Part shown: positions 1-64,000 of the stretch, piece by piece | How positions within the stretch are numbered: position 1 is the first letter of the stretch | How the letters are laid out: each line of letters opens with the position of its first letter | NCBI RefSeq assembly: GCF_009931435.1 | Contig: NZ_CP043414.1 | DNA: 64,000 bases | Reading direction: 5' to 3' (one strand) | DNA from: Escherichia coli | GTDB taxonomy: Bacteria; Pseudomonadota; Gammaproteobacteria; Enterobacterales; Enterobacteriaceae | The notes under the pieces: model-generated | The model's database searches: none | What the model was told of the DNA's origin: nothing | The model's input: only the letters and a program-made list of their open reading frames with translations | Translations under genes and position numbers: made by a program

Positions 1-1
1 T

Positions 2-310
2 CCCCAAATTTACTGGCCGTTCTCACGGAGTGCCGCACGTTATGACGTTTTGGCAAAATGGTGGGCGGATGTCGTTAAACCGACCAGGACCCGCCTGTAT
101 ATCGGTATCGCCTTCTATAAAGTGGGTGAACCTTCAAAGATAGAGCCAGACTGGATGATTAACGGTGGCGTACCGGAACTGAAAAAGCAGCTCGATCTTA
201 ACGATGCTGTACCAGAAATCAGCGGCACAATCTTGTTCCGTGAGGACTATCTGAACAAACCTCAGACTCAACAAGCGGTCAGCTATTTGCAAAGTCGTTG
301 GGGCAGTTAA
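2..310 (+). CDS. yddW: 3' end of upstream gene (YddW-like lipoprotein), 5'-truncated by window edge
   Basis: Open frame runs from window start (phase from nt 2) to stop at 310; position immediately upstream of dosC matches K-12 gene order; identity by synteny from memory only. Confidence 0.5.
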   Translation, partial: PQIYWPFSRSAARYDVLAKWWADVVKPTRTRLYIGIAFYKVGEPSKIEPDWMINGGVPELKKQLDLNDAVPEISGTILFREDYLNKPQTQQAVSYLQSRWGS

Positions 311-673
311 ACTTGTAACATGGCCGGTGCTTTACTCACCGGCTTGTTATCCTCTTGAAATATCCCACTAATAATCATGCTTATTTAAGCCAAATTAACC
401 ACGCAATTAACCACTCTTAGTTTAATAGCCATAAAACCCCTAATAAAAATGTATGAATATGAAAACCCTACGGTATTCGCTGTTTCCGAAAAATAATTAC
501 GATGGGCTATACTCTTCTGAAGAACAGTAGCGTAGATTGAAACTGTCCTAAGTCGCTTATTTCTTTTCAGTATATCTTCATATTTCAGGAGAATATGTGC
601 AGTTAGTCGATCTCGCACGTTGCGTTTCGTTTTTGATTCCGTCTGCTTTCCCAGCCTTATAAGGGTGTGAATT

Positions 674-2056
674 ATGGAGATGTATTTTAAAAGAATGAAA
701 GATGAGTGGACCGGGCTTGTCGAACAGGCAGATCCGCTCATTCGTGCCAAAGCCGCGGAAATTGCCGTTGCGCATGCCCATTACCTGAGCATTGAGTTTT
801 ACCGAATTGTCCGTATCGACCCGCATGCCGAAGAATTCTTGAGTAATGAACAAGTTGAGCGGCAGCTGAAAAGTGCGATGGAACGCTGGATTATTAATGT
901 GCTTTCTGCCCAGGTTGACGATGTTGAAAGGCTAATACAAATCCAGCATACCGTCGCAGAAGTGCATGCCCGCATCGGCATTCCAGTAGAAATTGTCGAG
1001 ATGGGGTTTCGGGTGCTGAAAAAAATCCTCTATCCGGTCATCTTCTCTTCGGATTATTCCGCCGCAGAAAAACTTCAGGTCTACCATTTCTCTATTAACA
1101 GTATTGATATCGCGATGGAAGTGATGACCCGCGCGTTTACCTTTAGTGACAGTAGTGCCTCAAAGGAAGATGAAAACTATCGTATCTTCTCGTTACTGGA
1201 AAACGCCGAAGAAGAAAAAGAACGGCAAATAGCCTCAATACTTTCATGGGAAATAGATATTATCTATAAAGTCTTGCTGGATTCTGATTTAGGCAGTAGT
1301 TTGCCTTTAAGCCAGGCTGATTTTGGCCTGTGGTTTAACCATAAAGGTCGACATTATTTTAGCGGCATTGCCGAAGTGGGTCATATCTCCCGCCTGATTC
1401 AGGATTTCGACGGTATTTTTAATCAAACCATACGTAATGCAAAAAATTTGAGCAACAAAACTCTACGGGTGAGATTTTTATTACAGATAAGAAATACCGT
1501 ATCGCAAATTATTACCTTGCTGCGTGAATTATTTGAAGAAGTATCTCGCCACGAAGTGGGTATGGATGTACTGACAAAATTACTTAACCGCCGCTTCCTG
1601 CCGACCATCTTTAAACGCGAAATTGCCCATGCCAACCGGACCGGAACCCCCCTGTCAGTGCTGATTATTGACGTTGATAAATTCAAAGAGATCAACGATA
1701 CGTGGGGCCATAACACCGGTGATGAAATTTTGCGTAAAGTTTCTCAGGCCTTTTACGACAACGTCCGCAGTAGTGATTATGTTTTTCGTTACGGGGGAGA
1801 TGAATTTATCATTGTCCTGACTGAAGCTTCTGAAAACGAAACGTTACGTACCGCAGAACGTATTCGCAGTCGGGTGGAGAAAACCAAACTGAAAGCCGCA
1901 AACGGCGAAGATATTGCCCTCTCACTGTCCATCGGCGCAGCTATGTTTAATGGTCATCCTGACTATGAGCGCCTCATTCAAATAGCCGATGAAGCTCTGT
2001 ATATCGCCAAAAGACGAGGTAGAAACCGTGTTGAACTCTGGAAAGCCAGTCTTTAG
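674..2056 (+). CDS. dosC: Diguanylate cyclase DosC (globin-coupled heme sensor, GGDEF domain)
   Basis: 460 aa ORF; C-terminal GGDEF signature (RYGGDEF) visible in translation; N-terminal sensor domain; followed by dosP. Confidence 0.92.
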   Translation: MEMYFKRMKDEWTGLVEQADPLIRAKAAEIAVAHAHYLSIEFYRIVRIDPHAEEFLSNEQVERQLKSAMERWIINVLSAQVDDVERLIQIQHTVAEVHARIGIPVEIVEMGFRVLKKILYPVIFSSDYSAAEKLQVYHFSINSIDIAMEVMTRAFTFSDSSASKEDENYRIFSLLENAEEEKERQIASILSWEIDIIYKVLLDSDLGSSLPLSQADFGLWFNHKGRHYFSGIAEVGHISRLIQDFDGIFNQTIRNAKNLSNKTLRVRFLLQIRNTVSQIITLLRELFEEVSRHEVGMDVLTKLLNRRFLPTIFKREIAHANRTGTPLSVLIIDVDKFKEINDTWGHNTGDEILRKVSQAFYDNVRSSDYVFRYGGDEFIIVLTEASENETLRTAERIRSRVEKTKLKAANGEDIALSLSIGAAMFNGHPDYERLIQIADEALYIAKRRGRNRVELWKASL

Positions 2057-2080
2057 ATGCGCCAGGATGCAGAGGTAATC

Positions 2081-4480
2081 ATGAAGCTAACCGATGCGGA
2101 TAATGCCGCCGATGGCATTTTTTTCCCCGCCCTTGAGCAAAATATGATGGGCGCGGTGTTAATTAACGAAAATGATGAAGTGATGTTTTTCAACCCCGCC
2201 GCAGAGAAGCTCTGGGGATACAAACGTGAAGAAGTCATTGGCAAAAACATTGATATGCTGATTCCGCGGGATTTGCGTCCTGCGCATCCTGAATATATCC
2301 GTCACAACCGTGAAGGCGGTAAAGCGCGCGTCGAGGGGATGAGTCGGGAGCTGCAGCTGGAGAAAAAAGACGGCAGTAAAATCTGGACCCGTTTTGCGCT
2401 ATCGAAAGTGAGCGCCGAGGGTAAAATTTATTACCTGGCGCTGGTACGTGATGCCAGCGTAGAAATGGCGCAAAAAGAACAGACCCGACAATTGATTATT
2501 GCTGTTGACCATCTCGACCGACCGGTGATTGTCCTCGATCCGGAACGCCATATTGTGCAGTGCAATCGCGCATTTACCGAAATGTTTGGTTACTGCATTA
2601 GCGAAGCCAGCGGTATGCAGCCCGATACACTCCTGAACATTCCAGAATTCCCTGCTGATAACCGCATTCGTTTACAACAGTTGCTATGGAAAACCGCCCG
2701 CGATCAGGACGAATTTCTGCTGTTGACGCGCACCGGTGAAAAAATCTGGATCAAAGCCTCTATCAGCCCGGTCTATGATGTGCTCGCACATCTGCAGAAC
2801 CTGGTAATGACTTTCTCGGATATCACCGAAGAACGGCAAATCCGCCAGCTTGAAGGCAATATTCTCGCCGCCATGTGCAGCAGCCCGCCATTTCATGAAA
2901 TGGGGGAAATCATTTGTCGTAACATCGAATCTGTTCTCAACGAATCGCATGTTTCGCTGTTCGCGCTGCGCAACGGGATGCCGATACACTGGGCGTCATC
3001 TTCGCACGGTACAGAAGTTCAAAATGCGCAAAGCTGGTCAGCGACCATTCGTCAGCGTGATGGCGCACCGGCGGGGATCCTGCAAATTAAAACCTCGTCA
3101 GGAGCAGAAACCAGCGCCTTTATCGAACGTGTGGCAGATATCAGCCAGCATATGGCCGCGCTGGCGCTGGAACAGGAAAAAAGCCGTCAGCATATTGAAC
3201 AACTCATCCAATTTGATCCGATGACCGGTCTGCCAAATCGCAATAACCTGCACAATTACCTCGATGACCTGGTCGACAAAGCCGTCTCTCCGGTGGTCTA
3301 TCTCATCGGTGTTGACCATATTCAGGATGTGATTGATAGCCTTGGCTATGCGTGGGCCGATCAGGCATTGCTGGAAGTGGTCAATCGCTTTCGTGAAAAA
3401 CTCAAACCGGATCAGTATCTCTGTCGTATCGAAGGTACGCAGTTTGTCCTCGTGAGCCTGGAAAACGACGTCAGTAACATTACCCAAATCGCCGATGAGC
3501 TACGGAATGTGGTCAGCAAGCCGATAATGATTGACGATAAACCATTCCCGCTCACCTTGAGCATTGGCATCAGCTACGACGTGGGTAAAAACCGCGATTA
3601 CCTGCTCTCCACTGCTCACAATGCAATGGATTTTATTCGCAAAAATGGCGGTAACGGCTGGCAGTTCTTCAGCCCGGTGATGAACGAAATGGTGAAAGAA
3701 CGATTGATATTAGGCGCAGCGCTGAAAGAAGCGATTAGCAATAACCAACTGAAACTGGTTTACCAACCACAAATCTTCGCAGAAACGGGTGAACTGTATG
3801 GTATCGAAGCCCTTGCTCGCTGGCACGATCCTCTGCATGGTCATGTGCCCCCTTCACGGTTTATTCCTCTCGCAGAAGAGATTGGCGAAATCGAAAATAT
3901 TGGGCGCTGGGTCATCGCGGAAGCTTGCCGTCAGTTAGCAGAATGGCGTAGCCAGAATATTCATATTCCAGCGTTATCCGTTAACTTGTCTGCGCTGCAC
4001 TTCCGCAGTAATCAGCTGCCTAATCAGGTGTCTGATGCAATGCAAGTCTGGGGCATTGACGGCCACCAGCTAACGGTGGAAATCACCGAAAGCATGATGA
4101 TGGAACACGATACGGAAATTTTTAAGCGCATCCAGATCCTGCGCGATATGGGCGTGGGTTTATCGGTAGATGATTTTGGCACGGGCTTTTCCGGATTATC
4201 CCGCTTAGTCAGTCTTCCGGTAACGGAAATCAAAATTGACAAAAGTTTTGTTGATCGTTGTCTGACGGAAAAACGCATCCTTGCCTTACTTGAAGCCATT
4301 ACCAGCATTGGGCAAAGCCTCAATTTAACCGTCGTGGCGGAAGGCGTCGAAACCAAAGAGCAATTTGAGATGCTACGTAAGATCCACTGTCGCGTTATTC
4401 AGGGATATTTCTTTTCCCGGCCCCTTCCCGCCGAAGAAATTCCAGGCTGGATGAGCAGCGTGTTACCGCTGAAAATCTGA
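2081..4480 (+). CDS. dosP: c-di-GMP phosphodiesterase DosP (PAS heme sensor + GGDEF-like + EAL)
   Basis: Track ORF 2057-4480; start placed at internal ATG 2081 (MKLTDADNA...) giving 799 aa; EAL region (QPQIFAETGELYGIEALARW) in translation. Confidence 0.92.
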   Translation: MKLTDADNAADGIFFPALEQNMMGAVLINENDEVMFFNPAAEKLWGYKREEVIGKNIDMLIPRDLRPAHPEYIRHNREGGKARVEGMSRELQLEKKDGSKIWTRFALSKVSAEGKIYYLALVRDASVEMAQKEQTRQLIIAVDHLDRPVIVLDPERHIVQCNRAFTEMFGYCISEASGMQPDTLLNIPEFPADNRIRLQQLLWKTARDQDEFLLLTRTGEKIWIKASISPVYDVLAHLQNLVMTFSDITEERQIRQLEGNILAAMCSSPPFHEMGEIICRNIESVLNESHVSLFALRNGMPIHWASSSHGTEVQNAQSWSATIRQRDGAPAGILQIKTSSGAETSAFIERVADISQHMAALALEQEKSRQHIEQLIQFDPMTGLPNRNNLHNYLDDLVDKAVSPVVYLIGVDHIQDVIDSLGYAWADQALLEVVNRFREKLKPDQYLCRIEGTQFVLVSLENDVSNITQIADELRNVVSKPIMIDDKPFPLTLSIGISYDVGKNRDYLLSTAHNAMDFIRKNGGNGWQFFSPVMNEMVKERLILGAALKEAISNNQLKLVYQPQIFAETGELYGIEALARWHDPLHGHVPPSRFIPLAEEIGEIENIGRWVIAEACRQLAEWRSQNIHIPALSVNLSALHFRSNQLPNQVSDAMQVWGIDGHQLTVEITESMMMEHDTEIFKRIQILRDMGVGLSVDDFGTGFSGLSRLVSLPVTEIKIDKSFVDRCLTEKRILALLEAITSIGQSLNLTVVAEGVETKEQFEMLRKIHCRVIQGYFFSRPLPAEEIPGWMSSVLPLKI

Positions 4481-4491
4481 CAAATTCCTCT

Positions 4492-4516
4492 CGCCCGCAC
4501 TCGCGGGTTTTCATTT
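4492..4516 (+). terminator. Rho-independent terminator after dosP
   Basis: GC stem cccgc/gcggg followed by ttttcattt just after dosP stop. Confidence 0.5.
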
Positions 4517-4737
4517 AACGTGACACTGTCACTTAAATACTGTGATTTCAGCTACGATTCCGGGAGATTCCTTCCTTAACTTCCCCTCTTGCACCAAAAC
4601 TGCACTACGCTGCACAAATGTTGATCAAAAGTTAAAAAATATAACTTTAAGCCAGCATTCTGGCGCTTATCCCGGCATGGCATGAGATCTGCATAAGCGG
4701 AAAGCGCAGCAATTTTTGTCTTATACAGGAACCGTTT

Positions 4738-5319
4738 ATGTCGGATACCACCGAACTGGTTGATTTAGCCGTGATCTTCCCTGATCTGGAGATCGAATTG
4801 AAATACGCCTGCGCTGATAACATCACAGGTAAAGCTATTTATCAGCAAGCGCGTTGTCTGTTACACAAGGATGCGATTACCGCGCTGGCGAAAAGTATCA
4901 GTATCGCCCAGCTGTCAGGCTTACAACTGGTGATTTACGATGCGTATCGCCCACAACAAGCACAGGCGATGTTGTGGCAAACCTGCCCAGACCCGCAATA
5001 TGTTGTTGATGTGACGGTCGGTTCTAATCACAGCCGTGGCACCGCGATCGACCTGACGCTTCGTGATGAGCACGGGAACATCCTCGATATGGGCGCAGAG
5101 TTCGATGAAATGCACGAACGTTCCCATGCTTACCATCCTTCCGTCCCGCCCGCCGCTCAGCGCAATCGCCTGTTGCTGAATGCGATTATGACTGGCGGTG
5201 GCTTTGTCGGTATCCCGAGCGAATGGTGGCACTTCGAATTACCCCAGGCAGCGAGTTACCCACTACTCGCTGATCAATTCACCTGTTTTATATCCCCTGG
5301 CACACAGCACGCCAGTTAA
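4738..5319 (+). CDS. ddpX: D-Ala-D-Ala dipeptidase
   Basis: 193 aa ORF, VanX-like sequence, first gene of ddp cluster. Confidence 0.9.
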   Translation: MSDTTELVDLAVIFPDLEIELKYACADNITGKAIYQQARCLLHKDAITALAKSISIAQLSGLQLVIYDAYRPQQAQAMLWQTCPDPQYVVDVTVGSNHSRGTAIDLTLRDEHGNILDMGAEFDEMHERSHAYHPSVPPAAQRNRLLLNAIMTGGGFVGIPSEWWHFELPQAASYPLLADQFTCFISPGTQHAS

Positions 5320-5332
5320 TCAGGAAACTGTC

Positions 5333-6883
5333 ATGAAGAGATCGATTTCGTTTCGTCCTACATTGCTCGCGATCGTCCTTGCCACAACAATGCCGGTTGC
5401 GCACGCCGCCGTACCGAAAGATATGCTGGTGATCGGTAAAGCTGCCGACCCACAAACCCTCGACCCGGCGGTGACAATTGATAATAACGACTGGACAGTG
5501 ACCTACCCGTCTTATCAGCGACTGGTTCAGTACAAAACGGACGGTGATAAAGGCTCAACAGACGTTGAAGGCGATCTGGCGAGTAGCTGGAAAGCGTCTG
5601 ACGATCAAAAAGAGTGGACGTTCACCCTGAAGGACAATGCTAAATTTGCCGATGGCACACCCGTCACTGCCGAAGCAGTAAAACTCTCTTTTGAGCGGTT
5701 ACTAAAAATCGGTCAGGGGCCAGCAGAAGCATTTCCCAAAGATTTAAAGATTGATGCTCCCGACGAACATACGGTGAGGTTTACCCTTAGCCAGCCATTC
5801 GCACCGTTCCTCTACACGCTGGCGAATGACGGTGCATCCATTATCAATCCGGCGGTCTTAAAAGAACATGCGGCCGATGATGCCCGTGGTTTCCTCGCGC
5901 AAAATACCGCTGGCTCCGGACCGTTTATGCTGAAAAGCTGGCAAAAAGGTCAGCAATTAGTTCTGGTGCCAAATCCGCATTACCCCGGCAATAACCCGAA
6001 CTTCAAACGGGTATCGGTAAAAATTATCGGTGAAAGTGCCTCCCGTCGCCTGCAGCTCTCCCGTGGCGACATTGACATTGCCGATGCGCTGCCGGTGGAT
6101 CAACTCAACGCCCTGAAGCAGGAAAACAAAGTCAACGTGGCAGAGTATCCGTCACTGCGCGTCACCTATCTGTATCTCAATAACAGCAAAGCGCCACTTA
6201 ATCAGGCGGATCTGCGTCGGGCCATTTCCTGGTCTACCGATTATCAGGGTATGGTTAACGGCATTCTGAGTGGTAACGGAAAACAAATGCGCGGCCCGAT
6301 TCCGGAAGGCATGTGGGGATACGATGCGACGGCAATGCAATACAACCATGACGAAACGAAAGCCAAAGCCGAATGGGATAAAGTGACGAGCAAACCCACC
6401 AGCCTGACGTTTCTCTACTCCGATAACGACCCAAACTGGGAGCCTATTGCTCTGGCAACACAATCCAGCCTCAACAAGCTGGGCATCAATGTGAAGCTGG
6501 AAAAGCTGGCGAACGCCACCATGCGCGACAGAGTGGGTAAAGGTGATTACGACATCGCGATTGGCAACTGGAGTCCGGATTTTGCCGACCCGTATATGTT
6601 TATGAATTACTGGTTTGAGTCCGACAAAAAAGGTCTGCCGGGTAACCGCTCGTTCTATGAAAACAGTGAGGTCGATAAGTTACTGCGCAATGCGCTAGCG
6701 ACCACCGACCAGACGCAGCGTACCCGGGACTACCAGCAGGCACAGAAAATCGTCATTGATGACGCTGCTTATGTGTACCTGTTCCAGAAAAACTACCAAC
6801 TGGCGATGAACAAAGAGGTGAAAGGCTTTGTGTTCAATCCCATGCTGGAACAGGTCTTCAATATCAATACCATGAGTAAATAA
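5333..6883 (+). CDS. ddpA: Periplasmic D,D-dipeptide-binding protein (ABC transporter)
   Basis: Track ORF 5198-6883; start moved to ATG 5333 (MKRSISFRPTLLAIVLATTMPVAHA signal peptide), 516 aa. Confidence 0.9.
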   Translation: MKRSISFRPTLLAIVLATTMPVAHAAVPKDMLVIGKAADPQTLDPAVTIDNNDWTVTYPSYQRLVQYKTDGDKGSTDVEGDLASSWKASDDQKEWTFTLKDNAKFADGTPVTAEAVKLSFERLLKIGQGPAEAFPKDLKIDAPDEHTVRFTLSQPFAPFLYTLANDGASIINPAVLKEHAADDARGFLAQNTAGSGPFMLKSWQKGQQLVLVPNPHYPGNNPNFKRVSVKIIGESASRRLQLSRGDIDIADALPVDQLNALKQENKVNVAEYPSLRVTYLYLNNSKAPLNQADLRRAISWSTDYQGMVNGILSGNGKQMRGPIPEGMWGYDATAMQYNHDETKAKAEWDKVTSKPTSLTFLYSDNDPNWEPIALATQSSLNKLGINVKLEKLANATMRDRVGKGDYDIAIGNWSPDFADPYMFMNYWFESDKKGLPGNRSFYENSEVDKLLRNALATTDQTQRTRDYQQAQKIVIDDAAYVYLFQKNYQLAMNKEVKGFVFNPMLEQVFNINTMSK

Positions 6884-6884
6884 C

Positions 6885-7907
6885 GTGACCTTCTGGAGTA
6901 TTTTACGCCAACGCTGCTGGGGGCTGGTGCTCGTGGTGGCGGGCGTCTGCGTGATTACGTTTATTATCTCGCACCTGATCCCCGGCGATCCGGCGCGGTT
7001 ACTGGCGGGTGACCGCGCCAGCGATGCTATCGTGGATAATATTCGCCAGCAACTGGGACTGGACCAGCCACTGTACGTACAGTTTTACCGCTACGTCAGC
7101 GACCTGTTTCAGGGTGACCTGGGAACATCCATTCGTACCGGGCGTCCGGTGCTGGAAGAGTTGCGCATATTTTTCCCGGCGACGCTGGAACTGGCATTTT
7201 GCGCTCTGCTGCTGGCACTCCTGGTTGGTATCCCGCTGGGCATACTCTCTGCAGTCTGGCGAAATCGCTGGCTGGATCATCTGGTGCGAATAATGGCCAT
7301 TACTGGAATCTCCACACCTGCGTTCTGGCTTGGGCTGGGCGTCATTGTGCTGTTTTATGGTCATCTGCAAATTCTTCCCGGCGGCGGAAGGCTTGATGAC
7401 TGGCTGGATCCACCAACGCACGTTACCGGCTTTTATCTGCTCGATGCGCTGCTTGAAGGCAACGGTGAAGTCTTCCTCAATGCGCTGCAACATCTCATCT
7501 TACCGGCATTAACGCTGGCGTTCGTTCACCTGGGGATTGTCGCTCGCCAGATCCGCTCAGCTATGCTGGAACAATTGAGTGAAGACTACATTCGTACCGC
7601 CCGGGCCAGCGGCTTGCCCGGCTGGTATATCGTTTTATGTTATGCGCTACCCAATGCGTTGATCCCCTCGATTACCGTATTGGGGCTGGCGCTGGGCGAT
7701 TTGTTGTATGGCGCAGTGCTCACCGAAACCGTTTTTGCCTGGCCCGGAATGGGTGCATGGGTAGTAACATCAATACAGGCGCTCGACTTCCCGGCAGTGA
7801 TGGGCTTTGCCGTCGTGGTTTCATTTGCTTATGTGCTGGTCAACCTGGTGGTGGATTTGCTCTATTTGTGGATTGATCCGCGTATCGGACGTGGAGGTGA
7901 TGAATGA
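6885..7907 (+). CDS. ddpB: D,D-dipeptide ABC transporter permease
   Basis: 340 aa ORF, GTG start, multiple TM segments, DppB-like. Confidence 0.9.
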   Translation: MTFWSILRQRCWGLVLVVAGVCVITFIISHLIPGDPARLLAGDRASDAIVDNIRQQLGLDQPLYVQFYRYVSDLFQGDLGTSIRTGRPVLEELRIFFPATLELAFCALLLALLVGIPLGILSAVWRNRWLDHLVRIMAITGISTPAFWLGLGVIVLFYGHLQILPGGGRLDDWLDPPTHVTGFYLLDALLEGNGEVFLNALQHLILPALTLAFVHLGIVARQIRSAMLEQLSEDYIRTARASGLPGWYIVLCYALPNALIPSITVLGLALGDLLYGAVLTETVFAWPGMGAWVVTSIQALDFPAVMGFAVVVSFAYVLVNLVVDLLYLWIDPRIGRGGDE

Positions 7908-8800
7908 TGCTAAGCGAGGAAACGTCCGTCGTACGCCCACCAAAACAAACGCGATTTAACGGTGCAAAACTGGTATGGATGCTGAAAGGCAGTCCGCTCA
8001 CCGTGACCGGCGCAGTCATCATTGTATTAATGCTACTGATGATGATTTTTTCACCGTGGCTGGCGACGCATGATCCCAACGCCATTGATTTAACTGCCCG
8101 CCTTTTGCCGCCTTCTGCGGCGCACTGGTTTGGCACCGATGAAGTGGGACGCGATCTGTTTAGCCGCGTACTGGTCGGCAGTCAGCAATCAATTCTCGCC
8201 GGATTAGTGGTGGTCGCCATTGCGGGTATGATGGGTTCGCTACTCGGGTGTCTATCCGGTGTGCTTGGCGGACGCGCAGACGCGATCATCATGCGCATCA
8301 TGGACATTATGCTGTCGATTCCTTCGCTGGTGCTGACAATGGCGCTGGCTGCCGCACTTGGACCGAGTTTGTTTAACGCCATGCTGGCGATTGCTATCGT
8401 GCGAATCCCGTTTTATGTGCGCCTGGCGCGGGGGCAAACATTAGTTGTCCGCCAGTACACTTACGTTCAGGCGGCGAAAACCTTTGGTGCGTCACGCTGG
8501 CATCTGATCAACTGGCATATTTTACGTAACTCCCTGCCGCCGCTGATTGTGCAGGCATCGCTGGATATTGGTAGCGCGATTTTAATGGCCGCCACGTTGG
8601 GATTTATTGGCCTGGGTGCTCAACAACCGAGTGCTGAATGGGGGGCGATGGTGGCGAATGGTCGCAACTATGTGCTCGATCAATGGTGGTATTGCGCATT
8701 TCCGGGGGCAGCGATTTTGCTTACCGCCGTCGGGTTCAATCTCTTTGGTGATGGTATTCGCGATCTGCTTGACCCGAAAGCAGGAGGAAAGCAGTCATGA
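7904..8800 (+). CDS. ddpC: D,D-dipeptide ABC transporter permease
   Basis: 298 aa ORF overlapping ddpB stop by 4 nt; DppC-like. Confidence 0.9.
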   Translation: MMLSEETSVVRPPKQTRFNGAKLVWMLKGSPLTVTGAVIIVLMLLMMIFSPWLATHDPNAIDLTARLLPPSAAHWFGTDEVGRDLFSRVLVGSQQSILAGLVVVAIAGMMGSLLGCLSGVLGGRADAIIMRIMDIMLSIPSLVLTMALAAALGPSLFNAMLAIAIVRIPFYVRLARGQTLVVRQYTYVQAAKTFGASRWHLINWHILRNSLPPLIVQASLDIGSAILMAATLGFIGLGAQQPSAEWGAMVANGRNYVLDQWWYCAFPGAAILLTAVGFNLFGDGIRDLLDPKAGGKQS

Positions 8801-9783
8801 CCCAACCCGTTCTGGACATTCAACAGCTGCATTTGAGTTTCTCCGGTTTTAACGGCGACGTTCACGCGCTCAACAATGTGTCATTGAAAATCAACCGCGG
8901 TGAAATTGTCGGTCTGGTGGGAGAATCCGGCTCGGGTAAATCAGTCACTGCAATGTTGATTATGCGTCTGTTACCGACGGGCAGTTATTGCGTACATCGG
9001 GGACATATTTCACTGCTGGGAGAAGATGCTCTTAACGCTCGGGAAAAACAGCTTCGTCAGTGGCGCGGCGCACGAGTGGCGATGATCTTTCAGGAACCGA
9101 TGACCGCCCTAAATCCGACACGTCGAATAGGTCTTCAGATGATGGACGTGATCCGCCATCATCAACCAATAAGTCGTCGGGAAGCCAGAGCTAAAGCGAT
9201 TGCCCTGCTGGAAGAGATGCAAATCCCGGATGCCGTGGAAGTTATGTCGCGCTATCCGTTTGAGCTTTCAGGTGGTATGCGCCAGCGGGTAATGATTGCG
9301 CTGGCATTCTCCTGCGAGCCGCAATTGATTATTGCCGACGAACCGACTACGGCGCTGGACGTCACGGTACAGTTGCAGGTACTGCGTCTGCTTAAACATA
9401 AAGCCCGCGCCAGTGGAACTGCGGTACTGTTCATCAGCCATGATATGGCCGTGGTGTCGCAACTGTGCGATAGCGTTTACGTGATGTATGCCGGAAGCGT
9501 GATCGAGAGCGGTATGACGGCAGACGTTATCCATCATCCCCGGCATCCGTATACCATTGGTTTGCTGCAATGCGCACCGGAACATGGAATACCACGCCAG
9601 CCATTACCCGCCATTCCAGGGACGGTACCAAACCTCACCCATTTGCCTGATGGCTGCGCTTTTCGCGATCGTTGCTATGCGGCAGGTACACAGTGTGAAA
9701 ACGTCCCGGCGCTGACAGCGTGTGGTGACAACAACCACCGCTGCGCCTGTTGGTATCCTCAGCAGGAGGTCATTAGTGTCTGA
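8797..9783 (+). CDS. ddpD: D,D-dipeptide ABC transporter ATP-binding protein
   Basis: 328 aa; Walker A GESGSGKS and signature LSGGMRQR. Confidence 0.9.
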   Translation: MTQPVLDIQQLHLSFSGFNGDVHALNNVSLKINRGEIVGLVGESGSGKSVTAMLIMRLLPTGSYCVHRGHISLLGEDALNAREKQLRQWRGARVAMIFQEPMTALNPTRRIGLQMMDVIRHHQPISRREARAKAIALLEEMQIPDAVEVMSRYPFELSGGMRQRVMIALAFSCEPQLIIADEPTTALDVTVQLQVLRLLKHKARASGTAVLFISHDMAVVSQLCDSVYVMYAGSVIESGMTADVIHHPRHPYTIGLLQCAPEHGIPRQPLPAIPGTVPNLTHLPDGCAFRDRCYAAGTQCENVPALTACGDNNHRCACWYPQQEVISV

Positions 9784-10702
9784 CACGTTATTAACGTTAC
9801 GCGACGTCCATATCAATTTCCCGGCCCGAAAAAACTGGCTTGGTAAAACTACGGAACATGTTCATGCCATCAATGGTATTGATTTACAGATCCGTCGTGG
9901 TGAAACCTTAGGGATCGTCGGTGAGTCAGGCTGCGGCAAAAGCACCCTCGCACAGCTTTTAATGGGTATGCTGCAACCGAGCCACGGGCAGTACATCCGT
10001 TCAGGATCACAACGCATTATGCAGATGGTGTTTCAGGACCCGCTCTCTTCGCTTAATCCGCGCTTACCGGTGTGGCGCATCATCACGGAACCGCTCTGGA
10101 TTGCTAAGCGTAGTAGTGAACAACAGCGGCGAGCGTTGGCAGAGGAGCTGTCTGTGCAGGTGGGTATTCGTCCGGAGTATCTCGACCGCTTGCTTCATGC
10201 GTTCTCAGGCGGGCAGCGGCAACGTATCGCCATTGCCAGAGCACTCTCTTCGCAGCCTGACCTGATTGTGCTTGATGAACCCACCTCGGCGCTGGATATC
10301 TCCGTGCAGGCGCAGATCCTCAATTTACTGGTAACGCTACAGGAAAATCGCGAGCTGACTTATGTGCTGATTTCACACAATGTCTCGGTGATACGTCATA
10401 TGAGCGATCGGGTGGCGGTGATGTATCTCGGACAGATTGTGGAACTAGGAGACGCGCAACAGGTGCTGACAGCTCCGGCACATCCATACACCCGATTATT
10501 GCTGGATTCCCTCCCCGCCATTGATAAACCGCTGGAGGAAGAATGGGCATTGCGTAAAACGGATCTACCAGGAAACCGCACGTTGCCACAAGGCTGTTTT
10601 TTCCGTGAACGTTGCCCTCTGGCAACCCACGGATGTGAAGTCCGGCAATCATTAACAATAAGGGAGGACGGACGTGAGATCCGGTGCTGGCGGGCGCTGT
10701 AG
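9776..10702 (+). CDS. ddpF: D,D-dipeptide ABC transporter ATP-binding protein
   Basis: Track ORF 9722-10702; GTG start at 9776 (V/MSDTLLTLRDV) gives 308 aa; Walker A GESGCGKS, signature FSGGQRQR; overlaps ddpD by 8 nt. Confidence 0.85.
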   Translation: MSDTLLTLRDVHINFPARKNWLGKTTEHVHAINGIDLQIRRGETLGIVGESGCGKSTLAQLLMGMLQPSHGQYIRSGSQRIMQMVFQDPLSSLNPRLPVWRIITEPLWIAKRSSEQQRRALAEELSVQVGIRPEYLDRLLHAFSGGQRQRIAIARALSSQPDLIVLDEPTSALDISVQAQILNLLVTLQENRELTYVLISHNVSVIRHMSDRVAVMYLGQIVELGDAQQVLTAPAHPYTRLLLDSLPAIDKPLEEEWALRKTDLPGNRTLPQGCFFRERCPLATHGCEVRQSLTIREDGREIRCWRAL

Positions 10703-10712
10703 AGACGCTAAC

Positions 10713-10755
10713 AACGCATCAGGCAATCACGCGCCTGACGCGTCATCCGGCAACG
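10713..10755. repeat. REP-like palindromic element between convergent ddpF and osmC
   Basis: gcgcctgacgcgtcatccggca resembles REP consensus (GCCGGATG...). Confidence 0.35.
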
Positions 10756-10757
10756 CT

Positions 10758-11189
10758 TTACGATTTCAACTGGTAATCAAGCGTAATTTCAGCTTTCAGT
10801 ACCTGAGAAACCGGGCATCCTGCTTTTGCTTTCTGGATAATGCCGTCAAAAGTAGAGGCATCAATACCCGGCACCGCAACTTCGCTCTTCAGTGCGATTT
10901 TAGTAATCGCAAACCCGGCATCCACTTTATCCAGCGACACATCGGCGGTGGTATCAATCGATGTGGGCGTGAATCCTGCTTCCCCCAGCATTAATGAAAG
11001 CGCCATTGAGAAACATGCTGCATGCGCCGCGCCAATTAGTTCTTCAGGGTTAGTTCCTTTTTCGCCTTCAAAACGCGTATTAAATCCATACGGCTGTTGG
11101 TTCAGTACGCCGCTCTCGGTGGAAACGGTTCCCTTCCCGCGTTTGATATCGCCTTCCCAGTGTGCCTGACCTTTCTTATGGATTGTCAT
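10758..11189 (-). CDS. osmC: Osmotically inducible peroxiredoxin OsmC
   Basis: 143 aa ORF MTIHKKGQAHWEGDIKRGKG... Confidence 0.92.
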   Translation of the reverse strand: MTIHKKGQAHWEGDIKRGKGTVSTESGVLNQQPYGFNTRFEGEKGTNPEELIGAAHAACFSMALSLMLGEAGFTPTSIDTTADVSLDKVDAGFAITKIALKSEVAVPGIDASTFDGIIQKAKAGCPVSQVLKAEITLDYQLKS

Positions 11190-11532
11190 TGTTGCTCTCC
11201 TGTGGGCTTAAAAAGGAAATTATAGACTACGTGAGAAACAGCATGAGGATAAGCGGGATATTCCGAATAGAATCCGGCGAAAATATTATCTATGTACTTA
11301 AATAAAATTTCCACAATAGATAACCGGGAATATATAACTCAAGAGATATTGCATCAATATCAATCAACTCACACCAATAATATTCCCATTAATATCATGG
11401 AGTTAAAATATAAAAATCATCAACCAGGACTAATCTTAACAACGAAGCGGCAAATATTTGCCATGCTGAATGTGCTTTATAAATCTGCGATCCGTAGCAG
11501 ACACCATAAATACACAGACACGGAGAATCACT

Positions 11533-11748
11533 ATGTTTACTTATTATCAGGCAGAAAATTCAACAGCAGAACCCGCTCTGGTTAATGCCATTGAGCAAGG
11601 CCTTCGGGCAGAACACGGTGTTGTCACTGAAGATGACATTCTCATGGAGCTGACCAAATGGGTGGAAGCTTCTGATAACGACATCCTCAATGATATCTAC
11701 CAGCAAACGATCAATTATGTGGTCAGTGGCCAGCACCCTACGCTTTAA
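11533..11748 (+). CDS. bdm: Biofilm-dependent modulation protein
   Basis: Track ORF 11470-11748; internal ATG 11533 (MFTYYQAENSTAEPALV...) gives 71 aa. Confidence 0.8.
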   Translation: MFTYYQAENSTAEPALVNAIEQGLRAEHGVVTEDDILMELTKWVEASDNDILNDIYQQTINYVVSGQHPTL

Positions 11749-11849
11749 GGTGCTATGCTTGATCGGCAACCTAATTTAGGGGTTTAGCACGTGTTTCTTC
11801 GCTACGGCGATGTTGTCCTTAAAACTAGCAACAGGATTGAGGAGTTAAA

Positions 11850-11987
11850 ATGAAATCGAACCGTCAGGCACGTCATATTCTTGGACTGGACCATAAAATT
11901 TCTAACCAGCGCAAAATAGTTACCGAAGGTGACAAATCCAGCGTGGTAAATAACCCAACCGGCAGAAAACGCCCCGCTGAAAAGTAA
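11850..11987 (+). CDS. sra: Stationary-phase ribosome-associated protein Sra (RpsV)
   Basis: 45-codon ORF (below track cutoff) hand-translated [45 protein letters not shown]; SD ggag upstream. Confidence 0.8.
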
Positions 11988-12143
11988 TTCATAACCATCA
12001 GTCCTCAATGACGATTAAACACCATTGCCTGCGCAATGGTGTTTTTGTTTTTAACTGCTTTATACTTGGAGCCGACGCCCTGGCGGTAAAGCAAAGACGA
12101 TAAAAGCACCCCAGGGATGGATATTCAAAAAAGAGTGAGTGAC

Positions 12144-13841
12144 ATGGAACCAAAAACAAAAAAACAGCGTTCGCTTTATATTCCTTACGCTGGCCCTGTA
12201 CTGTTGGAATTTCCGTTGTTGAATAAAGGCAGTGCCTTCAGCATGGAAGAACGCCGTAACTTCAACCTGCTGGGGTTACTGCCGGAAGTGGTCGAAACCA
12301 TCGAAGAACAAGCGGAACGCGCATGGATCCAGTATCAGGGATTCAAAACCGAAATCGACAAACACATCTACCTGCGTAACATCCAGGACACCAACGAAAC
12401 CCTCTTCTACCGTCTGGTAAACAATCATCTTGATGAGATGATGCCTGTTATTTATACCCCAACCGTCGGCGCAGCCTGTGAGCGTTTTTCTGAGATCTAC
12501 CGCCGTTCACGCGGCGTGTTTATCTCTTACCAGAACCGCCACAATATGGACGATATTCTGCAAAACGTGCCGAACCATAATATTAAAGTGATTGTGGTGA
12601 CTGACGGCGAACGTATTCTGGGGCTTGGTGACCAGGGCATCGGCGGGATGGGCATTCCGATCGGTAAACTGTCGCTCTATACCGCTTGTGGCGGCATCAG
12701 CCCGGCGTATACCCTTCCGGTGGTGCTGGATGTCGGGACGAATAACCAACAGCTGCTTAACGATCCGCTGTATATGGGCTGGCGTAATCCACGTATTACT
12801 GACGACGAATACTATGAATTCGTTGATGAATTTATCCAGGCTGTGAAACAACGCTGGCCGGACGTGCTGTTGCAGTTTGAAGACTTCGCACAAAAAAATG
12901 CGATGCCGTTACTTAACCGCTATCGCAATGAAATTTGTTCTTTTAACGATGACATTCAGGGCACCGCGGCGGTAACGGTAGGCACGCTGATCGCAGCAAG
13001 TCGCGCGGCAGGTGGTCAGTTAAGCGAGAAAAAGATTGTCTTCCTCGGCGCAGGTTCAGCGGGATGCGGCATTGCCGAAATGATCATTGCCCAGACTCAG
13101 CGTGAAGGATTAAGCGAGGAAACGGCGCGGCAGAAAGTCTTTATGGTCGATCGCTTTGGTCTGCTCACCGACAAGATGCCGAATCTGCTGCCTTTCCAGA
13201 CTAAACTGGTGCAGAAGCGCGAAAATCTCAGTGACTGGGATACTGACAGCGATGTGCTGTCACTGCTTGATGTGGTGCGCAATGTCAAACCGGATATTCT
13301 GATTGGCGTCTCAGGACAGACCGGGCTGTTTACGGAAGAGATCATCCGTGAGATGCACAAACACTGTCCGCGTCCGATCGTGATGCCGCTGTCTAACCCG
13401 ACTTCACGTGTGGAAGCCACACCGCAGGACATTATCGCCTGGACCGAAGGTAACGCGCTGGTCGCCACCGGCAGTCCGTTTAATCCGGTGGTATGGAAAG
13501 ATAAAATCTACCCCATCGCCCAGTGTAACAACGCCTTCATTTTCCCTGGCATCGGGCTGGGTGTTATTGCTTCCGGCGCGTCACGTATCACCGATGAGAT
13601 GCTGATGTCGGCAAGTGAAACGCTTGCTCAATATTCGCCGCTGGTCCTGAACGGCGAAGGTCTGGTACTGCCGGAACTGAAAGATATTCAGAAAGTCTCC
13701 CGCGCAATTGCGTTTGCGGTTGGCAAAATGGCGCAGCAGCAAGGCGTGGCGGTGAAAACCTCCGCCGAAGCTCTGCAACAGGCCATTGATGATAACTTCT
13801 GGCAAGCCGAATACCGCGACTACCGCCGTACATCCATCTAA
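12144..13841 (+). CDS. maeA: NAD-dependent malic enzyme
   Basis: Track ORF 12117-13841; start at ATG 12144 ([18 protein letters not shown]...) gives 565 aa. Confidence 0.93.
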
Positions 13842-13847
13842 GCCTGC

Positions 13848-13879
13848 GCCCGGTAGTGACTGCTACCGGGCAATTTTCC
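13848..13879 (+). terminator. Rho-independent terminator after maeA
   Basis: gcccggtag-loop-ctaccgggc followed by aattttcc. Confidence 0.6.
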
Positions 13880-13974
13880 TCTTCCTTTTTCAGATCTCAT
13901 CCATACTGGGTAGTGGCGAATAAATCTCATTTGCCTCACCTGCTATGCAGAACATCATCCGAAAAGGAGGAACT

Positions 13975-14985
13975 ATGAAGGCTGCAGTTGTTACGAAGGA
14001 TCATCATGTTGACGTTACAGATAAAACACTGCGCTCACTGAAACATGGCGAAGCCCTGCTGAAAATGGAGTGTTGTGGTGTGTGTCATACCGATCTTCAT
14101 GTGAAGAATGGCGATTTTGGTGACAAAACCGGCGTAATTCTGGGACACGAAGGTATTGGTGTGGTGGCAGAAGTTGGCCCCGGCGTTACCTCATTAAAAC
14201 CAGGCGATCGCGCCAGCGTGGCGTGGTTTTACGAAGGTTGCGGTCATTGCGAATACTGTAACAGTGGTAACGAAACGCTCTGCCGTTCAGTTAAAAATGC
14301 CGGATACAGCGTTGATGGCGGCATGGCGGAAGAGTGCATCGTGGTCGCCGATTACGCGGTTAAAGTGCCCGATGGCCTGGACTCCGCGGCGGCCAGCAGC
14401 ATTACCTGCGCGGGTGTCACCACCTACAAAGCAGTAAAACTGTCAAAAATTCGTCCAGGACAGTGGATTGCTATCTACGGTCTTGGCGGTCTGGGCAACC
14501 TCGCCCTGCAATACGCGAAAAATGTCTTTAATGCAAAAGTGATCGCCATTGATGTCAATGATGAGCAGTTGAAACTGGCAACCGAAATGGGTGCAGATTT
14601 AGCGATTAACTCACGCACCGAAGACGCCGCCAAAATTGTGCAGGAGAAAACCGGTGGCGCTCACGCAGCGGTGGTGACAGCGGTAGCTAAAGCTGCGTTT
14701 AACTCAGCGGTCGATGCCGTTCGTGCAGGCGGTCGTGTTGTGGCTGTCGGTCTGCCGCCGGAGTCTATGAGCCTGGACATCCCACGGCTGGTGCTGGATG
14801 GTATTGAAGTGGTCGGTTCGCTGGTCGGCACGCGCCAGGATCTCACCGAAGCCTTCCAGTTTGCCGCCGAAGGTAAAGTGGTGCCAAAAGTTGCCCTGCG
14901 TCCGTTAGCGGACATCAACACCATCTTTACTGAGATGGAAGAAGGCAAAATCCGTGGCCGTATGGTGATTGATTTCCGTCGCTAA
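13975..14985 (+). CDS. adhP: Alcohol dehydrogenase, propanol-preferring (Zn-dependent)
   Basis: Track ORF 13945-14985; start ATG 13975 ([12 protein letters not shown]...) gives 336 aa; GHEGIG zinc-ADH motif. Confidence 0.93.
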
Positions 14986-14994
14986 GAGGCCTTT

Positions 14995-15030
14995 GCTGCG
15001 ACTGCCATGTTTGAGTCGCAGCCTGTTTTG
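14995..15030 (+). terminator. Rho-independent terminator after adhP
   Basis: gctgcgact ... agtcgcagc stem followed by ctgtttt. Confidence 0.5.
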
Positions 15031-15170
15031 CGAGACGCTTTCCGCAATTTCACTCTTCTTCTTTTCCTCCCCCATCTTTCCTCTCACAATTCACGAAAAC
15101 GTAGCGAAATTTGTTGCGCTGCACGGAACAACAGTGATAGTGTTCCTTTCGAAGGAACAAGGATGAAGAG

Positions 15171-15449
15171 ATGATAATGAATTTCAGACACAAGGGATTG
15201 CGTGACTTGTTTCTTCTCGGCAAAACCTCCGGCGTTATACCGACGCAAATCAAACGATTACGCCACCGACTCGCTGTGATTGATGCAGCAAGCTGTCTTG
15301 CTGATCTCGATATGCCCGGTTACCGACTACACCCGTTAAGCGGCGATCGTGATGGAATTTGGGCGATATCTGTCTCGGGCAACTGGCGAATCACATTTGA
15401 ATTCGTCAATGGCGATGCATACATACTGGATTACGAGGACTATCACTGA
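15171..15449 (+). CDS. HigB-family (plasmid-maintenance killer type) toxin
   Basis: 92 aa; sequence pattern ([10 protein letters not shown] ... [20 protein letters not shown]) typical of HigB toxins; stop overlaps start of downstream HTH gene. Confidence 0.7.
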
Positions 15450-15733
15450 TGAAAATGGCCAATCATCCCCGCCCGGGGGACATTATTCAGGAATCACTGG
15501 ACGAACTTAATGTCAGCCTGCGCGAGTTTGCCAGAGCAATGGAAATTGCGCCCTCAACGGCAAGCCGATTGCTGACCGGAAAAGCCGCGTTGACGCCAGA
15601 AATGGCGATTAAACTTTCCGTGGTGATCGGCAGTTCGCCGCAAATGTGGCTGAATCTACAAAACGCCTGGAGTCTGGCAGAGGCAGAAAAAACGGTAGAT
15701 GTGTCGCGATTACGCCGTCTGGTTACGCAATAA
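15449..15733 (+). CDS. yddM: HigA-family HTH (XRE-type) antitoxin / putative regulator
   Basis: 94 aa; HTH region [34 protein letters not shown]; toxin-first HigBA arrangement; gene symbol from K-12 synteny (memory). Confidence 0.7.
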
Positions 15734-15785
15734 AAAAATGGCACCTTATAAAGCGCCATTTGAAACTGATGGCAAACGCAACATT

Positions 15786-15885
15786 GCCTGATGCGCTACG
15801 CTTATCTGACCTACACGTTCACTGCAATCTATTGGATTTGAACGGTTTGTAGGCCGGATAAGGCGTTCACGCCGCATCCGGCATG
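15786..15885. repeat. REP/BIME palindromic element cluster
   Basis: gcctgatgcgctacgcttatc... and gtaggccggataaggcgttcacgccgcatccggca match the classic REP consensus. Confidence 0.65.
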
Positions 15886-15913
15886 AATAAAGCCTACGTT
15901 GTCTACAATATGA

Positions 15914-15939
15914 AAATGGCGCCTTTTACAGCGCCATTT
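15914..15939 (-). terminator. Rho-independent terminator downstream of fdnI
   Basis: aaatggcgc-loop-gcgccattt hairpin; on minus strand followed by T-run. Confidence 0.5.
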
Positions 15940-15961
15940 TCAGCTTAAAGTTCAAAAGAGA

Positions 15962-16615
15962 TTATATCCCTTCTTCACTCTCTTTTTTCGCTTCTGCCTT
16001 TTCGATTTCACGATACCAGCGTGGATGGTGTTTCTTCGCCCAACGACGGCTCACCTTCCCTTCGATCATCCCTTTAATCGACCCTTTCACCCAGAATGCC
16101 ATATACATATGGATCAGGATGGCGTGGATCAGGATGATACCCGCAGCCGCGTGAATAAACAGGCTATAACGGACAACCTGTATCGGGAAGTACTGCGCAA
16201 AGTACGGACGCCAGATAATCACCCCGGTTACCAGCAGCACGAAAATCATGCTCATGATCGACCAGAACATCATCTTTTGCCCGGCGTTGTACTTACCAAC
16301 ATCCGCCACTTTGTGTTCATTGCCTTTTAATACTTCGACAATGTTCAACAGCCACGGAATATCTTTCTTATCCGGGATGTTGTGATGCACAAAACGCACA
16401 AACATAAACATCAGCGCGACGAAAATCGCAATGCCGAAGAACGGGTGCAAAATGCGTCCCATCTGCGGCGTACCGAAGGTTTGTGTCAGCCATTGCAGCG
16501 TCGGGAAGAAGAACGAAATCCCGGACAGCGCTACCAGGAAGAAGCAAATCACCACGGTCCAGTGACAGGCGCGATCAATAAACTTGGTGCGCACAATCAT
16601 TTTCGACTTACTCAT
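15962..16615 (-). CDS. fdnI: Formate dehydrogenase-N gamma (cytochrome b556) subunit
   Basis: Track ORF 15962-16657; start ATG at 16615 ([19 protein letters not shown]...) gives 217 aa; overlaps fdnH stop. Confidence 0.9.
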
Positions 16616-17492
16616 GATGATCCTCCTCGTCATCGTCCACTTCCTTATTCGGGCCAATACCGATGTAGTGGAAAATTAACCCGGCAAAAGTGGCGATAAA
16701 GCCAGCCGCTGCCAGCGGTTTCAACGCGCCTTTCCACAGATTTACCGATGTATCGATCTTCGGATCTTTCGGCAGACCGTGATACAGCTCCGGCTGATCG
16801 GCGTGATGCAGCACGTACATGACGTGCGTACCACCGACCCCTTCCGGATTGTAGACACCAGCATGTTCGTAACCACGCGCTTTCAGTTTCGCCACGCGCT
16901 GTTCCGCCAGCTCCAGCATCTCCTTCTTGGTGCCGAAGTGGATAGCCCCGGTCGGACAAGTTTTCACACAAGCCGGTTCCTGACCAACGCTGACGCGATC
17001 GACGCAGAGTGTGCATTTATATACCCGGTTATCCTCTTTGTTGAGGCGTGGAATATTAAACGGACACCCGGCAATGCAGTAACCACAGCCGATGCAGTTT
17101 TCCGACTGGAAATCGACAATCCCGTTAGCGTACTGAATGATCGCACCAGCAGACGGGCACGCCTTCAGGCAGCCCGGATCTTCACAGTGCATACAACCGT
17201 CTTTACGGATCAGCCACTCCAGCTTGCCGTTCTGTTCGGTTTCGCTAAAGCGCATCACCGTCCAGGACTTGGCGCTCAGATCGGCGGGGTTATCATAAAC
17301 CCCGACGCAGTGCCCCACTTCATCACGGATATCGTTCCACTCCGAACACGCCACCTGACAGGCTTTACAGCCGATACAGGTGGAAACGTCGATAAGTTTC
17401 GCGACTTCTGCTTTGTAATCACGCACCTGAGAAGGCGGCGTGATGGAGTTAGTTGCGGACCTTTTGATAATGTCCTGCGTTTCCATAGCCAT
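16608..17492 (-). CDS. fdnH: Formate dehydrogenase-N beta (4Fe-4S) subunit
   Basis: 294 aa; multiple CxxCxxCxxxCP ferredoxin motifs. Confidence 0.93.
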
Positions 17493-17504
17493 CTGTTCGC
17501 CCCC

Positions 17505-20500
17505 TTACGCCTTCTCGATGTTGACTAAGAACGCTTTATATTCCGGCGTTTGCGAGTTTGCATCACCGACATTCGGCGTCAGAGTGTTAGCGATATAACC
17601 TTTACGCGCGACACCCTCAAAGCCCCAGTGGATTGGAATACCCACCGTTTCAACCTGCTGACCGTTTACATTCAGTGGTTTCAGACGGCGCGTTACCACA
17701 GCCACCGCGCGGATAAAGCCACGCTTGCTGGAGACAGTGACACGATCGCCATTGGCAATGCCTTTCGCCGCCGCCAGCGTTTCGCTGATTTCCACAAACT
17801 GTTCCGGCTGAGCAATTGCGTTGAGCAACGCGTGCTTGGTCCAGGTGTGGAAGTGCTCGGTCAGACGGTAGGTCGTACCCACATACGGGAACTGCTCTTT
17901 TTTACCCATCCGCAGCGCGTCTTGTTCATACAGACGAACCACCGGGTTAGACACCACGTTCGGATGCAGCGGGTTAGTGCCCAGCGGCGTTTCAATTGGC
18001 TCGTAGTGTTCCGGGAACGGACCTTCCGCCATTTTGTTGATGGCAAACAGGCGTCCCATCCCTTCCGGCTGCATGATAAACGGCCCGGTTGGCGTACCCG
18101 GTGCGGCATTGCCGAAGTCCGGAATATCGTTACCCGTCCACTTGCTGCCGTTCCACTGGATCAGCATCCGTTTCGGATCCCAAGGTTTACCGTTGATATC
18201 CGCCGAAGCACGGTTGTACAGCACGCGACGGTTGAGCGGCCACGCCCAGGCCCATCCCAGCGTATTCCCCAGACCGGACGGGTCGGAGTTATCGCGGTTG
18301 GCCATCTGGTTGCCCTGCTCTGTCCAGCTACCGGTGTAGATCCAGCAAGAAGATGCGGTTGTACCGTCATCACGCAGATGCGCAAAGCTACTCAGCAACT
18401 GCCCTTTCTTCGCAATCAGTACGCCATTAGCGTCATAGAGATCTTCCAGCGCATAGCCGTTATTCTCTTTCGCCACTTCGTCAGACTGCGGTTCGTGCGG
18501 CTGCTTGTAGTTCCAGCTCATCTTCATCAGCGGTTCTACGCCTTTACCACCTTCGGCCTGGTACAGCTCGCGCAGATGATGGTAGATACCCGCCAGAATT
18601 TCGCCGTCATTACGCGCTTCGCCCGGCGCATCCTGACCTTTCCAGTGCCACTGCAACCAGCGACCGGAGTTAGCGATAGAACCATCTTCTTCGGCAAAGC
18701 AGGTCGAAGGCAGACGGAATACTTCAGTCTGAATAGACGCCGGATCGACATCGTTCGACTCGCCGTGGTTCTGCCAGAAGGTGGAGGTTTCAGTCACCAG
18801 CGGATCGATAACCACCATGTACTTCAGCTTGCTCAGGCAGCTCACCACTTTGTTTTTGTCCGGGAAGGACGCAACCGGGTTAAAGCCCTGGCAGAAATAA
18901 CCGGTGACTTTACCTTCATCCATCATGTTGAAATACTTGATGACGTCGTAGGTCTGGTCCCACTTGGGCAGCCAGTCGTAGCCCCAGTTGTTCTCTTTCT
19001 GCGCAGCATCGCCGTAGAAAGATTTCATCAGGCTAACGAAGAACTTCGGATAGTTGCTCCAGTAGTTCACCTGATCAGCCAGCGTCGCTTTCGGCGTGTT
19101 CGCTTCCAGATACGACTGCAAATCAACCTGTTTTTCTGACGGCAGCGTCAGATAACCCGGCAGGCTGGTAGAGAGCAGACCTAAGTCAGTCAGGCCCTGA
19201 ATGTTGGAGTGACCACGCAATGCGTTCACGCCGCCACCAGCCATACCCATGTTACCGAGCAGCAACTGGATCATCGCCATAGTACGGATGTTCTGCGCAC
19301 CCACGGTGTGTTGGGTCCAGCCCAGCGCGTACAGGAAGGTGGTTGTGCGATCCGGCGCGCTGGTGGAGGCCAGCACTTCACATACTTTCAGGAAGTCAGC
19401 TTTTGGCGTACCGCAGATGTTTTCTACTACGTCCGGCGTGTAACGGGAAACGTGCGCTTTCAGCAAGTTCCACACACAGCGCGGATGGGTCAGTGTTTCA
19501 TCGCGTTTCGCATAGCCATTTTCATCGAACTGATAGTTCCAGGACGACTTATCGTACTGACGTTTTTCAGCGTCATAACCGCTGAACAGGCCGTCTTCAA
19601 AAGTAAAATCATCACGCACCAGCAGGCTGGCGTTGGTGTAATGCTTAACGTATTCGGCGTTGATCTTGTTGTTTTCGATCAGGTAGCGCAAAACGCCAGA
19701 CAGGAACGTAATGTCCGTACCGGAACGAATAGGTGCGTAGATATCCGCCACAGAAGCGGTACGCGTAAAACGGGGATCGACAACGATCAAGGTTGCATCG
19801 TTGTTGTTTTTCGCTTCCATCGCCCAGCGAAAACCGACGGGATGCGCTTCAGCAGCGTTACCGCCCATCACCATTACGACGTTAGCGTTTTTGATATCCA
19901 CCCAGTGGTTGGTCATTGCACCGCGACCAAATGTTGGAGCAAGACTTGCTACCGTTGGTCCGTGTCAGACGCGCGCCTGGTTGTCTACCGCCAGCATCCC
20001 GAGGGAGCGGGCAAATTTCTGTGTCAGCATCCCGGTTTCGTTGCTGGCACCGGAAGCACACAGCATACCGGTAGAAAGCCAACGGTTTACCGTTACGCCC
20101 TGCTCATTCTTTTCAATAAAGTTAGCGTCACGGTCTGCCTTCATCAGCTTCGCAATGCGGGAGAATGCTTCTTCCCAGCTAATGCGCTGCCATTTGTCAG
20201 AACCTGGCGCACGATATTCCGGGTAGCGCAGACGGTTTTCGCTGTTGACGTAATCCAGCAATCCGGCCCCTTTCGGGCACAGCGCACCACGGCTTACCGG
20301 ATGATCCGGGTCACCTTCAATGTGATAAATCGCTTCTCTGGCGTTTTTCGCGCCATCACCCAGGCTATACATCAATAGCCCGCAACCTACGGAACAGTAT
20401 GTACAAGTGTTACGGATCTCTTTCGCGCGTAATAATTTGTAGTTTCGCGCCTGAGCCAGTGCTTGCTTCGGGGCAAAGCCCAATGCCGCGACTGTTGTTC

Positions 20501-20552
20501 CCGCCATACCGCCCGCGCAGATTTTAAAAAATTGTCTGCGACTGACGTCCAT
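17505..20552 (-). CDS. fdnG: Formate dehydrogenase-N alpha subunit (selenocysteine-containing molybdoenzyme)
   Basis: Two in-frame track ORFs (19965-20552 and 17505-19916) joined through an in-frame TGA at 19965-19967; Tat signal MDVSRRQFFKICAGGMAG; total 1015 codons including Sec. Confidence 0.93.
19917..19967 (-). promoter_or_regulatory. Selenocysteine UGA codon with immediately downstream SECIS-like hairpin region in fdnG mRNA
   Basis: In-frame TGA flanked by conserved ...VDNQARV-U-HGPTVASLA... context; palindromic agcaag/cttgct immediately 3' of UGA. Confidence 0.6.
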
Positions 20553-20616
20553 TGCTTTCCTCTTTTTTCAGGGGTATTACTGCGCGAGGAAACTAACAGT
20601 AAAATTCTGAATCTTT

Positions 20617-20630
20617 TTGCGCGAAATCAA
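20617..20630 (-). promoter_or_regulatory. Candidate FNR box in fdnG promoter
   Basis: Minus-strand TTGAT-TTCG-CGCAA resembles FNR consensus TTGAT-N4-ATCAA, about 65-80 nt upstream of fdnG start. Confidence 0.4.
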
Positions 20631-20783
20631 AAAGAACAGCTGTTTGCCACAAAATAATCCGCCTGCGCAAATTGACCTACCTCAATAGCGGTAGAAAAAC
20701 GCACCACTGCCTGACAGGCCAGTTAAAAAAATGCTATAAAATTCAGCTTAATTTTTAACGGCAAGAGAGACAAAACAGCGAGC

Positions 20784-21665
20784 ATGACACGACAAAAAGC
20801 AACGCTCATAGGGCTAATAGCGATCGTCCTGTGGAGCACAATGGTAGGATTGATTCGCGGTGTCAGTGAGGGGCTCGGCCCGGTCGGCGGCGCAGCTGCT
20901 ATCTATTCATTAAGCGGGCTGCTGTTAATCTTCACGGTTGGATTTCCGCGAATTCGGCAGATCCCGAAAGGCTATTTGCTCGCCGGGAGTCTGTTATTCG
21001 TCAGCTATGAAATCTGTCTGGCGCTTTCCTTAGGGTATGCGGCGAGCCGTCATCAGGCGATTGAAGTAGGTATGGTGAACTATCTATGGCCCAGTCTGAC
21101 AATTCTCTTTGCCATTCTGTTTAATGGTCAGAAAACCAACTGGCTGATTGTACCTGGATTATTATTAGCCCTGGTCGGTGTCTGTTGGGTGTTAGGCGGT
21201 GACAATGGGTTACACTATGATGAAATCATCAATAATATTACCACCAGTCCATTAAGTTATTTCCTGGCGTTCATTGGCGCTTTTATCTGGGCAGCCTATT
21301 GTACAGTAACGAATAAATACGCACGCGGATTTAACGGTATTACCGTTTTCGTCCTGCTGACAGGAGCAAGTTTGTGGGTTTACTATTTTTTAACGCCGCA
21401 ACCGGAGATGGTATTTAGCACACCCGTCATGATTAAACTCATCTCTGCGGCATTTACCTTAGGATTTGCTTACGCTGCGTGGAACGTTGGCATTTTACAT
21501 GGCAACGTCACCATTATGGCAGTAGGTTCGTATTTTACGCCCGTACTTTCGTCGGCGCTTGCTGCGGTACTGCTTAGTGCTCCGCTATCGTTCTCATTCT
21601 GGCAAGGCGCACTGATGGTCTGCGGCGGTTCCCTGCTCTGCTGGCTGGCGACACGTCGTGGATAA
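20784..21665 (+). CDS. yddG: Aromatic amino acid exporter (DMT superfamily)
   Basis: 293 aa, about 10 TM segments. Confidence 0.88.
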   Translation: MTRQKATLIGLIAIVLWSTMVGLIRGVSEGLGPVGGAAAIYSLSGLLLIFTVGFPRIRQIPKGYLLAGSLLFVSYEICLALSLGYAASRHQAIEVGMVNYLWPSLTILFAILFNGQKTNWLIVPGLLLALVGVCWVLGGDNGLHYDEIINNITTSPLSYFLAFIGAFIWAAYCTVTNKYARGFNGITVFVLLTGASLWVYYFLTPQPEMVFSTPVMIKLISAAFTLGFAYAAWNVGILHGNVTIMAVGSYFTPVLSSALAAVLLSAPLSFSFWQGALMVCGGSLLCWLATRRG

Positions 21666-21924
21666 AATTATTGTCGGGTCATAGCACCCGGCAGTTAACC
21701 CGCTAAATTACGACAATAATAAAAAATAAATTTCAAATACCAGTAATTCACCTTATATCTCATTTCGACTTCGATCACATATCGACAAATAATATTATTT
21801 CATCTAGTATTCTCATTGTTTTTAATCACCATTCTATTTTAAAAACAGTATGTCATTTGTAAATGACGCCGTTTAAAATTCGTTTAGAAAATAGGTTTAA
21901 CGATAATTAAAAGGATACTGTTAA

Positions 21925-32849: not shown

Positions 32850-33544
32850 TGCAGATCCTCAAAGTGATCGGCCTGTTGATGGAGTACCCGGACGAGCTGT
32901 TGTGGGAGTGTAAGGACGACGCGCTGGCATTAATCCGCCGCGACGCGTCGATGCTCACCGATTTTGCACTCGACCTGCTCAACGCGCCGCTGCTGGATAA
33001 ACAGGCCGAATGGTGTGAAGTGTTCGACCGCGGGCGCACCACGTCGCTGCTGCTGTTCGAACATGTTCATGCCGAATCCCGCGATCGAGGCCAGGCAATG
33101 GTGGACCTGCTGGCGGAGTATGAAAAGGTCGGTCTGCAACTGGATTGTCGGGAACTGCCCGATTATCTGCCGCTGTACCTGGAGTACTTAAGTGTGCTGC
33201 CGGACGATCAGGCAAAAGAAGGATTACTCAACGTTGCGCCGATCCTCGCCCTGCTTGGCGGACGCTTAAAACAACGCGAGACACCGTGGTACGCGTTATT
33301 TGACGCCCTTTTGCAACTGGCAGGAAGTCCCCTGTCAAGTGACAGTGTCACAAAACAAATTCGTAGTGAAGAGCGTGACGACACCCGCCAGGCGCTGGAT
33401 GCGGTGTGGGAAGAAGAACAGGTGAAGTTTATTGAAGATAACGCCACGGCGTGTGACAGCTCGCCGCTTAATCAATATCAGCGACGTTTTAGCCAGGATG
33501 TCGCGCCGCAGTACGTCGACATCAGTGCGGGAGGTGGGAAATGA
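32849..33544 (+). CDS. narW: Nitrate reductase 2 assembly chaperone (delta)
   Basis: 231 aa, NarJ-like. Confidence 0.9.
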
Positions 33545-34221
33545 TTCAGTATCTGAACGTCTTTTTTTACGATATCTACCCGTACATTTGTGCGACGGTG
33601 TTTTTCCTTGGCAGCTGGCTGCGCTATGACTACGGGCAGTATACCTGGCGCGCCTCCTCGAGCCAGATGCTCGATAAACGCGGGATGGTGATATGGTCGA
33701 ATCTGTTCCATATCGGCATTCTGGGGATCTTCTTCGGTCATCTGTTCGGCATGTTAACACCGCACTGGATGTACGCGTGGTTTTTACCAGTGGCAGCGAA
33801 ACAACTGATGGCAATGGTGCTCGGCGGTATTTGCGGCGTGTTGACGTTGATTGGCGGTGCAGGACTGCTGTGGCGCAGGCTGACAAATCAGCGTGTGCGT
33901 GCTACTTCCACCACGCCGGATATCATCATCATGAGCATATTGCTGATCCAATGTTTGTTGGGGCTAAGTACCATACCGTTTTCAGCACAGTATCCTGATG
34001 GTAGCGAAATGATGAAACTGGTGGGTTGGGCGCAAAGTATCGTCACTTTCCGTGGAGGATCGTCAGAAATGCTTAACGGCGTAGCGTTCGTCTTCCGCCT
34101 GCATCTGGTATTGGGAATGACCATCTTCCTGCTCTTTCCGTTCACCCGACTGGTGCACGTGTGGAGCGCGCCTTTTGAGTACTTTACTCGTCGGCACCAG
34201 ATTGTGCGCTCGCGGCGATAA
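33541..34221 (+). CDS. narV: Respiratory nitrate reductase 2 gamma (cytochrome b) subunit
   Basis: 226 aa, 5 TM segments, overlaps narW by 4 nt. Confidence 0.92.
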
Positions 34222-34300
34222 TTCTCCCCCTGGCCGGATAGCCCTTCGCTCTCCGGCCACTTGCAGGCTATGATAGTTCTCCAGCCACAGGAGAACGTTA

Positions 34301-35194
34301 ATGAAACCGCAGGTGTACCACGTCGATGCTTTTACCGCTCAACCGTTTCGCGGCAATTCTGCCGGTGTTGTTTTTCCCGCCGATAAACTTAGCGAAGCGC
34401 AAATGCAGCTTATCGCCCGCGAATTAGGTCATTCGGAAACTGCTTTTCTGCTGCACAGCGACGACAGCGATGTGCGCATTCGCTACTTTACGCCAAAGGT
34501 TGAAGTGCCAATTTGCGGTCACGCAACGGTGGCTGCGCACTATGTACGTTCAAAGGTATTAGGTTTGGGAAATTGCACGGTCTGGCAAACGTCGCTGGCA
34601 GGAAAACATCGCGTGACTATCGAAAAGCACAACGATGATTATCGTATTTCGCTGGAACAAGGTACGCCGGGCTTTGAGCCACCGCTGGAAGGTGAAACAC
34701 GTGCGGCGATTATCAACGCATTGCATCTTACCGAAGACAATATTCTGCCGGGTTTGCCAATCCAGGTGGCAACCACAGGACACTCAAAAGTGATGATTCC
34801 GTTGAAACCAGAAGTGGATATCGATGCCCTTTCGCCTGACCTTGCTGCGCTGACCGCAATCAGCAAGCAGATTGGCTGCAATGGTTTCTTCCCGTTCCAG
34901 ATCCGCCCAGGCAAAAACGAAACCGATGGTCGTATGTTCTCGCCTGCCATTGGTATTGTGGAAGATCCGGTGACCGGCAATGCCAATGGCCCGATGGGTG
35001 CATGGTTGGTACATCACAACGTATTGCCCCACGATGGCAACGTGTTGCGTGTTAAAGGCCATCAGGGGCGCGCATTGGGGCGTGACGGCGTGATTGAAGT
35101 GACGGTGACAATTCGCAATAACCAACCGGAGAAAGTCACCATTTCCGGCACGGCGGTGATTCTTTTCCATGCTGAATGGGCCATTGATTTTTGA
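34301..35194 (+). CDS. yddE: PhzF-family isomerase-like protein
   Basis: 297 aa ORF. Confidence 0.85.
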   Translation: MKPQVYHVDAFTAQPFRGNSAGVVFPADKLSEAQMQLIARELGHSETAFLLHSDDSDVRIRYFTPKVEVPICGHATVAAHYVRSKVLGLGNCTVWQTSLAGKHRVTIEKHNDDYRISLEQGTPGFEPPLEGETRAAIINALHLTEDNILPGLPIQVATTGHSKVMIPLKPEVDIDALSPDLAALTAISKQIGCNGFFPFQIRPGKNETDGRMFSPAIGIVEDPVTGNANGPMGAWLVHHNVLPHDGNVLRVKGHQGRALGRDGVIEVTVTIRNNQPEKVTISGTAVILFHAEWAIDF

Positions 35195-35201
35195 TACCGT
35201 T

Positions 35202-35277
35202 GCCTGATGCGCTTCGCTTATCAGGCCTACAACCGGGCTAATGTGGGCCGGTTGTAGGCGTTTACGCCGCATCCGGC
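35202..35277. repeat. REP/BIME element between convergent yddE and nhoA
   Basis: gcctgatgcgcttcgcttatcaggcctac and gtaggcgtttacgccgcatccggc match REP consensus. Confidence 0.65.
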
Positions 35278-35289
35278 CCCTGGCACAAA

Positions 35290-36135
35290 CTATTTCCCCG
35301 CCTCCGGATGCGTATCAAACGCCGCCATCACCAACGCCAGTTCATCCACAGTAAAGCCATGCTTTGCGTCATCTACGCCCAGACCAAACTGCTCCTGCAT
35401 CACGGCATATAACGACGCCACATCCGCTAGATTTCGCTGCTCCACTGCATGTCCATTTTCATAATGGGTGAAATGAAAATTGGTCAGTGTCAGTTTTCCA
35501 CCGTCCGGCAAATGGCGGCACATCAGCAAATGATGGCGAAAATGCGATTGCGGCCAGTGCGCCGACCAGAAATTACCCATCACATAATCACTTTGTTGTT
35601 GTTCACAGAGATCAAAACGGTACATCGACTGCCAGTGCTGATGATGATTAAACTGCAAAATCCAGTCGTTCCCTTCCTGTAACAGCCGATATTCGCCATG
35701 TGGCGTTGTTTGCGCGATATCCGCCACTAAACGAATCGGCGCAGTCAAAGTCTGCCCACCGAAACCGACATCGGCAATCCAGTGTTCGCCTTCCAGCTCC
35801 ACCAACAACAAACGATGGGTACGCGGCGGTAATGCTGGCGGATTAGATAACACTACGCGCCCTAACAGACTGCGTACCTGAAAACCCAGCTCGCGTAACA
35901 CCCGCTCAAACACGCCATTCTGCTCAAAGCAGTAACCACCACGCCGGGCGAGCACCAATTTCTCTTCCAGCGATTGATCATCAAGCTGCATTTCTCTCGG
36001 CAGCAAAACATCGAGATTTTCAAATGGAATGGTGCAATTGTGTTTCAGGTGTAATGCGCGCAGCGTTTCGATATTGACCGCAGCCGCTCCCGACCAGTTA
36101 ATGCGGGTAAAATAGTGATTCAGAATGGGCGTCAT
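35290..36135 (-). CDS. nhoA: Arylamine N-acetyltransferase (N-hydroxyarylamine O-acetyltransferase)
   Basis: 281 aa ORF MTPILNHYFTRINWSG... Confidence 0.9.
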   Translation of the reverse strand: MTPILNHYFTRINWSGAAAVNIETLRALHLKHNCTIPFENLDVLLPREMQLDDQSLEEKLVLARRGGYCFEQNGVFERVLRELGFQVRSLLGRVVLSNPPALPPRTHRLLLVELEGEHWIADVGFGGQTLTAPIRLVADIAQTTPHGEYRLLQEGNDWILQFNHHQHWQSMYRFDLCEQQQSDYVMGNFWSAHWPQSHFRHHLLMCRHLPDGGKLTLTNFHFTHYENGHAVEQRNLADVASLYAVMQEQFGLGVDDAKHGFTVDELALVMAAFDTHPEAGK

Positions 36136-36309
36136 CAGGCGTTTCCGTTTGTGGTTTTCTCAATTTATAACCTGGAATAGACGCCGCACCGGCTATTTTG
36201 TGCGATCGCGGACATGCATCACGTTCGCAAATCGCCAATCCCGTTAATTTCGTTACTTATTGCGTTACGAGCTACGCTTTTAAAACAACCTTCTTAGCGA
36301 GGCGATACC

Positions 36310-36879
36310 GTGAGCCGATTCATCCCCGTCGAATTACACCATGCCAGCCGTCTGTTAAACCACGGCCCCACCGTTTTGATAACAACTTTTGATGAAAAAT
36401 CACAGCGACGTAATGTGATGGCTGCGGCCTGGTCGATGCCGGTGGAGTTTGAACCGCCACGCATAGCGATTGTGGTAGATAAATCGACATGGACCAGGGA
36501 GTTGATTGAGCGTAACGGTAAATTTGGCATCGTTATCCCGGGCGTTGCGGCAACTAACTGGACGTGGGCGGTGGGAAGTGTGTCGGGTCGTGAAGAAGAT
36601 AAATTTAATTGCTATGGCATTCCGGTTGTGAAAGGTCCGGTGCTTGGATTGCCGCTGGTTGAAGAGAAATGTCTGGCATGGATGGAGTGTCGATTGCTAC
36701 CAGCGACTTCTGCGCAAGAAAAATACGATACGCTATTTGGCGAAGTGGTATCGGCAGCGGCAGACGCACGAGTATTTGTCGAAGGCCGCTGGCAGTTTGA
36801 TGATGATAAACTCAATACGTTGCATCATTTAGGTGCTGGCACGTTTGTTACCAGCGGGAAGCGAGTTGCCGCGGGGTAA
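36310..36879 (+). CDS. yddH: Flavin reductase-like protein
   Basis: 189 aa, GTG start. Confidence 0.85.
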   Translation: MSRFIPVELHHASRLLNHGPTVLITTFDEKSQRRNVMAAAWSMPVEFEPPRIAIVVDKSTWTRELIERNGKFGIVIPGVAATNWTWAVGSVSGREEDKFNCYGIPVVKGPVLGLPLVEEKCLAWMECRLLPATSAQEKYDTLFGEVVSAAADARVFVEGRWQFDDDKLNTLHHLGAGTFVTSGKRVAAG

Positions 36880-37270
36880 AGAATCATATGCAGCAACCAA
36901 GTTGCTTAAGCAATGTTTCCATATGAGTTAAAAGATATTTTATCTCACGATTGCATATTTTTAGTGAAGATTAATTTATCCTCACCAACATCATAGTAAT
37001 TGCGTATTATCGCCTCATTGATAAAGCCCTATTTTGTATAAAATGCGCGGGCGGCACTAAAATCGATATGGCTAGAGATCTCTACTAAAAGTAGTCTTGC
37101 GTGATTGGGACAGGTCAAGAAAAAGCAGTTTTGCAGTTTTTTATTTCAGGGCGCAGTTGCGAAAATTGAATACCGTATGGACTAATGTGAGAAAATTCCG
37201 AGGTACGACTGTTTTGATATAGTGGACAATCAAGCGTCTCGAATTAACAATGAATTTCAGGTGCCAAGCC

Positions 37271-37993
37271 TTACAATTTGTAGCATGACGGATATAGGAC
37301 AACATTAGGAAATCGGACAGAAAATTCATTATAATAAAATGACAACTTATCTCTTTCTCTCACGTTCTGTGAAATTTCACAAAAGTATAAACTGAGCCAA
37401 TATGCCTTTATATATAAAAAATACTCATGTTTATTATTATCGGAAAAAGCCAAGATTTGATTAAGGCCATCAAAAATATCTTTCTCATGATCTATATGTA
37501 CTCTTGATGATTTTACAATATCTTTTAATTCGCGGTAAATCTTATTAAATAGCGCAACCGATTCACTGTTATTGAATCCATAGTTGATAAAAAGACATGA
37601 TTTAACATCCGATATTAGCAAGTCGTCATAATTCATCTCTATTTCAGACAATTTCACGATATACTCAGCTATAGTATTACTTTGTAAGGACTCAACAACT
37701 GACAGTAAAACAGATGGATGCAATAATATTTCAAGAAGACTTTTATCGATATTTTTATACACATTTATTGCAAATTCATCATTCGTCCCATCGATGGTGT
37801 CAGATATTGAAAAAAATACATAATCGGGGAGTTCATACCACATATTAATTTTAATAATATCACGACACATATCTTCTAATTGTTGTAATCTATTACCTTT
37901 ATTCATAACAACCTTAATATTATATGGAATCTTTGGCGGAATCTTCTTAACTCTGAGGAATTTTACTAAACCTTTGTTAGAGAAAATATGCAT
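37271..37993 (-). CDS. Hypothetical protein, AT-rich orphan ORF (no recognisable domain)
   Basis: 240 aa ORF, very low GC, no signal peptide or motif recognised; directly downstream of ISAs1 remnant. Confidence 0.45.
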   Translation of the reverse strand: MHIFSNKGLVKFLRVKKIPPKIPYNIKVVMNKGNRLQQLEDMCRDIIKINMWYELPDYVFFSISDTIDGTNDEFAINVYKNIDKSLLEILLHPSVLLSVVESLQSNTIAEYIVKLSEIEMNYDDLLISDVKSCLFINYGFNNSESVALFNKIYRELKDIVKSSRVHIDHEKDIFDGLNQILAFSDNNKHEYFLYIKAYWLSLYFCEISQNVRERDKLSFYYNEFSVRFPNVVLYPSCYKL

Positions 37994-38069
37994 ATCACTG
38001 ACAGCGTGTTATTAATTCACTCTGGTGTTATATAACAAAAATATCCCCTCCTGTTTTCACCTCTTTGTA

Positions 38070-39280
38070 TTCATGATAGTTAAGGGGAGTGCTAACTTAA
38101 TATAAACACCCAGGGCAAGATTACGAAAGCCCGCTCCCCGCAAGGACTGACGCCAGATACTTTCTGTCCATGGTTGCTTTTCGCATCTTACGTCTTAACC
38201 CTGCTTGAATACCTCATCATTCGTCAAAATATTAATAGCGATGTGCCGTATCCCTGAAAATAATTCTGCTGCATTTCCTCTTCTTATTTTGCAGTCGTCT
38301 TCATTCATTACCACGTCCAGACGCCAGTGCAGCTTATTCTCCACGTGCCAGTGGTTTCGGATTGCTGTGGCGAACTTCTCTGCGGTTAAATCAGCAGAAC
38401 TGATATAATATCTGACCGTCATTTCTGGCTCTTTCTTTTGTTCTGCTATTATTGACCGAAAGGAGACTGCCACGCATAATTTCTTCAGACCTTTCCATTC
38501 AAACGTGAAATCAATAAGTTCATCAGGGACATCGCAAACAATGTGAAGACGGATTTCTTCTCTGCCGTGACTCTTTTCACTAATTGCGTAACTGTCATGC
38601 TCTGGATTATTTAATTCTTTCAGCGGAAATTTTTCCTCGAAGCCTTTATTTAGCCGCCCCTGGTTTCCTTTTACAGCGAATAAATAATCACCTCCCTGTT
38701 TTTGTATCTTCTCTGCAATATCTTTCTGGCAACCCATCGCATCAGTTGTGATGATTTTTCCTTTAATATCCAGCATGTTAAGAAGTTCTGGGATAGCTGT
38801 AATCTCATTGGATTTCTCATCCGTCTTGATCTGTCCGATGACCAGACTGTGCATTGTTGAGAACGCACTAATGACATGAATCGCTCCCCTGCGGCGACTC
38901 TTGTCATAAGAGTGCCGGAGCGTTTTTCCATCAATTGCAATGACGTCTTTATCATCTGAAGAATGGCAGTCACGCATCCAGTTAATAAAGCACTCATGAA
39001 ATTTTGCAGGACTGATACAGGATACAACTTTGGCAATGATATCGTGAACAGGAATACCATTTTCAAAATCACCATATCACTTCAAAAAATCGAGATGTGT
39101 TTCCCAAAAATTCGCTATATTTTCCTATCCTTCTGCACCAAAAATAACGGCACAAATAGCCAACAGTAGAATATCCGATAATTTATGCTCCACTTTCCAG
39201 GCTTGTCTGTAATCGGGGATAACAGAAATATGTTCCATCAATTTTTTAAGTACCATTTTGTTCTCCTTAATTATGTAAGG
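38070..39280 (-). mobile_element. ISAs1-family (H-repeat) insertion sequence, boundaries approximate
   Basis: Transposase-homologous sequence flanked by imperfect inverted repeats (about 38073-38087 atgatagttaagggg vs 39263-39277 ctccttaattatgta). Confidence 0.5.
38195..39238 (-). pseudogene. ISAs1-family transposase (H-repeat-associated protein) inactivated by two in-frame nonsense codons
   Basis: Hand translation from ATG 39238: [37 protein letters not shown]-stop-ENIANFWETHLDFLK-stop-YGDFENG..., continuing in frame into track ORF 38195-38977 ([11 protein letters not shown]...). Confidence 0.8.
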
Positions 39281-39562
39281 AGTATTTGATCATGTATAAG
39301 CAATAAAAAACAGCTTCAGGTAATGAGGAATATCTCAATTTTTAAACATAAAATGCGAATTGTTTAGTACAAAAAGTGTACTTCTGATGATCTTTCCCTG
39401 CCTATCAGCCCCCCTGCTGAACCCTGCACAATATCCAGTCCCTTGCGGGTCATGTCACCCTGCCGCGCCGCCGGTTTTCCGCTCATGGTTTATTCCTTTT
39501 CTTTTACCTTACATGTCCATACAAATAGTTACCTATACTGTCTTTGAATATTGCCCTACCAT

Positions 39563-40012
39563 TTAAAGCCCACCTATTTCTTGCGACAGAAAAGGGATTT
39601 CTTTTTTAATCCAATCTATCATTTCATTTTTTTCAAAACATACGTTAATGCCATTCACACTGCCACATTCACCAAAACCATCAAAATAAATTTCACATTT
39701 ATTATTTTTATTCGAAACAATGTCAACCCCCCATCTTATATCGTTATTCTCCTCCTTCCTGAAATACTTCATTTGCAATAAATCAATTATCTCACCAGCA
39801 TAAAAATCGCTAACCCCATTCACCACCACTTTATGTTTGTATATTCTCTTGAGACCTTCCTTGCTAAGCGGGGTTAAGGTGGTAACATATGCTGGAAGAT
39901 TAATTATTTCTATCGTTTTCACACTATCTATTCCACACAATTCATTCACTCGCCCCATCCCCAATACCGAAGCAGAAAATAGAGACAATAAAACCATCAA
40001 ATATTTCATCAT
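39563..40012 (-). CDS. Candidate Rhs immunity protein with N-terminal signal peptide
   Basis: 149 aa; starts 12 nt after Rhs stop; hydrophobic N-terminus MMKYLMVLLSLFSASVLG; AT-rich. Confidence 0.5.
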   Translation of the reverse strand: MMKYLMVLLSLFSASVLGMGRVNELCGIDSVKTIEIINLPAYVTTLTPLSKEGLKRIYKHKVVVNGVSDFYAGEIIDLLQMKYFRKEENNDIRWGVDIVSNKNNKCEIYFDGFGECGSVNGINVCFEKNEMIDWIKKEIPFLSQEIGGL

Positions 40013-40024
40013 AAAAAAATCTCA

Positions 40025-43000
40025 CTATTCTGGCGTGCCATTTATTGTTGCCGTCTGCGTTGGTGTATTCACACGATAATACACTCCATTATATGCTGTT
40101 CTGGTACACTCACCTAAAGTTTTCGCCGCATGCTGTTCAATTAAAGTGATAACTCTCGCCTCTTCTTTATTTTTATATTGTTCATCCGCACGTCTCACAA
40201 GCCCCATATAACCATCCTTATCAATAAGATATAAGTGCGCATGAGCAAACTCATGCCCCAAACCTAATGCAGGTGATTGTGATTTCGATTTTAAATCAGT
40301 TGAACAAAATAAAGCCGCCTTACCATTCCAATATATAGTCATTTTATCCGGGTCAAATCTAACGTCGGTTTCATCAATATACTCTATCTTTATGGTTTCT
40401 TCAGAGCTTGATAAAAAATCTATAGCTTCTTTCATTCGTGAATCTTGTTTTAAATACTCAACAGCCTGATTAAAATCACTTGGATCACCGTTAACATGGA
40501 ATTTTAAACCCAAAGAATCTATAAACCGAACAGGGTTTAATGGATATTTATACAGATTCCATTCACCTCTTAGCCCGATTGGATCCTGGGTGATATACCT
40601 CCCCTGTAGCGGGTCATAGTACCGGTTCCGGTTATAATACAGCCCCGACTCCTCATCGTGTTGCTGCCCTGGCAGACGGTACGGCTGGTGCATGTGATGC
40701 GAGTTTTCCTCATTCAGCAGGTTTCCCCACTCATCATACTCCCCGCTCCACGCCGTATTGCCGTCTTCGCTGATGAGCGCCAGCGGCAGGCCCCGGTGGT
40801 CGCAGTGATACAGATGCAGCGTGCGTGCCGGTGTGTATTCCGGCTCCACCTGTCTGGCCAGTTGCTCCACCGTCAGCCCGCACTGCGCAAGCCACGCCCG
40901 GCTTTCACTGCTCACGCGGTCTGCCCGGATTTCTTCCTCCAGCCTGTCCAGCATCCTCACAAGTTCTGCCGGGAACACCACACCGTGCCCGTCCTCACTC
41001 CCTTCCTGCTGCAGCTTCTCCGCCAGGCTCCGGCGCTGCGCTTTCTCCCGCTCGCCGTTCTCTGTTTCGATGCGGATGAGCGGCGTGAAGCTCCCAGGCT
41101 GGTAGACCGTCTGGATACGTGTGGTGTCGGTCTGTACCGTCGTCAGCCGGTCACCGTCCCACCCGTACCACGTTACCTCCGGTTTACGCGACAGCGACAT
41201 CCACCCCGTCAGGTCACGCTCCCGCCGCCATACCCGTTTCGCCATTCGCCGTCCCAGCGGGTCGTAGAGGTAGCGGCTCTCGACCAGTGGCTCGCCATGC
41301 TGTATCCGCGTGTAGAACACCAGGCGTGCTGGCTGTCGTAGTGGTAGTGGTGGGTCCGCTCGTCGTCCGTCCGTATCACACCCGCCGGGATGCGGTCCGT
41401 CTTCTCCGTCAGCCTGCCGTATTCATCGTGGCGGTAGACATAGTGCGCATCCTCCGCGATGCGGTTATCCGGCCACACTGTGAGTGTACTGTCCGGGTGC
41501 AGCTCCGGGTCCGGCAGCCGGTTGCCCGCCGGGTCCGTGGCATACGGGATGCGGATGTCCAGGTCCGGTGCGAGGGTGCGCACGCTCTCCAGCCTGCCCG
41601 TGGCACTGTAGCCGTATTCCCGCGTCTGTCGCGGGCCGCTGATGCGCACCAGGTCGCCGTTGTCATTCCACCCGTAGTCACGGTCATACACCAGGCTGTT
41701 CAGGTGCTGACTCTGTAACTGACCTGCGGGGGTGTATGTGCTGGTCAGTTCGTATGCGGAATTACTGCCTGCCATGCTGCCGAAGCTGCGCACCGTCTCA
41801 CGGTGCAGCCTGTCCCGCGTATACTCGACCAGCGGCGTCCCGCCCAGCTTCATTCCCGCCAGGTAACCGCTGCCATACGTCAGCCACTCCACCGGCGGCA
41901 GGCTGTCCGGCGTGACGCGGTTTGCCAGCCCCTGTTCGTTGTATGCCTGTTTCGTCTCATGCTGCCAGAGCAGTTCCTCCGTCTCCGGGTTATGCACCGT
42001 CTGGCGCTCGCCAGTCAGACGGCCCTTGTCGTCATAGCCATAGTGGACGGCAACACGGTGGCCTTCGCTCAGGTGGCTGATTTCTCTCAGCCAGCCGTGG
42101 CCATCATACTGCCACTGCTCTGCCGGTTCGCCGTTCACCGTGCGGTGCGTGATGCGGTCCGATTCGTCGTAGTGCCAGAGGGTGACAAGCCCCTCATCTT
42201 CACTCTGCGTGAGTTTTCCGGTCAGGTCATAGTGGTAACGTTGCGTCCGCCCGTCAAAGCCGCGCTGCTGTACCAGCCGGTCCAGCGCATCGTAGGTAAA
42301 CTCACTTCGGCTGCCGTTCTCGTTAGTCAGCGTGGTGACACGTCCGGCAGCATCATACTCCATACTGCGCGTCAGCCCGCCCTGCGTGGTACTGACCGCC
42401 TTTCCCCACGCATCGTACTGTGTCTCACTCCGGTTGCCATCCGGGGTGATGACGGCGGTCAGGTCGCCTGCGGCGTTGTACTCATACTGCGTTTCACGGC
42501 CCTGTGCGTCTTTCACCGAGGTTAACCGGCCACGGTTGTCATAGCGGCGGTAAAGGCTGATACCTTCCTCGCGGTGAACCGCCGTCATCTGGCCGAAGCG
42601 GTCGTATTCATAGCGGGTCTGGTAGCCCGAGCAGTCGGTGAAGGCCAGCAACTGCCCGTAGCGGCTCCAGGTCATCTGCCGGGTGCTGCCCGTCGCATCC
42701 GTTGTCGTCGCCGGTAACTCACTGTGCGGATTATCATAAGCATACCGGATGACGTCCCCGCTGCGCGATGTCTCCGTTACCAGCCTGTCCCGCTCATCAT
42801 ACGCCCGGCGGCTCTCCAGCCCGTCCGGGGACACCACCGCCGTTAACTGGTTCCCGTCGTTATAGTAAAATTTCGTCTCCCGCCCGTCCGGCGTGGTGAT
42901 ATCCGTGATATCGCCGGACACCACATTCAGGCCGTACTCTGTCCGCCGTCCCGCCGCGTCCGTCTGTGCCGTGAGCCTTCCTGCCGCGTCATACCCGCTG

Positions 43001-44277
43001 TGCGTGACGCTGCCGTCCGCCAGTTCTTTTTTCACCACCCGCTTCAGCCCGGCCCCGCCTTCTGTATGCAGCACCTCTCGCCGGTTCAGGCTGTCCGTGA
43101 TGGTGATGCGGTCCTGCTCATAAAGATAGCGATAGCTTAACCCTGCCGGGTTCAGCTGCTCCACCACCCGCCCGGTATCGTCGTAGCGGTAGCGCATCTC
43201 CGGCCTTCCCGCATAACGGTGCCCCACCATCCGGCCCGGGTGCTGCGCGTCATACGTGAAAGCGCGCACCTGCGTATTGCTGCGGTCATATACCGCCAGC
43301 AGTTCACCGGCTTCCGTATACGTGTAACGCGCCAGTGGCGCACCGGGCAGATTCTCCGGGTATGCCGGGTCGTGCATCAGCCACACCGCCGAAAGACGGA
43401 TGCCCCTGTCGGGGCCGTATTCCGTACCGGGCAGTGTGTCGGGGAACGCTGAGGCTGAGAGAGGGCGGGAACGGTCAGAAGAAGATAGCGAAGAGGTGCG
43501 GGCCTCTTCCGCACGCTGCGCCTGCGTGGTCAGCACCAGACGGAACTTCCGCCCGGCACCGTCCGTCACGCTGGTGATTTCCCCAGCCAGGTCACCGGCG
43601 GCCTCACGCCGGTACGTCAGCGTCCGCCCGAAGCGGTCCGCCAGCCCGGTAAGCACCCGGTACGGCGGCAGCGGCGCTGGCAGTACGTCCTCAGCACCCG
43701 GCACCCGCTCACTCCACCCCAGTATCCACCACGACCCCTGTGCGCTGTTGGTCGCCAGGTAAAGATGCGGGCTTAACCGGATATCCGGCGGCAGCGCCCC
43801 CCACAGTCGCGCCAGCGTGTGGCCGTCCGGCTGCGCTGCCTTACCACCGCGCACCAGCCACATTGACTCGCTGCGGCTGTACACCGCCTCCCCCGGCAGC
43901 AGCGGCTCAAAGTGAATGCTCCGCCCGCCGTTGTCGTTGAGTATCAGTGCGTCATCACGTAGCTGTAAGCGGATATCCGAAGGCGCTTTCCAGCCGGGGC
44001 CGAAAACGCCCACCGGGGCAGGCGTCCTCGTCCGGTAGCTGCTGTAGGTGCGGGAGAGAATGAACGGCAGCGGGCCGGGCAGCGCAAGGTCCGTCTCGCC
44101 GGGCAGCACCTTCGCCCCCAGCAGCGGATTTACCGGGTTGCCCGAAGTCATCCCGCCCGGACACACCGAGCACGCCACGCCGGTGGGCGCGCCAATTCTT
44201 ACACCTGCCGAACCCTGGACAATGGGACCGCCATACTGAGTCATATCTCCCTGACGCGCTGCTGGTTTTCCGCTCAT
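40025..44277 (-). CDS. Rhs-family polymorphic toxin (PAAR-like N-terminus, YD-repeat shell, variable C-terminal tip), interrupted by an apparent -1 frameshift near 41325
   Basis: Track ORFs 41209-44277 (1022 aa) and 40025-41320 (431 aa) overlap in different frames; YD repeats throughout; DPIGL core-end motif; C-terminal tip contains HEFAH. Confidence 0.85.
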
Positions 44278-44343
44278 GATTCAATTCCTTCTTCTGTTTA
44301 TTTTTAATGCTTGTTTGTTACTGAATACCGAACAGGTACGGGA

Positions 44344-46452
44344 TCAGTACTCTCTCATATCCGGCGTATCCTGCTTTTCATCAGGGGTCTTCGGTGGGGA
44401 TTTCGAGGCTGCACAGTTCCAGTTAATCAACAGTGAGTCACCATTAACCTGCTCCTTACCCTGCAAATGAATTTTTGTGCCGTTGAGAAAAATTTGTCCG
44501 TCCTTAGTCAGCACCAGCCTTGCCTTACCACAGCAGAGTTCCAGATGCTCACCGGCGGAGTAAATCGCGGTCTGCCCGGTATCATCCTTTTTCGTTTTAC
44601 CAACGGTGAAGGTAACGTTATTTCCGACTTTGACGTCATAACCCAGCCCGACCATCAACGATTTATGCAAACCGATCTGCGAGGACTGCATCAGGGCCAC
44701 CGAGGTGTTCATAATGCCACCTACCGTCGTCTGATACGCCACGCCCACAGTCAGCGCACGAACAAGTCCAATCGTTTCCACCTGAACAGAGCCCACTTTA
44801 ATGATCTGGTTACTGCCCACCGTCTCTATCTGGTTAACGCCCACCGTCTGTATCTGATTGTTGGTAACCGCAATCACCTGATTGTTGCCGATGGTCTCAG
44901 CATGGTTGTTTATCACATCCGTGGTGCGGTTATTCAGCACCTCGGTGTTCATGTTCTTCTGCGCGTGGATGTAGACCTGTTCTTTCCCTGTCGCATCGTC
45001 AAACTTCAGTTCATTAAACCCGCTGCCCTTATAGGTTTTCGAACGAATGGTCATCTGCGTCTTTGTTCCCGGCAGGCTGCCGGGGGTGCGGTTTTCCTGG
45101 TGGTAGGTACGCCCCATAATAATCGGCTGGTCCGGATCGCCGTTGAGGAAGTCCACAATGACCTCCTGACCCACACGCGGTATCGCCAGGTTACCAAACC
45201 CGGTGCCTGCCCACGCCTGTGCCACACGGATCCAGCATGAACTGTCCTGGTTTGACGGGTTATAACGGTCCCAGTTAAATTTCACCCGCACGCGGCCATG
45301 TTCATCACAGAAGATTTCTTCTCCTGCCGGTCCCGTCACGACGGCGCTCTGCGGGCCATCCACCAGCGGTTTCAGCAACGGCTGTGGCCGCCATGTTCTG
45401 TCTGCCGGTATTACCGCAAAGTGGTTATTCAGCGTGGTACCTGAACCCCTGCGTCCCGGCACCGCCTGCGGCTGCTCGCCGTGCAGTTCACTTGCCACCA
45501 CCTGCCATTCCCGGTTCAGGTTCGCCTGCGGATGCCCCGTCAGCGCAATTCGCCGTCCCGGCCATATCTCCGGAGAACGGCTTGTTCCGCGCGCCACTTC
45601 TGCGTTGTTTCGCCAGCCATCCATCTGCCAGCGGGCAAAGTTCTGCCCGTGGGCACCCTTGAAACGTCCGGGGTAGTCATACACTTCATACTGTGTGCGC
45701 TGGTAATCCTGGTACTGGCCTTCCTGATCAAAACGCCCTGCCCAGCCGGGTCGTTTAAAGGTGTAGTCCTTGGTCACCACGGAAGAAGGGCGGATTTGTG
45801 CGCTGTAGCGGAACTGGCTGATGCATAGGGTGCTCACCTCGGTACGGGTGTTCGGATTCCAGGGGATCTCAAAGGACTCCGGCAGATAACGCACGGTGTC
45901 GCACAGGACCAGGCTCTGGTCGGTACTTTTTTGCGCGTGCTCCTCATAAAAGAAGATGCCTTCCTCCGCCGCCATCCGGCACAGGAAATCGTAATCGGTT
46001 TCGCCGTACTGGACACAAAACTCACGGGAAGGATGCGGCTCGCTGAACAGCGGACTCCACTCGGTCACCCCGTTTTCTTTCAGGATCGTCGCGAGTATGC
46101 TTTCGATGTCCTCATTCTGGAAGATACGGAAGTTCTGGCGCAGCCCTGTGCGCCACAGCGGTGGGCACACCTTCATGCTGTACAGCATCTGGTTTTTGTC
46201 GTTCTCCCCCAGTTCAAACCAGGTCACCACACCTTTTACCCGGCGCTGTACGTCATCGCCCTGCCATACCGTCAGGTAGGCCATTTTGTCGAGGATCTGC
46301 GGAAATTCAAGGGAAAGAAACTGCTGACTGACCAGAGAAAGGTCGAGGGAAAAAAGTGAAGAGAGTGACTGGGTGAGATGAAAGGAAACCACCGCAAACG
46401 CGTCCGGTGGCAGGCCGTCCACTTCCAGCGTGAAACGTAATCCGGTTGACAT
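44344..46452 (-). CDS. vgrG: VgrG-type T6SS spike protein
   Basis: Track ORF 44344-46488; start at ATG 46452 (MSTGLRFTLEVDGLPPDAF...); gp27/gp5-like; Val-Gly repeats (VGVNQIETVGSNQIIKVGSVQVETIG). Confidence 0.9.
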   Translation of the reverse strand: MSTGLRFTLEVDGLPPDAFAVVSFHLTQSLSSLFSLDLSLVSQQFLSLEFPQILDKMAYLTVWQGDDVQRRVKGVVTWFELGENDKNQMLYSMKVCPPLWRTGLRQNFRIFQNEDIESILATILKENGVTEWSPLFSEPHPSREFCVQYGETDYDFLCRMAAEEGIFFYEEHAQKSTDQSLVLCDTVRYLPESFEIPWNPNTRTEVSTLCISQFRYSAQIRPSSVVTKDYTFKRPGWAGRFDQEGQYQDYQRTQYEVYDYPGRFKGAHGQNFARWQMDGWRNNAEVARGTSRSPEIWPGRRIALTGHPQANLNREWQVVASELHGEQPQAVPGRRGSGTTLNNHFAVIPADRTWRPQPLLKPLVDGPQSAVVTGPAGEEIFCDEHGRVRVKFNWDRYNPSNQDSSCWIRVAQAWAGTGFGNLAIPRVGQEVIVDFLNGDPDQPIIMGRTYHQENRTPGSLPGTKTQMTIRSKTYKGSGFNELKFDDATGKEQVYIHAQKNMNTEVLNNRTTDVINNHAETIGNNQVIAVTNNQIQTVGVNQIETVGSNQIIKVGSVQVETIGLVRALTVGVAYQTTVGGIMNTSVALMQSSQIGLHKSLMVGLGYDVKVGNNVTFTVGKTKKDDTGQTAIYSAGEHLELCCGKARLVLTKDGQIFLNGTKIHLQGKEQVNGDSLLINWNCAASKSPPKTPDEKQDTPDMREY

Positions 46453-47272
46453 AGCAACCTCCGTGAAAATGAATAATAATCCGCACATATTGCATGTACA
46501 ACATGTCGGACGGATGAGATAAGCGAGTCGACATCTGGCGTTACCGGGGAATATCAGAAAAATGTCATGGTTATGTGATGATTTAGTCTGGGATTTTACT
46601 TCAGAGAAACGGGTGTCTGTTTAGTCAACAAAATAATCACAAACGCAACGGATGGGTTCTCGACGTTATTCACGACAGGCTCGTACATTACAGCGAGTAA
46701 TAAAAAACCTGATATGCAAAGTCAAACCAATATTCATAATGTCTTTTTATTCACAAAAATAAATAATTCAATAACAATCATTGAAATGAATGATGGTTTG
46801 TATAAGGAATATACGCTACCGCCCCACCCTGATAACATGATCTGCACATTGCCATCTTAACGTCGTTAAACACTGGCTTAATAGTGGATATTTCAAATTA
46901 GGAATTTATTAAATTCACCTGATGAATATCATAAGCAAATAGCATAGAAAATAATGACAACTCCCCCGAGGGGACCATTTCCAAAGCACTGCAACACCAC
47001 CTGGTGCCCGGATGATCTTGCTTCAGTGGTAAGAGTACCTGATTCATTGTTCCCAAAATGGTGTTTTCCCCTGCCCCTCCAATAACGTGCAGCTCTCACG
47101 TGATAATCTATTGATTAGGTTATATTAAGAATCAATATTTGAAATACATCCATTTTCTTGAATAAATCAACATATTTATTTATCAATTGCTGTTTTAGCT
47201 CTGACTCATCAAACTCTCCATATTTTTCCTACAGAAAATCGCGAATAAATACAGAGAACGCCATTTATCCTT

Positions 47273-47485
47273 TTAGCATACCTGCCGGATATTTTTATTT
47301 GTATTAATATTAATTGCATCTCCAACTCCGAGCATATCCATTATTAAAGACATTTTGAGATTATAGAATGCCTGTGATAACAACTGAAACATCTGCACAA
47401 TGTGAATAGTTAGTTTCTTTTCAGAGGAAATGAAATAGACAAGCTGAATGAAAGGGAGAGTGATATAAATTAAAAAACATAACAT
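47273..47485 (-). CDS. Small hypothetical protein (YncH-like by position and length)
   Basis: 70-codon ORF in AT-rich region; only ORF in the 1 kb gap; identity by position only. Confidence 0.3.
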   Translation of the reverse strand: MLCFLIYITLPFIQLVYFISSEKKLTIHIVQMFQLLSQAFYNLKMSLIMDMLGVGDAININTNKNIRQVC

Positions 47486-47560
47486 GAATCTAATTAATTA
47501 CGTCCATCATTGTGGATAAAGTTACTGAATAATAAATAACATAATATTCTGGTATCCCAC

Positions 47561-48178
47561 TCAAATAATTTCATTCCTTTTTAATACTTCTTGTAATTTC
47601 GGTAACTGACATACAGCATCAGCGATCGCACTGATATTCGTGGCATTATCCTGAAACCATTCATGCCCAGGCCCCCATGTGCGCATAGTGCAAAGATAAC
47701 AGTCCACCAGCGTTAGTTGCTCACCAAACGCATAAGGTTCAGCGGTCAATTGTGAATTCAGCCAGATATAAAGCGATTTACGATATTCAATAACATTCTT
47801 CTTTAACTGTTCGGGTGCGTCAGGAGCCCAACGCTCAGGGTAATCGGCGAAAGTGAATGTTGGATAGACATTAGCAACCAGCCAGACCAATAGCCGTTGA
47901 AACTGCTGACGTTCGGCGCGCCTAACCGGTGGCGCAAGGTCCGGGCGACGATCGAGAACCATCAATGCAATCGCCGCTGTCTCCGTCATAATCTCGTCAT
48001 TTTCCAGCGCCAGTGTCGGAATCTGACACAACGGGTTCAGGGTTTTCAATAACTCGCGTGAAGTTCCCTCGTGGTCAAAACCACTGACATCAACGAACTG
48101 ATAAGGAATATCAGCCAGTGATAGCATCAGCTCACTGATTGTAGAGCCCCATCCGGGTACGCCATACACCTTAATCAT
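47561..48178 (-). CDS. yncG: Glutathione S-transferase homologue
   Basis: 205 aa ORF MIKVYGVPGWGSTISELMLSLADIPYQF... Confidence 0.85.
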   Translation of the reverse strand: MIKVYGVPGWGSTISELMLSLADIPYQFVDVSGFDHEGTSRELLKTLNPLCQIPTLALENDEIMTETAAIALMVLDRRPDLAPPVRRAERQQFQRLLVWLVANVYPTFTFADYPERWAPDAPEQLKKNVIEYRKSLYIWLNSQLTAEPYAFGEQLTLVDCYLCTMRTWGPGHEWFQDNATNISAIADAVCQLPKLQEVLKRNEII

Positions 48179-48444
48179 ATGCCCCTCACAATCTTTTAAA
48201 GATTAAGTGTAGGACAGTACACAGGTTAACCAGCAAAAGGATTTGTCATTTTTTCGTCAGTTGTATTATTCCCCTTCAGGATTGTAAGGGGATGTTTTGC
48301 ATCGTTTATCGATAACGGGTAGGATGCTGCGCCGATAGTTTTATACCCATAAAGAATAATGGTGATAACTATCATCGCCAGGATGAATAAACATTGTTCA
48401 TGGCAACTTATATGACTTTTTCATTAAAGCAATCAGGGAGAGCA

Positions 48445-49944
48445 ATGAGTAAACACGACACCGACACTTCAGATCAACACGCCGCGAAACGTCGCTGGCT
48501 TAATGCCCACGAAGAGGGGTATCACAAAGCGATGGGCAATCGCCAGGTACAGATGATCGCCATTGGCGGCGCGATTGGCACCGGCTTGTTTTTAGGTGCA
48601 GGAGCCCGACTGCAAATGGCGGGGCCAGCACTGGCACTGGTCTATTTAATCTGCGGCCTGTTTTCATTTTTTATTCTGCGTGCATTGGGTGAGCTGGTGC
48701 TACACCGCCCTTCCAGTGGCAGTTTTGTCTCTTATGCCCGTGAGTTTTTGGGTGAGAAAGCCGCTTACGTTGCTGGCTGGATGTACTTCATCAACTGGGC
48801 GATGACCGGGATTGTTGATATTACCGCTGTCGCTCTGTATATGCATTACTGGGGCGCGTTTGGCGGCGTGCCGCAGTGGGTCTTTGCGCTCGCTGCGCTG
48901 ACCATCGTTGGCACCATGAATATGATCGGTGTGAAATGGTTTGCGGAGATGGAGTTCTGGTTTGCGCTTATTAAAGTGCTCGCCATTGTGACCTTTTTGG
49001 TCGTGGGTACAGTGTTCCTCGGTAGTGGTCAGCCGCTGGATGGCAACACCACTGGCTTTCATTTAATCACCGATAATGGCGGCTTCTTCCCCCATGGTTT
49101 GCTACCTGCGCTGGTATTGATTCAGGGCGTAGTGTTTGCTTTTGCCTCCATTGAAATGGTGGGTACAGCTGCCGGAGAATGTAAAGATCCGCAGACCATG
49201 GTGCCTAAAGCGATTAACAGTGTGATTTGGCGTATTGGCCTGTTTTACGTCGGCTCCGTGGTGTTGCTGGTTATGTTATTGCCGTGGAGCGCGTATCAGG
49301 CGGGGCAAAGTCCGTTCGTGACGTTTTTCTCTAAACTGGGCGTGCCTTACATCGGCAGCATTATGAACATTGTGGTGCTGACCGCTGCCCTCTCCAGCCT
49401 GAACTCAGGTCTGTACTGCACCGGACGTATTCTGCGCTCAATGGCGATGGGCGGTTCCGCACCGAGTTTTATGGCGAAAATGAGTCGTCAGCATGTGCCG
49501 TATGCCGGGATTCTGGCGACACTAGTTGTGTATGTCGTCGGCGTATTCCTCAACTATCTGGTGCCGTCGCGCGTATTTGAAATTGTGTTGAATTTCGCGT
49601 CGCTGGGAATCATCGCATCATGGGCGTTTATCATTGTTTGCCAGATGCGCCTGCGTAAAGCGATTAAAGAAGGCAAAGCAGCGGATGTCAGTTTTAAACT
49701 GCCTGGCGCGCCCTTCACTTCCTGGCTGACATTACTGTTTTTGCTGAGCGTCCTGGTGCTGATGGCGTTCGATTACCCGAACGGAACTTATACCATTGCG
49801 GCGCTGCCGATTATCGGTATTCTGCTGGTTATAGGCTGGTTTGGTGTGCGCAAACGCGTTGCTGAAATTCACAGCACTGCGCCAGTCGTCGAGGAAGATG
49901 AAGAACAACAGGAAATTGTGTTTAAGCCAGAGACGGCGAGTTAA
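48445..49944 (+). CDS. ansP: L-asparagine permease (APC family)
   Basis: Track ORF 48394-49944; start ATG 48445 (MSKHDTDTSDQHAAKRRWLNAHEEGYHKAM...) gives 499 aa, SD gggagag upstream. Confidence 0.9.
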   Translation: MSKHDTDTSDQHAAKRRWLNAHEEGYHKAMGNRQVQMIAIGGAIGTGLFLGAGARLQMAGPALALVYLICGLFSFFILRALGELVLHRPSSGSFVSYAREFLGEKAAYVAGWMYFINWAMTGIVDITAVALYMHYWGAFGGVPQWVFALAALTIVGTMNMIGVKWFAEMEFWFALIKVLAIVTFLVVGTVFLGSGQPLDGNTTGFHLITDNGGFFPHGLLPALVLIQGVVFAFASIEMVGTAAGECKDPQTMVPKAINSVIWRIGLFYVGSVVLLVMLLPWSAYQAGQSPFVTFFSKLGVPYIGSIMNIVVLTAALSSLNSGLYCTGRILRSMAMGGSAPSFMAKMSRQHVPYAGILATLVVYVVGVFLNYLVPSRVFEIVLNFASLGIIASWAFIIVCQMRLRKAIKEGKAADVSFKLPGAPFTSWLTLLFLLSVLVLMAFDYPNGTYTIAALPIIGILLVIGWFGVRKRVAEIHSTAPVVEEDEEQQEIVFKPETAS

Positions 49945-49952
49945 TTGCAAAA

Positions 49953-49980
49953 TTGCCCGGCTATGTGCCGGGCAAATTCA
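49953..49980 (+). terminator. Rho-independent terminator after ansP (shared with convergent yncE)
   Basis: ttgcccgg-ctatgt-gccgggcaa hairpin; adjacent REP-like gccggatgcggcgtga. Confidence 0.55.
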
Positions 49981-50056
49981 GATTAGAAACGAGGGTGCCG
50001 GATGCGGCGTGATAAAAGTCAGGCAAGTCTCTCAGTTTTCACCCTCGCCATATCTA

Positions 50057-51118
50057 TTACAACGCAATACGAATCACATCGTCCGGCTGAGTAGCTTCCT
50101 GCTGTTTAGTAGATTTTTGTTTCACACTGACATACAGCGTTTTGCCATCGGCAGACAGCGCCAGGCTGTTCGGATGGGTCGGCGTATCGAACGTTTTCAC
50201 CACTTTATAGCTTTTCGCGTCAATCACACTGACTTTACCTGCCTGACGATGCGTTACGTAGGCTTCATTACGCGCTGGGTTAAACAGCACAGCCAGTGAT
50301 TCCGGTGCCGCAACCTTCGCCAGAATATTGCCATTACGGGTATCGACCACTAGCACTTCTGCCGCTTTAGAATCGGTGATAAATGCACGCTGCCTGGCGG
50401 TATCGAGGCTGATGTTGATAAAGAAGTGCTCTTTGCCATCATCCAGCAGCTTTTTACGGCTGAGGATTTTATTGTCGGCGGTGTCGATGGTAATCAATTC
50501 ACCATCGGCATTAGTGGTGTAAAGACGTTTGCCTTTGCTATCCAGCGCCAGACCGGTACTCATTTTACCGGTGTTCTGGATGGCGGTTTTCAGTTTGATA
50601 TTCTCGCCATCAACGACCCAAATCACGCTCTCTTTACCAATACCACTGATGTAAACGGTGTTCGTGGCATCATCAGCTACCAACTCACGCGGTTGCAGCG
50701 GGCGCACCTCTTCCGTGCTCTTACGATCATCCAGCACCAGACGGCCTTTCACTTCGCCCGTTTTGGCATCTATCGCCGTGACCGCGCTGTTTACGGTGTT
50801 ACCAAACCACAACGTCTGAGTCGTGTTATTGATGGTGGCACCAAACGGCTTGAGATCGTTATGGATCGCCTGCGTCACTTCCAGAGTGACCGGATCAAGA
50901 CGATAAACCACGCCACCTTTATCCAGTTTGCGGCTTTGCGAAGTGGCGAGCCACAGCGCGTTTTCTTGCTGGCTATAAGCCATTTCGTAGGCACCTTTAC
51001 CTACCGCTTTACGCAGCATTTCTTCTGCGGCCTGCGTACTGAATGATGAAGCAACAAGCAATGAACCTAACAGTAATGAACCACGCAGGCGCGATGAAAA
51101 CAGATGACGTAAATGCAT
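50057..51118 (-). CDS. yncE: Beta-propeller protein YncE (secreted)
   Basis: 353 aa ORF with signal peptide. Confidence 0.88.
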   Translation of the reverse strand: MHLRHLFSSRLRGSLLLGSLLVASSFSTQAAEEMLRKAVGKGAYEMAYSQQENALWLATSQSRKLDKGGVVYRLDPVTLEVTQAIHNDLKPFGATINNTTQTLWFGNTVNSAVTAIDAKTGEVKGRLVLDDRKSTEEVRPLQPRELVADDATNTVYISGIGKESVIWVVDGENIKLKTAIQNTGKMSTGLALDSKGKRLYTTNADGELITIDTADNKILSRKKLLDDGKEHFFINISLDTARQRAFITDSKAAEVLVVDTRNGNILAKVAAPESLAVLFNPARNEAYVTHRQAGKVSVIDAKSYKVVKTFDTPTHPNSLALSADGKTLYVSVKQKSTKQQEATQPDDVIRIAL

Positions 51119-51359
51119 GACGACTCCCTTTGATGAACCGATATTTTTGCTGCTTCACAATGCTTCGCTAAGCGTAATCATCGTTACGCTCTTGTTATAA
51201 ATGGGAATGATAATCATTATTTTCTCAAATGTGGAGCATTTCTTGCCGTTACGACTACAATTTTCTCAATTACTTAACGTATTGTGCCGTTTCATTTTCC
51301 ATAAATTTACAATTTCATTACCATGACGGCGTTTTCCCATTCTTAACCTGGCTTTTTTC

Positions 51360-53462
51360 ATGAAGATTTTTTCCGTCCGACAGACCGTTTTGCCCGCACT
51401 GCTTGTCCTTTCCCCCGTTGTTTTTGCCGCTGATGAACAGACTATGATTGTCAGTGCCGCACCGCAGGTGGTTTCAGAACTGGATACCCCAGCAGCAGTA
51501 AGCGTGGTGGATGGCGAGGAGATGCGTCTGGCAACACCGCGCATTAACTTGTCCGAATCACTGACCGGCGTGCCTGGTTTGCAGGTACAAAACCGGCAGA
51601 ACTATGCGCAAGATTTACAGCTGTCGATTCGCGGATTTGGCTCCCGCTCCACTTACGGTATTCGCGGTATTCGCCTGTATGTCGACGGTATTCCCGCCAC
51701 AATGCCCGACGGGCAAGGGCAAACATCCAACATCGATTTAAGCAGTGTACAAAATGTGGAAGTGCTGCGTGGCCCCTTTTCTGCCCTGTATGGCAACGCG
51801 TCTGGCGGTGTAATGAATGTCACCACCCAGACCGGGCAACAGCCACCAACCATTGAATCCAGTAGTTACTATGGCAGTTTTGGCAGCTGGCGCTATGGGC
51901 TGAAAGCAACGGGCGCAACGGGAGACGGCACACAGCCCGGCGATGTTGATTACACCGTCTCAACCACGCGTTTTACGACCCACGGCTATCGTGATCATAG
52001 TGGCGCACAGAAAAATTTAGCCAATGCCAAACTGGGCGTTCGCATTGATGACGCCAGCAAATTAAGCCTGATTTTCAATAGTGTGGATATCAAAGCAGAT
52101 GACCCAGGTGGGCTAACCGAAGCAGAATGGAAGGCGAATCCGCAACAAGCGCCACGCGCTGAACAGTACGACACGCGAAAAACCATCAAGCAAACTCAGG
52201 CTGGGTTGCGCTATGAACGTAGCCTGAGTTCGCAGGATGATATGAGTGTGATGATGTATGCCGGAGAACGAGAAACGACCCAGTACCAGTCAATCCCAAT
52301 GGCCCCGCAACTTAACCAATCGCATGCGGGCGGCGTGATTACTCTGCAACGCCATTATCAGGGGATAGACGGCCGCTGGACACACCGTGGCGAACTGGGT
52401 GTTCCGGTCACGTTCACTACCGGCCTGAACTACGAAAACATGAGTGAAAACCGTAAAGGCTACAACAACTTCCGCCTGTATAGCGGCGTGCCGGAATACG
52501 GGCAAAAAGGTGAGTTGCGCCGCGACGAACGCAATCTGATGTGGAACGTCGATCCTTATTTACAAACGCAGTGGCAGCTGATCGAAAAACTGTCGCTGGA
52601 TGCTGGCGTGCGCTACAGCTCCGTATGGTTTGATTCCAACGATCATTACATTACTCCGGGTAACGGCGATGACAGTGGTGATGCCAGTTATCACAAATGG
52701 CTACCAGCCGGATCGTTAAAATATGCAATGACCGATGCCTGGAATATCTATCTGGCAGCCGGGCGTGGTTTTGAAACGCCGACGATTAATGAGCTGTCTT
52801 ATCGTGCTGACGGTCAAAGCGGTATGAACTTTGGTTTAAAACCATCCACCAACGATACAATTGAGATCGGCAGTAAAACGCGTATTGGTAATGGGCTGCT
52901 TAGTCTCGCATTGTTCCAGACCGACACCGATGATGAAATTGTTGTCGATAACAGTAGCGGTGGGCGTACGACTTACAAAAATGCCGGAAAGACCCGTCGT
53001 CAAGGCGCTGAACTGGCATGGGATCAACGTTTCGCGGGAGATTTTCGCGTAAAAGCGTCCTGGACCTGGCTTGATGCGACCTATCGCAGCAATGTGTGCA
53101 ATGAACATGATTGTAACGGTAACCGGATGCCAGGGATCGCCCGTAATATGGGCTTTGCGTCGATAGGTTATGTACCGGAAGATGGCTGGTATGCAGGTAC
53201 GGAAGCGCGTTATATGGGCGATATTATGGCCGATGATGAAAATACGGCCAAAGCGCCGTCTTATACTCTCGTCGGCTTATTCTCCGGGTATAAATACAAT
53301 TTCCACAATTTAAGTGTGGATTTATTTGGTCGTGTCGATAATTTATTCGATAAAGAATACGTTGGTTCTGTCATTGTCAATGAGTCAAACGGGCGATATT
53401 ACGAACCTGCGCCCGGGCGAAATTATGGTATCGGCGTGAATGTTGCGTGGCGATTTGAGTGA
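51360..53462 (+). CDS. yncD: TonB-dependent outer-membrane receptor
   Basis: 700 aa; signal peptide; C-terminal ...VNVAWRFE beta-barrel terminus with aromatic residue. Confidence 0.9.
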   Translation: MKIFSVRQTVLPALLVLSPVVFAADEQTMIVSAAPQVVSELDTPAAVSVVDGEEMRLATPRINLSESLTGVPGLQVQNRQNYAQDLQLSIRGFGSRSTYGIRGIRLYVDGIPATMPDGQGQTSNIDLSSVQNVEVLRGPFSALYGNASGGVMNVTTQTGQQPPTIESSSYYGSFGSWRYGLKATGATGDGTQPGDVDYTVSTTRFTTHGYRDHSGAQKNLANAKLGVRIDDASKLSLIFNSVDIKADDPGGLTEAEWKANPQQAPRAEQYDTRKTIKQTQAGLRYERSLSSQDDMSVMMYAGERETTQYQSIPMAPQLNQSHAGGVITLQRHYQGIDGRWTHRGELGVPVTFTTGLNYENMSENRKGYNNFRLYSGVPEYGQKGELRRDERNLMWNVDPYLQTQWQLIEKLSLDAGVRYSSVWFDSNDHYITPGNGDDSGDASYHKWLPAGSLKYAMTDAWNIYLAAGRGFETPTINELSYRADGQSGMNFGLKPSTNDTIEIGSKTRIGNGLLSLALFQTDTDDEIVVDNSSGGRTTYKNAGKTRRQGAELAWDQRFAGDFRVKASWTWLDATYRSNVCNEHDCNGNRMPGIARNMGFASIGYVPEDGWYAGTEARYMGDIMADDENTAKAPSYTLVGLFSGYKYNFHNLSVDLFGRVDNLFDKEYVGSVIVNESNGRYYEPAPGRNYGIGVNVAWRFE

Positions 53463-53469
53463 TTATATT

Positions 53470-53500
53470 GATGCCCGGTATTTGCCGGGCATTTAATTTA
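53470..53500. terminator. Bidirectional hairpin terminator between convergent yncD and mcbR
   Basis: tgcccgg-tatttg-ccgggca flanked by A/T runs on both sides. Confidence 0.6.

Positions 53501-64000: not shown

Follow-up and report, generated by a model that had tools for sequence, protein, structure and literature searches.

Stop/start overlaps in the ddp, nar, fdn and ydc operons of Escherichia coli are real and ordinary, and their geometry suggests translational coupling

Overlapping stop and start codons recur in four operons (ddp, nar, fdn and ydc) of a 64,000-nt stretch of the E. coli chromosome (hereafter the window; the reverse of K-12 1.51-1.57 Mb), which raises the question of whether they mark correctly assigned gene starts and coupled translation. 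Gene coordinates were carried over from strain RMDEC465 by blastn of RefSeq CDSs, and K-12 was compared via its annotation table. The eight overlaps listed in the original prediction could all be read directly in the sequence at the claimed lengths, in agreement with RefSeq and K-12 MG1655, and the distances at all eight junctions were identical in the closest genome (PGAP) and in the K-12 MG1655 annotation. They are real, ordinary and already known, Huber et al. 2023 having already listed the eight pairs with identical distances in a supplementary table, so the prediction was also right not to claim novelty. It needed correction on three points. Its title put the coupling, which is read from geometry, too firmly. 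The interval to which it had assigned the overlaps (4738-10702) spans ddpX to ddpF only, one operon out of four, the other five junctions lying at 16.6, 31.3-33.5 and 59.7 kb, and the claim that tight coupling runs throughout the operons was wrong, as seven further junctions in or beside them have no overlap (0 to +94 nt).

The ddpXABCDF operon (D,D-dipeptide ABC transporter; 4738-10702, plus strand) comprised ddpX (4738-5319), ddpA (5333-6883), ddpB (6885-7907), ddpC (7904-8800), ddpD (8797-9783) and ddpF (9776-10702). The RefSeq CDSs of the ddp genes matched at 98-100% identity over their full length with internal stops absent, and the stretch 4000-12000 had 95-99% nucleotide identity to nearly all E. 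coli genomes. Like DppABCDF/OppABCDF, to which they are homologous, the ddpABCDF products are a binding protein, a pair of permeases and a pair of ATPases, the composition of a Dpp/Opp-type peptide ABC importer, with DdpF aligning to OppF and DppF at E=1.6e-72 and 1.5e-69. Two of its junctions did not overlap, ddpX/ddpA (+13 nt) and ddpA/ddpB (+1 nt), ddpB having an SD-less GTG start 1 nt past the ddpA stop. The ddpB/ddpC and ddpC/ddpD junctions each shared a 4-nt ATGA, the former at 7904-7907 (ddpB TGA 7905-7907, ddpC ATG 7904) with the SD GGAGG at 7893-7897, 6 nt 5' of the ATG, and the latter at 8797-8800 (ddpC TGA 8798-8800, ddpD ATG 8797) with the SD AGGAGG at 8782-8787 (-10.3 kcal/mol), the only ddpD start candidate to have one. 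At ddpD/ddpF, the 8-nt overlap GTGTCTGA (9776-9783) contained the ddpD TGA (9781-9783) and the GTG start of ddpF (9776), preceded by AGGAGG at 9764-9769. Expression of the genes as one operon from the ddpX promoter has been described (PMC8743547). No sigma-70-like promoter was found on the plus strand between 4300 and 11400; internal promoters in ddp were rejected for want of a promoter-like site on the coding strand, and internal terminators likewise, hairpins occurring at chance level (9 compared to 7.1 expected).

The narZYWV operon (27568-34221, plus strand) encodes nitrate reductase Z, its products being orthologous to the E. coli subunits already characterised, and comprised narZ (27568-31308), narY (31305-32849), narW (32849-33544) and narV (33541-34221). 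All three of its internal junctions overlapped: narZ/narY by a 4-nt ATGA (31305-31308; SD AGGAGG 31292-31297), narY/narW by the single shared base 32849 of a TAATG, the TAA being the narY stop (SD GGAGG 32837-32841), and narW/narV by a 4-nt ATGA that includes the narW TGA (33541-33544; SD GGAGG 33530-33534). The narU/narZ junction beside the operon was separated by +94 nt.

The two remaining operons lie on the minus strand. The fdnGHI operon (15962-20552; fdnG 17505-20552, fdnH 16608-17492, fdnI 15962-16615) encodes formate dehydrogenase-N, and fdnG contained one in-frame TGA (selenocysteine) and a SECIS element at 19912-19970 (SECIS_3, 83.8 bits). While fdnG/fdnH had a gap of +12 nt, fdnH (TAA) and fdnI (ATG) overlapped by the 8 nt ATGAGTAA (16608-16615), with AGGAGG at 16622-16627. 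The ydcSTUV-patD cluster (57423-62771), which includes the genes of the YdcSTUV ABC transporter and was also placed by blastn transfer of RefSeq CDSs, comprised ydcS (61626-62771), ydcT (60595-61608), ydcU (59653-60594), ydcV (58869-59663) and patD (57423-58847). Its only overlap was the 11-nt ATGCACTCTGA (59653-59663) between the ydcU TGA and the ydcV ATG, the other junctions being at +17 nt (ydcS/ydcT), 0 nt (ydcT/ydcU) and +21 nt (ydcV/patD).

The original prediction took the overlaps as support for the chosen start sites, and this held up. SD strength was measured as the anti-SD duplex energy in the 20 nt 5' of each start, values of <= -10 kcal/mol being considered strong. At seven of the eight overlapping starts, the upstream ORF carried a strong SD (GGAGG or AGGAGG, -10.0 to -11.8 kcal/mol) close to its 3' end, 6-9 nt ahead of the start codon, the exception being ydcV, whose SD was moderate only (GGGAG, 59670-59674, -6.5 kcal/mol). 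Such values were reached by only one of the 1732 ATG/GTG triplets lying inside genes on the coding strands compared to the 7/8 overlap starts (binomial P ~1e-22), and the other 38 gene starts in the window had a median of -6.0 kcal/mol (Mann-Whitney p=1.4e-4 against the overlap starts). When the candidate starts of each gene were enumerated, the overlapping one was the sole candidate backed by an SD.

The overlaps could nevertheless be artefacts of annotation, if gene finders had chosen the most upstream start and the true starts lay downstream, leaving no overlap. Six of the genes (ddpC, ddpD, narY, narW, narV and ydcV) are indeed annotated at the first possible start after an in-frame stop, and ddpC has a second in-frame ATG 3 nt downstream, at 7907. 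That alternative would still overlap the stop by 1 nt, the downstream candidates in general had no SD (0 to -5 kcal/mol), and ddpF and fdnI are not annotated on their longest ORF. Protein N-termini agreed with the annotation as well. NarY 1-506 aligned to NarH 1-506 (E=2.2e-293), from residue 1 onwards, and NarV 2-225 to NarI 1-224 (E=8e-109), residue 2 of the former corresponding to residue 1 of the latter; FdnI 1-217 aligned over its full length to 1kqf chain C 1-217 with two substitutions (E=2.7e-146). DdpC residues 28-293 aligned to DppC 27-298 (8z1v_B, E=3.6e-68) and YdcV 19-260 to PotC 16-255, the N-terminal lengths thus being within 1-3 residues of each other. For ddpF, the N-terminal proteomics put forward as a check by the original prediction is already published: in K-12, the peptide MSDTLLTLR maps to the GTG start (PMC13245402), and the DdpF N-terminus in the window is the same; a second DdpF N-terminus has been reported at codon 7. 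Among the matches listed from TRAINSPOTTER N-terminomics, ddpF alone was present out of ddpF, ddpD, narY, narV, fdnI and ydcV, absence being uninformative in a dataset with 688 annotated starts detected overall. The SD enumeration and structural alignments thus largely refuted a longest-ORF artefact, which is considered extremely improbable, and the annotation has the downstream starts right.

With the overlaps genuine and the four operons known, we infer from the geometry that coupling by termination-reinitiation is likely at these junctions. A ribosome finishing the upstream cistron would unfold the local mRNA, and the ribosome or its 30S subunit would be recaptured by the SD and reinitiate at the adjacent start codon. 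If termination-reinitiation operates at a junction, downstream translation would therefore follow upstream translation, which would help the fixed-ratio synthesis of complex subunits, namely the permease pair and the ATPase pair, NarZ/Y/V with the chaperone NarW, and FdnH/I. The features expected of the termination-reinitiation class were largely present: the two genes of each pair are neighbours in the same orientation and read as a single transcription unit from the gene map (for ddp, also from the promoter scan and PMC8743547); seven junctions (-1, -4 and -8) fall within the distance of about -8 to +6 nt, ydcU/ydcV at -11 being just outside; and an SD, contributory in E. coli, lies inside each upstream ORF, strong at seven of the eight and moderate for ydcV. 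In a survey of 1,695 genera, the same COG pairs are typically spaced at -4 to -0.1 nt (Huber et al. 2023 supplement), and experiments on other E. coli pairs showed that reinitiation needs a short distance and usually an SD too (Huber et al.). The junctions at -4/-1 are probably the most tightly coupled, and those at -8 and -11 less so. In reporter studies, longer overlaps lower coupling efficiency, with a faster fall-off beyond -4 nt (reviewed by Brown & Wade 2025), and coupling at the -8 and -11 junctions is less certain for this reason.

The pairs studied by Huber et al. 2019, 2023 and Brown & Wade 2025 show the same -4 (ATGA), -1 (TAATG) and -8 spacings with an SD in the upstream ORF, and likewise encode subunits of heteromeric complexes. 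The experiments of Huber et al. used pairs other than the present eight, namely hyfH-hyfI, ydbH-ynbE, menD-menH, bioB-bioF and others, and ydcU/ydcV at -11 lies outside the -8 to +10 class that these authors treat as predictive. In K-12 MG1655, ddpXABCDF, narZYWV, fdnGHI and ydcSTUV are identical to the loci of the window in gene content, gene order, start codons and intergenic distances. Differences elsewhere in the window were at strain level only, and concerned an rhs/vgrG island, LRR genes, the presence of higB, and mnaT/ydcZ. Two 1-nt overlaps on the plus strand were absent from the original prediction, higB/yddM at 15449 (TGATG) and mnaT/ydcZ at 56095 (TGATGA), the latter being a 4-nt overlap in K-12 that a single SNP converts from -4 to the -1 of the present strain. 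Close or overlapping pairs were not enriched in the window, 11 of 31 same-strand pairs being at -8 to +6 nt compared to 24% E. coli-wide (707/2987; PMC10666635; binomial p=0.094).

Coupling has to be weighed against the possibility that the overlaps are compact packing, with de novo ribosomes initiating at each gene's own strong internal SD irrespective of upstream translation. The SDs at seven of the eight starts are very strong and could suffice alone, and of the five E. coli pairs that Huber et al. 2019 put to the test, one (bioB/bioF) was initiated de novo. The other four were coupled, however, and the ydcV SD is only moderate. In dpp/opp, a D/F overlap is kept as in ddp (dppD/F -4, oppD/F -4), whereas the B/C and C/D junctions, which overlap in ddp, have 9-14 nt spacers containing SDs and are thought to be independent. 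As dpp/opp work with gaps of +9 to +14 at B/C and C/D, overlap is not required in the Dpp/Opp transporter family. Local folding predictions pointed the other way, as the overlap starts had a predicted opening energy (-15 to +5) of 8.6 kcal/mol compared to 6.0 for independent starts (p=0.023; n=8, local folding only), and were thus as structured as random intragenic sites (9.0 kcal/mol) and no more open. These predicted closed start regions fit a dependence on the upstream ribosome, and independent initiation is regarded as somewhat unlikely.

Still less likely is a neutral origin, in which overlaps drift by point mutation and are kept as harmless, unselected for coupling or stoichiometry. It would account for the mnaT/ydcZ SNP and for the exact geometry differing between paralogues. 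The narGHJI overlaps are kept at the equivalent junctions (narG/H -4, narH/J -4, narJ/I -1), yet the -1/-4 lengths are swapped in narZYWV (narY/W -1, narW/V -4), where the junction SDs are also stronger; fdoH/I is at -4 compared to -8 for fdnH/I, with the same +12 gap at fdoG/H as at fdnG/H; and, relative to potFGHI, potH/I is at -4 and ydcU/V at -11. Against this stand the overlapping or abutting state of the same COG pairs, kept across old duplications and phyla, the strong SDs kept within coding sequence, and the 4.5-fold enrichment of overlapping pairs for heteromeric complex subunits, all of which also count in favour of coupling. The differences between junctions could also be read as graded design, overlap length and SD strength forming a readable code of subunit stoichiometry. 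Under such a code, the SD-less ddpB GTG may throttle reinitiation and keep the binding protein in excess over the membrane subunits, very strong SDs at the -4/-1 junctions may hold core subunits at 1:1, and the -8/-11 junctions may give lower ratios or allow a second proteoform. This proposal is unlikely, standing between independent initiation and neutral drift in plausibility.

The overlaps make no open question testable, and past quality control they matter little: they confirm that gene starts and operon boundaries were soundly assigned in the window. Their -4/-1/-8 spacings are the textbook classes that dominate prokaryotic operons for multi-subunit complexes. At most, the four operons would be natural test cases relating overlap length (-1, -4, -8 and -11) and SD strength to reinitiation efficiency.

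Eight start/stop overlaps were read in the sequence, with the same distances in the PGAP and K-12 annotations: ddpB/ddpC (ATGA, 4 nt, 7904-7907), ddpC/ddpD (ATGA, 4 nt, 8797-8800), ddpD/ddpF (GTGTCTGA with a GTG start, 8 nt, 9776-9783), narZ/narY (ATGA, 4 nt, 31305-31308), narY/narW (TAATG, 1 nt, 32849) and narW/narV (ATGA, 4 nt, 33541-33544) on the plus strand, and fdnH/fdnI (ATGAGTAA, 8 nt, 16608-16615) and ydcU/ydcV (ATGCACTCTGA, 11 nt, 59653-59663) on the minus strand. These are the overlaps named in the original prediction, and all of them exist as claimed. It had also placed all four operons at 4738-10702, a range that takes in ddpX to ddpF only, and had described coupling throughout, whereas seven junctions have no overlap: ddpX/ddpA (+13 nt from upstream stop to downstream start), ddpA/ddpB (+1), fdnG/fdnH (+12), ydcS/ydcT (+17), ydcT/ydcU (0), ydcV/patD (+21) and narU/narZ (+94). 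At ddpA/ddpB (TAA C GTG, 6883-6887, plus strand), the GTG start has almost no Shine-Dalgarno (SD) sequence (-2.2 kcal/mol), and ddpB, if efficiently translated at all, probably relies on ribosomes from ddpA. Overall, the interpretation was essentially right and over-generalised, and "tight" coupling at the eight junctions is an assumption.

The window corresponds, in reverse complement, to ~1.51-1.57 Mb of K-12 and extends from dosC to ydcR, as the annotation of its best match (strain RMDEC465) and of K-12 MG1655 shows. Its 4000-12000 segment was matched in 5,414 of 5,426 complete E. coli genomes, nearly all at 95-99% identity (best 99.4%). RefSeq CDSs were placed by blastn, and the relevant genes were full length, began and ended at the codons expected of them and had no internal stops, except for the known selenocysteine TGA of fdnG. 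This single in-frame TGA, adjoined by an Rfam SECIS_3 element (83.8 bits; 19912-19970, minus strand), causes the ORF list to split fdnG into 17505-19916 and 19965-20552. Intact copies were also found of maeA (12144-13841, plus strand) and ydcT (60595-61608, minus strand), annotated in RMDEC465 as pseudogenes with internal stops.

For each downstream gene, every in-frame ATG, GTG or TTG from the upstream in-frame stop to +90 nt was scored for pairing to the 16S 3' end. The overlapping start was the sole candidate with a real SD in all eight genes (-10.0 to -11.8 kcal/mol for seven, -6.5 for ydcV), bar a second ddpC ATG 3 nt downstream, which has the same SD and still overlaps the stop codon by 1 nt; the remaining downstream candidates ranged from ~0 to -5.9 kcal/mol. 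At the seven starts with a strong SD, the motif sits within the upstream ORF. The SDs at the eight starts were stronger than those at 38 other window starts (median -6.0; Mann-Whitney p = 1.4e-4), and of the 1732 intragenic ATG/GTG triplets on the coding strands, just one had an SD of -10 kcal/mol or below. That one, AGGAGGAATG at 59081 (minus strand), lies in frame inside ydcV, 70 codons from its end, and is probably not functional, its SD abutting the ATG at too short a spacing. The overlaps could otherwise be the product of a longest-ORF rule, an explanation ruled out because the chosen starts of ddpF and fdnI are not those of the longest ORF.

N-terminal proteomics had been proposed as a check, and published K-12 deformylation-assisted N-terminomics (PMC13245402) place the peptide MSDTLLTLR at the annotated ddpF GTG (NC_000913, 1558036-1558038); the DdpF N-terminus in the window is the same. 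The same table lists a second DdpF N-terminus at codon 7, an ACG recoded as Met (peptide MLRDVHINFPAR; PMC13245402), where the window codons (9776-9830, plus strand) are as published. Moreover, residues 1-217 of FdnI aligned with the Fdn-N structure (1kqf, chain C), NarY 1-506 with NarH 1-506, NarV 2-225 with NarI 1-224, DdpC 28-293 with DppC 27-298, YdcV 19-260 with PotC 16-255, and DdpF 5-289 with OppF 11-313. The claim that the overlaps support the chosen starts is thus borne out by SD strength, candidate starts, paralogue and structure alignments and the ddpF peptide. Elsewhere, DosP would be 807 aa long if translated from an in-frame ATG at 2057 (dosP, 2057-2083, plus strand) that directly abuts the dosC stop; the ATG annotated as its start, at 2081, is preceded by a stronger SD (-7.1 vs -3.3 kcal/mol).

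Ten of the 31 same-strand neighbour pairs in the window overlap. Two that the original prediction did not list are mnaT/ydcZ (-1) and higB/yddM (1 nt, TGATG, 15449, plus strand), the latter formed by a higB-like RelE/ParE toxin gene (15171-15449) and yddM/higA (15449-15733), of which the K-12 annotation has yddM only. Genome-wide, 707 of 2,987 E. coli pairs (24%) fall in the -8 to +6 class (PMC10666635), and the excess in the window (11/31) was not significant (p = 0.094). The overlaps had been described as not novel, and indeed these exact K-12 pairs and distances are listed in a published supplementary table (PMC10666635). The accompanying survey of 1,695 genera (Huber et al. 2023; PMC10666635) lists the corresponding COG pairs at -4 to -0.1 nt (NarG>NarH, NarH>NarJ and NarJ>NarI, -1 each; FdnH-like>FdnI and DppD>DppF, -4 each; DppB>DppC, -0.1; PotB>PotC, -3.1). 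The pairs are thus already on record, and the feature is ordinary and known.

Concerning mechanism, the computed energy to open positions -15 to +5 at the overlap starts (median 8.6 kcal/mol) equalled that at random intragenic positions (9.0) and exceeded that of independently initiated genes (6.0; p = 0.023). A terminating ribosome would melt local mRNA structure around the overlap start, and the ribosome or 30S subunit, held by the SD, would reinitiate at the adjacent start codon. In other E. coli pairs, experiments show coupling that falls off sharply as the distance grows and in most cases requires an SD, although one pair in five tested initiated de novo. According to a 2025 review (Brown & Wade), efficiency is best from -4 to +3 and drops faster with longer overlap than with longer spacing; the -8 (ddpD/ddpF, fdnH/fdnI) and -11 (ydcU/ydcV) junctions are therefore the less secure ones.

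On the plus strand of 4300-11400, no sigma-70-like promoter matches were found and terminator-like hairpins were at chance level. A GC hairpin with a T-run directly follows dosP (4493-4508, plus strand), and a sigma-54-type -24/-12 element (TGGCAT-N5-CTGCA, GAGAT spacer; 4678-4694, plus strand) lies ~45 nt upstream of ddpX; this agrees with the published dependence of the ddpXABCDF operon on NtrC/RpoN (PMC8743547). Under nitrogen depletion, ddpX mRNA rose 104-fold and ddpF mRNA only 2.2-fold (PMC8743547), which suggests strong mRNA-level polarity within the operon.

Outside these operons, a variable vgrG-rhs island (37271-46488, minus strand) stands in place of the K-12 rhsE remnant and of the RMDEC465 sulfatase/GGDEF genes, with at least 80% of the stretch covered in only 91 of 5,426 genomes. 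It holds vgrG (44344-46488), an Rhs core that is a single 1384-aa CDS in strain 19KM1776 and is divided here between two ORFs (41209-44277 and 40025-41320), each in its own frame, a DDE/ISAs1 transposase fragment (38195-38977) and two ORFs without a Pfam match (39563-40012 and 37271-37993). The window has intact copies of two tandem leucine-rich-repeat genes (23195-25760, plus strand; 417 and 416 aa), which are annotated as frameshifted pseudogenes in RMDEC465 and represented in K-12 by just yddK and a yddJ pseudogene. pptA was not found in the window by blastn.

Among paralogous E. coli operons, the distances are -4, -4 and -1 in narGHJI, +12 and -4 in fdoGHI (then -4 at fdoI/fdhE), +9, +10 and -4 in dppBCDF, +14, +11 and -4 in oppBCDF, and +9 and -4 in potGHI. 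The SDs at the three narZYWV junctions (-10.3, -10.0 and -11.6 kcal/mol; 31285-33540, plus strand) are stronger than their K-12 narGHJI equivalents (-7.4, -5.8 and -9.5 kcal/mol; locus L005, 4585-6850). Overlapping E. coli pairs are 4.5-fold enriched for subunits of heteromeric complexes, which fits all four operons. Between two ATPase genes, between two permease genes and between beta and gamma genes, the overlap state, though not its exact length, has been kept through old duplications. At mnaT/ydcZ (56090-56100, plus strand), the window has ATCTGATGAATC (TGATGA), a 1-nt overlap, and K-12 has ATTGGATGAATC (GGATGA; locus L003, 9329-9332), a 4-nt overlap; one T/G difference shifts the mnaT stop one codon, to the next TGA in K-12, turning -1 into -4. 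Overlap lengths interconvert easily, as this pair illustrates within the species.

Follow-up and report, generated by a model that had tools for sequence, protein, structure and literature searches.

A chromosomal HigBA-type toxin-antitoxin pair beside fdnI in Escherichia coli and the decay of its toxin gene

Two small overlapping genes located between adhP and fdnI in Escherichia coli very probably constitute a type II toxin-antitoxin operon that is chromosomal and belongs to the classic HigB-HigA (Rts1) family. Both are intact in the window, by which we mean the whole 64,000-nucleotide stretch of E. coli DNA analysed here, but about three quarters of sequenced E. coli, K-12 and O157:H7 among them, no longer have the toxin ORF. 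The scores that the two proteins obtain against the family models PF05015 and TIGR02607 (see below) show that the arrangement of the two ORFs is not a product of chance.

The window is 98.9% identical over 24 kb to E. coli strain R32_14_1F, and its genes follow the order maeA, adhP, the two small ORFs, REP elements and, on the opposite strand, fdnI-fdnH-fdnG (table 1). The toxin gene comes first and, as the preliminary description had it, overlaps the gene for the helix-turn-helix (HTH) protein by a single nucleotide: the junction reads TAT CAC TGA TG, with the toxin stop codon at 15447-15449 and the antitoxin ATG at 15449-15451 (TGATG). The fdnG ORF (17505-19916, minus strand) is listed as 803 aa, while the RefSeq gene measures 3048 nt (1015 codons); the short ORF presumably reflects the in-frame TGA selenocysteine codon of formate dehydrogenase-N rather than a real truncation.

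Table 1. Features of the hig locus, with positions numbered along the window.
Feature	Position	Strand	Basis or remark
adhP intrinsic-terminator hairpin, GCTGCGACT ... AGTCGCAGC, then CUGUUUUG	14995-15022	+	inverted repeat and RNA fold
predicted operator O1, TGTTGC-N7-GGAACA, 19 bp	15112-15130	+	conserved half-sites; left half overlaps the expected -35
-10-like hexamer GATAGT	15136-15141	+	position and conservation; between O1 and O2
predicted operator O2, TGTTCC-N7-GGAACA, 19 bp	15141-15159	+	inverted repeat; conserved GTTCC/GGAAC columns
Shine-Dalgarno AAGGA	15159-15163	+	read from the sequence; 7 nt before the higB ATG
higB, toxin ORF	15171-15449	+	92 aa, ATG start; ORF listing
higA (= yddM), antitoxin ORF	15449-15733	+	94 aa, ATG start; ORF listing
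hairpin directly 3' of higA	15736-15761		inverted repeat; terminator-like on the minus strand
REP/BIME pair, two REPs inverted to each other	15801-15882		repeats and consensus
fdnI-ending hairpin	15911-15942		RNA fold

The hairpin behind adhP (folding energy -15.9 kcal/mol, z = -3.1) delimits the hig intergenic region on its upstream side, and the one directly following higA (-8.2 kcal/mol, z = -3.2) is a candidate, though a weak one, for the terminator of the hig transcript. Within the REP/BIME pair an exact REP consensus occupies 15849-15882 on the minus strand, with the partner arm at 15801-15815. A query including this pair matches a median of 37 places per genome, and an Rfam scan returned only sub-threshold matches to REP-derived RNAs, including naRNA4 in the REP region, and no RNA antitoxin or riboswitch. 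The REP/BIME pair is a neighbour of the hig module and does not belong to it. The pair of genes does lie between the adhP terminator and a REP/BIME cluster, as originally described, but the term 'REP-flanked' is only half right, because REPs occur on the fdnI side and none on the adhP side. The spacer between yddM and fdnI (15734-15961 in the window) is highly polymorphic: it spans about 50 nt without REP in EC958, Z0117 and O26, about 228 nt in the window, SF-173 and O157, and 406 nt in K-12, with an IS200C transposase present in some strains, and this variation is independent of the status of the toxin gene.

The 92-aa product of the first ORF matches the Pfam model PF05015 (HigB-like_toxin) with 66.3 bits (cut-off 27; E = 3.6e-18), its residues 4-92 corresponding to positions 2-91 of the 91-position profile, and this is its sole Pfam match at E <= 0.01; the sole match in NCBIfam is a sub-threshold one to the RelE_StbE mRNA interferase. 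In a search of PDB sequences the toxin aligns without gaps over residues 1-92 with HigB of Rts1 (4MCT_B, E = 6.1e-32); the Rts1 HigB chains of 4MCT, 4MCX, 4PX8 and 4YPB are all collinear with it over the same range (E = 6e-32 to 3e-30), and 52 of the 92 residues (56.5%) are identical. His54, Asp90, Tyr91 and His92 of Rts1 HigB have been found critical by experiment, Arg73 touches the scissile phosphate, and Asn71 adjoins His92 (PMC5027501); the alignment shows all six kept at the same positions in the E. coli toxin. The only change near the mRNA path is K57 to S, a residue of Rts1 HigB whose contact is made via the backbone (PMC5027501); besides it, the Rts1 HigB/HigA comparison gives A here for T34. 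The family search proposed in the preliminary description, HigB versus RelE/ParE, thus places the protein in HigB and not in RelE/ParE, and the toxin is predicted to be a ribosome-dependent mRNA endonuclease. The searchable literature yielded no experiment on this E. coli HigB, so that its toxicity, its neutralisation and its codon specificity are predicted by homology, and we are somewhat less sure of the full toxicity of this particular allele than of the identity of the pair. Two E. coli haplotypes of higB that we compared differ by three nonsynonymous and two synonymous changes, and some intact-looking toxin alleles may be attenuated.

The assignment of the partner is equally specific. The 94-aa protein matches the equivalog model TIGR02607 (HigA family addiction module antitoxin) with 93.7 bits (cut-off 47.7; E = 4.5e-27) and HTH_3 with 39.1 bits (cut-off 23), RefSeq names it 'yddM: HigA family addiction module antitoxin', and it is identical to K-12 YddM (b1477; WP_000781370.1). 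It is also 100% identical to the protein solved as 'antitoxin HigA' in PDB entries 2ICP and 2ICT, and so has the HigA fold, that is, an N-terminal HTH and a fully folded dimer; the literature describes 2ICP as HigA of E. coli CFT073 and both entries as HigA-like dimers (PMC6987408, PMC6393540). To Rts1 HigA it is 41% identical (33 of 81 residues, over residues 7-87; E = 1.3e-18). In the structure of the Rts1 HigB-HigA-DNA complex Ser23, Thr37, Ser39, Arg40 and Lys45 touch the operator DNA, with Arg40 making the sole base-specific contact (PMC12266136); all five residues are kept here. By these matches the protein is an HTH-XRE antitoxin and a putative autorepressor, and homology together with the co-inheritance of the two genes suggests that it binds and neutralises HigB. 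The statement in the preliminary description that the HTH gene is annotated in K-12 as a putative regulator proved correct, the gene being yddM; the doubt expressed there about the toxin partner is settled as well, in that the toxin has no K-12 annotation because its ORF is absent from that strain. K-12 YddM is listed as a putative Xre-family regulator. In a PADLOC search the toxin had no match and the antitoxin matched only generic HTH models, and these weakly, which lends no support to a catalogued phage-defence system.

Upstream of higB, an alignment of 18 loci from eight genera (Escherichia, Citrobacter, Cedecea, Buttiauxella, Pluralibacter, Chimaeribacter, Erwinia and an Enterobacteriaceae genome) reveals two dyads, O1 and O2, whose four half-sites are invariant or nearly so, whereas the N7 spacers and the flanks vary freely. 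O2 has a perfect palindromic core, TGTTCCTT-N3-AAGGAACA, and the motif TGTT[G/C]C-N7-GGAACA occurs in the 64-kb window only at O1 and O2 (0 expected). This constancy of the half-sites makes O1 and O2 probable HigA operators, a pattern to be expected of the phylogenetic footprint of a dimeric HTH repressor. The hig promoter of Rts1 is organized similarly, with two operators over the -35 and -10 elements and one HigA dimer on each (PMC12266136). A sigma-70 consensus scan of 14900-16000 gave no promoter at threshold, and the promoter assignment therefore relies on the -10-like hexamer and its conservation: GATAGT, opposite which the alignment has TATACT for Chimaeribacter and TATGAT for Erwinia, is by its position and conservation a putative weak promoter element. 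The Shine-Dalgarno motif is kept as AAGGA or AGGGA in most orthologous leaders.

By homology to Rts1 HigBA, the hig operon would be transcribed from a promoter lying between the O1 and O2 dyads and overlapping them, and a HigA dimer bound to each dyad via its HTH, with Arg40 reading a G per half-site, would repress it. HigA would also bind HigB in a HigB2-HigA2 complex and so keep the toxin inactive. Once HigA is depleted, free HigB would be expected to enter the ribosomal A site and to cleave mRNA at A-rich codons, with His54 acting as the general base and Tyr91, Asp90 and His92 on the leaving-group side; translation would then stop and growth would halt. After loss of the toxin, higA would persist as a self-regulated orphan, yddM, behind the same operators.

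This last state is the prevailing one in the species. Among 5426 complete E. coli genomes, yddM/higA is present in 5412 and is thus a core gene, but only 1330 contain higB DNA, and 4003 carry the K-12-type toxin-less junction at full length. In K-12 MC1061 and O157:H7 the distance between adhP and yddM is 145 nt instead of 463 nt, the whole toxin ORF being gone, and the net loss between O2 and the yddM ATG in the K-12 type amounts to 268 bp. MAFFT puts the ends of the deletion at two ATGAA repeats, 15177-15181 and 15449-15453 (272 bp), but a gap-tolerant alignment yields other end-points; the exact ones cannot be fixed because the short leftover leader is too diverged, and the only safe anchors are O2 at the left side and, at the right side, CACTGATGAAAATGG from 15444. 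Other strains retain a broken gene. ST131 strain EC958 and others share a 1-nt deletion at higB codon 33, annotated as 'frameshifted', and this 259-nt form makes up 16 of 40 rows sampled at even spacing from our listing of higB carriers, from which it follows that roughly 40% of the carriers have a dead toxin; strain A3, a bat isolate, has a 9-nt in-frame deletion in higB. Altogether at least four independent kinds of toxin lesion can be distinguished, and toxin decay is seen also in Citrobacter sp. FP75, C. portucalensis and Enterobacter sp. R1. Such repeated loss or breakage indicates that selection for the toxin is weak or intermittent.

The predicted regulatory sites have a history of their own. 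O1, the -10-like element and O2 are all kept in the toxin-less alleles of K-12 and O157, and O2 is kept in O26 too. In the toxin-less O26-type haplotype the O1 19-mer, 69 nt upstream of yddM, is the exact reverse complement of the K-12 copy (positions 1937-1955 of the K-12 locus, L001): K-12 has TGTTGCGTAGGAAGGAACA, and O26 RM10386, A38, SOI121 and TH9F11 have TGTTCCTTCCTACGCAACA. A small inversion inside the inverted repeat explains this reversal, which fits a site read symmetrically by a dimer. In ETEC4075, a toxin-less E. coli, 29 bp between the GAAGGAAC right half-sites of O1 and O2 have been deleted 40 nt before yddM; a single hybrid operator is left, the -10-like GATAGT is gone, and yddM may be silenced in this strain. 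The non-coding DNA before O1 and the leader after O2 are only about 55-60% identical between toxin-bearing and toxin-less haplotypes (15023-15170 of the window against L001:1898-2005 of K-12), with indels of 56 bp, 6 nt and 4 nt, a divergence as large as that from Citrobacter; despite this, yddM itself differs between the two kinds of haplotype by only 7-12 synonymous sites.

The persistence of the antitoxin invites the suggestion that the module is a decaying relic, in which the toxin is dispensable and possibly attenuated and the antitoxin is retained for a job independent of it, be it a regulon of its own or 'anti-addiction' immunity. The imbalance between the counts of yddM and higB, the retention of both operators in toxin-less alleles and the multiplicity of toxin lesions all agree with it. 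So does the conservation of YddM: 21 E. coli alleles show synonymous variation at 33 codons and nonsynonymous variation at only 4, and strains with an intact, a broken or no toxin gene share the very same protein (WP_000781370.1). Relatives of HigB with about 57-59% identity exist on a Providencia plasmid and in Escherichia phage GER2, against which an orphan antitoxin might protect, and YddM, treated as an uncharacterised Xre-family transcription factor, was picked as a candidate for ChIP-exo in K-12 (Gao et al. 2018, PMC6237786). Several observations, however, speak against the relic. The toxin of the window is intact with all its catalytic residues, and its dN/dS in the long term (0.05-0.14, see below) is not what a functionless gene would show. 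The ratio of nonsynonymous to synonymous codons in yddM is 1 : 30 for alleles with an intact toxin and 3 : 9 for those without one (Fisher p = 0.059, n = 21 alleles), which hints weakly that YddM is less constrained once the toxin is gone; ETEC4075, moreover, lacks the -10 region and one operator, and cross-neutralisation would have to work at 41% identity of the antitoxins and 57% identity of the toxins. We therefore regard the relic as a possible but rather doubtful explanation, which in any case concerns the role of the antitoxin and not the identity of the pair. Similarly tentative is the idea that a toxin-independent function has kept YddM nearly invariant after toxin loss; candidates for it are immunity against the HigB of incoming plasmids or phage-plasmids (Rts1-like or GER2-like) and control of genes beyond its own promoter. 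If true, the repeated loss of the toxin would represent adaptive streamlining, by which an addiction module is turned into a gene for defence or regulation.

A parallel case may exist elsewhere in the K-12 chromosome. PDB entry 2EBY, which we take to be the ybaQ product, matches the HigA studied here with E = 5.6e-9. K-12 possesses a second orphan antitoxin of the HigA family at about 508 kb (TA19), the toxin partner of which occurs in AIEC NRG857c and, as a pseudogene, in CFT073 (PMC7232551). Its position and its HigA-family match suggest that the K-12 TA19 antitoxin is ybaQ, and, provided that this identity is right, the TA19 locus would be the same pattern of toxin decay in another place.

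Returning to the HigBA operon as such, a cross-species scan with the antitoxin, limited to one genome per species, gave 41 loci and clarifies the age of the pair. In E. albertii and a cryptic lineage of Escherichia an intact higB-like ORF lies upstream of the antitoxin gene with the same overlap and with fdnI downstream, toxin and antitoxin being 97-98% and 99-100% identical, respectively, to those of the window. The same overlap and the same downstream neighbour are found in at least 12 Citrobacter (toxin 80-87%, antitoxin 87-95%) and, further out, in Pluralibacter, Enterobacter sp. and 'Enterobacteriaceae bacterium 89' (about 60% and 75%). The orthologous pairs keep the gene order, fdnI as a neighbour and, where it is present, adhP. 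Compared with the Citrobacter orthologues, dN/dS is low for both genes (toxin 0.05-0.14, antitoxin 0.03-0.10), implying that higB and higA have both been maintained by selection since before the split of Escherichia and Citrobacter. The occurrence of the pair beside fdnI in all these taxa shows that it is ancestral and not a recent insertion into a REP slot.

The opposite scenario, a mobile addiction module recently inserted into a REP-rich intergenic site of some E. coli lineages, was implied by the preliminary description, which saw in the REP cluster a typical landing site for such modules. It could draw on the polymorphic presence of the toxin gene in E. coli, on the REP elements adjoining the pair, on a four-strain comparison in which two pathogens, AIEC NRG857c and UPEC CFT073, have the toxin gene and HS and K-12 do not (PMC7232551), and on the clinical isolates SF-173 and ST131 EC958 among strains with toxin-bearing or toxin-frameshifted loci. 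It is, nevertheless, contradicted by the synteny across genera, and the divergence of the toxin tracks taxonomy. No integrase, IS element or direct repeats flank higBA in the window, and REP content varies independently of the toxin. Close copies of higBA are not carried by plasmids or phages: the best plasmid match of the toxin is a Providencia 'higB' (56.5% identity), the best phage match comes from Escherichia phage GER2 (58.7%), and of the three matches above 90% in the plasmid collection at least one is a 4.9-Mb chromosome-sized record. Alleles without the toxin still have the hig operators and the antitoxin, a pattern that marks a deletion. What varies among E. coli strains is a loss of the toxin and not a gain of the module. 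Recent insertion is thus most improbable, and the landing-site interpretation has to be abandoned.

Least probable of all is that the toxin poisons gyrase in the manner of ParE instead of cleaving mRNA, as might be read from its RefSeq label ('type II toxin-antitoxin system RelE/ParE family toxin') or from its placement in the ParE_toxin superfamily cl21503 under the name ParE-2 (PMC7232551), considering that no ParE model matches it at E <= 0.01 in Pfam or NCBIfam, that its 56.5% identity is to a HigB with published ribosome-bound structures and cleavage kinetics, that it has the RNase set H54/D90/Y91/H92, and that the superfamily label spans RelE-like and ParE-like folds alike.

The HigBA pair as such is already known, because RefSeq annotates both genes in strains that bear the toxin and the orphan state of the antitoxin in K-12 was published in 2020 (PMC7232551); with the structure of the antitoxin also in the PDB, the value of the locus as a discovery is small. 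Our analyses add the assignment of the toxin to HigB and not ParE, the operator prediction, the evidence for an ancestral module and the census of toxin loss. They explain the identity of the K-12 'putative regulator' YddM, and the predicted two-copy operator TGTT[G/C]C-N7-GGAACA provides a concrete, testable target for further work on this protein. The locus is, in addition, a clean example of chromosomal toxin-antitoxin decay within one species, including whole-gene loss, an ST131-wide frameshift and an in-frame deletion, throughout which the antitoxin and the operators persist.

Among known systems, the archetype of the family, HigBA of plasmid Rts1 from Proteus vulgaris (PDB 4MCT, 4MCX, 4YPB, 6CF1), is likewise a toxin-first operon, its toxin is also 92 aa long and aligns without gaps, sharing the H54/R73/D90/Y91/H92/N71 residues, its antitoxin shares the N-terminal HTH-XRE domain with the S23/T37/S39/R40/K45 contacts, and its promoter is covered by two dyad operators, as predicted here. 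It differs in being plasmid-borne, whereas the pair described here is chromosomal and vertically inherited, in the length of HigA (104 aa against 94 aa) and in the residues K57 and T34 (S and A here); for the operator of the present pair we predict the motif given above. GraT-GraA of Pseudomonas putida (PDB 6F8S, 6F8H) belongs to the same Pfam families and is also toxin-first with a folded HTH antitoxin, but is far more distant (toxin E = 1.7e-7, antitoxin E = 1.8e-11). The HigB-HigA pair of K-12 (YgjN-YgjM) shares the name, the toxin-first order and a RelE-fold ribosome-dependent RNase; its HigA, however, has a C-terminal HTH (PMC6987408), and its locus is another one, fadH-rlmG (PMC7232551). 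PDB sequence searches with both of our proteins returned no YgjN or YgjM chain at E <= 0.01, which sets the two pairs apart as different lineages. Much closer is TA20, 'ParE-2/HigA-2', of AIEC NRG857c and UPEC CFT073, the genes of which measure 279 and 285 nt and share one nucleotide, exactly as here (PMC7232551); it is very probably the same locus, its toxin having been named ParE-2 from a superfamily match, whereas we place it in HigB (PF05015). HS and K-12 carry only the TA20 antitoxin (Bustamante and Vidal 2020, PMC7232551). The antitoxin of 2ICP/2ICT and K-12 YddM (b1477) are the same gene at the same locus, and, unlike in K-12, where the toxin ORF is missing upstream and YddM is an orphan, the cognate toxin is intact in the window.

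Follow-up and report, generated by a model that had tools for sequence, protein, structure and literature searches.

The in-frame UGA codon 196 of fdnG in an Escherichia coli fdnGHI operon, a known selenocysteine codon followed by a bacterial SECIS hairpin

The window analysed here, a stretch of 64,000 nucleotides of E. coli DNA (assembly GCF_009931435.1, contig NZ_CP043414.1), carries on its minus strand fdnG, which encodes the catalytic subunit of the nitrate-inducible respiratory formate dehydrogenase, followed by the genes of the beta and gamma subunits. On translation, fdnG (20552..17505) is a 1016-codon frame of 1015 residues and a stop, where we find a sole internal TGA at codon 196. 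The protein-coding features of the locus, together with the putative end of the operon, are as follows:

20454–20552, minus strand: N-terminal Tat signal region of FdnG, MDVSRRQFFKICAGG...ALA (from the translation)
19965–19967, minus strand: UGA codon 196, the selenocysteine codon (from the 1kqf_A alignment and the codons of homologues)
17505–20552, minus strand: fdnG, FDH-N alpha (catalytic, molybdopterin) subunit (from the translation, 1kqf_A, TIGR01553 and RefSeq relatives)
16608–17492, minus strand: fdnH, iron-sulfur beta subunit (NCBIfam TIGR01582, 482 bits, cutoff 334.7; synteny)
15962–16615, minus strand: fdnI, cytochrome b gamma subunit (NCBIfam NF007558, FDH-N gamma, 484 bits, cutoff 339; synteny)
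15736–15761, minus strand: terminator-like hairpin and T run after fdnI (consensus scan)

The operon partners are those of an FDH-N, with a beta subunit FdnH and a gamma subunit FdnI of the FDH-N type, the FDH-O gamma model staying below its cutoff on fdnI (268.5 against 341). The terminator-like hairpin would likely be the operon end, a proposal for which the consensus scan weighs little because such sites are no commoner in the region than in shuffles. Upstream of fdnG, the promoter scan found no consensus sigma-70 site, and its counts were below the shuffle expectation.

When open reading frames are called mechanically, fdnG appears as two pieces in the same frame, 19965..20552 (195 aa) and 17505..19916 (803 aa from its first ATG). 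The 48 nt that lie between them (19917–19964) contain neither a stop nor a start codon and, since this gap is stop-free, the TGA is the only interruption of the gene, as had been proposed in a sequence-only reading of the window. The peptide context LAVDNQARV quoted in that reading is exact, the residues around the codon being LAVDNQARV*HGPTVASLAPTFGRGAMTNHW, or ...NQARV-U-HGPTVASLAPTFGR with the selenocysteine expected at residue 196. It also placed the TGA correctly at 19965–19967 and left out its strand, which is minus: the plus strand has TCA at these positions, corresponding to codon 196 at 19967..19965. The interval that it had marked, 19917–19967, consists of the TGA plus the 48-nt gap, and contains the hairpin described below minus its outermost bases. 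The warning that a naive call would split the gene was borne out by the mechanical ORF call itself, and the value of recognizing the codon lies in annotation, as a naive gene caller splits fdnG or flags it as a pseudogene. In RefSeq relatives, fdnG is annotated as a single uninterrupted CDS of 3048 nt without a pseudogene flag.

At the protein level, the fdnG product could be aligned over residues 1–1015 with the E. coli FdnG chain of PDB entry 1KQF (1kqf_A; 2393 bits) with just five substitutions, Cys standing in for residue 196 in the structure-database query. The TGA falls on residue 196 of this chain, a non-standard one (X) known as Sec196, the Mo ligand of the E. coli FDH-N structure. Residues 1–33 of FdnG are identical to residues 1–33 of 1kqf_A, and the region is presumably a twin-arginine (Tat) signal, an assignment that we adopt as established knowledge. 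The NCBIfam equivalog TIGR01553 (cutoff 814.2) aligns with the two halves of the gene at profile positions 1–194 (279.5 bits) and 196–1009 (1316 bits), so that the TGA corresponds to the one profile column skipped between them. Together with 1KQF, the two halves amount to a full-length match to FDH-N alpha, with the TGA at the position where this subunit has Sec (or Cys) as its Mo ligand. The same coincidence was seen with FdhA of D. vulgaris (PDB 6SDR and others), a Sec-containing periplasmic enzyme with full-length homology to FdnG (E about 1e-287), whose chains carry an X at the position aligned to the TGA, whereas the engineered variant 9qm0 has a Cys. The check by alignment suggested in the sequence-only reading is therefore answered twice by a non-standard residue.

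The most direct objection would be that the TGA is a real stop, and fdnG a pseudogene or split gene with a 195-residue fragment and an 803-codon ORF that is untranslated or separately started. Nothing speaks for it beyond the mechanical ORF call, which breaks the gene at the TGA. Against it, pN/pS is 0 for codons 1–195 and 0.031 for codons 197–1015 with the same pS of 0.104 on both sides, which indicates that selection after the TGA is as strong as upstream, and the low values on either side argue that both parts are translated. Moreover, the solved structure is one continuous chain of 1015 residues, 116 of the 120 homologues retain the TGA across phyla, as do E. coli fdnG and fdoG, and the codon is followed by a SECIS element and by 48 nt without a start codon. 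Altogether, a real stop at this position is extremely improbable.

The RNA element just 3′ of the codon comprises the following features:

19912–19970, minus strand: full extent of the SECIS_3 match, from the Val195 codon (3 nt before the TGA) and with the UGA included
19920–19965, minus strand: SECIS hairpin as folded (MFE fold), with a lower stem, an internal loop and an apical stem-loop
19936–19953, minus strand: apical stem-loop GGUAGCAAGUCUUGCUCC, the putative SelB-binding part (from covariation and base spacing)

The match to the Rfam family SECIS_3 (RF01989) spans the whole model (1–59 of 59; 59 nt) and, with 83.8 bits, lies well above the gathering score of 63 (E = 1.6e-20 for the local search, 2.1e-18 for the 64-kb window). 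No other Rfam family reached its cutoff in the window. The fdhF-type model SECIS_2 (RF01988) was also tried on the element and rejected, since its score of 28.8 bits falls far short of the 70 required for gathering. The segment 3′ of the TGA folds as a hairpin of −14.6 kcal/mol (54 nt) or −13.8 kcal/mol (48 nt), whose lower stem pairs 19965–19955 with 19930–19920 in the MFE register. Such a stability is not beyond chance, as the mean of 200 dinucleotide shuffles was −13.5 kcal/mol (z = −0.42), with 67 of them as stable or better. For this reason stability was not used as evidence, and the support for the hairpin is comparative: what goes beyond chance is the covariance-model match and the comparative evidence described below. 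The palindromic, SECIS-like segment of the sequence-only reading is thus a SECIS by its model match and by the bacterial consensus, but "palindromic" was an overstatement, and the folding that it had suggested as a check produces the hairpin and not a stability above that of shuffled sequences.

A close-up view of the apical stem-loop shows a bulged U at 19951, which is position 17 when the U of the UGA is taken as 1, and the loop bases G23 at 19945 and U24 at 19944. A role of U17, G23 and U24 in SelB binding would be expected from the fdhF literature. The element was also scored against the bacterial SECIS consensus, as summarized in the legend of Fig. 2 of PMC13188914: a stem-loop directly downstream of the in-frame UGA and within the coding region; an apical loop of 3–9 nt on an upper stem of 4–16 bp; a G in the first two loop positions with the pattern N1-G-[G|U]-N-N2; 16–37 nt from the UGA to the apical loop; and an MFE of −7.5 kcal/mol or lower. 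The fdnG hairpin agrees with the consensus on every point. It starts at or next to the UGA and has a 7-bp upper stem interrupted by a single bulged U and closed by a GUC loop (3 nt), which becomes AGUCU (5 nt) when A25-U29 does not pair; in the loop sequence A-G-U-C-U the A and the U can pair, the first loop base is 18–19 nt from the A of the UGA, and the MFE is −13.8 to −14.6 kcal/mol, although not lower than that of shuffles.

Comparison with homologues from other species gave TGA at the Sec site in 116 of 120 cases and a Cys codon in the remaining four. Over 73 distinct sequences, the seven pairs of the apical helix were 97.8% paired, with changes on both sides in four of the seven, a score reached by none of 500 shuffles, while helices slid along the alignment as controls were 28–50% paired. 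The lower stem was 82–84% paired over the same 73 homologues in either the Rfam or the MFE register, with little covariation, which leaves its exact pairing loosely defined. In the loop, G23 was conserved in 115 and U24 in all of the 117 TGA sequences, and none of the four Cys sequences had both. The invariance of U17 was rejected as evidence, because the pattern used to search for homologues fixed the first two bases of seven codons and so preset this base (in the GT of a Val codon). SECIS_3 itself was present at the four TGA loci sampled from other proteobacterial and from acidobacterial lineages, and at none of the four Cys loci. The genes sampled from Desulfovibrionaceae (two loci) have a different downstream hairpin, which lacks G23 and stays below the SECIS_3 cutoff.

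The hairpin thus co-occurs with TGA and not with Cys codons, no hairpin being found in the four Cys homologues of fdnG. As all four belong to the Neisseriales, they probably represent one evolutionary event. The sequence-only reading had held that homologues with Cys at this position would speak against selenocysteine, a criterion that turned out to be wrong, because it is by Sec/Cys pairs that a genuine Sec site is usually recognised (PMC13188914). A related objection is that the TGA might stand for a TGC or TGT (Cys) misread in sequencing or assembly, for which a single-base difference would suffice; its probability is practically nil, given that the same TGA with its flanking 100 nt is found at an identity of at least 99% in 5365 of 5433 E. 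coli records, that K-12 has it too, and that so do the 116 homologues from other species.

Translation past the codon could also be conceived as reading of the UGA by a near-cognate tRNA (Trp or Cys) instead of Sec-tRNA(Sec). Low-level read-through of UGA by tRNA-Trp does exist in E. coli, and four homologues function with Cys at the site. Yet a covarying SECIS hairpin that tracks the TGA and is absent from Cys homologues, a near-identical solved protein with a non-standard residue at 196, and a selenocysteine machinery that is essentially universal in E. coli make this mode of decoding highly unlikely. As for that machinery, the 64-kb window contains no tRNA gene, and its syntenic annotation lists no sel gene; in a survey of the complete E. 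coli genome collection (5426 genomes), selAB were found in 5425, selC in 5424 and selD in 5425. None of the complete E. coli genomes compared matches the window exactly, the best one reaching 98.9% over 1–25 kb and 94–97% beyond. From established knowledge, the source genome would be expected to carry selA, selB, selC and selD. A tRNA gene adjoining the homologue from Paracoccus was considered as a tRNA-Sec and proved to be a tRNA-Leu.

A continuous frame, near-identity to a Sec enzyme, a SECIS match with covariation, a peak of nucleotide conservation at the hairpin and purifying selection on both sides of the UGA are all observed at the locus. That the UGA196 of fdnG, in an fdnGHI operon, is decoded as selenocysteine through a 3′ SECIS bound by SelB is then, in our view, nearly certain, and the proposal that it is a Sec codon and not a gene break is upheld by the X196 of 1KQF, by SECIS_3 and by the single RefSeq CDS. 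In the mechanism that this implies, the mRNA just 3′ of the UGA would fold into a bacterial SECIS hairpin, whose apical stem-loop (bulged U +17, G +23, U +24) is believed from established knowledge to be bound by SelB together with GTP and Sec-tRNA(Sec). The tethered complex would hand the Sec-tRNA(Sec) (anticodon UCA, encoded by selC) to the ribosomal A site at the UGA, where, on the same grounds, it would outcompete release factor 2, and translation would go on after Sec insertion for 819 codons. The inserted Sec, as established for 1KQF, would serve as the molybdenum ligand in the FDH-N active site.

fdnG is an intact selenoprotein gene, and the feature has been known since 1991. Nothing in it is scientifically new: PDB entry 1KQF already contains the structure with Sec, and Rfam has a dedicated family for the RNA element. 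The UGA of fdnG is useful as a positive control for genome scans, its recoding being recognisable from the raw sequence. As cited in PMC13188914, Berg et al. (1991) reported both that UGA encodes Sec in fdnG and a full-length selenium-containing FdnG of about 113 kDa in K-12, and this review describes the SECIS elements of the three E. coli formate dehydrogenases as the best characterised. The K-12 gene (b1474; 1KQF/1KQG) is like that of the window in length, in the TGA at codon 196 and in its operon context, yddG, fdnG-fdnH-fdnI and yddM. The UGA and the following 47 nt are identical in both, and the proteins differ at 5 of 1015 residues. At the nucleotide level, identity is 97.44%, and of the 78 differences 71 are in codons that still specify the same amino acid, among them a synonymous GCG to GCA change (window position 19917) just 3′ of the hairpin. 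These comparisons indicate no functional difference between the two genes.

The fdhF SECIS of E. coli (FDH-H, Sec140) is the experimentally best-studied bacterial SECIS. As in fdnG, its hairpin lies directly 3′ of the UGA, with the bulged U +17, G +23 and U +24 of K-12 fdhF at the same spacing from the codon, and the peptide after Sec is likewise U-HGP. In contrast, its stem sequence differs, and its loop is a 4-nt GGUC compared with the AGUCU or GUC of fdnG. The gene fdoG, the FDH-O alpha paralogue of E. coli, also has its Sec at residue 196 with TGA at codon 196, and its UGA plus 47 nt are identical to those of the window. The two genes share 74.4% of nucleotides (54.4% at third positions) and 77.0% of amino acids, fdoG being one residue longer. 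Against this background, the longest run identical between K-12 fdoG and the window extends over 53 nt from gene nt 583 (19970, the Val195 codon) and has the UGA and the hairpin inside, and the 16-codon stretch from codon 196 is 100% identical between fdnG and fdoG, which ranks first of 1000.

It is a rather doubtful possibility that this constraint in Enterobacterales reaches well past the minimal SelB-binding stem-loop, through a second function or through recurrent gene conversion between fdnG and fdoG. If there were a second function of the extended element, it could be the tuning of ribosome pausing or unwinding at the UGA, or of the competition with RF2. Starting at the Val195 codon, 62 nt show no difference across 22 Enterobacterales loci, which come from Yersinia, Photorhabdus, Providencia, Morganella, Serratia, Citrobacter, Enterobacter, Klebsiella and Pluralibacter, and this identical stretch takes in unpaired third-codon positions as well as the register-ambiguous lower stem.

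The gene for the alpha subunit of formate dehydrogenase-N, fdnG, occupies 20552..17505 on the minus strand, a strand that the sequence-only reading did not state, and its 1016 codons show in translation a sole internal stop at codon 196, where TCA at 19965-19967 of the plus strand reads TGA. The ORFs concerned are:

19965..20552, minus strand: upstream mechanical ORF of fdnG, 195 aa
17505..19916, minus strand: downstream mechanical ORF of fdnG, 803 aa from its first ATG, in the frame of the 195-aa ORF
Next ORF after fdnG: fdnH (beta subunit), above the cutoff of TIGR01582
Second ORF after fdnG: fdnI (gamma subunit), passing the FDH-N gamma model and failing the FDH-O gamma model

That only the TGA parts the two fdnG ORFs was borne out, as they share one frame and the 48-nt gap between them holds no stop, so that 19917-19967 corresponds to the TGA plus a start-less inter-ORF gap; the interval includes a downstream hairpin minus its outermost bases. 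The context that had been quoted, LAVDNQARV-U-HGPTVASLAPTFGRGAMTNHW, agrees exactly with the translated peptide around codon 196 (LAVDNQARV*HGPTVASLAPTFGRGAMTNHW). With respect to the fdnG of K-12 (97.44% identity, 5 amino-acid changes), codons 1-195 present 14 synonymous and 0 non-synonymous differences, and codons 197-1015 present 58 and 6, respectively. The pS was 0.104 on both sides of the UGA, with a pN/pS of 0 upstream and 0.031 downstream, a ratio that an untranslated region would lose and that therefore indicates that the TGA is not the end of the protein.

The identity of the product points in the same direction. FdnG, with a placeholder at residue 196, aligned from 1-1015 to 1-1015 with PDB 1kqf_A (2393 bits), described as 'formate dehydrogenase, nitrate-inducible, major subunit', whose position 196 is a non-standard residue (X) located exactly at the TGA codon. 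In Desulfovibrio vulgaris, the 'selenocysteine-containing' FdhA chains likewise have X at this place in the alignment, with Cys in one engineered entry, so the proposed alignment to Sec formate dehydrogenases places the TGA on the non-standard residue in both enzymes. Moreover, both halves of fdnG match NCBIfam TIGR01553 (formate dehydrogenase-N subunit alpha equivalog) at profile positions 1-194 and 196-1009, so that no column but that of the Sec is left out. In RefSeq, the fdnG of K-12 and of related genomes is a single 3048-nt CDS without a pseudogene flag, and the synteny of the window is that of the E. coli 33-minute region (dosCP, ddpXABCDF, osmC, bdm, sra, maeA, adhP, a higB-type toxin gene with yddM, fdnIHG, yddG, a porin gene, LRR genes and narU-narZYWV).

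At the RNA level, a 54-nt segment starting at 19970 forms an MFE hairpin of -14.6 kcal/mol. The hairpin expected 3' of the UGA does form, but its stability does not exceed that of dinucleotide shuffles (mean -13.5 kcal/mol, z = -0.42), so that folding stability alone is not evidence. The decisive result was the covariance-model scan, in which Rfam SECIS_3 (RF01989) matched at full length 19970..19912 on the minus strand with 83.8 bits (gathering score 63), the only Rfam family at its cutoff within the 64-kb window; membership of SECIS_2 was rejected (28.8 bits vs 70). The 'palindromic' SECIS-like segment is thus a SECIS, whereas its palindrome has no significance of its own. The element agrees with all four criteria of the bacterial SECIS consensus model quoted by a 2026 review (PMC13188914): an apical loop of 3-5 nt on an upper stem of 7 bp, a loop A-G-U-C-U fitting N1-G-[G|U]-N-N2, a UGA-to-loop distance of 18-19 nt and an MFE below -7.5 kcal/mol. 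With the U of UGA numbered 1, a bulged U at +17, a loop G at +23 and a loop U at +24 lie at distances equal to those in K-12 fdhF, the formate dehydrogenase-H gene. From the fdhF literature, we take these three bases to be SelB contacts.

A scan of species-representative genomes for A-R-V-(TGA/TGC/TGT)-H-G-P-T-V, with third positions free, found at least 120 loci, those listed coming from Gamma-, Beta- and Alphaproteobacteria, Acidobacteria, Geobacter relatives, Myxococcota, an actinomycete MAG and Desulfovibrionaceae. Of the 120 matches listed, 116 have TGA at the Sec position and the other 4 have a Cys codon there. The 117 TGA sequences (listed matches plus the window) keep on average 6.91 of the 7 apical pairs, with G23 in 115 and U24 in all 117, U17 being among the bases fixed by a pattern that set the first two positions of seven codons. 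The four Cys sequences listed keep 3.75 of 7 pairs and lack both G23 and U24. Across 73 distinct TGA sequences among the matches listed, the apical helix was 97.8% paired, with both-sided changes in 4 of 7 pairs (pair 24-30 was AU in 41, CG in 28 and GC in 2). The observed covariation was reached by 0 of 500 shuffles, a count that is not a probability since the sequences are phylogenetically related, and pairing fell to 28-50% when partners were slid by 1-3 columns. Several compensatory changes recode the peptide (ASLAP, AGLAP, SSLGP), and therefore the protein sequence varies while pairing persists. Pairing is less complete in the lower stem, at 82-84% whether the Rfam or the MFE register is used.

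As a control, four of four sampled TGA loci (Yersinia, Pseudomonas, Paracoccus and Terriglobia) passed the SECIS_3 cutoff and none of the four Cys loci did. This dedicated hairpin, which tracks the TGA and is missing from the Cys homologues, contradicts read-through of the UGA by a standard tRNA. Likewise, a real stop leaving fdnG as a pseudogene is contradicted by the downstream pN/pS, the retention of TGA across phyla, the SECIS after the codon and the full-length solved chain, all of which support the interpretation of the in-frame UGA as a selenocysteine codon and not a gene break. Cys-reading homologues had been put forward as an argument against selenocysteine, yet the few found carry no such weight, Sec/Cys pairs being the expected signature of Sec sites (PMC13188914). 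Among the matches listed, Cys codons occur only in Neisseriales (loci L005, L015, L047 and L106: two Vogesella, Snodgrassella and a Neisseriaceae MAG); the four probably represent one event, in line with a single switch from Sec to Cys and later decay of the SECIS. The two TGA sequences without G23 are from Desulfovibrionaceae and have a hairpin of another kind: loci L033 and L067 (Desulfovibrio, Mailhella) keep the TGA, have C for G at +23 within a different downstream hairpin (GGCUCUGGCAGAGUC...) and fail SECIS_3, a distinct SECIS type inside the same enzyme family. In Yersinia aldovae (L010, 1920-2111), Rfam FdoG1_thermometer was matched with 228 bits in the 5' UTR, ~550 nt upstream of its SECIS; the Rfam scan found none at cutoff within the window.

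Within E. coli, the UGA plus 47 nt are identical to the window's in K-12 fdnG and in its paralogue fdoG (formate dehydrogenase-O alpha), genes with 74.4% identity overall and 54.4% at third positions. The 16-codon window from codon 196 is 100% identical between both, first among 1000 sliding windows, and their longest identical run is 53 nt, from the Val195 codon. Of 5433 E. coli records, 5365 reach at least 99% identity over the 100 nt that surround the UGA, with mostly 95-99% for the whole gene, and the most divergent copy, an fdoG-type gene, retains the TGA and every hairpin base. A sequencing error at the TGA is contradicted by this identical sequence in thousands of genomes. Among the matches listed, 22 loci spread over many enterobacterial genera have the same sequence over the 62 nt from the Val195 codon, unpaired third-codon positions included (L010, L024, L027, L028, L031, L037, L044, L054, L057, L064, L072, L073, L075, L080, L089, L110, L113 and others), and therefore the constraint seems to extend beyond the minimal stem-loop that binds SelB. 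Judged by these alignments, the whole 53-62 nt, beyond that stem-loop, appear invariant across Enterobacterales and between paralogues.

SelB-mediated Sec delivery is an established mechanism in E. coli. Neither tRNA nor sel genes were found within the window, as expected because K-12 has selAB, selC and selD elsewhere on the chromosome; of 5426 complete E. coli genomes, 5425 carry selAB, 5424 selC and 5425 selD. SelB with GTP and Sec-tRNA(Sec) would bind the apical stem-loop of the SECIS and, with UGA196 in the ribosomal A site, the tethered complex would deliver Sec in competition with RF2. The hairpin would then be unwound and translated as HGPTVASLAPTFGRG, and Sec196 would become the molybdenum ligand of FDH-N. 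The selenocysteine UGA and SECIS of fdnG are already known: PMC13188914 credits the fdnGHI sequence, together with the evidence for UGA-encoded selenocysteine, to Berg et al. 1991 (J Biol Chem 266:22380), and names the SECIS elements of the three E. coli FDH genes as the best characterised.

Other features of the window are:

17550-19139, plus strand: antisense ORF opposite fdnG, 529 aa
19209-20378, plus strand: antisense ORF opposite fdnG, 389 aa
674-2056, plus strand: dosC, intact 460-aa ORF
21925-25760, plus strand: between yddG and narU, an intact 366-aa porin ORF and two ~417-aa ORFs (hypothetical/leucine-rich-repeat)
40025-44277, minus strand: Rhs core region, two overlapping ORFs in differing frames, 1022 aa and 431 aa

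The antisense ORFs lie in codon-aligned register, where stops arise only opposite sense TTA, CTA or TCA, and both are most likely mechanical consequences of codon usage, not genes. The dosC gene is frameshifted by annotation in the close relative NZ_CP169309.1. The K-12 counterparts of the porin and the two ~417-aa ORFs are presumably the degraded yddL, yddK and yddJ. In related genomes, the annotation of an 'RHS element core protein' includes an internal stop, and a genuine gene break is more plausible in the Rhs core than in fdnG. Compared with the best complete E. coli genome, identity drops from 98.9% over 1-25 kb to 94-97% over 23-41 kb and ~95% over 39-64 kb, and relatives bear differing insertions in 23000-64000 (group II intron, ISAs1, IS3); the part of the window with LRR, Rhs and T6SS-Vgr is variable.

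Follow-up and report, generated by a model that had tools for sequence, protein, structure and literature searches.

The DNA analysed here, a window of 64,000 nucleotides from Escherichia coli, carries between yddH and yncG a block whose GC content runs from 29-37% in the orphan ORF, the immunity gene, the Rhs tip and yncH up to 64% in the Rhs core. This raises the question of what the block is and how such unlike segments came to stand side by side. Our answer, held with high confidence, is that it is the position 6 auxiliary type VI secretion system (T6SS) island, composed of modules with separate histories, in which the toxin tip and its immunity gene have been swapped by recombination and which is probably now decaying. 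The features of the block and its flanks are:

36310-36879, plus strand: yddH, flavin reductase-like (Pfam Flavin_Reduct, E=7.9e-22), left flank, outside the variable block
36926-38110, minus strand: AT-rich orphan block (GC 0.32) in the place of pptA, with an ORF at 37271-37906
38111-39400, minus strand: degenerate ISAs1-family element (ISEc1 or 'H-repeat', ydcC-like), 1290 bp (NCBIfam transpos_ISAs1 NF033564, E=2.6e-93; Pfam DDE_Tnp_1)
39401-39486, minus strand: 5' stub (28 codons) of a second, downstream rhs, truncated by the IS, identical to the N-terminus of GF43 rhs2
39563-40012, minus strand: rhsI-type immunity gene of the 'dsORF-h1' type, 149 aa, intact, starting 12 bp past the rhs stop
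40025-40570, minus strand: Rhs C-terminal toxin tip of the h1 type, M91 / botulinum-light-chain-like zincin with a HEFAH motif
40571-44277, minus strand: Rhs N-terminal region and YD-repeat core (GC 0.64; Pfam RHS_repeat, E=9.5e-74, DUF6531, RHS)
44344-46452, minus strand: vgrG, T6SS spike, 702 aa, intact (TIGR03361, E=8.5e-189; Pfam Phage_GPD, Phage_base_V, Gp5_trimer_C)
46453-47272, no strand: AT-rich spacer between yncH and vgrG (GC 0.37), with a recombination breakpoint at 46542
47273-47485, minus strand: yncH, 70 aa, GC 0.305 (Pfam DUF5445, E=1.6e-38)
47561-48178, minus strand: yncG, GST family (Pfam GST_N_2/3), right flank, outside the variable block

At the reference loci compared, the synteny around the block is narI-yddE-nhoA-yddH ... 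yncH-yncG-ansP-yncE, and the window has yncG and yncH on one side and yddH-nhoA-yddE on the other. Position 6 was defined as yncG...pptA and position 1 as dnaQ...fadE (Jackson et al. 2009, Table 3, PMC2935791), and rhsE has been placed at b1455-b1461 (E. coli W genome paper, PMC3032704). We identify the block as RhsE, or 'position 6' (yncG ... pptA), among the Rhs loci of E. coli, and as an auxiliary island of type VI secretion effectors; no T6SS core genes were found within the 64-kb window. pptA is missing from the window, where the orphan block stands in its place, and homology to pptA-type genomes stops at 36925. Base-by-base comparison covered about 10 reference loci. yddH is annotated at all of them. 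On the yncG side, homology to E. coli 042 picks up again at 47563, and homology to Ecol_542-type genomes, which have the order yddH-ISEc1-ansP with neither yncH nor yncG, at 48295. yncH accompanies vgrG-Rhs-type cargo and is missing from the 042-type and Ecol_542-type loci. The block is bounded by yddH and yncG, as the sequence-only reading had it, but yncG is not conserved in every genome, being missing in Ecol_542-type ones. A non-E. coli origin of the DNA, suspected from the nhoA-side flank at 91-93% identity, was rejected because the distal flank matches E. coli at 98.8-100% identity.

Comparison of the whole locus with E. coli genomes confirmed that the block is not conserved: 1787 of 5426 complete genomes cover at least 80% of positions 35000-49500. 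yncH, vgrG and the Rhs core are present at this site in about 47% of the 5,426 genomes (about 2555). In most of these, homology to the window begins only at 40533-40550, and other tips must therefore be present there. Records with the h1 tip of the window at this site number fewer than about 70. The orphan block occurs in 660 of the 5426 genomes (12%; full-length in 193), always as a single copy, and in E. coli 042 the site hosts other cargo, a PAAR-VgrG-M35 peptidase set.

The identity profiles break inside the block. Positions 39401-40600, which contain the 5' stub of the second rhs, the immunity gene and the tip, are 99.5-100% identical to strains 1190, GF43 and 19KM1831, whereas the next 700 bp, in the Rhs core (40637-41343), are 14.3% divergent from strain 1190, with identity back to about 100% afterwards. 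Both breakpoints around this segment are sharp relative to strain 1190 (Fisher p=6e-14 and 7e-18). This adjoining 700 bp of core is 84-91% identical to the strains sharing the tip-immunity module (p about 1e-14), and for 40600-41400 the best identity in E. coli among the matches listed is about 94.5%, with 3 records in the 95-99% band. The core is a patchwork in which the nearest relatives differ between 200-bp slices, although part of this patchiness could reflect ordinary divergence between alleles of position-6 cores. The h1 tip-immunity module itself occurs at two loci, in strain 1190 in the main T6SS cluster next to yafV/fadE, and in GF43 and 19KM1831 at the yddH-yncG site; the vgrG of the window is 98.4% identical to the T6SS-cluster vgrG of strain 1190. 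A further break lies in the yncH-vgrG spacer, where 99.98% identity to strain 2020CK-00188 extends from 46542 rightwards and ends at 46542; the left and right flanks differ in ancestry relative to this strain. Rfam gave no RNA family anywhere in the block, the spacer included, and scans for promoters and terminators gave no more than shuffled sequence would, the promoter-like sites of the spacer being at chance level.

The identity breaks, the two loci, the differing tips, the patchwork core and the alternative cargo support the proposal that the block was assembled in modules through swapping of tip and immunity gene. By homologous recombination, the h1 tip-immunity cassette would have been placed, or kept, on a core of different ancestry, the crossovers lying in conserved core sequence on one side and, on the opposite side, in either the 5' end of the next rhs or the IS. 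We infer the order and direction of these exchanges and of the other events.

Alternatively, the whole 10.7-kb block could have been acquired horizontally as a unit, its GC heterogeneity inherited from the donor and without any swapping within E. coli. The order vgrG-rhs-immunity-rhs2-...-ISAs1 does recur as a unit at two loci, so whole cassettes could move, and position 6 has been inferred to be ancient, predating E. coli (Jackson et al. 2009, PMC2935791). However, a single acquisition does not fit the differing distributions of the modules (orphan block 660 genomes, vgrG and core about 2555, tip fewer than about 70), the abrupt identity change inside a single gene, the many differing tips on homologous cores at the same site and the incongruent identity profiles, and we consider it very unlikely.

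In the main rhs, Pfam finds RHS_repeat in 8 stretches of the core and RHS (E=2.7e-17), and the hyperconserved core ends in a PxxxxDPxGL-type motif at residues 1227-1236 of the repaired protein (D codon at 40585), with the variable C-terminal tip downstream of it. Pfam gives DUF6531 and no PAAR match in the N-terminus, which we take to be PAAR-like. The reading frame does not run through from the N-terminal end to the toxin: near 41327, where GF43 has CC and the window a single C, a 1-bp frameshift divides the gene into ORFs 41209-44277 and 40025-41320. The core has also lost 9 bp in frame at about 43499. By its sequence the main rhs is a member of the Rhs family by descent and would be a pseudogene here unless the 1-bp deletion is a sequencing error, which it could be. 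Because the main rhs is frameshifted, we claim no toxin function for this strain. vgrG starts at 46452 behind a GGAGG ribosome-binding site, in agreement with the 2109-bp annotation in the references, and it ends 66 bp upstream of rhs, with no Eag/DUF1795 (EagR) chaperone gene between the two.

The second rhs is reduced to its first codons. The IS end is joined after 86 bp of the rhs ORF here and, by alignment, after 41 bp in AR_452, and the truncations are therefore independent. Relative to GF43, about 4.66 kb are missing, namely the remainder of rhs2 and its downstream ORF. The evidence for this junction is one sequence, this window: at high identity it is absent from the other complete genomes, and the many 89%-coverage matches to a junction query are the different, AR_452-type junction. 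The adjacent IS element resembles ISEc1 ('H-repeat', ydcC) in length (1290 bp), in its 95-97% identity to ISEc1 copies, in its ISAs1-type DDE transposase and in its terminal inverted repeats, which are imperfect (CAGGGCAAGATTA / CAGGGAAAGATCA, 11/13 positions matching), and it belongs to the ISAs1 family. It differs in that the transposase, compared with an intact copy, has two in-frame stops and a frameshift (a 1-bp deletion near 38205), and in that no target-site duplication was detected, the flanks TATAAACACC and CCTATCAGCC showing no direct repeat. These are not the marks of a recent active insertion, and the element is therefore a relic and not an active mobile element.

The minus strand reads yncH, vgrG, rhs, rhsI, the second-rhs stub, the dead ISAs1/H-repeat and the AT-rich orphan, followed by yddH on the plus strand. 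In the proposed scenario, an ISAs1-associated deletion would have taken out the downstream second rhs together with its immunity gene, leaving 86 bp of rhs, after which a 1-bp deletion would have broken the frame of the main rhs. What remains in this strain is probably a toxin locus in decay, with the spike and the immunity protein still encoded intact.

We regard it as highly improbable that a collapsed or chimeric assembly of rhs paralogues produced the core patchwork, the frameshift and the unique junction of IS and rhs2. Rhs cores are long, near-identical repeats, the assembly of the closest relative (2020CK-00188) breaks in the locus with an rhs fragment on a 3-kb contig, frameshifts of these genes are present in several reference assemblies, and the IS junction of the window type is not seen elsewhere at high identity. 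Nevertheless, the arrangement from yncH to the immunity gene is contiguous, with 100% coverage, in 19KM1831 and GF43, the frameshift sits in a CC dinucleotide and not in a long homopolymer, and the compositional and homology breaks agree with known biology. AT-rich modules and population polymorphism, moreover, could not be created in this way.

The base composition follows the modules. From left to right the GC content is 0.512 in yddH, 0.322 in the orphan block (36926-38109), 0.400 in ISAs1, 0.344 in the immunity gene, 0.366 in the Rhs tip, 0.638 in the Rhs core, 0.549 in vgrG, 0.370 in the vgrG-yncH spacer, 0.305 in yncH and 0.474 in yncG. Compared with a background of 500-bp windows outside the block (mean GC 0.498, sd 0.057, 1st-99th percentile 0.321-0.574), 45% of the 500-bp windows of the block lie beyond the 1st-99th percentile range. 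At third codon positions (GC3) the core reaches 0.77 and vgrG 0.67, compared with 0.27 in the tip, 0.35 in the immunity gene, 0.27 in the orphan ORF and 0.47-0.59 in the flanking genes, and inside the single rhs gene GC3 drops from 77% to 27% at the DPIGL motif. The alternation between a GC-rich Rhs shell and AT-rich modules is therefore borne out by the GC and GC3 of the modules, but vgrG, counted with the GC-rich part by the sequence-only reading, is only modestly so. Unsupervised Jensen-Shannon segmentation of 30-54 kb placed change-points at 36876, 40566, 44191, 46266 and 47806; near them lie the DPIGL codons (40571-40585), the rhs/vgrG junction (44277-44344) and the vgrG start (46452). 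The 6 homology breakpoints are closer to change-points than random points are (mean 498 bp vs 2136 bp, P=0.003). The proposed coincidence of the block boundaries with compositional breaks holds (36876 and 47806 for 36880 and 47560), whereas that with IS does not, as ISAs1 is internal (38111-39400); its ends are homology breakpoints, yet no compositional change-points were found there. Uniform composition and full conservation across E. coli, the outcome that would have spoken against a mosaic, are contradicted by this segmentation and by the genome coverage.

The compositional patchwork reflects modules with separate histories. In the scenario favoured here, the GC-rich Rhs core (GC3 0.77) would recombine among paralogous cores, vgrG would be a moderately GC-rich module, and the AT-rich toxin-tip, immunity and orphan genes would be drawn from a shared pool. 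Least probable of all, and already contradicted, is that coding constraint by itself, with Gly/Arg/Asp/Tyr-rich YD repeats set against Lys/Asn/Ile-rich small proteins, accounts for the GC contrast: YD-repeat proteins are indeed rich in residues with GC-rich codons, and the core also exceeds the tip in GC1 (0.65 vs 0.46) and GC2 (0.50 vs 0.37), but GC3, largely free of amino-acid constraint, varies most, so that the contrast is not an effect of amino-acid content, and the compositional change-points coincide with homology breakpoints.

The h1 tip has a HExxH zinc-binding motif and a zincin fold, and its match to Pfam M91 (PF14891) scores 14.5 bits, below the gathering cut-off of 25, while homologues at 43-45% identity carry PF14891; as judged from these matches it is best called M91-like. 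The domain is C-terminal in proteins of more than 2000 protein clusters. A search of PDB sequences with the tip matched no more than the conserved linker that follows DPxGL in another Rhs (8qjc, E=0.018), and we found no experimental work on this h1 tip type in the literature. The 149-aa ORF downstream, a small gene in the place where Rhs toxins have their immunity gene, encodes a protein identical at 128 of 150 positions to the NCBI-named 'RHS element protein dsORF-h1' of AR_452, with a signal-peptide-like N-terminus (hydrophobic core at residues 4-17). It is probably the cognate immunity protein and predicted to be exported. Since its N-terminus is signal-peptide-like, the h1 toxin may act in the periplasm or envelope; both this site of action and the protease activity of the tip we infer, and the substrate is presumably bacterial.

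The orphan ORF next to yddH encodes 211 aa, or 240 aa if it starts at 37993, and has no match in Pfam, NCBIfam, PADLOC, PHROGs or PDB sequences. It belongs to a narrow enterobacterial family, some records of which carry the label 'aminopeptidase', for which we found no support here. Its AF2 model is all-helical (pLDDT 67.6), and Foldseek found no match for it in the PDB (best E=1.3). In Pseudocitrobacter, a homologue with 63% identity follows a DUF2169 / Tox-PAAR-like / EndoU_bacteria cassette at a distance of 17 bp. By this analogy the ORF is probably an orphan immunity gene, and it may be one against EndoU-type T6SS effectors, retained after loss of the toxin; the idea draws on the Pseudocitrobacter context, as the homologues in E. 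coli 042 and E. albertii have no EndoU-like neighbours, and the E. albertii copy has no remnants of rhs beside it. That the h1 tip is a miniature BoNT-light-chain/NleD-like zinc protease, delivered by the T6SS as an antibacterial toxin to the periplasm or envelope, and that the orphan ORF is the EndoU-type immunity, we offer as a tentative combined reading. If true, the h1 tip would represent a class of candidate Rhs toxins with a bacterial substrate. The practical value of the analysis lies in annotation: the island is a decaying one (rhs frameshifted, IS dead, second rhs deleted) in which the immunity gene and vgrG are intact, and two uncharacterised proteins are pointed out, the M91/BoNT-like protease tip with its immunity partner and the likely orphan immunity gene.

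Compared with the M91 (NleD) peptidases and M27 light chains, the h1 domain is much smaller (about 160 aa vs about 400 in the light chain of BoNT); it is also joined to an Rhs shell and has an immunity protein as its partner. A characterised metallopeptidase tip, Rhs-CT1, is reported as Tox-MPTase4, a domain other than that of the h1 tip (PMC6730261). With the auxiliary T6SS vgrG-rhs islands of E. coli (Ma et al. 2017, as reviewed in PMC6730261) the locus shares a vgrG directly upstream of an rhs-CT and a downstream cognate immunity gene, but it has no EagR/DUF1795 gene, and vgrG and rhs are 66 bp apart. An M91-like HExxH tip on an Rhs has been noted before in a chaperone-less vgrG island of STEC O22:H8 (bioRxiv 10.1101/2024.03.05.583533).

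The genome architecture of the block is already known, having been described from the 1990s by Hill and colleagues in work on Rhs elements (summarised in Jackson et al. 2009, PMC2935791), and formalised in 2009, when a core rich in GC, an AT-rich core extension and downstream fragments poor in GC were set out (Jackson et al. 2009, PMC2935791). In agreement with RhsE / position 6 are the chromosomal site and its flanks, the GC-rich core ending in DPxGL, the AT-rich variable tip, the small downstream ORF, the dissociated rhs fragments, the H-repeat (ISAs1), the upstream vgr gene and the presence, absence and pseudogene states from strain to strain. Unlike it, the window has the orphan block for pptA, a second rhs reduced to an 86-bp stub and a frameshifted main rhs. 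The K-12 rhsE we take to be a different, N-terminally truncated pseudogene, which agrees with the comparison of the locus across E. coli genomes.

The exchange of toxin cassettes is known in general for polymorphic toxins (Zhang et al. 2012, PMC3482391), and between Rhs loci tips are exchanged, position-6 genes clustering partly with position 1 (Jackson et al. 2009, PMC2935791). Our reading of tip and immunity swapping is a restatement of the C-terminal displacement / tip exchange model of Jackson et al. 2009 (PMC2935791), with which the locus shares the same tip on cores at different loci, the break at the core/tip boundary and downstream rhs copies as a reservoir. In the simple model the core next to an incoming tip travels with it, whereas here high identity ends within about 50 bp of DPIGL and the core adjoining the h1 tip resembles other paralogues (rhs2 type, e4 type), which therefore points to additional gene conversion in the core.

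The gene layout of the block between yddH and yncG (36,880-47,560) was derived from the ORF listing and family scans and is as follows:

36,310-36,879, plus strand: yddH (ORF listing, family scans)
37,271-37,906/37,993, minus strand: AT-rich ORF without family assignment, the orphan ORF (ORF listing)
38,111-39,400, minus strand: ISAs1-family element (family scans)
39,401-39,486, minus strand: 5'-end stub of an rhs gene, 86 bp
39,563-40,012, minus strand: 149-aa ORF, the immunity gene (ORF listing)
40,025-44,277, minus strand: rhs gene (RHS repeats, DUF6531, RHS core-end domain)
44,344-46,452, minus strand: vgrG (ORF listing, family scans)
between vgrG and yncH: AT-rich spacer, 820 bp
47,273-47,485, minus strand: yncH (DUF5445)
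47,561-48,178, minus strand: yncG
beyond yncG, plus strand: ansP

Compared with complete E. coli genomes the order narI-yddE-nhoA-yddH ... yncH-yncG-ansP-yncE is kept, and the site is the RhsE locus. The yncG ... pptA site is Rhs 'position 6' (Jackson et al., 2009; PMC2935791) and rhsE lies at b1455-b1461 according to the E. coli W genome paper (PMC3032704). In the vgrG-yncH spacer, 54 bp (46810-46863) recur with 100% identity at a site without annotation in a match that is otherwise unrelated, and may be a small dispersed repeat.

The compositional mosaic described in the sequence-only reading is real. GC content is 0.29-0.37 in the orphan ORF, the immunity gene, the tip (the Rhs C-terminal toxin region, 40,025-40,570), the spacer and yncH, 0.40 in the IS, 0.55 in vgrG and 0.64 in the Rhs core, with flanks of ~0.50; vgrG, which had been grouped with the GC-rich Rhs shell, is only mildly GC-rich. 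In total 45% of the 500-bp windows of the block fall outside the 1st-99th percentile GC of the remaining window. Within the single rhs gene GC3 drops from 0.77 (core) to 0.27 (tip), so that this contrast is not explained by amino-acid content. Unsupervised entropy segmentation of 30-54 kb placed change-points at 36,876, 40,566, 44,191, 46,266 and 47,806; the outer ones match the proposed limits of the block, and the inner ones correspond to the boundary of core and tip marked by DPIGL (codons 40,571-40,585), to the junction of rhs with vgrG and to the start of vgrG. The block had also been proposed to end at IS elements, but the IS ends are no change-points and the IS is internal. Outside the block, GC is also low (0.30-0.39) at 21500-26000; by alignment to strain 2020CK-00188 this stretch, between narU and yddG, holds genes for a protein with leucine-rich repeats, a hypothetical protein and a porin.

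Both the GC values and the genome coverage show that the block is neither uniform nor fully conserved. At least 80% of 35,000-49,500 is covered in only 1,787 of 5,426 genomes. The yncH-vgrG-Rhs core is carried by 2,555, and as homology starts only at 40,533-40,550 in nearly all of these, they have another tip and immunity gene; the h1-type tip of the window was found at the same site in fewer than ~70 records. The AT-rich orphan block (36,926-38,110), which stands in the place of pptA, is present in 660 genomes. Among other strains, the cargo consists of two complete rhs genes (AR_452), vgrG-rhs-immunity-rhs2-ORF-ISEc1-pptA (GF43 and 19KM1831, where rhs2 is the second, downstream rhs gene), PAAR-VgrG-M35 peptidase (E. 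coli 042) or, in some, sulfatase and GGDEF genes, while Ecol_542 has ISEc1 alone and also misses yncH and yncG.

Assembly by swapping of tip and immunity modules is supported by comparison across loci. Over 39,401-40,600 the identity to strain 1190, GF43 and 19KM1831 is 99.5-100%. In strain 1190 the module sits in the main T6SS cluster (tssBCEF-hcp-vgrG-rhs-immunity-rhs2-...-ISAs1-yafV-ivy-fadE), the Rhs 'position 1' of Jackson et al. (PMC2935791). Directly past the tip, at 40,637-41,343, 101 of 707 positions differ from strain 1190, as against none in the 236 bp on one side and one in the 356 bp on the other; both breaks are significant (Fisher p=6e-14 and 7e-18). The slice 40,601-41,000 is nearest to downstream rhs2 cores (93-96.5%, vs 84-88% for rhs1), and for 41,201-41,400 e4-type position-6 cores reach 99-100% identity. 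For 40,600-41,400 no E. coli match above ~94.5% was found among the matches listed, and three records lay in the 95-99% band. Because the nearest relative thus changes slice by slice, the rhs gene appears to be a fine-scale recombinant, with the tip-immunity cassette as the most recently shared piece, judging from these identities.

The tip and immunity pair can be assigned to the 'h1' type: of 150 positions in the immunity protein, 128 agree with the protein that NCBI names 'RHS element protein dsORF-h1', and the tip has a clear homologue in AR_452. The tip contains a HEFAH motif and reaches 14.5 bits against Peptidase_M91, below the cut-off of 25, and homologues named M91 zinc metallopeptidase bear PF14891. 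The family alignment shows an invariant signature including EExRV...ExxAAxxLxExxR, and the AlphaFold model is confident (pLDDT 94.5, pTM 0.90). A profile search gave 2,381 cluster representatives, 100-3,700 aa long, nearly all of which have the domain at the C-terminus; this position is the hallmark of polymorphic-toxin domains. The immunity protein starts with MMK-YLMVLLSLFSASVLG; as this resembles a signal peptide, it suggests action outside the cytoplasm. An 'Rhs-Peptidase M91' was already noted, without experiments, in a chaperone-less vgrG island of a STEC strain (2024 preprint, bioRxiv 10.1101/2024.03.05.583533), and Rhs-CT1, a characterised E. coli metallopeptidase tip, was reported as Tox-MPTase4 (PMC6730261). 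This putative M91/BoNT-like protease tip with its probably exported immunity protein is the sole part of the block with some forward interest.

In this strain the main rhs gene is damaged. Relative to the intact GF43 gene one C of a CC pair is missing near 41,327 (CAGCACCGCCTGG to CAGCACGCCTGG), and an in-frame 9-bp deletion is found at ~43,499. The frameshift leaves the shell cut off from the toxin and from the final 270 residues of the core. The 702-aa vgrG is intact, as is the immunity gene. If the frameshift is genuine and no sequencing error, the strain would have kept spike and antidote and lost the deliverable toxin.

The ISAs1 element (1,290 bp) has imperfect terminal inverted repeats, no target duplication at its ends, and a transposase gene with two in-frame stops and a 1-bp deletion. 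Its right end is joined to codon 29 of rhs2, the 29-residue stub peptide being identical to GF43 rhs2, and ~4.66 kb present in GF43, the remainder of rhs2 and its downstream ORF, are absent. This loss could have arisen by IS insertion into rhs2 followed by recombination with a distal ISAs1 copy, or by a one-step adjacent deletion. In AR_452 an analogous IS fusion leaves 41 bp of the rhs ORF; since its fusion point differs from that of the window, IS-associated truncation of downstream rhs genes is recurrent. The left end adjoins the orphan block, a junction shared with 2020CK-00188, and E. coli 042 has ~0.8 kb more here, including another small ORF. What the element marks is therefore an internal deletion, together with breakpoints in homology; the block's outer edges lie elsewhere.

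The family of the orphan ORF is narrow, with members in E. coli, Shigella, E. albertii and Pseudocitrobacter, and has no Pfam domain. The Pseudocitrobacter homologue (63% identical) follows a DUF2169 / Tox-PAAR-like / 272-aa / EndoU_bacteria cassette at a distance of 17 bp, where an immunity gene would be expected. The PAAR-linked EndoU effector there (locus 3235-4400) is divided between a 272-aa and a 135-aa ORF, which overlap, and is probably itself frameshifted. The E. albertii homologue lies within a 3.3-kb island (locus 6750-10000, 26-34% GC) of small unannotated ORFs between cusS and nfrB, which is E. coli Rhs 'position 4' (Jackson et al., 2009; PMC2935791); no rhs remnant was detectable beside it in this island. 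In the window the sequence once preceding the orphan ORF would have been lost at the IS. The ORF is most likely an orphan immunity gene, a reading to which we give about even confidence.

To the right of 46,542, as far as at least 62,000, the identity with 2020CK-00188 is 99.98-100%, whereas the 38 kb to the left of this point reach only 96-99.8%. Because of this difference the island parts chromosome segments of different recent ancestry, and the block lies on a larger recombination junction. The 2020CK-00188 assembly breaks inside the RhsE locus. For E. coli the left flank (34000-36925, yddE-nhoA-yddH) is unusually divergent: its identity to four reference strains is 91-93.7%, and its worst 1-kb bin against 2020CK-00188 shows 94.4%. 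On the right flank, identity is 98.8-100%. The left-flank divergence points to deeply split allele classes or to DNA imported beside the island. Further left, 15762-15905 between fdnI and yddM measures ~144 bp (~32 bp in 2020CK-00188), holds REP/BIME-like palindromes (GCCGGATAAGGCGTTCACGCCGCATCCGGCA) and looks like a REP-element indel. The Rfam scan of the 64-kb window gave no match besides SECIS_3, a selenocysteine insertion element (19912-19970, minus strand, 83.8 bits) within the fdnG-equivalent stretch as aligned to 2020CK-00188.

Every architectural feature flagged from sequence alone is already known from the published description of Rhs elements: the GC-rich core with its AT-rich extension and the GC-poor fragments downstream, linked vgr genes, H-repeats, tips common to several loci, and position-6 genes clustering in part with position-1 genes (PMC2935791), as well as strain-specific presence, pseudogene and relic states (PMC2935791, PMC3032704). 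In difference to these elements, the window shows minor peculiarities: the orphan block stands in for pptA, the IS has left only an 86-bp stub of rhs2, the main rhs carries a frameshift and its 3' core segment is of mixed ancestry.

Follow-up and report, generated by a model that had tools for sequence, protein, structure and literature searches.

The window, by which we mean the whole 64-kb stretch of Escherichia coli DNA that was analysed, contains an uninterrupted 240-codon frame on the minus strand (37271..37993; ORF listing) between yddH (36310..36879, +) and a frame-broken ISAs1 element homologous to ydcC. GC content in this ORF is 0.29–0.31, compared with ~0.52 in the flanking nar (narV), yddE, nhoA, and yddH genes. 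The ISAs1-family element (38109..39400, –) is 96.4% identical to K-12 ydcC over 1293 nt, is broken in the window into ORFs of 260, 134, and 43 aa, and has its terminus ~200 bp upstream of the gene discussed here. An earlier sequence-only reading had described a very AT-rich 240-codon ORF between yddH and a degenerate ISAs1 copy, and the composition, the coordinates, and the ydcC homology all bear this description out.

The same reading had placed pptA at this position in K-12, and the gene order in K-12 MG1655 is indeed ydcC–pptA–yddH. On the yddH side, blastn homology to MG1655 extends as far as 36925; toward ydcC/ISAs1, it picks up again at 38109. The intervening AT-rich segment (36926..38108; 1183 bp, GC 0.29–0.39), which carries the gene and is absent from K-12, stands in place of 273 bp carrying pptA. 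A candidate pptA remnant just past yddH, where blastn homology to K-12 runs ~45 nt beyond the stop codon, reaching sequence that forms the pptA 3′ end in K-12, at only ~70% identity, was rejected; pptA used as a query gave no significant match in the window.

A real gene and its probable start codon

The AT-rich ORF is a real gene and not a chance frame. When the 636-nt core was shuffled with its composition preserved, the frame stayed open in 0 of 5000 shuffles, and the ORF is therefore not a chance product of composition. The frame is also intact in 193 E. coli genomes. Intact alleles diverge by up to 9% in protein sequence, and synonymous change per site exceeded non-synonymous change in five of five allele comparisons. 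The corresponding dN/dS values of 0.24–0.60, each of which rests on few substitutions (6–33 per comparison), point to moderate purifying selection.

Translation most likely starts at Met30 of the listed frame (ATG at 37906), giving a coding sequence at 37271..37906 (–) and a product of 211 aa. We assign the gene to this interval on the following evidence. First, homologues in the alignment all begin at the residue equivalent to Met30, and distant homologues cover only 85–88% of the 240-aa query, leaving out the first 29 codons. Second, PGAP annotation of other strains has, at the corresponding position, a 636-nt CDS whose 211-aa product is named 'hypothetical protein'. Third, an AAGG Shine-Dalgarno-like motif (37912..37915, –) located 5 nt upstream of the ATG is invariant in six of six aligned loci from four genera, as part of a conserved TAAnAT(T/C)AAGG...ATGAA junction. 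Finally, the sequence upstream of Met30 contains no in-frame start codon in alleles from two other E. coli genomes (L001 and L002). The 29-codon in-frame extension (37907..37993, –), which makes the mechanical ORF 240 aa long, is probably an untranslated leader. Thus, the open 240-codon frame of the sequence-only reading stands, but a 240-aa product probably does not.

A promoter scan found no σ70-like promoter upstream on the gene's strand and likewise no terminator-like site. Read-through from the ISAs1 element, which lies on the same strand, could transcribe the gene, and we regard the element as a candidate source only.

On the type VI secretion (T6SS) side of the site, the order in the window is vgrG, a split rhs gene, a 149-aa ORF, an rhs N-terminal fragment, and ISAs1. 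The main rhs gene (40025..44277, –) consists of two overlapping ORFs in different frames: one of 1022 aa (41209..44277) that matches positions 1–988 of 1261 in NCBIfam RHS_core, and one of 431 aa (40025..41320) that carries the Pfam RHS core motif and the C-terminal tip. The split looks like a frameshift, and the window's Rhs toxin may be a pseudogene. The tip (40025..40400, –), which follows a DPxGL motif, has no Pfam or PADLOC family match and carries an HEFAHAH (HExxH-like) motif; directly downstream, the 149-aa ORF (39563..40012, –) has a signal-peptide-like N-terminus (MMKYLMVLLSLFSASVLG). These features suggest a putative periplasm-acting metallopeptidase toxin and its immunity protein. 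The rhs fragment is an isolated 40-codon ORF (39364..39486, –), flanked by the 149-aa ORF and ISAs1, that matches RHS_core positions 1–30 (E = 1e-10).

A small family encoded directly behind EndoU toxins

The protein encoded by the 240-codon ORF has no Pfam match even at E ≤ 10 and none in NCBIfam. No anti-phage defense family in PADLOC matches it at E ≤ 1; PHROGs returned a single match at E = 0.17. These results agree with the earlier statement that no motif could be recognized, and the 16 aligned members of the family described below, each scanned against Pfam, gave nothing at E ≤ 0.001. Sensitive homology searches, which the sequence-only reading had recommended, covered 5.8 billion and 1.84 billion proteins as well as a representative library and uncovered a small enterobacterial family: 18 clusters in a single-sequence search, 27 in a profile search, and 13 in the representative library. 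Its hosts are E. coli, E. albertii, Shigella, Pseudocitrobacter, Morganella, Proteus, Xenorhabdus, and one metagenome lineage. Identity within the family drops to 27%, and the motifs MWYELP, ESLQS, CLFINY, and HEYFxYxxAYWLSLYF are conserved, as is a surface made up of D39, H63, E72-S73-Q75-S76, and D100.

In five non-Escherichia lineages, the family member lies directly behind an EndoU toxin gene. In Pseudocitrobacter faecalis (L003), a 135-aa ORF matching PF14436 (EndoU_bacteria; EndoU domain at 3993–4400) lies inside a DUF2169/Tox-PAAR-like cassette; a homologue of 63% identity begins 17 nt behind it, in the same cassette, and an IS3 element comes after the homologue. In Morganella morganii (L012/L014), a homologue of 35% identity starts 14 nt after an ORF that joins a Pyocin_S linker to EndoU (PF14436, E = 1e-14), within an array of orphan modules downstream of VgrG–DUF4123–deaminase; the next module of this array, Pyocin_S–Colicin_D followed by Colicin_immun, has the same layout and is a textbook toxin-immunity pair. 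The ORF directly after the Rhs-EndoU tip of Proteus mirabilis (L019) is a family member that overlaps the tip by 4 nt (36% identity, E = 8e-39), as is the ORF 14 nt after the Rhs-EndoU tip of Proteus sp. FME41 (L020; 27% identity, E = 4e-23). In the metagenome lineage (L010), 9 nt separate an EndoU ORF from a downstream homologue of 27% identity, and RHS fragments come next. Across these loci, the gap between the PF14436 ORF and its partner ranges from –4 to +17 nt, always on the same strand. In addition, an 88-codon ORF located 17 nt upstream of the Shigella flexneri homologue (L008) is a truncated C-terminus of the same EndoU toxin.

The toxin side gives a matching picture. In a profile search, close relatives of the toxin (at least 60% identity) occurred only in Proteus, Xenorhabdus, Morganella, Pseudocitrobacter, and the metagenome lineage, genera in which the immunity family also occurs, and were followed by a sharp fall to Firmicutes EndoU toxins. 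The partner toxins make up a single subfamily with identities of 63–69%, compared with 27–63% among the immunity partners, and are carried on Rhs, PAAR-like, or Pyocin_S-linker T6SS scaffolds. Because the toxin partner is constant, the scaffold varies, and the small gene is immediately adjacent, we regard this small, unnamed family as the likely cognate immunity partner of one EndoU (PF14436) subfamily, with the window copy as an orphan member. Genomic context places the family in the putative immunity class, yet it belongs to no named immunity family.

A confident structure prediction adds to the case for a real gene. An AF2 model of the 211-aa protein (pLDDT 88.4, pTM 0.86) is all-α with 12 helices, and a Foldseek search with this model returned no significant structural relatives outside its own family. 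The N-terminus (MNKGNRLQQLEDMCRD) is hydrophilic and helical, and neither a signal peptide nor a transmembrane segment is evident by direct reading or in the model. From these features, the protein is predicted to reside in the cytoplasm, where an EndoU RNase acts, and the missing signal peptide fits neutralization of a cytoplasmic RNase. By analogy with nuclease toxin-immunity pairs, which have been reviewed for CDI systems (PMC9086364), it would bind the toxin domain one-to-one and block RNase activity or substrate access. In a linker-fused AF2 model of the P. faecalis toxin and its partner, computed from a paired alignment, both domains fold, but with a pTM of only 0.59 the model gives no confident interface.

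Several individual loci depart from the simple pair. The EndoU ORF of P. mirabilis (L019 7001..7408) deviates from the family consensus over its last ~40 residues (…MPSGELWSQVRIMVYLFV…) in a manner that looks like a frameshift; the toxin may be inactive there, and the downstream immunity gene is intact. The E. albertii homologue lies between cusS and a glycosyltransferase operon. Directly upstream of it (L006 7875..7986), tblastn gave a weak, frame-broken trace of an EndoU C-terminus (E = 0.07–0.12), which hints that this orphan arrived with a toxin tip that has since decayed. One homologue, P0025 (L015 7001..8206; 401 aa, 36% identity), is extended by ~70 residues at the N-terminus and ~130 at the C-terminus; it directly follows flgN with no toxin nearby and is an exception to the EndoU pairing.

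Orphan copies in E. coli and their possible role

In the window, the family member stands without a toxin. Tblastn of the EndoU toxin against the 64-kb window gave nothing above noise (the best match, at E = 0.03, falls within a nar gene), and blastn of the toxin gene against 5426 complete E. coli genomes gave no match at the DNA level. Over this search space, the window copy is a putative orphan immunity gene, in support of the sequence-only reading, which had suggested an orphan immunity-like gene or a remnant of displaced cargo. That reading had also advised a check for an rhs-tip fragment upstream; no rhs-tip or toxin fragment was demonstrated there. By eye, the 29-codon extension (…KGLVKFLRVKKIPPKIPYNIKVV) looked like an EndoU C-terminus, and MAFFT aligned the two, but local alignment scores against three toxin 3′ ends did not exceed those of shuffles (z = –1.1 to 1.4), and the idea of a toxin remnant was therefore dropped. 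Conservation here is limited to the short junction that surrounds the Shine-Dalgarno motif.

The gene is present in 237 of the 5426 complete E. coli genomes and absent from ~95%, in keeping with the strain-specific content suggested earlier. In these genomes, it is always single-copy and chromosomal and always at the yncG–yddH site. The frame, whose conservation in related genomes the earlier reading had made a point of, is full-length in 193 of the 237 genomes, and the orphan copies of E. albertii and Shigella are intact as well. In the other ~44 genomes, the ISAs1 terminus found in the window abuts the gene at the equivalent of 37520, leaving its last 83 codons. Because ISAs1 has truncated these copies and most E. 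coli lack the gene altogether, the gene is dispensable.

Its T6SS-side neighbors vary. In place of the arrangement in the window, strain 042 (L002) has PAAR–VgrG–M35 peptidase followed by a 186-aa ORF without a Pfam match, and CP053258 (L017) has no T6SS gene at the site, where small unannotated ORFs alone fill the space from yncG to yddH. From these varied surroundings, we conclude that the gene is not tied to the window's Rhs and is one of a residual group of orphan genes located where the variable yncG–yddH T6SS effector site meets yddH. This refines its earlier placement at the distal end of the Rhs element.

Other small genes share this site. The 186-aa ORF, which may be a second orphan immunity gene, lies ~360 bp upstream of the gene in most gene-carrying E. 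coli (L002 7167..7727 in strain 042; L017 7082..7642); the window lacks it and has the ISAs1 terminus in its place. The yncG–yddH interval of CP053258 (L017 5881..9283), which contains no vgrG, rhs, or IS, has ORFs of 90, 110, 140, 186, 220, and 108 aa; the last of these looks like a GNAT acetyltransferase fragment and sits in a ~460-bp insert absent from the window. In E. coli LCP30S3_I5, in which the gene is ISAs1-truncated, ydcC and the rhs immunity gene are separated by a gene for a SymE-family type I toxin (L021 5549..5878), a further example of variable content at the site.

What might an orphan do in these strains? We propose, tentatively and as one possibility, that E. coli, E. albertii, and Shigella keep the gene as an acquired cross-genus defense against T6SS-delivered EndoU toxins, and that the protein represents a new, all-α mode of EndoU inhibition. 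The toxins, carried by the T6SS on Rhs, PAAR-like, or VgrG/Pyocin_S-linker scaffolds, would come from Proteus, Morganella, Xenorhabdus-like bacteria, and Pseudocitrobacter, and E. coli would never encode them itself. If expressed, the orphan would protect the cell, by analogy with cognate pairs, when competitors of the genera Proteus, Morganella, or Pseudocitrobacter inject such toxins.

A second and rather unlikely explanation is decay: the gene once provided immunity, was left behind when its toxin was lost, is no longer expressed or selected, and has so far escaped deletion. Its patchy distribution, the ISAs1-cut copies, the lack of a promoter-like site upstream, the failure of blastn to find a cognate toxin in 5426 complete E. 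coli genomes, and dN/dS values only moderately below 1 all fit such a history. By contrast, a 211-codon frame at 29% GC has remained intact in 193 genomes and in alleles whose proteins differ by up to 9%, synonymous change outpaces non-synonymous change in every allele comparison, and the orphans of E. albertii and Shigella are also unbroken.

We consider it very improbable that the gene encodes a second or accessory immunity factor for the window's own Rhs toxin with the HEFAHAH tip. It does lie on the same strand and ~2 kb downstream of the rhs tip, but the tip is directly followed by the separate 149-aa ORF, and the rhs N-terminal fragment and ISAs1 intervene before the gene is reached. Moreover, the same gene occurs beside a VgrG–M35 cassette in strain 042 and without any T6SS gene in CP053258, and its constant partner in other genera is an EndoU toxin and not a metallopeptidase. 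Least credible of all is a role outside immunity, for example as an enzyme. The name 'aminopeptidase' does appear in some NCBI and UniRef records of the family, and the best Foldseek matches in the PDB are helical C-terminal domains of M1 aminopeptidases, but these matches are non-significant (E = 0.7, TM 0.26) and amount to generic helical repeats, no peptidase model of Pfam or NCBIfam matches any of the 16 members, and the family alignment lacks HExxH or any other catalytic motif.

Assignment to a putative EndoU immunity family gives a function-level label to a gene called 'hypothetical protein' or, wrongly, 'aminopeptidase' in databases, and adds an unnamed family to the short list of bacterial EndoU toxin partners. 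The toxin-immunity pairs of Proteus, Morganella, and Pseudocitrobacter are ready candidates for T6SS-delivered EndoU, and the E. coli orphans offer a simple case for asking whether such a gene can guard against competitors of another genus. Should cross-genus defense prove true, the protein would inhibit an EndoU nuclease in a structurally new, all-α way. The result changes no general concept.

Comparison with known immunity systems

The family resembles the cognate immunity genes of polymorphic nuclease toxins (RhsI, CdiI, and T6SS immunity proteins). The gene is small, lies on the same strand no more than 17 nt downstream of the toxin stop codon (with a 4-nt overlap in one locus), encodes a protein without a signal peptide, travels with the toxin tip across different scaffolds, and diverges faster than its toxin. 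It differs in that the window copy has no toxin partner.

Several immunity partners of Tox-EndoU domains have been described, including Imm-SUKH (SMI1_KNR4), Imm-SuFu, and Imm28 (Zhang et al., 2012; PMC3482391), and in Salmonella the partner of an Rhs-EndoU effector is a MafI-type gene (PMC10469887). Four experimentally verified antibacterial EndoU toxins have been listed, none as T6SS-delivered (PMC9990079). The SUKH/SMI1_KNR4, SuFu, Imm28, and MafI proteins and CdiI-STECO31 share with our family a toxin superfamily (PF14436, BECR fold) and a presumed role. CdiI-STECO31 (PDB 5HKQ) is α/β by description (PMC9086364), whereas the protein studied here is predicted to be all-α. We found no sequence relationship to the named EndoU immunity families, either in Pfam (0 of 16 members) or in the PDB by sequence or profile; the predicted fold likewise matches none of them, and the partner EndoU toxins matched no PDB chain by sequence profile.

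The setting in E. coli has clear precedents. Orphan immunity genes and poly-immunity loci at T6SS and Rhs sites are an established concept, and the window copy conforms to it as a member of an immunity family that lacks its toxin and is located distally in a variable effector locus, with an IS and small unannotated ORFs as neighbors. It departs from this pattern in that the matching toxin was found nowhere in the sample of 5426 E. coli genomes, and any benefit of the orphan would therefore be against other genera. Acquired interbacterial defense islands have been described in gut Bacteroides, and cross-genus defense by the E. coli orphan would be analogous.

Follow-up and report, generated by a model that had tools for sequence, protein, structure and literature searches.

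An inactivated copy of ISEc1 (H-repeat) at the RhsE locus of Escherichia coli

ISEc1 at the RhsE locus

The occurrence of H-repeats beside Rhs elements is textbook E. coli biology and goes back to the classical papers of the Hill laboratory. ISEc1, the H-repeat, belongs to the ISAs1 family, which has ISAs1 of Aeromonas salmonicida as its type and also includes IS1358 of Vibrio cholerae (ISfinder). Elements of this family are about 1.2–1.5 kb long, are bounded by short terminal inverted repeats, and encode one long DDE transposase that begins with a DDE_Tnp_1-associated domain. The copy described here shares these features, and differs in having neither a flanking duplication nor an open transposase gene. 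An H-repeat beside Rhs is already known at the b1455–b1461 locus, and according to a paper on E. coli W, transposition of H-rpt has not been observed experimentally (PMC3032704). The mentions of ISEc1 in another paper, PMC10711316, actually refer to ISEc12.

The element lies within a 64-kb stretch of E. coli DNA (64,000 nucleotides, hereafter the window), and is an ordinary broken copy of ISEc1 that represents the positional counterpart of ydcC (b1460) in E. coli K-12. Judged by the surrounding genes (nhoA, yddH, yncG, yncH, and ansP), it belongs to the RhsE locus, in which the K-12 order is rhsE, ydcC, and yddH–nhoA, and it is on the yddH–nhoA side of RhsE as ydcC is. The two copies have the same termini, the same 378-aa frame once that of the window is repaired, and 96.4% identity over the whole 1291-bp unit. 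However, ydcC is an open 378-aa gene with the yncI pseudogene on its left and pptA on its right, whereas the window copy contains two nonsense codons and a frameshift, and has a 5′ remnant of an rhs gene as its left neighbour and an AT-rich segment of 1.2 kb as its right one, the difference from K-12 beginning directly at each terminus. This right flank is common to the ydcC-locus copies of strains WL297 and 2020CK-00188. K-12 yncI (b1459) is another dead ISAs1-family gene in the RhsE locus, which indicates that decay of H-repeats there is routine; it is, however, a different and much older relic, with approximately 66% identity to the element over 643 bp. We put at about 0.88 the probability that the window copy is a dead, non-autonomous ISEc1 relic resident at RhsE, with three lesions, junctions that would have been rearranged, and a sequence that would be a patchwork.

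The extent of the element was established by end-to-end alignment with three full-length copies of 1291 bp, two from strain 0-4 and K-12 ydcC. The complete unit spans 1290 bp (38111–39400, minus strand), and is 97.3% identical to the 0-4 copies and 96.4% to ydcC over positions 1–1290. Both 11-bp termini are intact. The left, transposase-proximal inverted repeat CAGGGAAAGAT (39390–39400, minus strand) is identical in K-12, 0-4, PCN033, and 2020CK-00188, and the right repeat CAGGGCAAGAT (38111–38121, plus strand) matches it at 10 of 11 positions. Within the 64-kb window the terminal pattern CAGGGMAAGAT is confined to these two sites, where it is inverted; 0.04 occurrences would be expected by chance. 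The first-pass annotation had placed the element at 38070–39280, which is wrong: those coordinates take in 41 bp of flanking DNA and omit 120 bp of the left end. The imperfect terminal repeats reported there were a chance match, probably the pair 38076–38088/39262–39274 (13 nt, 85%); the 1.6-kb stretch has 78 pairs of similar quality, this one included. One arm of this pair lies in non-IS flank that strain 042 keeps without an adjacent IS, and the other overlies the ribosome-binding site of the transposase gene.

At positions 12–25, in the left end, ISEc1 copies fall into two sequence variants. In WL297 (7379–9279), the counterpart of the window copy carries a group II intron, with an annotated ltrA reverse transcriptase/maturase, inserted about 15 nt inside the left end of the IS.

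Assignment to the ISAs1/H-repeat family, as originally proposed, is borne out by the repaired 378-aa product, which scores 403.2 bits (E = 7e-121) against the NCBIfam model NF033564 'ISAs1 family transposase', whose cut-off is 70 bits. Pfam matches to PF13808 (DDE_Tnp_1-associated; residues 8–94, E = 5e-30) and PF01609 (the DDE_Tnp_1 catalytic domain; residues 102–343, E = 1e-30) delineate the two-domain architecture. The curated transposase model, this architecture, and the short terminal inverted repeats are thus those of the family, while a flanking target-site duplication and one uninterrupted transposase ORF are lacking; the copy is a member of the ISAs1 family by descent, and is not autonomous. 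A megablast search found ISEc1 in 5,348 of 5,426 complete E. coli genomes, at a median of 5 places per genome, and in 4,915 of the 5,426 a match extends over 80% of the query or more. The matches are annotated in the databases as 'ISAs1-like element ISEc1 family transposase' or as ydcC. No second ISAs1 copy is present elsewhere in the 64-kb window.

The transposase gene and its lesions

The intact transposase gene consists of 1137 nt, encoding 378 residues and a stop. The window holds an 1136-nt pseudogene on the minus strand (38121–39256) that starts at the ATG at 39256, and the repaired translation of which matches NF033564, PF13808, and PF01609. Two in-frame nonsense codons had been noted before, separated by 15 sense codons, and both are confirmed. 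The first, TAG at 39127–39125, replaces the TGG of W44, which is TGG in all six of the seven comparators that cover the position; it is codon 44 by translation, and follows residue 43 rather than residue 37 as first described. The second, TGA at 39079–39077 (codon 60), replaces the CAA of Q60 and entails two adjacent base changes in the comparator alignment.

The frame had been regarded as free of frameshifts and otherwise intact, which does not hold. All seven comparator copies read TTCAAGGCAGGG, and the window reads TTCAAGCAGGG, which represents a 1-bp deletion (GG to G at 38204/38205) that none of the seven shares. The deletion falls at the boundary of codons 351 and 352, shifts the frame into a premature TAA at 38197–38195 (the lesion as a whole spanning 38195–38205, minus strand), and drops the last 25 residues (354–378). 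The third in-frame stop is consequently reached after '...NDEVFKQG', well before the normal end, and putting the missing G back restores the 378-aa frame. Both nonsense codons are located inside the N-terminal DDE_Tnp_1-associated domain, which in addition carries nine private amino-acid replacements; the frameshift comes shortly behind the DDE domain. The three lesions are missing from every comparator that covers them. The transposase gene is dead, and the element would no longer be self-mobile; at most it could be mobilized in trans, by the transposase of a different ISEc1 copy. The observations of the first-pass annotation are thus confirmed in part, and its interpretation is supported in part. 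The proper annotation is an ISEc1 pseudogene at 38111–39400 with three disabling lesions and not a nearly intact transposase. Beyond this correction, the copy is of little consequence; a decaying IS relic is known biology.

Inactivated ISEc1 genes are frequent in E. coli assemblies, and the databases list many shortened products of about 100–195 aa (for example, 167, 179, and 194 aa), several of them under the name 'H repeat-associated protein' and others as 'DDE_Tnp_1-associated family protein'. They derive from the same IS, likewise inactivated, but the products that were aligned owe their truncation to a frameshift at about codon 115–125. The nonsense alleles at codons 44 and 60 were not found elsewhere in the genomes and collections searched, and a scan of the genome collection for the two-stop allele returned 0 matches.

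Junctions and mosaic structure

No target-site duplication, the presence of which had been suggested as a check, was found at the ends first assigned or at the true ends: the element is flanked by ggctgatagg and ggtgtttata, with no 10-bp duplication. ISEc1 can generate 10-bp duplications, as copy A of strain 0-4 is flanked by GGGTTTATAA, and this duplication is indirect evidence that ISEc1 transposes in nature. Because copy A is the only one of seven copies examined that has a duplication, the absence of one here marks later rearrangement and not a different family.

The left junction is defined by comparison with 36 E. coli genomes. A second rhs gene is represented by its first 86 nt alone (39401–39486, minus strand), which end exactly at the IS terminus; the window sequence 39401–39620 is 100% identical to these 36 genomes, in which a full rhs continues, and the identity ends at the junction base. 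In PCN033, one of the 36, the order is vgrG, rhs, a 149-aa ORF, the second rhs, two small ORFs, and ISEc1, and the window aligns with the first part of this array at 96.4% (46463–39401). On the right, strain 042 matches the flank up to ...ATATAAACAC and has then 811 extra bases before the IS end; the right flank of K-12 is unrelated and leads to pptA. Neither of the present flanks goes back to the original insertion: there is no 10-bp duplication, the left end is joined to nucleotide 86 of an rhs gene whose body is gone, and the DNA at the right end has 811 further bases in 042. None of the 5,426 E. coli genomes has the rhs 5′ fragment joined to the IS end in this way, and the genome-collection scan likewise returned 0 matches. 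Within these searches the junction and the two-stop allele are unique, although the kind of object they belong to is already known.

Since the breakpoints lie exactly on the IS termini, their most likely origin is either an adjacent deletion mediated by transposase or an insertion with subsequent IS–IS recombination, at a time when transposase would still have been available. We infer the order and mechanism of these events from the non-identical genomes PCN033, 042, and WL297, and a role of the transposase in the deletions is an indirect inference, given the statement on H-rpt transposition in PMC3032704. The second route, in which ISEc1 would have inserted into the second rhs gene and homologous recombination between two ISEc1 copies would then have deleted the intervening DNA, is a serious contender against one-ended adjacent deletion, at somewhat below even odds. 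In its favour, E. coli has a median of five ISEc1 places per genome, tandem or partial copies exist, and the window copy is visibly a mosaic whose segments have different nearest relatives. On the other hand, no genome was found that carries the proposed intermediate, no rhs–IS junction occurs in the 5,426-genome set, and IS–IS recombination and adjacent deletion leave the same final structure, so that the two are indistinguishable here.

The mosaic structure is apparent from the distribution of the 18 private changes along the element. Thirteen of them, including both stops, fall in a 228-bp patch (38996–39223, minus strand; element positions 178–405 in the comparator alignment), and the others are found at position 22 (one), position 758 (one), and positions 1186–1227 (three). 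Counts per segment follow the same pattern. Positions 26–177 show 0 differences in 152 from the WL297 counterpart, positions 178–405 differ from every copy at 16–23 of 228 sites, positions 406–1185 differ at 2 of 780 from a copy at another Rhs locus of 2020CK-00188, and positions 1186–1290 differ from every copy at 4–8 of 106 sites. The contrast between patch and centre is significant (Fisher P = 8e-7; scan-statistic simulation P ~3e-5). In the 5,426 complete E. coli genomes, the best BLAST match to 39040–39260 reaches 94.6% (among 23,397 places) and that to the 101-bp core of the patch 93.1%, against 99.7% for the central 761 bp. The clustering of 13 of 18 private changes within 228 bp points to a recombination mosaic. 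The simplest reading is that of an old, neutrally drifting copy, of which the 228-bp stretch would have been left to drift, while the stretches beside it would have been replaced through recombination or gene conversion involving further ISEc1 copies. The mutation spectrum of the patch is that expected without selection: of its 13 private base changes, 11 replace an amino acid or introduce a stop, transitions account for 11, and 8 lead from GC to AT. A scheme of old ends and a converted centre is too simple, because positions 26–177 are identical to WL297 despite a divergence of about 3% in the flanks; more than one or two exchanges must be invoked.

Alternatively, recombination could have brought the patch in from an unsampled and diverged relative of the ISAs1 group, itself perhaps defective by then, an origin we consider possible but doubtful. 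Its sharp boundaries, with 0 of 152 differences on one side and 2 of 780 on the other, are the signature of a short recombination tract. However, no donor emerges: the best DNA identities are the 94.6% (patch) and 93.1% (core) given above, and a search of 5.8 billion protein sequences gave at best 92% identity for the N-terminal part. The residues A33, F39, N46, A48, N49, I73, and K76 are carried by none of the top protein matches aligned, and exact-pattern scans for the patch in genome and metagenome collections were empty (0 for the TAG patch in metagenomes). Moreover, the high non-synonymous fraction means that any donor would itself have been a pseudogene.

The element would still serve as a block of homology for recombination. 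A more far-reaching proposal is that the dead IS has been kept, or repeatedly reused, as a recombination anchor for the swapping of Rhs/VgrG toxin–immunity modules. In all the genomes compared (K-12, 042, WL297, PCN033, and that of the window), the ISEc1 termini are the exact points at which the DNA on either side changes. The element may on this proposal be a patchwork of exchange tracts, with the untouched 228-bp patch recording the age of the copy. We regard such a role as unlikely; were it true, H-repeats would count as structural components in the turnover of Rhs cassettes and not as passengers. As it stands, the copy is a small and clean example in which exact-terminus junctions and patchy divergence show IS copies both shaping and recording the rearrangement of an Rhs locus.

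Returning to the reading of a drifting copy overwritten by exchange, its clean centre coincides with a residual ORF of 260 aa (38195–38977, minus strand) that starts at M94 and retains the DDE catalytic domain without the N-terminal domain. It is highly improbable that this ORF is expressed and has been retained to make a truncated or domesticated protein, such as an inhibitor of ISEc1 transposition. The frame is open, and its central 780 bp contain only one private change, but selection would spare synonymous changes, of which about ten would be expected at the rate of the patch and essentially none are seen. As the silent changes are missing too, purifying selection on the ORF cannot explain the clean centre, and recent sequence exchange fits it better. 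In addition, no Shine–Dalgarno sequence is seen by eye upstream of the ATG at 38977, the promoter and terminator scan gave no more sites than in shuffled sequence, and the exact 260-aa product is not on record in public assemblies.

That the stops and the deletion are sequencing or assembly errors in an intact and active ISEc1 is scarcely credible: the closest positional counterpart available, ydcC of WL297, is annotated as an intact 378-aa gene, and the assembly of the near relative 2020CK-00188 breaks inside the IS, in a region that is hard to assemble, but in the window three independent lesions accompany 15 further private substitutions, two neighbouring bases had to change to give the TGA, the deletion lies in a 2-base run with no long homopolymer, and the private changes have a natural spectrum rich in transitions and in GC-to-AT changes.

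The surrounding Rhs island

The association with Rhs that was originally recognized is confirmed, in that the element is positioned between an ORF downstream of the Rhs toxin tip and a 240-aa orphan ORF; the 86-nt remnant of the second rhs gene separates the immunity-like ORF from the IS. The IS had also been taken as the likely edge of an accessory element. Relative to K-12, however, the variable region runs from about 36926 to 46519, and the IS sits 1.2 kb inside its right edge. This outer 1.2 kb is the AT-rich segment (36926–38110; 30–38% GC), which replaces pptA and is present in 660 of the 5,426 E. coli genomes. Except for about 48 bp of its 3′ end, pptA is gone. The segment contains the 240-aa ORF (37271–37993). 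Neither this ORF nor the 149-aa ORF on the other side of the IS has a match in Pfam, NCBIfam, or PADLOC, and an Rfam scan of 36800–40100 found nothing.

The main rhs gene (40025–44277, minus strand) is split into two overlapping ORFs in different frames (41209–44277 and 40025–41320). Relative to the intact Rhs of PCN033, one C is missing near 41327, and the gene is either a frameshifted pseudogene or affected by a sequencing error. With a dead IS, a frameshifted rhs, and an 86-nt rhs stub, the whole Rhs island looks degenerate and decaying. The upstream vgrG (44344–46488) is intact.

The C-terminal tip of Rhs has a HEFAH motif, possibly that of a metallopeptidase, and no Pfam match. The 149-aa ORF (39563–40012) begins, as judged by eye, with an apparent signal peptide. 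The tip, the 149-aa ORF, and the rhs stub together differ from the T6SS-1 locus of PCN033 at only three positions, whereas the adjoining 600 bp of rhs core (40600–41199) differ from it by 9–19% per 300 bp. The contrast between a nearly identical tip cassette and a divergent core suggests that the cassette was recently exchanged.

Relatedness to other strains also changes sharply across the island. The window from 46542 to 62000 is 100% identical to strain 2020CK-00188, while the nhoA side (33000–38642, narI to yddH) is 97% identical to that strain and about 92.7% to typical E. coli. This places a recombination boundary within the island, and the comparison suggests that the narI–yddH side may be an introgressed, divergent segment ending at the Rhs island.

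At the same locus, strain 042 has only fragments of the IS (within 10185–16118), one of 464 bp from the 3′ part and one of 130 bp from the 5′ part, which flank a PAAR–VgrG–peptidase M35 module; its 811 extra bases, located between the shared flank and the right IS end, hold a 561-bp ORF. In strain 0-4 (1–2800), tandem ISEc1 copies lie downstream of an Rhs element. One is bounded by the clean 10-bp duplication GGGTTTATAA, and the other, with partial repeats of the left terminus ahead of it, is fused to an internal site of a truncated third copy.

Follow-up and report, generated by a model that had tools for sequence, protein, structure and literature searches.

A putative periplasmic immunity protein behind a frameshifted Rhs gene with an M91-like zinc-protease tip in Escherichia coli

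A small open reading frame (ORF) lying directly behind the toxin tip of an Rhs gene raises two questions: whether it encodes the immunity protein of this toxin and, if so, in which compartment of the target cell the toxin would act. The case considered here lies in a 64,000-nt stretch of the E. coli contig NZ_CP043414.1 (assembly GCF_009931435.1), referred to below as the window. The reading that we regard as probable is that an exported cognate immunity protein blocks the zinc-protease tip of the Rhs protein in the periplasm, and that the toxin arm of the pair is broken in this particular window.

The locus occupies the RhsE site of E. coli, between ansP/yncG and an ISAs1 element, and contains the following features.

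48394..49944: ansP
47561..48178: yncG
[quoted passage not shown]
41209..44277, minus strand: N-terminal PAAR-Rhs ORF of 1022 codons, with an out-of-frame end after a deletion
about 41326, minus strand: 1-nt deletion, CAGCACCGCC to CAGCACGCC, located by alignment with the intact 4254-nt Rhs gene of NZ_CP151026
40505..41320, minus strand: last part of the Rhs core, in frame with the tip (Pfam RHS, PF03527, E 7.7e-17)
40025..40504, minus strand: Rhs C-terminal toxin tip, a 159-aa zincin endopeptidase domain resembling M91 and the BoNT light chain
40241..40255, minus strand: HEFAH zinc-binding/catalytic motif of the tip (H84-E85-x-x-H88), read from the sequence and invariant in 18 homologues
40013..40024, minus strand: spacer from the Rhs stop to the ATG of the next ORF; inspection of the sequence shows a weak GAGA ribosome-binding site in it
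39563..40012, minus strand: putative immunity gene of the dsORF-h1 family (ORF translation, RefSeq annotation, dN/dS, AlphaFold model)
39959..40012, minus strand: predicted Sec (SPase I type) signal peptide MMKYLMVLLSLFSASVLG, codons 1-18 of the putative immunity gene (heuristic scan, AlphaFold model, family-wide signals)
39401..39486, minus strand: first 86 nt of a second PAAR-Rhs gene, cut by an ISAs1-like element

The ORF consists of 149 codons, opens with ATG ATG (N-terminus MMKYLMVLLSLFSASVLGMGRVNELCG) and is separated from the TAG of the Rhs frame (40025-40027) by exactly 12 nt (TGAGATTTTTTT), with the weak Shine-Dalgarno sequence standing inside this spacer before ATG1. The start 12 nt past the Rhs stop, which the earlier note on this DNA had taken for the classic rhs-rhsI coupling, was thus borne out, both genes being on the same strand; the rest of that description was accurate as well, except that the strand (minus) was left unstated and the single-nucleotide deletion in Rhs near 41326 was overlooked. 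The proposal that the tip and the ORF form an AT-rich, swapped cassette also agrees with the base composition, the GC content being 0.34-0.39 over 39450-40650 versus 0.60-0.70 over 40650-44250. The drop at about 40650 coincides with the core/tip junction, where a PxxxxDPxGL-type core end is followed by the tip, beginning from KFHV. A promoter/terminator scan of 39200-40800 gave nothing above chance.

The DNA on the other side of the ORF has been rearranged. Compared with strain 19KM1831 (L001 9301-13959), about 4.66 kb of the second Rhs gene is absent, and the sequence runs on into the ISAs1/ISEc1 element. The ISAs1-like (H-repeat, "ydcC"/ISEc1-type) transposase region (38109..39405, minus strand) has broken frames, with the transposase ORFs 38195..38977 and 38671..39075 overlapping in different frames. 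Further along, a very AT-rich ORF of 240 aa (37271..37993, minus strand; GC about 0.30) has a counterpart in strain 2020CK-00188 (~97% nucleotide identity) annotated as a hypothetical protein, and it may be another Rhs-associated cargo remnant.

The ORF behind the tip is a real, selected gene and the RhsE-site relative of the "RHS element protein dsORF-h1". Its product is identical in amino acid sequence to the RefSeq protein WP_001605072.1, and the gene has one synonymous difference from that of strain 19KM1831, in which, in the same arrangement, an intact gene of 4254 nt annotated as "RHS element core protein" precedes the one for WP_001605072.1, labelled "hypothetical protein". The gene or a close allele of it was found in 1160 of 5426 complete E. 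coli genomes, the window allele (at least 99% nucleotide identity) being present in 38 of them and an allele of ~90% nucleotide identity in 1017. The latter bears the RefSeq name "RHS element protein dsORF-h1" and also lies directly behind an intact Rhs gene, with a spacer of 11 nt in L010. A dN/dS of 0.38 was obtained for the window allele vs the 85%-identical dsORF-h1 allele (16.3 synonymous and 26.7 non-synonymous differences), and this value, together with the RefSeq-identical protein and the number of genomes, shows that the ORF did not arise by chance. The dsORF names were reportedly introduced by Rhs studies of the 1990s (a 1998 Rhs paper). Scans of the window ORF and 37 relatives with Pfam, NCBIfam and PADLOC returned no curated immunity-family match, and searches of PDB sequences with the single proteins and with both profiles (tip and immunity) gave no meaningful match. 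A match of DUF7584 to the immunity family (E 0.017) was dismissed as noise.

The nature of the toxin can be judged from its tip. The tip-bearing ORF (40025..41320, minus strand) ends in INGTPE followed by TAG, and its first candidate start is a GTG at 41320. Among the 18 homologues, the invariant columns are H84, E85, H88, E114/E115, E123, E132 and R135; in the R135-T-A-Y138 segment, the tyrosine is present in the window, and a histidine takes its place in many relatives. The tip therefore carries HExxH, the third Glu ligand and the E...RxxY set shared by M91 and M27, and both this motif set and the link of the M91 fold to the BoNT light chain have been published (PMC6367388). The match of the window tip to Peptidase_M91 (PF14891) was weak and below the Pfam threshold (E 0.056). 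For the homologues, PF14891 was detected at E ≤ 1e-3 in 9 of 18 (best 6.6e-9), it is precomputed for P0028 and P0029, and the Hafnia alvei relatives bear the NCBI name "M91 family zinc metallopeptidase". Judging by the fold, the tip looks like an apparently intact site-specific protein endopeptidase and not a cell-wall hydrolase. Stand-alone homologues of the protease domain were also observed in environmental genomes (L006/L007 4001..4534; P0036 and similar, 33-38% identity); these have no Rhs carrier and no immunity-like neighbour, so the protease family is not confined to toxin modules.

Whether the ORF belongs to this tip was judged from other loci. A search with the immunity profile among 1.84 billion cluster representatives gave 53 relatives at E ≤ 1e-3, and the pairing was assessed where the flanking DNA sufficed, the contigs of P0079 and P0061 being too short for gene context. 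In five other loci (Hafnia alvei, three assemblies and one metagenome), relatives of the immunity protein (24-41% identity) follow a tip of the same family, and the same toxin-then-immunity order occurs in L001, L010, L005, L016, L019 and L008. The tip shared by L005, L008/L009, L016/L017 and L019 carries the pattern ...EExRVI...AAKTLGE, and the ORFs that follow it compare with the window ORF as listed here.

L005, Hafnia alvei: 28% identity, spacer 8 nt
L016/L017, NCBI assembly and Logan run: 38% identity, 4-nt overlap
L019, Logan run: 24% identity, spacer 161 nt
L008/L009, metagenome and Logan run: about 20-25% identity, spacer 2 nt

Over the six loci, the spacers range from -4 to 12 nt, plus the one of 161 nt. 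The identities of toxin and immunity proteins co-vary (r 0.78; 15 pairs from six loci), and in the comparison of the window with the dsORF-h1 locus, the tips are 73% and the immunity proteins 85% identical. P0079 represents a read-through from the toxin end (YDNLEEKRVITG) into an immunity homologue. No conserved stretch was present in the broad immunity alignment, and a scan of the genome collection with a narrower alignment returned two loci only, one of them a fragment and the other an orphan copy that stands far from any toxin gene in an Oxalobacteraceae MAG.

Copies without an adjacent cognate toxin were found in L013, L014 and L021, that of L014 standing behind a different Rhs tip; adjacency to the toxin is thus not universal. 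The retention of orphans is typical of immunity genes and so favours the assignment to this class. The L013 copy (4010..4567, the Oxalobacteraceae MAG) lies amid housekeeping genes and has a signal or lipobox-like N-terminus, and that of L021 (2501..2932) is isolated, also amid housekeeping genes. The identification of the window ORF as the putative cognate immunity gene of the adjoining Rhs tip is well supported by this context. A separate observation concerns P0017 (ENA contig, 1166 nt), a chimeric dsORF-h1 allele whose C-terminal half is about identical to dsORF-h1, while the other half, at the N-terminus, is of unrelated sequence and lacks hydrophobicity (MANKERVDSLFKSGLDSLKF...); this structure suggests recombination within the immunity gene.

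It could also be supposed that the ORF product is exported and accompanies the tip without inhibiting it, in which case the M91-like tip would be an anti-eukaryotic effector that needs no immunity. The M91-domain T6SS protein Tpe2 of P. aeruginosa was predicted to be anti-eukaryotic and has no immunity gene (PMC9846239), and the M91 and M27 relatives are host-directed toxins (PMC6367388). This explanation would have to account for a tight adjacency kept in six loci while both partners diverge together, for the maintenance of toxin-less orphans, and for an immunity domain that matched no enzyme or transport family; we consider it highly improbable, and the ORF product is treated below as the candidate immunity protein.

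The site of action depends on whether this protein is exported. By the simple rule applied here, an N-terminus counts as a signal if its n-region is positively charged, if one of its 10-mers reaches a Kyte-Doolittle mean of 2 or more, if 12-30 consecutive residues are free of charge, and if small residues occupy -3/-1. The window ORF passes this rule with K3, uncharged residues 4-20 (17 residues) and a best 10-mer mean of 2.43, and candidate cleavage sites occur in several registers (SAS|V, VLG|M and GMG|R), so that the exact site is ambiguous. With about 10-14 residues, the h-region is short, and the c-region is weak. In its strict form, the rule selected 4 of the 65 ATG-initiated ORFs in the window that encode 120 aa or more, the immunity ORF among them; the remaining three appear, by their N-terminal sequence alone, to be a periplasmic binding protein, an inner-membrane protein and a porin-like protein. 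No lipobox of the form [LVI][ASTVI][GAS]C was present within residues 1-70, Cys26 being preceded by N-E-L. In the AlphaFold model (pLDDT 91), residues 3-14 form a detached helix that is modelled with less confidence (pLDDT about 70), and the compact alpha/beta domain behind it exceeds a pLDDT of 90.

The hydrophobic N-terminus that the earlier note had described as an export signal is therefore present by heuristic scan, and it is a family-wide property. Among 41 family representatives with mutual identity of at most 50%, the heuristic scan detected a signal peptide or lipobox in 31, and about 34 were reached by adding P0071 (by eye) and P0060 and P0082, in which in-frame upstream ATGs missed by the gene calls add a classic signal. 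Three of the remaining representatives are partial or read-through calls, and about four appear truly signal-less, e.g., P0080 (L021, 2501..2932), which has no signal and a stop codon 6 nt upstream. Lipobox variants exist among distant relatives, e.g., P0062 with ITGC. Four cysteines lie in the mature part of the immunity protein, and the C26/C106 pair is kept in the enterobacterial P0046, P0048 and P0052; this pattern fits periplasmic disulfide bonding. Sec export of the immunity protein is what we infer from these signals.

Cytoplasmic action is usual among characterised Rhs tips, most of which are nucleases, ADP-ribosyltransferases or NADases, and this was counted in favour of a cytoplasmic immunity protein. 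[quoted passage not shown] Additionally, NleD, the sole characterised M91 protease, cleaves cytosolic host kinases, which counts against a periplasmic site (10.1101/2024.03.05.583533). Met19 is, however, preceded by residues 1-18 that are nearly unchanged between the E. coli alleles, and the weak ribosome-binding site stands before ATG1. Moreover, relatives with 24-54% identity keep mutually unrelated but equally hydrophobic N-termini before the conserved domain, and since hydrophobicity would not persist in an untranslated segment, this N-terminal segment should be translated. A cytoplasmic immunity protein is therefore regarded as very unlikely.

Another alternative leaves the protein facing the periplasm but tethers it to the inner membrane, the N-terminus being an uncleaved signal anchor (a lipid anchor in relatives). 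The ambiguous cleavage site and the weak c-region would agree with such an anchor, as would the lipobox relatives like P0062, the mixture of soluble, lipoprotein and TM-anchored forms in the VgrG2b immunity family (PMC6899460) and the transmembrane domain described for the putative immunity protein of a Salmonella Dublin Rhs-M91 (PMC8867033). At the same time, the uncharged stretch, with just 17 residues and Ser and Gly among them, is rather short to form a stable TM helix, and small -3/-1 residues occur in three registers, so that an uncleaved anchor seems unlikely and a cleaved Sec signal is preferred here.

In the Tae/Tai, Tle/Tli and Tlde1/Tldi1 pairs, a signal-peptide immunity protein marks periplasmic action. 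If the immunity protein of the window is exported, an extracytoplasmic site of toxin action follows for its partner as well, as the earlier note had argued; the family-wide signals support this view, and so does the tip homologue P0035 (L008), which has a Sec-type signal of its own (it starts MRMLRRVFFIAIVAMFVTTQAQA) and would thus meet its immunity protein in the periplasm. In the proposed mechanism, the compact tip of 159 residues would be a zinc endopeptidase of the M91/botulinum-light-chain-like zincin branch, with HExxH, the downstream Glu ligand and RxxY, and it would be delivered on the T6SS VgrG/PAAR spike and released from the Rhs cage. The immunity protein would be synthesised as a precursor with a Sec signal and then exported; cleavage, probably near residue 18-20, would give a periplasmic alpha/beta domain of about 130 residues that is probably disulfide-bonded. 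This domain would bind the protease and block it in the periplasm, where the target would be a periplasmic or envelope protein of the attacked cell and not a cytoplasmic one.

In the window itself, such delivery is doubtful. One C is missing near 41326 (within 41209..41361), and its loss puts the tip in another frame than PAAR and the greater part of the core; no intact PAAR-Rhs frame able to deliver the tip was found in the window. When a 71-mer spanning the deletion was compared with the 5426 complete E. coli genomes, 3703 matched and none was identical, the best match being 98.6% (one gap). The deletion arose either as a pseudogenising mutation private to this sequence or through a sequencing error. 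Owing to this split, the toxin arm would probably not be deliverable and is probably dead in this window, and the immunity gene may be the only working part here. A real deletion would leave the tip with no PAAR/VgrG to carry it and make the immunity gene a functional orphan, one that might still protect against kin whose Rhs copy is intact. A split Rhs gene with the same tip was also observed in Hafnia alvei (L005 465..4513; core 465..4004, tip 4001..4513). In a preprint on STEC O22:H8 (10.1101/2024.03.05.583533), the Rhs-M91 gene was described as split by a premature stop, no homology to immunity proteins was reported and the target was taken to be cytoplasmic. Rhs genes that carry this metalloprotease tip may thus be disrupted recurrently (Hafnia, STEC O22:H8).

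The RefSeq annotation of dsORF-h1, the listed Rhs-M91 proteins and the principle of periplasmic T6SS effector-immunity pairs were already known. The new element is that M91-like Rhs tips are accompanied by a conserved partner family, most members of which bear a predicted signal peptide, and the conservation of such a partner argues for an antibacterial, periplasmic role of these tips. The best reading of the pair, supported by the data presented here, is that of an uncharacterised, putatively periplasm-acting T6SS effector-immunity pair; no experimental work on it was found in the literature searched. T6SS effectors of the M91 type have been listed repeatedly and never characterised, and published guesses placed their targets in the bacterial cytoplasm or in eukaryotes, with no recognised immunity. 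The periplasmic reading runs counter to these guesses and would correct them: a bacterial target in the periplasm is predicted, and the search for the substrate narrows to the envelope proteome. The immunity family, with 53 cluster representatives and its presence in more than a thousand complete E. coli genomes, spans Enterobacteriaceae to environmental metagenomes, has no Pfam or NCBIfam entry and is a candidate for annotation pipelines. A more far-reaching proposal, which we put forward tentatively and rate slightly below an even chance, is that bacteria use the Rhs tip against rival bacteria as a miniature botulinum-light-chain-like endopeptidase, which would cut one specific periplasmic or envelope protein, the dsORF-h1 family being the first natural protein inhibitor family of the M91/M27 clade. 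The immunity protein may then offer a natural inhibitor scaffold for proteases related to the botulinum light chain.

Among known systems, the closest analogy is provided by VgrG2b and PA0261. In this pair from the P. aeruginosa H2-T6SS (Wood et al. 2019), the C-terminal metallopeptidase of VgrG2b kills from the periplasm only, and PA0261 protects only when it has its signal peptide and requires DsbA/disulfide bonds (PMC6899460). Both systems combine a T6SS HExxH zinc metallopeptidase with a following small gene for a protein with an N-terminal signal, and in both the immunity family mixes signal-peptide and lipoprotein forms, TM-anchored forms occurring in the PA0261 family too. Membership in the VgrG2b/PA0261 family was nevertheless rejected, as neither sequence homology nor close structural homology to the VgrG2b C-terminal domain (PDB 6H56) was found. 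The HExxH motif, downstream Glu and RxxY-type motif of the tip are instead those of M91 (NleD, HopH1; PF14891; "Tox-HopH1", Zhang et al. 2012). The 2012 survey of polymorphic toxins recorded Tox-HopH1 on RHS/T6SS proteins and listed no immunity family for it (PMC3482391), and in Salmonella Dublin, an Rhs protein with an M91 domain was described together with a putative TM-containing immunity protein (PMC8867033). Unlike NleD, a T3SS effector cleaving the host kinases JNK and p38, the tip considered here is an Rhs tip with a conserved partner that is predicted to be exported. The nearest relative of this partner is dsORF-h1 of the RhsH element, with which it shares 85% amino acid identity, the length of 149 aa, the signal peptide and the position behind an Rhs gene with a 73%-identical tip; the window gene differs from it as a distinct allele, WP_001605072.1, found in 38 complete genomes vs 1017. 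Finally, whereas Tae, Tle and Tlde1 are amidases, lipases and L,D-transpeptidase-like enzymes directed at peptidoglycan or lipid, the tip described here appears to have the fold of a site-specific protein endopeptidase.

Follow-up and report, generated by a model that had tools for sequence, protein, structure and literature searches.

The rhs gene carried on the minus strand at positions 40025..44277 of the window (the stretch of 64,000 nucleotides of Escherichia coli contig NZ_CP043414.1, assembly GCF_009931435.1, that was analysed here) is, as written, a pseudogene: it lacks a single C, its coding sequence is divided over two overlapping frames, and among the collections searched the deletion is private to this one assembly. 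At 4253 nt, the gene falls one base short of the intact allele of 4254 nt. The base concerned is one C of the CAC-CGC encoding His984 and Arg985, which reads CAC-GC in the window, and it is missing from between positions 41326 and 41325 (minus strand). If the base call is right, loss of this C would be a very recent loss-of-function mutation, and we give the lesion an even chance of being such an inactivating event.

The first of the two frames, ORF-A (41209..44277, minus strand), comprises 1022 codons; according to the ORF list and its translations, 984 of these encode native residues, down to ...HHYHYDSQH, and the last 38 are read out of frame to a stop at 41209-41211. Its native part holds the DUF6531 N-terminal region and 12 RHS/YD repeat stretches (Pfam PF05593). 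The second, ORF-B (40025..41320, minus strand; 431 codons from a GTG at 41320), continues the native frame: it carries rhs residues 985-1417 through the last YD repeats, the end of the RHS core with its DPIGL motif (40571-40585) and the toxin tip to the stop at 40025-40027, and matches PF03527. The translation of this -1 frame confirms the initial annotation, which had described the overlapping frame as a conserved Rhs core stretch leading to the toxin tip. Both frames are open together for 214 nt (41209-41422). In each global alignment of the gene with three intact E. coli rhs genes, a 1-nt gap falls at ~41326, and against the 4254-nt rhs of strain 2014C-3075 this gap is the only indel. The deletion of a single C that had been proposed somewhere in 41318-41335 was thus called correctly to the base, as was the guess that a conserved sequence had lost one C there: the closest relative, E. 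coli CP057959.1, reads CAGCACCGCCTGGTG at the spot where the window reads CAGCACGCCTGGTG.

Re-inserting the C in silico yields a frame of 1417 codons, close to the 1410 or so that had been anticipated, whose product is identical to a protein on record in four assemblies (QMP78688.1, QMS26455.1, HDV3957984.1 and HDV3967613.1). Against NF041261, the NCBIfam equivalog model RHS_core (cut-off, 2000 bits), this repaired product reaches 2752 bits over model positions 1-1261; it also has TIGR03696 spanning residues 1181-1258 with DPIGL at residue 1232. The NF041261 match of the window copy as written is divided over two frames; an Rhs protein requires one uninterrupted reading frame, and that of the window copy is broken by the frameshift after codon 984. 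On sequence comparison with thousands of in-frame homologues, the lesion can be taken as specific and a chance feature as excluded.

The gene belongs to a type VI secretion effector module of standard VgrG-Rhs-immunity make-up, at an rhsE-type chromosomal site. On the minus strand, the order is vgrG, rhs, the immunity ORF, a remnant of a second rhs gene and a degenerate ISAs1 transposase gene. The T6SS spike gene vgrG (44344..46488, minus strand), recognized by the Pfam domains Phage_GPD, Phage_base_V and Gp5_trimer_C of its product, encodes 702 aa from an ATG at 46452 in an ORF open from 46488, and over 702/702 aa this protein shares 99% identity with the VgrG annotated in E. coli 2013C-4282. 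Its end lies 66 nt ahead of rhs, and 12 nt separate the rhs stop from the cognate immunity gene (39563..40012, minus strand), which encodes 149 aa and, as had been noted at the outset, is intact. The N-terminal remnant of the second rhs gene (39364..39486, minus strand) consists of 40 codons with their own ribosome-binding site and is cut off by an ISAs1-family (H-repeat) element, the transposase gene of which (38126..39256, minus strand) has a premature stop after 43 codons. Three relatives (L020, L022 and L038) have the gene divided in the same way, into 43 + 260 aa, so that this stop, in contrast to the rhs deletion, is an inherited one. Where the window has the 40-codon remnant after the immunity gene, strain SCU-102 carries a second rhs pseudogene that is complete. 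The module is flanked by yncH, yncG and ansP on one side and by yddH, nhoA, yddE and narZYWV on the other; the site between yncH and yddH/nhoA is the rhsE site of E. coli K-12 (b1455-b1461; PMC3032704). No T6SS core genes were found within the window.

The deletion was sought in other genomes with a 70-nt query spanning the site, an ungapped match being required, against a database of 5,426 complete E. coli genomes. Matches were obtained at 9127 Rhs places in 3703 genomes, none of them with the deletion, and even the best place shows a 1-nt gap. The deletion-bearing 24-mer had no match in GTDB representative genomes or JGI metagenomes; the intact 25-mer used as a control was found. Exact look-up of the truncated products (the 1022-aa ORF, ORF-B from three starts and a contig-end form) in a collection of 15 billion proteins returned none of them; the contig-end form in GCA_002207125.1, considered as a candidate truncated product, proved to be the intact version WP_088542345.1.

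Close relatives were reached through a look-up of the immunity protein, which led to E. coli CP057959.1 (GCA_013900085.1), with the same gene order. Over 12 kb, the window differs from this genome by 14 substitutions (6 in vgrG and 8 in ISAs1) and by one gap, the missing C. Apart from the C, rhs of the window is identical at 4253/4253 positions to that of CP057959.1 and to those of the draft assemblies GCA_031233815.1 and GCA_031233855.1. The C is likewise present in the same-locus relatives L035, L038, L040 and L022 and in the contig-end protein of L020; every relative examined at the locus has it, and the comparison with intact Rhs genes of related strains that had been suggested shows all of these in frame. 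Two relatives nevertheless carry an inactivating lesion elsewhere in the same gene: in L037 (13717-17951) and L038 (13716-17965), rhs has a 4-bp deletion at gene position 432, with a stop at codon 167. This allele occurs in at least two assemblies (GCA_021109565.1 and scaffold ERZ28584597), one of which is otherwise 189 substitutions away. Relatives L006 and L009, with no recorded gene between vgrG and the immunity gene, were considered as further rhs pseudogenes and rejected, their rhs frames being intact.

In its housekeeping flanks, the window shares no more than ~96.4% identity with the majority of complete E. coli genomes and 98.1% with 2013C-4282, which places the strain in a divergent lineage of the species; at 99.9%, GenBank assemblies such as CP057959.1, outside the RefSeq complete set searched, come closest. 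Relative to 2013C-4282, the window is without a ~6.8-kb island between ddpF and osmC (~10700), encoding a LysR regulator, a CoA-transferase, a thiolase, a GntP permease and a hydroxybutyrate dehydrogenase, and without a CatB-related acetyltransferase gene beside patD (~57330-57420). Two adjacent paralogues of ~417 aa with ~27% mutual identity lie at 23189-25760 (plus strand) between an ompC-like gene and narU, one of them annotated as a leucine-rich-repeat protein in 2013C-4282. fdnG (17505-20552, minus strand) shows as two ORFs of 803 aa and 195 aa, and was considered as a pseudogene and rejected, its protein aligning over 1-1015 in one frame; what divides it is one in-frame TGA, codon 196 (19965-19967), known as the selenocysteine codon of formate dehydrogenase-N.

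Several observations argue for a real mutation in rhs. The gap is a single 1-nt event in a clean assembly: ~55 other genes of the window align full-length and in one frame to proteins of 2013C-4282, and no further indel is seen against the nearest relatives over 46 kb, from which it follows that the assembly is not indel-noisy. Inactivating indels in the same gene of relatives (the 4-bp deletion) point in the same direction, and frameshifted rhs genes are known from other strains, with two of the seven rhs genes of E. coli W frameshifted and K-12 rhsE a pseudogene (PMC3032704). Against this reading stand the restriction of the deletion to one assembly, which is how an error would look, and the finding that all private alleles of the window lie in multicopy elements, where polishing is least reliable. 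The 20.5 kb from 26310 to 46878 hold four of these: ISAs1 has two, vgrG one, and the fourth is the missing C of rhs. In vgrG, at 45109-45809, 6 substitutions relative to CP057959.1 are clustered within DNA that is otherwise identical. This patch and the confinement of the private alleles to repeats suggest that paralogues have undergone gene conversion or that the consensus is noisy in repeats.

Alternatively, the genome may have CACCGCCTGG and an intact 1417-codon rhs, one C having been dropped from the consensus by an assembly or base-calling artefact, a possibility that we place a little short of even. The loss could have come about through ambiguous short-read polishing in the multicopy Rhs core, or through a long-read error near a Dcm-methylated CCTGG that survived polishing. 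The lesion is a singleton in a background that is base-for-base identical to three intact alleles, and it falls where the Rhs core is best conserved, the 400-nt stretch around it being present in a median of 3 copies per E. coli genome at 95-99% identity; the differences private to the window over the 20.5 kb all fall in ISAs1, Rhs and VgrG repeats. The window, moreover, runs unbroken through these repeats, which suggests a long-read assembly. A Dcm motif (CCTGG, 41320..41324), which bears only on an error in sequencing, lies 2 nt downstream of the deleted C, and base modifications are known to cause errors in nanopore reads (PMC11610603). The same source, however, reports that CCWGG is handled well by current basecallers (PMC11610603), none of the 153 other Dcm sites in the window has an indel, and an artefact is also at odds with the lack of any other indel over 46 kb and with the genuine frameshifts in this gene of relatives. 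As for the short C run that had been suspected as a site of error, the site offers only CC, not a classical homopolymer of the kind usually miscalled, although it does lie close to the Dcm site and inside a multicopy repeat.

A rough rate argument gives ~0.1 for either event, assuming on the one side ~2.5e-4 substitutions/site to the nearest relatives and ~1 indel per 10 substitutions, and on the other between a few and some tens of errors left in the consensus, mostly within repeats. It is because this estimate is similar for both that we weigh a real mutation and an artefact as we do, and the sequence alone cannot separate them. With a real mutation the genome would read CACGCCTGG at this rhs copy, and with an artefact CACCGCCTGG.

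It is improbable, in our estimate, that the split gene works in two pieces, with ORF-B internally initiated at GTG 41320, ATG 41245 or ATG 41200 and its product assembling with the ORF-A fragment, or with ORF-B acting as an orphan cassette of toxin and immunity, available for recombination into other rhs genes. Start codons are indeed present in the ORF-B frame, and orphan cassettes of core end and toxin tip downstream of rhs are a known feature of E. coli (PMC3032704). GTG 41320, however, is without a Shine-Dalgarno sequence, the other starts offer no more than weak G-rich stretches, no homologue shows such an arrangement, and a role in recombination would be a by-product of homology, not a function of the lesion. 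We see a similarly slim chance that the break is real and is tolerated through trace amounts of toxin, made by rare spontaneous -1 shifts or internal initiation, or through persistence of ORF-B and the immunity gene as an orphan cassette; if so, it would offer a snapshot of the first step in the origin of an orphan Rhs toxin module.

Least credible of all is a programmed -1 ribosomal frameshift or transcriptional slippage that rebuilds the full-length Rhs protein: the two frames share 214 nt without a stop, and the native sequence would result if a -1 shift took place precisely at His984, but a zero-frame scan of this overlap found no slippery heptamer (X XXY YYZ) and no homopolymer of five bases or longer, the predicted fold of the 131 nt downstream is no more stable than those of shuffled sequences (MFE -45.3 against a shuffle mean of -48.5 kcal/mol, z = +0.86, with 162/200 shuffles folding as well), the deletion is absent from all 9127 Rhs places, and no recoding signal could have evolved where every homologue, identical alleles included, is in frame. 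The site, a CC dinucleotide, also has no homopolymer or tandem tract of the kind expected of a phase-variable contingency locus. Neither a programmed frameshift nor a phase-variable switch is supported; among the three options entertained in the initial annotation, a recent pseudogene and a sequencing or assembly error survive, and frameshift-dependent expression does not. The case is one of an ordinary frameshifted rhs gene or of a consensus error, both of an already known kind, with no special decoding mechanism.

The part of the protein that the frameshift separates from the rest ends in a C-terminal toxin domain of 159 aa (40028..40504, minus strand) with an HEFAH motif at 40241-40255. GC content is 64% in the core, 37% in the toxin tip and 34% in the immunity gene. 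Direct searches of the tip against Pfam, NCBIfam and PDB sequences gave nothing significant, the hit to PF14891 being sub-threshold (E 0.032; 15 bits against a cut-off of 25), and the tip was placed only via its relatives. An exhaustive HMMER search collected 591 of these; in an alignment of 49 sequences, H84, E85, H88, E115 and E123 are invariant, and 42 of the 49 aligned relatives match PF14891 (Peptidase_M91), with a best E of 1.5e-8. The AlphaFold (AF2) model of the domain is confident (pLDDT 94.7), but no solved structure comes close to it: its fold matches in the PDB are weak (E >= 0.067), if mostly to zinc peptidases. The HExxH and a conserved downstream acidic ligand are both present, and the tip fits a putative metallopeptidase domain of the Peptidase_M91 or HopH1-NleD-like type. 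The exact sequence of the immunity protein is found on 717 contigs, and in relatives its gene always follows this toxin tip. The N-terminus of the immunity protein is hydrophobic and resembles a signal peptide, which by analogy suggests a periplasmic target for the toxin.

From its native start, the window copy would yield a 1022-aa protein without the last ~430 residues, which include the final YD repeats closing the Rhs shell, the end of the RHS core, where the DPxGL motif for self-cleavage lies, and the metallopeptidase-like toxin with its HExxH. Judging by solved Rhs and Tc-toxin shells, such a fragment would neither enclose nor release a toxin. By analogy with the Rhs structures, no toxin would then be encapsulated or loaded on VgrG, and the ORF-B frame, with neither a Shine-Dalgarno sequence nor the VgrG-docking N-terminus, is not expected to give a deliverable toxin; on these grounds we infer that, if the base call is right, the window rhs has lost its function. 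The intact immunity gene would still protect against kin with a working allele. If the deletion is real, a T6SS toxin has been lost from the strain very recently and the immunity to it retained, a textbook step in polymorphic toxin turnover whose only use would be to mark the strain or to provide a dated case of effector loss. If it is an error, it illustrates how residual consensus errors persist in multicopy elements, Rhs cores among them, of assemblies that are otherwise clean, and the gene should be annotated as an intact RHS core protein of 1417 aa.

Among known systems, the nearest are the RHS element core proteins of the RhsA-E class (NF041261), represented by QMP78688.1 and QMS26455.1, whose DNA is identical to that of the window over 4253 positions. 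This allele occupies the same locus (yncH-vgrG-rhs-immunity-ISAs1-yddH) and has the same order of DUF6531, YD repeats, RHS core, DPIGL and variable tip; the window differs in being one C short, which leaves a 1022-aa ORF and a -1 frame. The putative toxin has its counterparts in the Tox-HopH1/NleD-like (Peptidase_M91) metallopeptidase tips known in polymorphic toxins (Zhang et al. 2012, PMC3482391), which likewise combine an HExxH with a downstream invariant Glu at the C-terminus of an RHS protein; the window domain differs in falling below the Pfam threshold (15 vs 25 bits), and its activity is predicted. VgrG2b-C of Pseudomonas aeruginosa, reported to be a periplasm-acting T6SS metallopeptidase (PMC6899460), would be a functional parallel, given that the signal-peptide-like N-terminus of the window immunity protein suggests a periplasmic target. 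With respect to the lesion itself, the window resembles rhsW2 and rhsW4 of E. coli W and rhsE of K-12, the last at the same chromosomal site, where point lesions inactivate rhs and neighbouring elements persist (PMC3032704). Those lesions, however, are fixed in well-verified genomes, whereas the putative lesion of the window is private to one assembly and unaccompanied by further decay. The 4-bp-deletion allele of the relatives is also comparable: it is a frameshift of the same gene at the same locus but at another position (nt 432), and it is found in more than one assembly and is clearly heritable, in contrast to the single-assembly lesion of the window.

Follow-up and report, generated by a model that had tools for sequence, protein, structure and literature searches.

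Organization of the locus

The window analysed here, that is the whole 64-kb stretch of Escherichia coli DNA, contains between yncH and yddH a module encoded on the minus strand and composed of an intact vgrG gene, a gap of 66 bp, an rhs gene and a gene encoding an immunity protein of 149 aa (Table 1). It is flanked by yncH, yncG and ansP on one side and by yddH, nhoA, yddE and narVWYZ on the other, which is the position of rhsE in K-12. The coordinates confirm the original prediction that vgrG is followed after 66 bp by rhs and then by an immunity candidate, the latter being placed just beyond the segment that had been delimited.

Table 1. Genes and other features of the vgrG–rhs–immunity module and its borders (positions in the window)
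Feature	Position	Strand	Remarks
yncH–vgrG intergenic region, AT-rich (GC 0.33-0.37)	46453..47272		presumed promoter region of the module
vgrG (tssI), 702 aa, intact ORF	44344..46452	-	GGAGG ribosome-binding site 7 nt upstream
vgrG–rhs spacer, exactly 66 bp, no ORF	44278..44343		holds rhs ribosome-binding site GAAGGA
rhs, authentic frame ahead of the frameshift, residues 1-983	41327..44277	-	then out of frame to stop at 41209
rhs, PAAR-like N-terminal piece, residues 1-47	44137-44277	-	
rhs, DUF6531 plug, residues 46-123, then YD-repeat shell	within 41327..44277	-	DUF6531 and RHS_repeat matches
rhs, site of 1-bp deletion, codon 984 of 1417	about 41326/41327 (gene position 2951/2952)	-	
rhs past the frameshift, rest of shell and C-terminal plug	40502..41326	-	
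Autocleavage motif DPIGL-(18)-DSLGL	40502-40585	-	ends rhs core
Toxin tip, AT-rich, 158 aa	40025..40501	-	putative HExxH zincin related to M91 peptidases
Immunity gene, 149 aa	39563..40012	-	'RHS element protein dsORF-h1' family; starts 12 bp after rhs stop
ISAs1/H-repeat transposase pseudogene, ydcC homologue	38121..39256	-	two in-frame stops and a 1-bp deletion

The product of vgrG matches TIGR03361 with 628.5 bits (cutoff 186.35) over model positions 1-512 of 513, and the Pfam domains Phage_GPD, Phage_base_V and Gp5_trimer_C were identified. With a gp27-like hub, an OB-fold and a gp5-like beta-helix in a single full-length protein it is a VgrG/TssI spike, and its 702 aa are also the length of the unflagged RefSeq VgrGs at the same locus. 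A truncated VgrG, which had been named as evidence that would count against the module, was not what we observed, the ORF being full length and intact. An in-frame ATG at 46488, upstream of the start given in Table 1, is unlikely to be the start. The region between vgrG and yncH is conserved across E. coli, and K-12 retains part of it, down to position 46520.

At the other end of the module the NF033564 profile matches a 260-aa fragment of the ISAs1 transposase, the lesions of which were read from the alignment to K-12 ydcC. Homology at the level of the whole element covers positions 38109-39400.

The rhs gene is frameshifted

As sequenced, rhs has no uninterrupted reading frame. It is split at codon 984 into two ORFs in different frames, 41209-44277 (1022 aa) and 40025-41320 (431 aa), so that the single rhs gene of the original prediction has to be replaced by two ORFs separated by a 1-bp deletion. 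The missing C converts CAC-CGC-CTG to CACGCCTG, and the alignment with the intact rhs of strain 19KM1831 contains a single gap in 4254 columns, which is this deletion. Nor does the description of the element as an intact form hold for the gene as sequenced, since the last third of the shell is lost to the frameshift, together with the autocleavage motif and the toxin.

With the missing C put back, rhs encodes 1417 aa without a stop. The repaired protein matches the NF041261 RHS_core model with 2752 bits (cutoff 2000) over positions 1-1261 of 1261, and it also matches TIGR01643 and, at residues 1181-1258, TIGR03696 (Rhs_assc_core). After this one-base repair it is an RHS element core protein of the E. 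coli clade I Rhs.

The deletion was absent from 5,426 complete E. coli genomes that were searched with a 100-nt query across the site, and none of the 3,711 records matched exceeded 99.0% identity over 101 bases. It was read in one sequence only, as a CC dinucleotide reduced to C, where a miscall of one base is conceivable, and the rest of rhs is undamaged.

N-terminus of Rhs and absence of an Eag chaperone

The rhs start at 44277 bears the N-terminus that had been quoted as PAAR-like. The Pfam PAAR model (PF05488) aligns with residues 3-20 at model positions 52-69 of 70, with E=0.11, which is below threshold. A full PAAR domain is a cone of about 90 residues with three PAAR repeats, so the match corresponds to one repeat's worth and not to the full domain.

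The best match to Rhs among solved structures is Tse5 of Pseudomonas aeruginosa, encoded in vgrG1c–tse5–tsi5 (PDB 8CP6). The alignment (E=4e-18) covers the stretch of ~120 shell residues that directly follows the cleavage site, and residue 48 of Rhs aligns with the first residue of the shell chain 8cp6_B. Both proteins have a PAAR-like N-terminal piece of ~47 residues, a DUF6531 plug and a YD shell, and neither has a transmembrane segment; the N-terminal cleavage-site region reads PVNPLLGAK in Rhs and PVNPMLGSK in Tse5. The tips differ, that of Tse5 being a pore-forming toxin and that of Rhs a putative zincin. The 5-kDa PAAR-like N-terminal piece of Tse5 has no membrane-binding module and its role is apparently limited to the interaction with the VgrG spike; Tse5 is secreted together with the VgrG1c spike, its action being exerted from the periplasm (PMC10684867).

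As had been pointed out, there is no Eag/DUF1795 ORF between vgrG and rhs, the 66-bp spacer being too short for any chaperone ORF, and no such gene was found among the annotations transferred to the window from a collinear genome. We do not regard this as an anomaly. No transmembrane segment was found in Rhs (highest 19-residue Kyte-Doolittle mean 0.87), which therefore lacks the features of the Eag-dependent class (prePAAR plus transmembrane segment), and the absence of the chaperone is to be expected for a protein of this kind with an N-terminus resembling that of Tse5.

Comparison with other E. coli loci

A vgrG–rhs–immunity island at the rhsE site has long been known from the literature. 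Genes vgr and hcp commonly adjoin rhs, and strains W, B and Crooks have an intact rhs at b1455-b1461 (PMC3032704), while in EDL933 rhsE sits downstream of its own vgrG, called vgrG2 or vgrG3 by the authors (PMC7216683). In our searches the full yncH–vgrG junction query was covered in 9 of 12 evenly spaced rows of the 3,856 matching records, and we estimate from such sequence matches that vgrG lies beside yncH in roughly half of the complete E. coli genomes. The arrangement is thus an ordinary one.

Strains O104:H4 and 2013C-4282 have the identical gene order at the same site. In O104:H4, as here, vgrG, a spacer of 66-67 bp, rhs, a small immunity gene and an ISAs1 remnant are found between yncH and yddH; the VgrG proteins are of equal length with 97% amino-acid identity, while the toxin (71% identity) and the immunity protein (85%) belong to the same families. 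The present locus differs from that of O104:H4 in the private 1-bp frameshift of rhs and in its tip allele, which is of the PCN033/19KM1831 type. Moreover, pptA of the O104:H4-type island is replaced here by an AT-rich segment of 1.2 kb.

In K-12, as stated in the original prediction, only a truncated rhsE remains at the equivalent site, as a pseudogene of 2 kb. The K-12 deletion corresponds to positions 42081-46519 of the window, i.e. all of vgrG and the 5' 2.2 kb of rhs. The two loci share the site, an rhs core that is 92% identical over 1.5 kb and a downstream ISAs1 (ydcC), but K-12 has another toxin tip and the immunity gene ydcD (160 aa) instead of one of the dsORF-h1 type. As homology with K-12 ends at position 40533, the toxin tip and immunity gene are different cassettes, and the suggestion that this is the ancestral form of K-12 rhsE cannot be maintained in the sense of a direct ancestor.

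A counterpart inside a complete T6SS cluster is found in PCN033, whose aspV-linked cluster holds a vgrG1–rhs module with 96% DNA identity over about 7 kb. There the module adjoins hcp and tssBCEFG…M, whereas here it stands apart from core genes in the whole 64 kb. The situation of PCN033 is also the reverse of the present one, its vgrG being flagged as frameshifted and its rhs intact. The orphan VgrG2 of PCN033 can substitute for VgrG1 when supplied from a plasmid, although it is natively not expressed (PMC6363058).

T6SS genes and the role of the module

The claim that no tssA-M, hcp or clpV genes lie in the window is supported, none being found among the annotations transferred from strain 2020CK-00188, with which the flanks are collinear and by which absence was judged over the 64 kb; this strain is a proxy, with 97.7-98.9% identity in the left flank and an rhsE locus that is unlike the present one and interrupted in its assembly. 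The window accordingly holds no complete T6SS locus, and the module stands apart from the core genes, as proposed. Judged by the flanks, 2020CK-00188 is the closest sequenced relative, and its aspV T6SS cluster is degraded, with tssM frameshifted and tagH truncated, and no tssB, tssC, tssE, tssF, tssG or vgrG is annotated between the truncated tagH and the abutting rhs fragment. This degradation would fit relaxed selection on the effector.

The absence of core genes might also be taken to mean that Rhs is unrelated to the T6SS, being a cell-surface toxin or one exported otherwise, next to which vgrG is a coincidental relic. The median number of matching places per genome was 6 for a query consisting mostly of rhs core, and an analysis of EHEC lists rhsA-D as orphans outside vgrG islands (PMC7216683), both of which would suit such a view. 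Nevertheless the same vgrG–rhs pair belongs to a complete T6SS cluster in PCN033, the 66-bp spacing of the two genes is conserved across strains, the homologue Tse5 is secreted with a VgrG spike complex (PMC10684867), and Jackson et al. and later work link vgr and hcp to rhs. We find this explanation hardly credible.

Very probably, the rhsE site is occupied here by an auxiliary ('orphan') T6SS effector island of the standard kind, with rhs inactivated by a private 1-bp deletion and the whole at an early stage of decay. In an intact copy, judging from relatives that have been solved or tested, the N-terminal piece of Rhs would dock on the tip of the VgrG trimer, and the YD-repeat shell would enclose the C-terminal toxin, which aspartyl autocleavage at DPIGL…DSLGL would release. 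Neighbouring bacteria would then be hit by the VgrG–Rhs spike, fired by a sheath-and-baseplate T6SS machine encoded elsewhere. The aspV-linked cluster is the likely machine, PCN033 having its near-identical module beside its own. The HExxH toxin would most likely act in the periplasm, the one feature that suggests this being the N-terminus of the immunity protein, which is apparently Sec-exported.

The protein made from the frameshifted rhs would stop short of the end of the shell and have neither autocleavage site nor toxin, while vgrG and the immunity gene remain open. The locus thus looks like an early decaying copy that can still provide immunity and a spike, but cannot deliver the toxin.

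Some observations would also agree with a fully functional module, in which the missing base is due to an error of sequencing or assembly, rhs has its 1417 aa intact and the genes form an active set for a T6SS encoded elsewhere. One restored base is enough for an Rhs without stops that fits the RHS_core model over its whole length; vgrG and the immunity gene are intact, as are the ribosome-binding sites; and 19KM1831 and PCN033 have toxin tips with 100% identity to the present one, their immunity proteins being identical at 100% and at 148 of 149 positions, respectively. The occurrence of the deletion in no other genome is also how an error would appear. However, the site is no long homopolymer (CC to C), and the adjacent ISAs1, with two stops and an indel, points to real decay at the locus. 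Moreover, frameshifts are common among the rhs genes of E. coli, with two of the seven in strain W affected (PMC3032704) and several flagged in RefSeq, and the T6SS cluster of 2020CK-00188, the nearest relative by its flanks, is degraded. We consider a fully functional module rather unlikely.

It is highly unlikely that the frameshifted gene is still useful, either because its 1022-aa product caps VgrG or because internal initiation yields a free toxin fragment restrained by the immunity protein. The 5' ORF does retain the N-terminal piece and the DUF6531 plug, and downstream a frame beginning with a GTG at 41320 continues without a stop into the toxin. But a shell without its last third and C-terminal plug would hardly close into a cage, neither a ribosome-binding site nor conservation backs initiation at 41320, and a toxin fragment without the N-terminal piece would have no means of reaching the spike. 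The lesion is also private to one sequence, which argues against selection for a toxin-less or internally initiated product.

For a decaying auxiliary island, the correct label is vgrG / rhs (pseudogene, frameshifted) / rhsI island at the rhsE site, which is neither unusual nor ancestral. Its significance beyond correct annotation is small. A broken effector beside spike and immunity genes that are still open is an example of the decay of auxiliary T6SS islands, and this would be most relevant if the core T6SS of the genome is also degraded, as in its nearest relative.

Toxin tip and immunity protein

The GC content of 0.61-0.68 in the rhs core falls to about 0.36 in the toxin tip. The motifs HEFAH and EExRV are invariant across the homologues of the tip (22 homologues for HEFAH). 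Relatives in Hafnia, with 43-45% identity, bear the name M91 family zinc metallopeptidase and contain PF14891, and the direct Pfam M91 match of the tip itself has E=0.1, below threshold. An AF2 model (pLDDT 73.5) gave top Foldseek matches that are nearly all zinc metallopeptidases, at weak scores (E>0.2).

The immunity protein has 83-97% identity with proteins of E. coli, several of which bear the name dsORF-h1, and 85% identity with WP_000978828.1, 'RHS element protein dsORF-h1'. Wherever the tip is 100% identical, i.e. in 19KM1831 and PCN033, the partner protein is 99-100% identical, which indicates co-inheritance. By position, homology and co-inheritance with the tip, the 149-aa ORF is a predicted Rhs immunity gene of the dsORF-h1 family. 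Its N-terminus is signal-peptide-like (19-residue hydropathy mean 1.66), and the protein contains four Cys.

We tentatively suggest that the HExxH tip paired with dsORF-h1, which is common among E. coli Rhs tips, may be an uncharacterised metallopeptidase toxin acting in the periplasm, and that this copy may be decaying after loss of the cognate T6SS, of the kind observed in the closest relative, the exported immunity protein being kept against kin still firing the toxin. A putative zincin toxin family with an apparently exported immunity protein is one point worth following up, the decay of the island being the other. VgrG2b of P. aeruginosa is reportedly a T6SS-delivered HExxH metallopeptidase whose immunity protein has a signal peptide or transmembrane segment. 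The PAAR-RHS-Peptidase_M91 effectors described from Salmonella SPI-19 are accompanied by membrane or secreted immunity proteins, and one of them, SED_RS06335, has an HExxH tip delivered by the T6SS and paired, as here, with an immunity protein that has a signal peptide or transmembrane segment (PMC8867033). Unlike that effector, which is an M91 protein, the tip of the present Rhs stays under the Pfam M91 threshold and is linked to M91 through its Hafnia relatives.

Organization of the vgrG-rhs-immunity module

The module is an already-known and very common kind of element, and its layout holds no unusual feature. All of its genes are located on the minus strand in the ORF listing. For vgrG, translation from the ATG at 46452 is the biologically sensible choice; GGAGG precedes this codon by 7 nt, and the protein then has 702 aa. 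Truncation of VgrG had been named as a finding that would speak against the original prediction; the 702-aa protein is full-length, as it scores 628 bits against TIGR03361 (cutoff 186) and contains the Pfam domains Phage_GPD, Phage_base_V and Gp5_trimer_C. The base composition follows the classical Rhs pattern, with a GC of 0.61-0.68 in the rhs core and an AT-rich tip and immunity gene (about 0.35). The name 'vgr' is said to go back to genes that the Hill laboratory found upstream of RhsE and RhsG in 1998.

Features of the module and of the adjoining segment (window positions)
Feature	Position	Strand	Product	Remark
vgrG, maximal ORF	44344-46488	minus	714 aa	ORF listing
vgrG-rhs gap				66 bp
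rhs 5' ORF	41209-44277	minus	1022 aa	begins [17 protein letters not shown], as quoted in the original prediction
rhs 3' ORF	40025-41320	minus	431 aa	other frame; 112-bp overlap with 5' ORF
Rhs toxin tip	40025-40501	minus	158 aa	C-terminal end of Rhs
Immunity ORF	39563-40012	minus	149 aa	12 bp after rhs 3' ORF
ISAs1/H-repeat transposase gene (ydcC homologue)	38121-39256	minus		pseudogene, 3' of immunity gene
AT-rich segment	36925-38109			1.2 kb
ORF of AT-rich segment	37271-37993	minus	240 aa	

The rhs frameshift

The single rhs gene of the original prediction is in fact frameshifted and is present as two ORFs in different frames; they are one gene, split by the loss of a single base. Compared with the rhs of E. 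coli 19KM1831, which is intact, the window rhs (4253 nt) has 213 substitutions and exactly one gap: at gene position 2951/2952 (window about 41326/41327), a C is lacking in CAC-CGC-CTG. Restoring this one base gives a 1417-aa Rhs without stops, which scores 2752 bits against NCBIfam RHS_core (cutoff 2000) over the full length of the model and which also has YD repeats and the Rhs-associated core.

A 100-nt query over the lesion (3,711 records) did not find the deletion in any complete E. coli genome of the collection, the best match having 99.0% identity over 101 bases. Since none of them carries it, the deletion, known from one sequence, is either private to this strain or an error in base calling. 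Genuine decay is present in the locus, as the ISAs1 transposase gene has lost 1 bp in comparison with K-12 ydcC and is interrupted by two in-frame stops. The deletion site has no slippery run and all the other genomes are in frame, for which reasons programmed frameshifting or slippage was rejected.

The AT-rich segment beside ISAs1 has a GC of about 0.30 and is placed where K-12 has pptA. Its 240-aa protein gave no match in Pfam, NCBIfam or PADLOC. The segment is found in 193-660 complete E. coli genomes, strain 042 included, and is always annotated as 'hypothetical protein'.

Rhs N-terminus and the missing chaperone gene

The N-terminus of Rhs matched Pfam PAAR below threshold (E=0.11), residues 3-20 pairing with the final repeat of that model, and the DUF6531 plug is clear at residues 46-123. 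The best solved relative is the shell of Pseudomonas aeruginosa Tse5 (E=4e-18), of which chain 8cp6_B starts at P48 (PVNPMLGSK) and aligns with residue 48 of Rhs (PVNPLLGAK). The N-terminal piece of Tse5, which associates with the VgrG1c spike, lacks a membrane-binding module (PMC10684867). No hydrophobic segment was found in the window Rhs, the top 19-residue Kyte-Doolittle mean being 0.87. An Eag/DUF1795 gene was said to be missing between vgrG and rhs, which agrees with the 66-bp gap; in a Tse5-like Rhs without hydrophobic segment this absence is expected, and it is a prediction of the Rhs subclass and not an anomaly.

Chromosomal site and comparison with K-12

The module is flanked on one side by yncH, yncG, ansP, yncE and pqqU and on the other by yddH, nhoA, yddE and narVWYZ-narU. 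These are the flanks of the K-12 rhsE site, the position proposed originally. The match of K-12 to the window is interrupted between 46520 and 42080, and therefore K-12 has lost the whole of vgrG together with 2.2 kb from the start of rhs. The homology stops again at 40533, so that the K-12 tip and ydcD are another cassette than the tip and immunity gene of the window. Calling the module the 'intact ancestral form' of K-12 rhsE holds for the architecture, of which K-12 is a deletion derivative; however, the window rhs is frameshifted and the K-12 cassette is not a direct descendant.

The orphan status of the module, without T6SS core genes in the 64-kb window, was also borne out, no T6SS core gene being among the annotations of E. 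coli 2020CK-00188 over the collinear stretches. The identity to this strain is 99.98% over 46542-64000 and 97.7-98.9% over 1-38642, so that a boundary of recombination between lineages falls at the island. 2020CK-00188 was rejected as the genome of origin of the window in view of this left flank, of its differing locus and of an assembly break. It departs from the window after yncH, at about 46542 (NZ_ABACVG020000001.1 4,877,082-4,878,159; L004 9083-10160), where a tetratricopeptide-repeat (TPR) protein replaces vgrG and the chromosome record breaks. Another stretch of about 145 bp (15762-15905), between the fdnI and yddM (higA-like) regions, has no counterpart in 2020CK-00188; the two blast segments break there, and a small repeat or an insertion remnant is probable.

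Distribution and relatives of the module

Of the 5,426 complete E. coli genomes, 2,594 have a place that matches 80% or more of the 7.1-kb module. The locus-specific yncH-vgrG junction query matched 3,856 records. Among 12 evenly spaced rows sampled from these, nine covered the junction fully and had vgrG annotated, while in K-12-type rows the match began only at query position 221 or 239. By this rough 12-row sample, vgrG is at the yncH site in about half of complete E. coli genomes (about 2,900 junctions). The tssB-tssC pair of the PCN033-type cluster is present at 80% coverage or more in fewer genomes (2,183 of 5,426), and stranded vgrG-rhs islands are therefore probably common in E. coli.

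Such elements have been described before. In a map of rhs in E. coli, Jackson et al. distinguished 11 positions and noted whether a vgr gene is contiguous (PMC2935791). It is also described that vgr and hcp often adjoin rhs and that strains W, B and Crooks have intact rhs genes at b1455-b1461 (PMC3032704), and EDL933 has its own vgrG upstream of rhsE (PMC7216683). The gene order of O104:H4 is the same as that of the window, namely yncH, vgrG (702 aa), RHS core (1413 aa), 'RHS element protein dsORF-h1' (149 aa), an ISAs1 fragment, pptA and yddH, and its VgrG, tip and immunity protein are 97%, 71% and 85% identical to those of the window. Strain 2013C-4282 has vgrG-rhs at the same site with another tip and a 132-aa immunity gene, a difference that illustrates tip displacement. 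In this strain ltrA, for the reverse transcriptase/maturase of a group II intron, is inserted between the Rhs immunity gene and ISAs1 (L010, its same-site locus, 5638-6960).

In PCN033 a 96%-identical vgrG-rhs-immunity unit (tip 100% identical, immunity protein 148/149) directly adjoins hcp and tssB-C-E-F-G-tagH-J-K-L-H-vasI-A-M in the aspV/yafV region. The orphan VgrG2 of PCN033 can replace VgrG1 when supplied from a plasmid and is natively not expressed (PMC6363058). The aspV-linked T6SS cluster of 2020CK-00188, the closest relative for the flanks, is degraded (NZ_ABACVG020000001.1 3,500,000-3,519,200; L009), tssM being frameshifted and tagH truncated. Next to the truncated tagH are a 3' fragment of rhs, dsORF-h1 and ISAs1, a block collinear with window 41475-38111 at 89.5% identity. 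Between tagH and the rhs fragment the annotation lists no tssB, tssC, tssE, tssF, tssG or vgrG, and a deletion is suggested by this.

Toxin tip and immunity protein

The tip carries HEFAH, and the [14 protein letters not shown] and EExRV…E..AAK.L.E motifs are invariant or nearly so among 22 aligned homologues, some Rhs-fused and some free-standing. Relatives from Hafnia, at 43-45% identity, have PF14891 and the name M91 family zinc metallopeptidase; the direct Pfam scan of the tip gave M91 only, below threshold (E=0.1). With an AF2 model (pLDDT 73.5), Foldseek retrieved mainly zinc metallopeptidases from the PDB, all at E>0.2, which is weak support, and sequence comparison of the tip and immunity protein with solved structures gave nothing meaningful.

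The immunity protein family, annotated dsORF-h1, is here essentially restricted to E. coli and Shigella, and the protein had no match in NCBIfam or PADLOC. Its hydrophobic N-terminus (hydropathy mean 1.66) is followed by four cysteines, features that suggest Sec export of the immunity protein and hence a putative toxin acting in the periplasm. Precedents are a predicted PAAR-RHS-Peptidase_M91 effector of Salmonella SPI-19 (PMC8867033) and the periplasm-acting metallopeptidase VgrG2b (PMC6899460).
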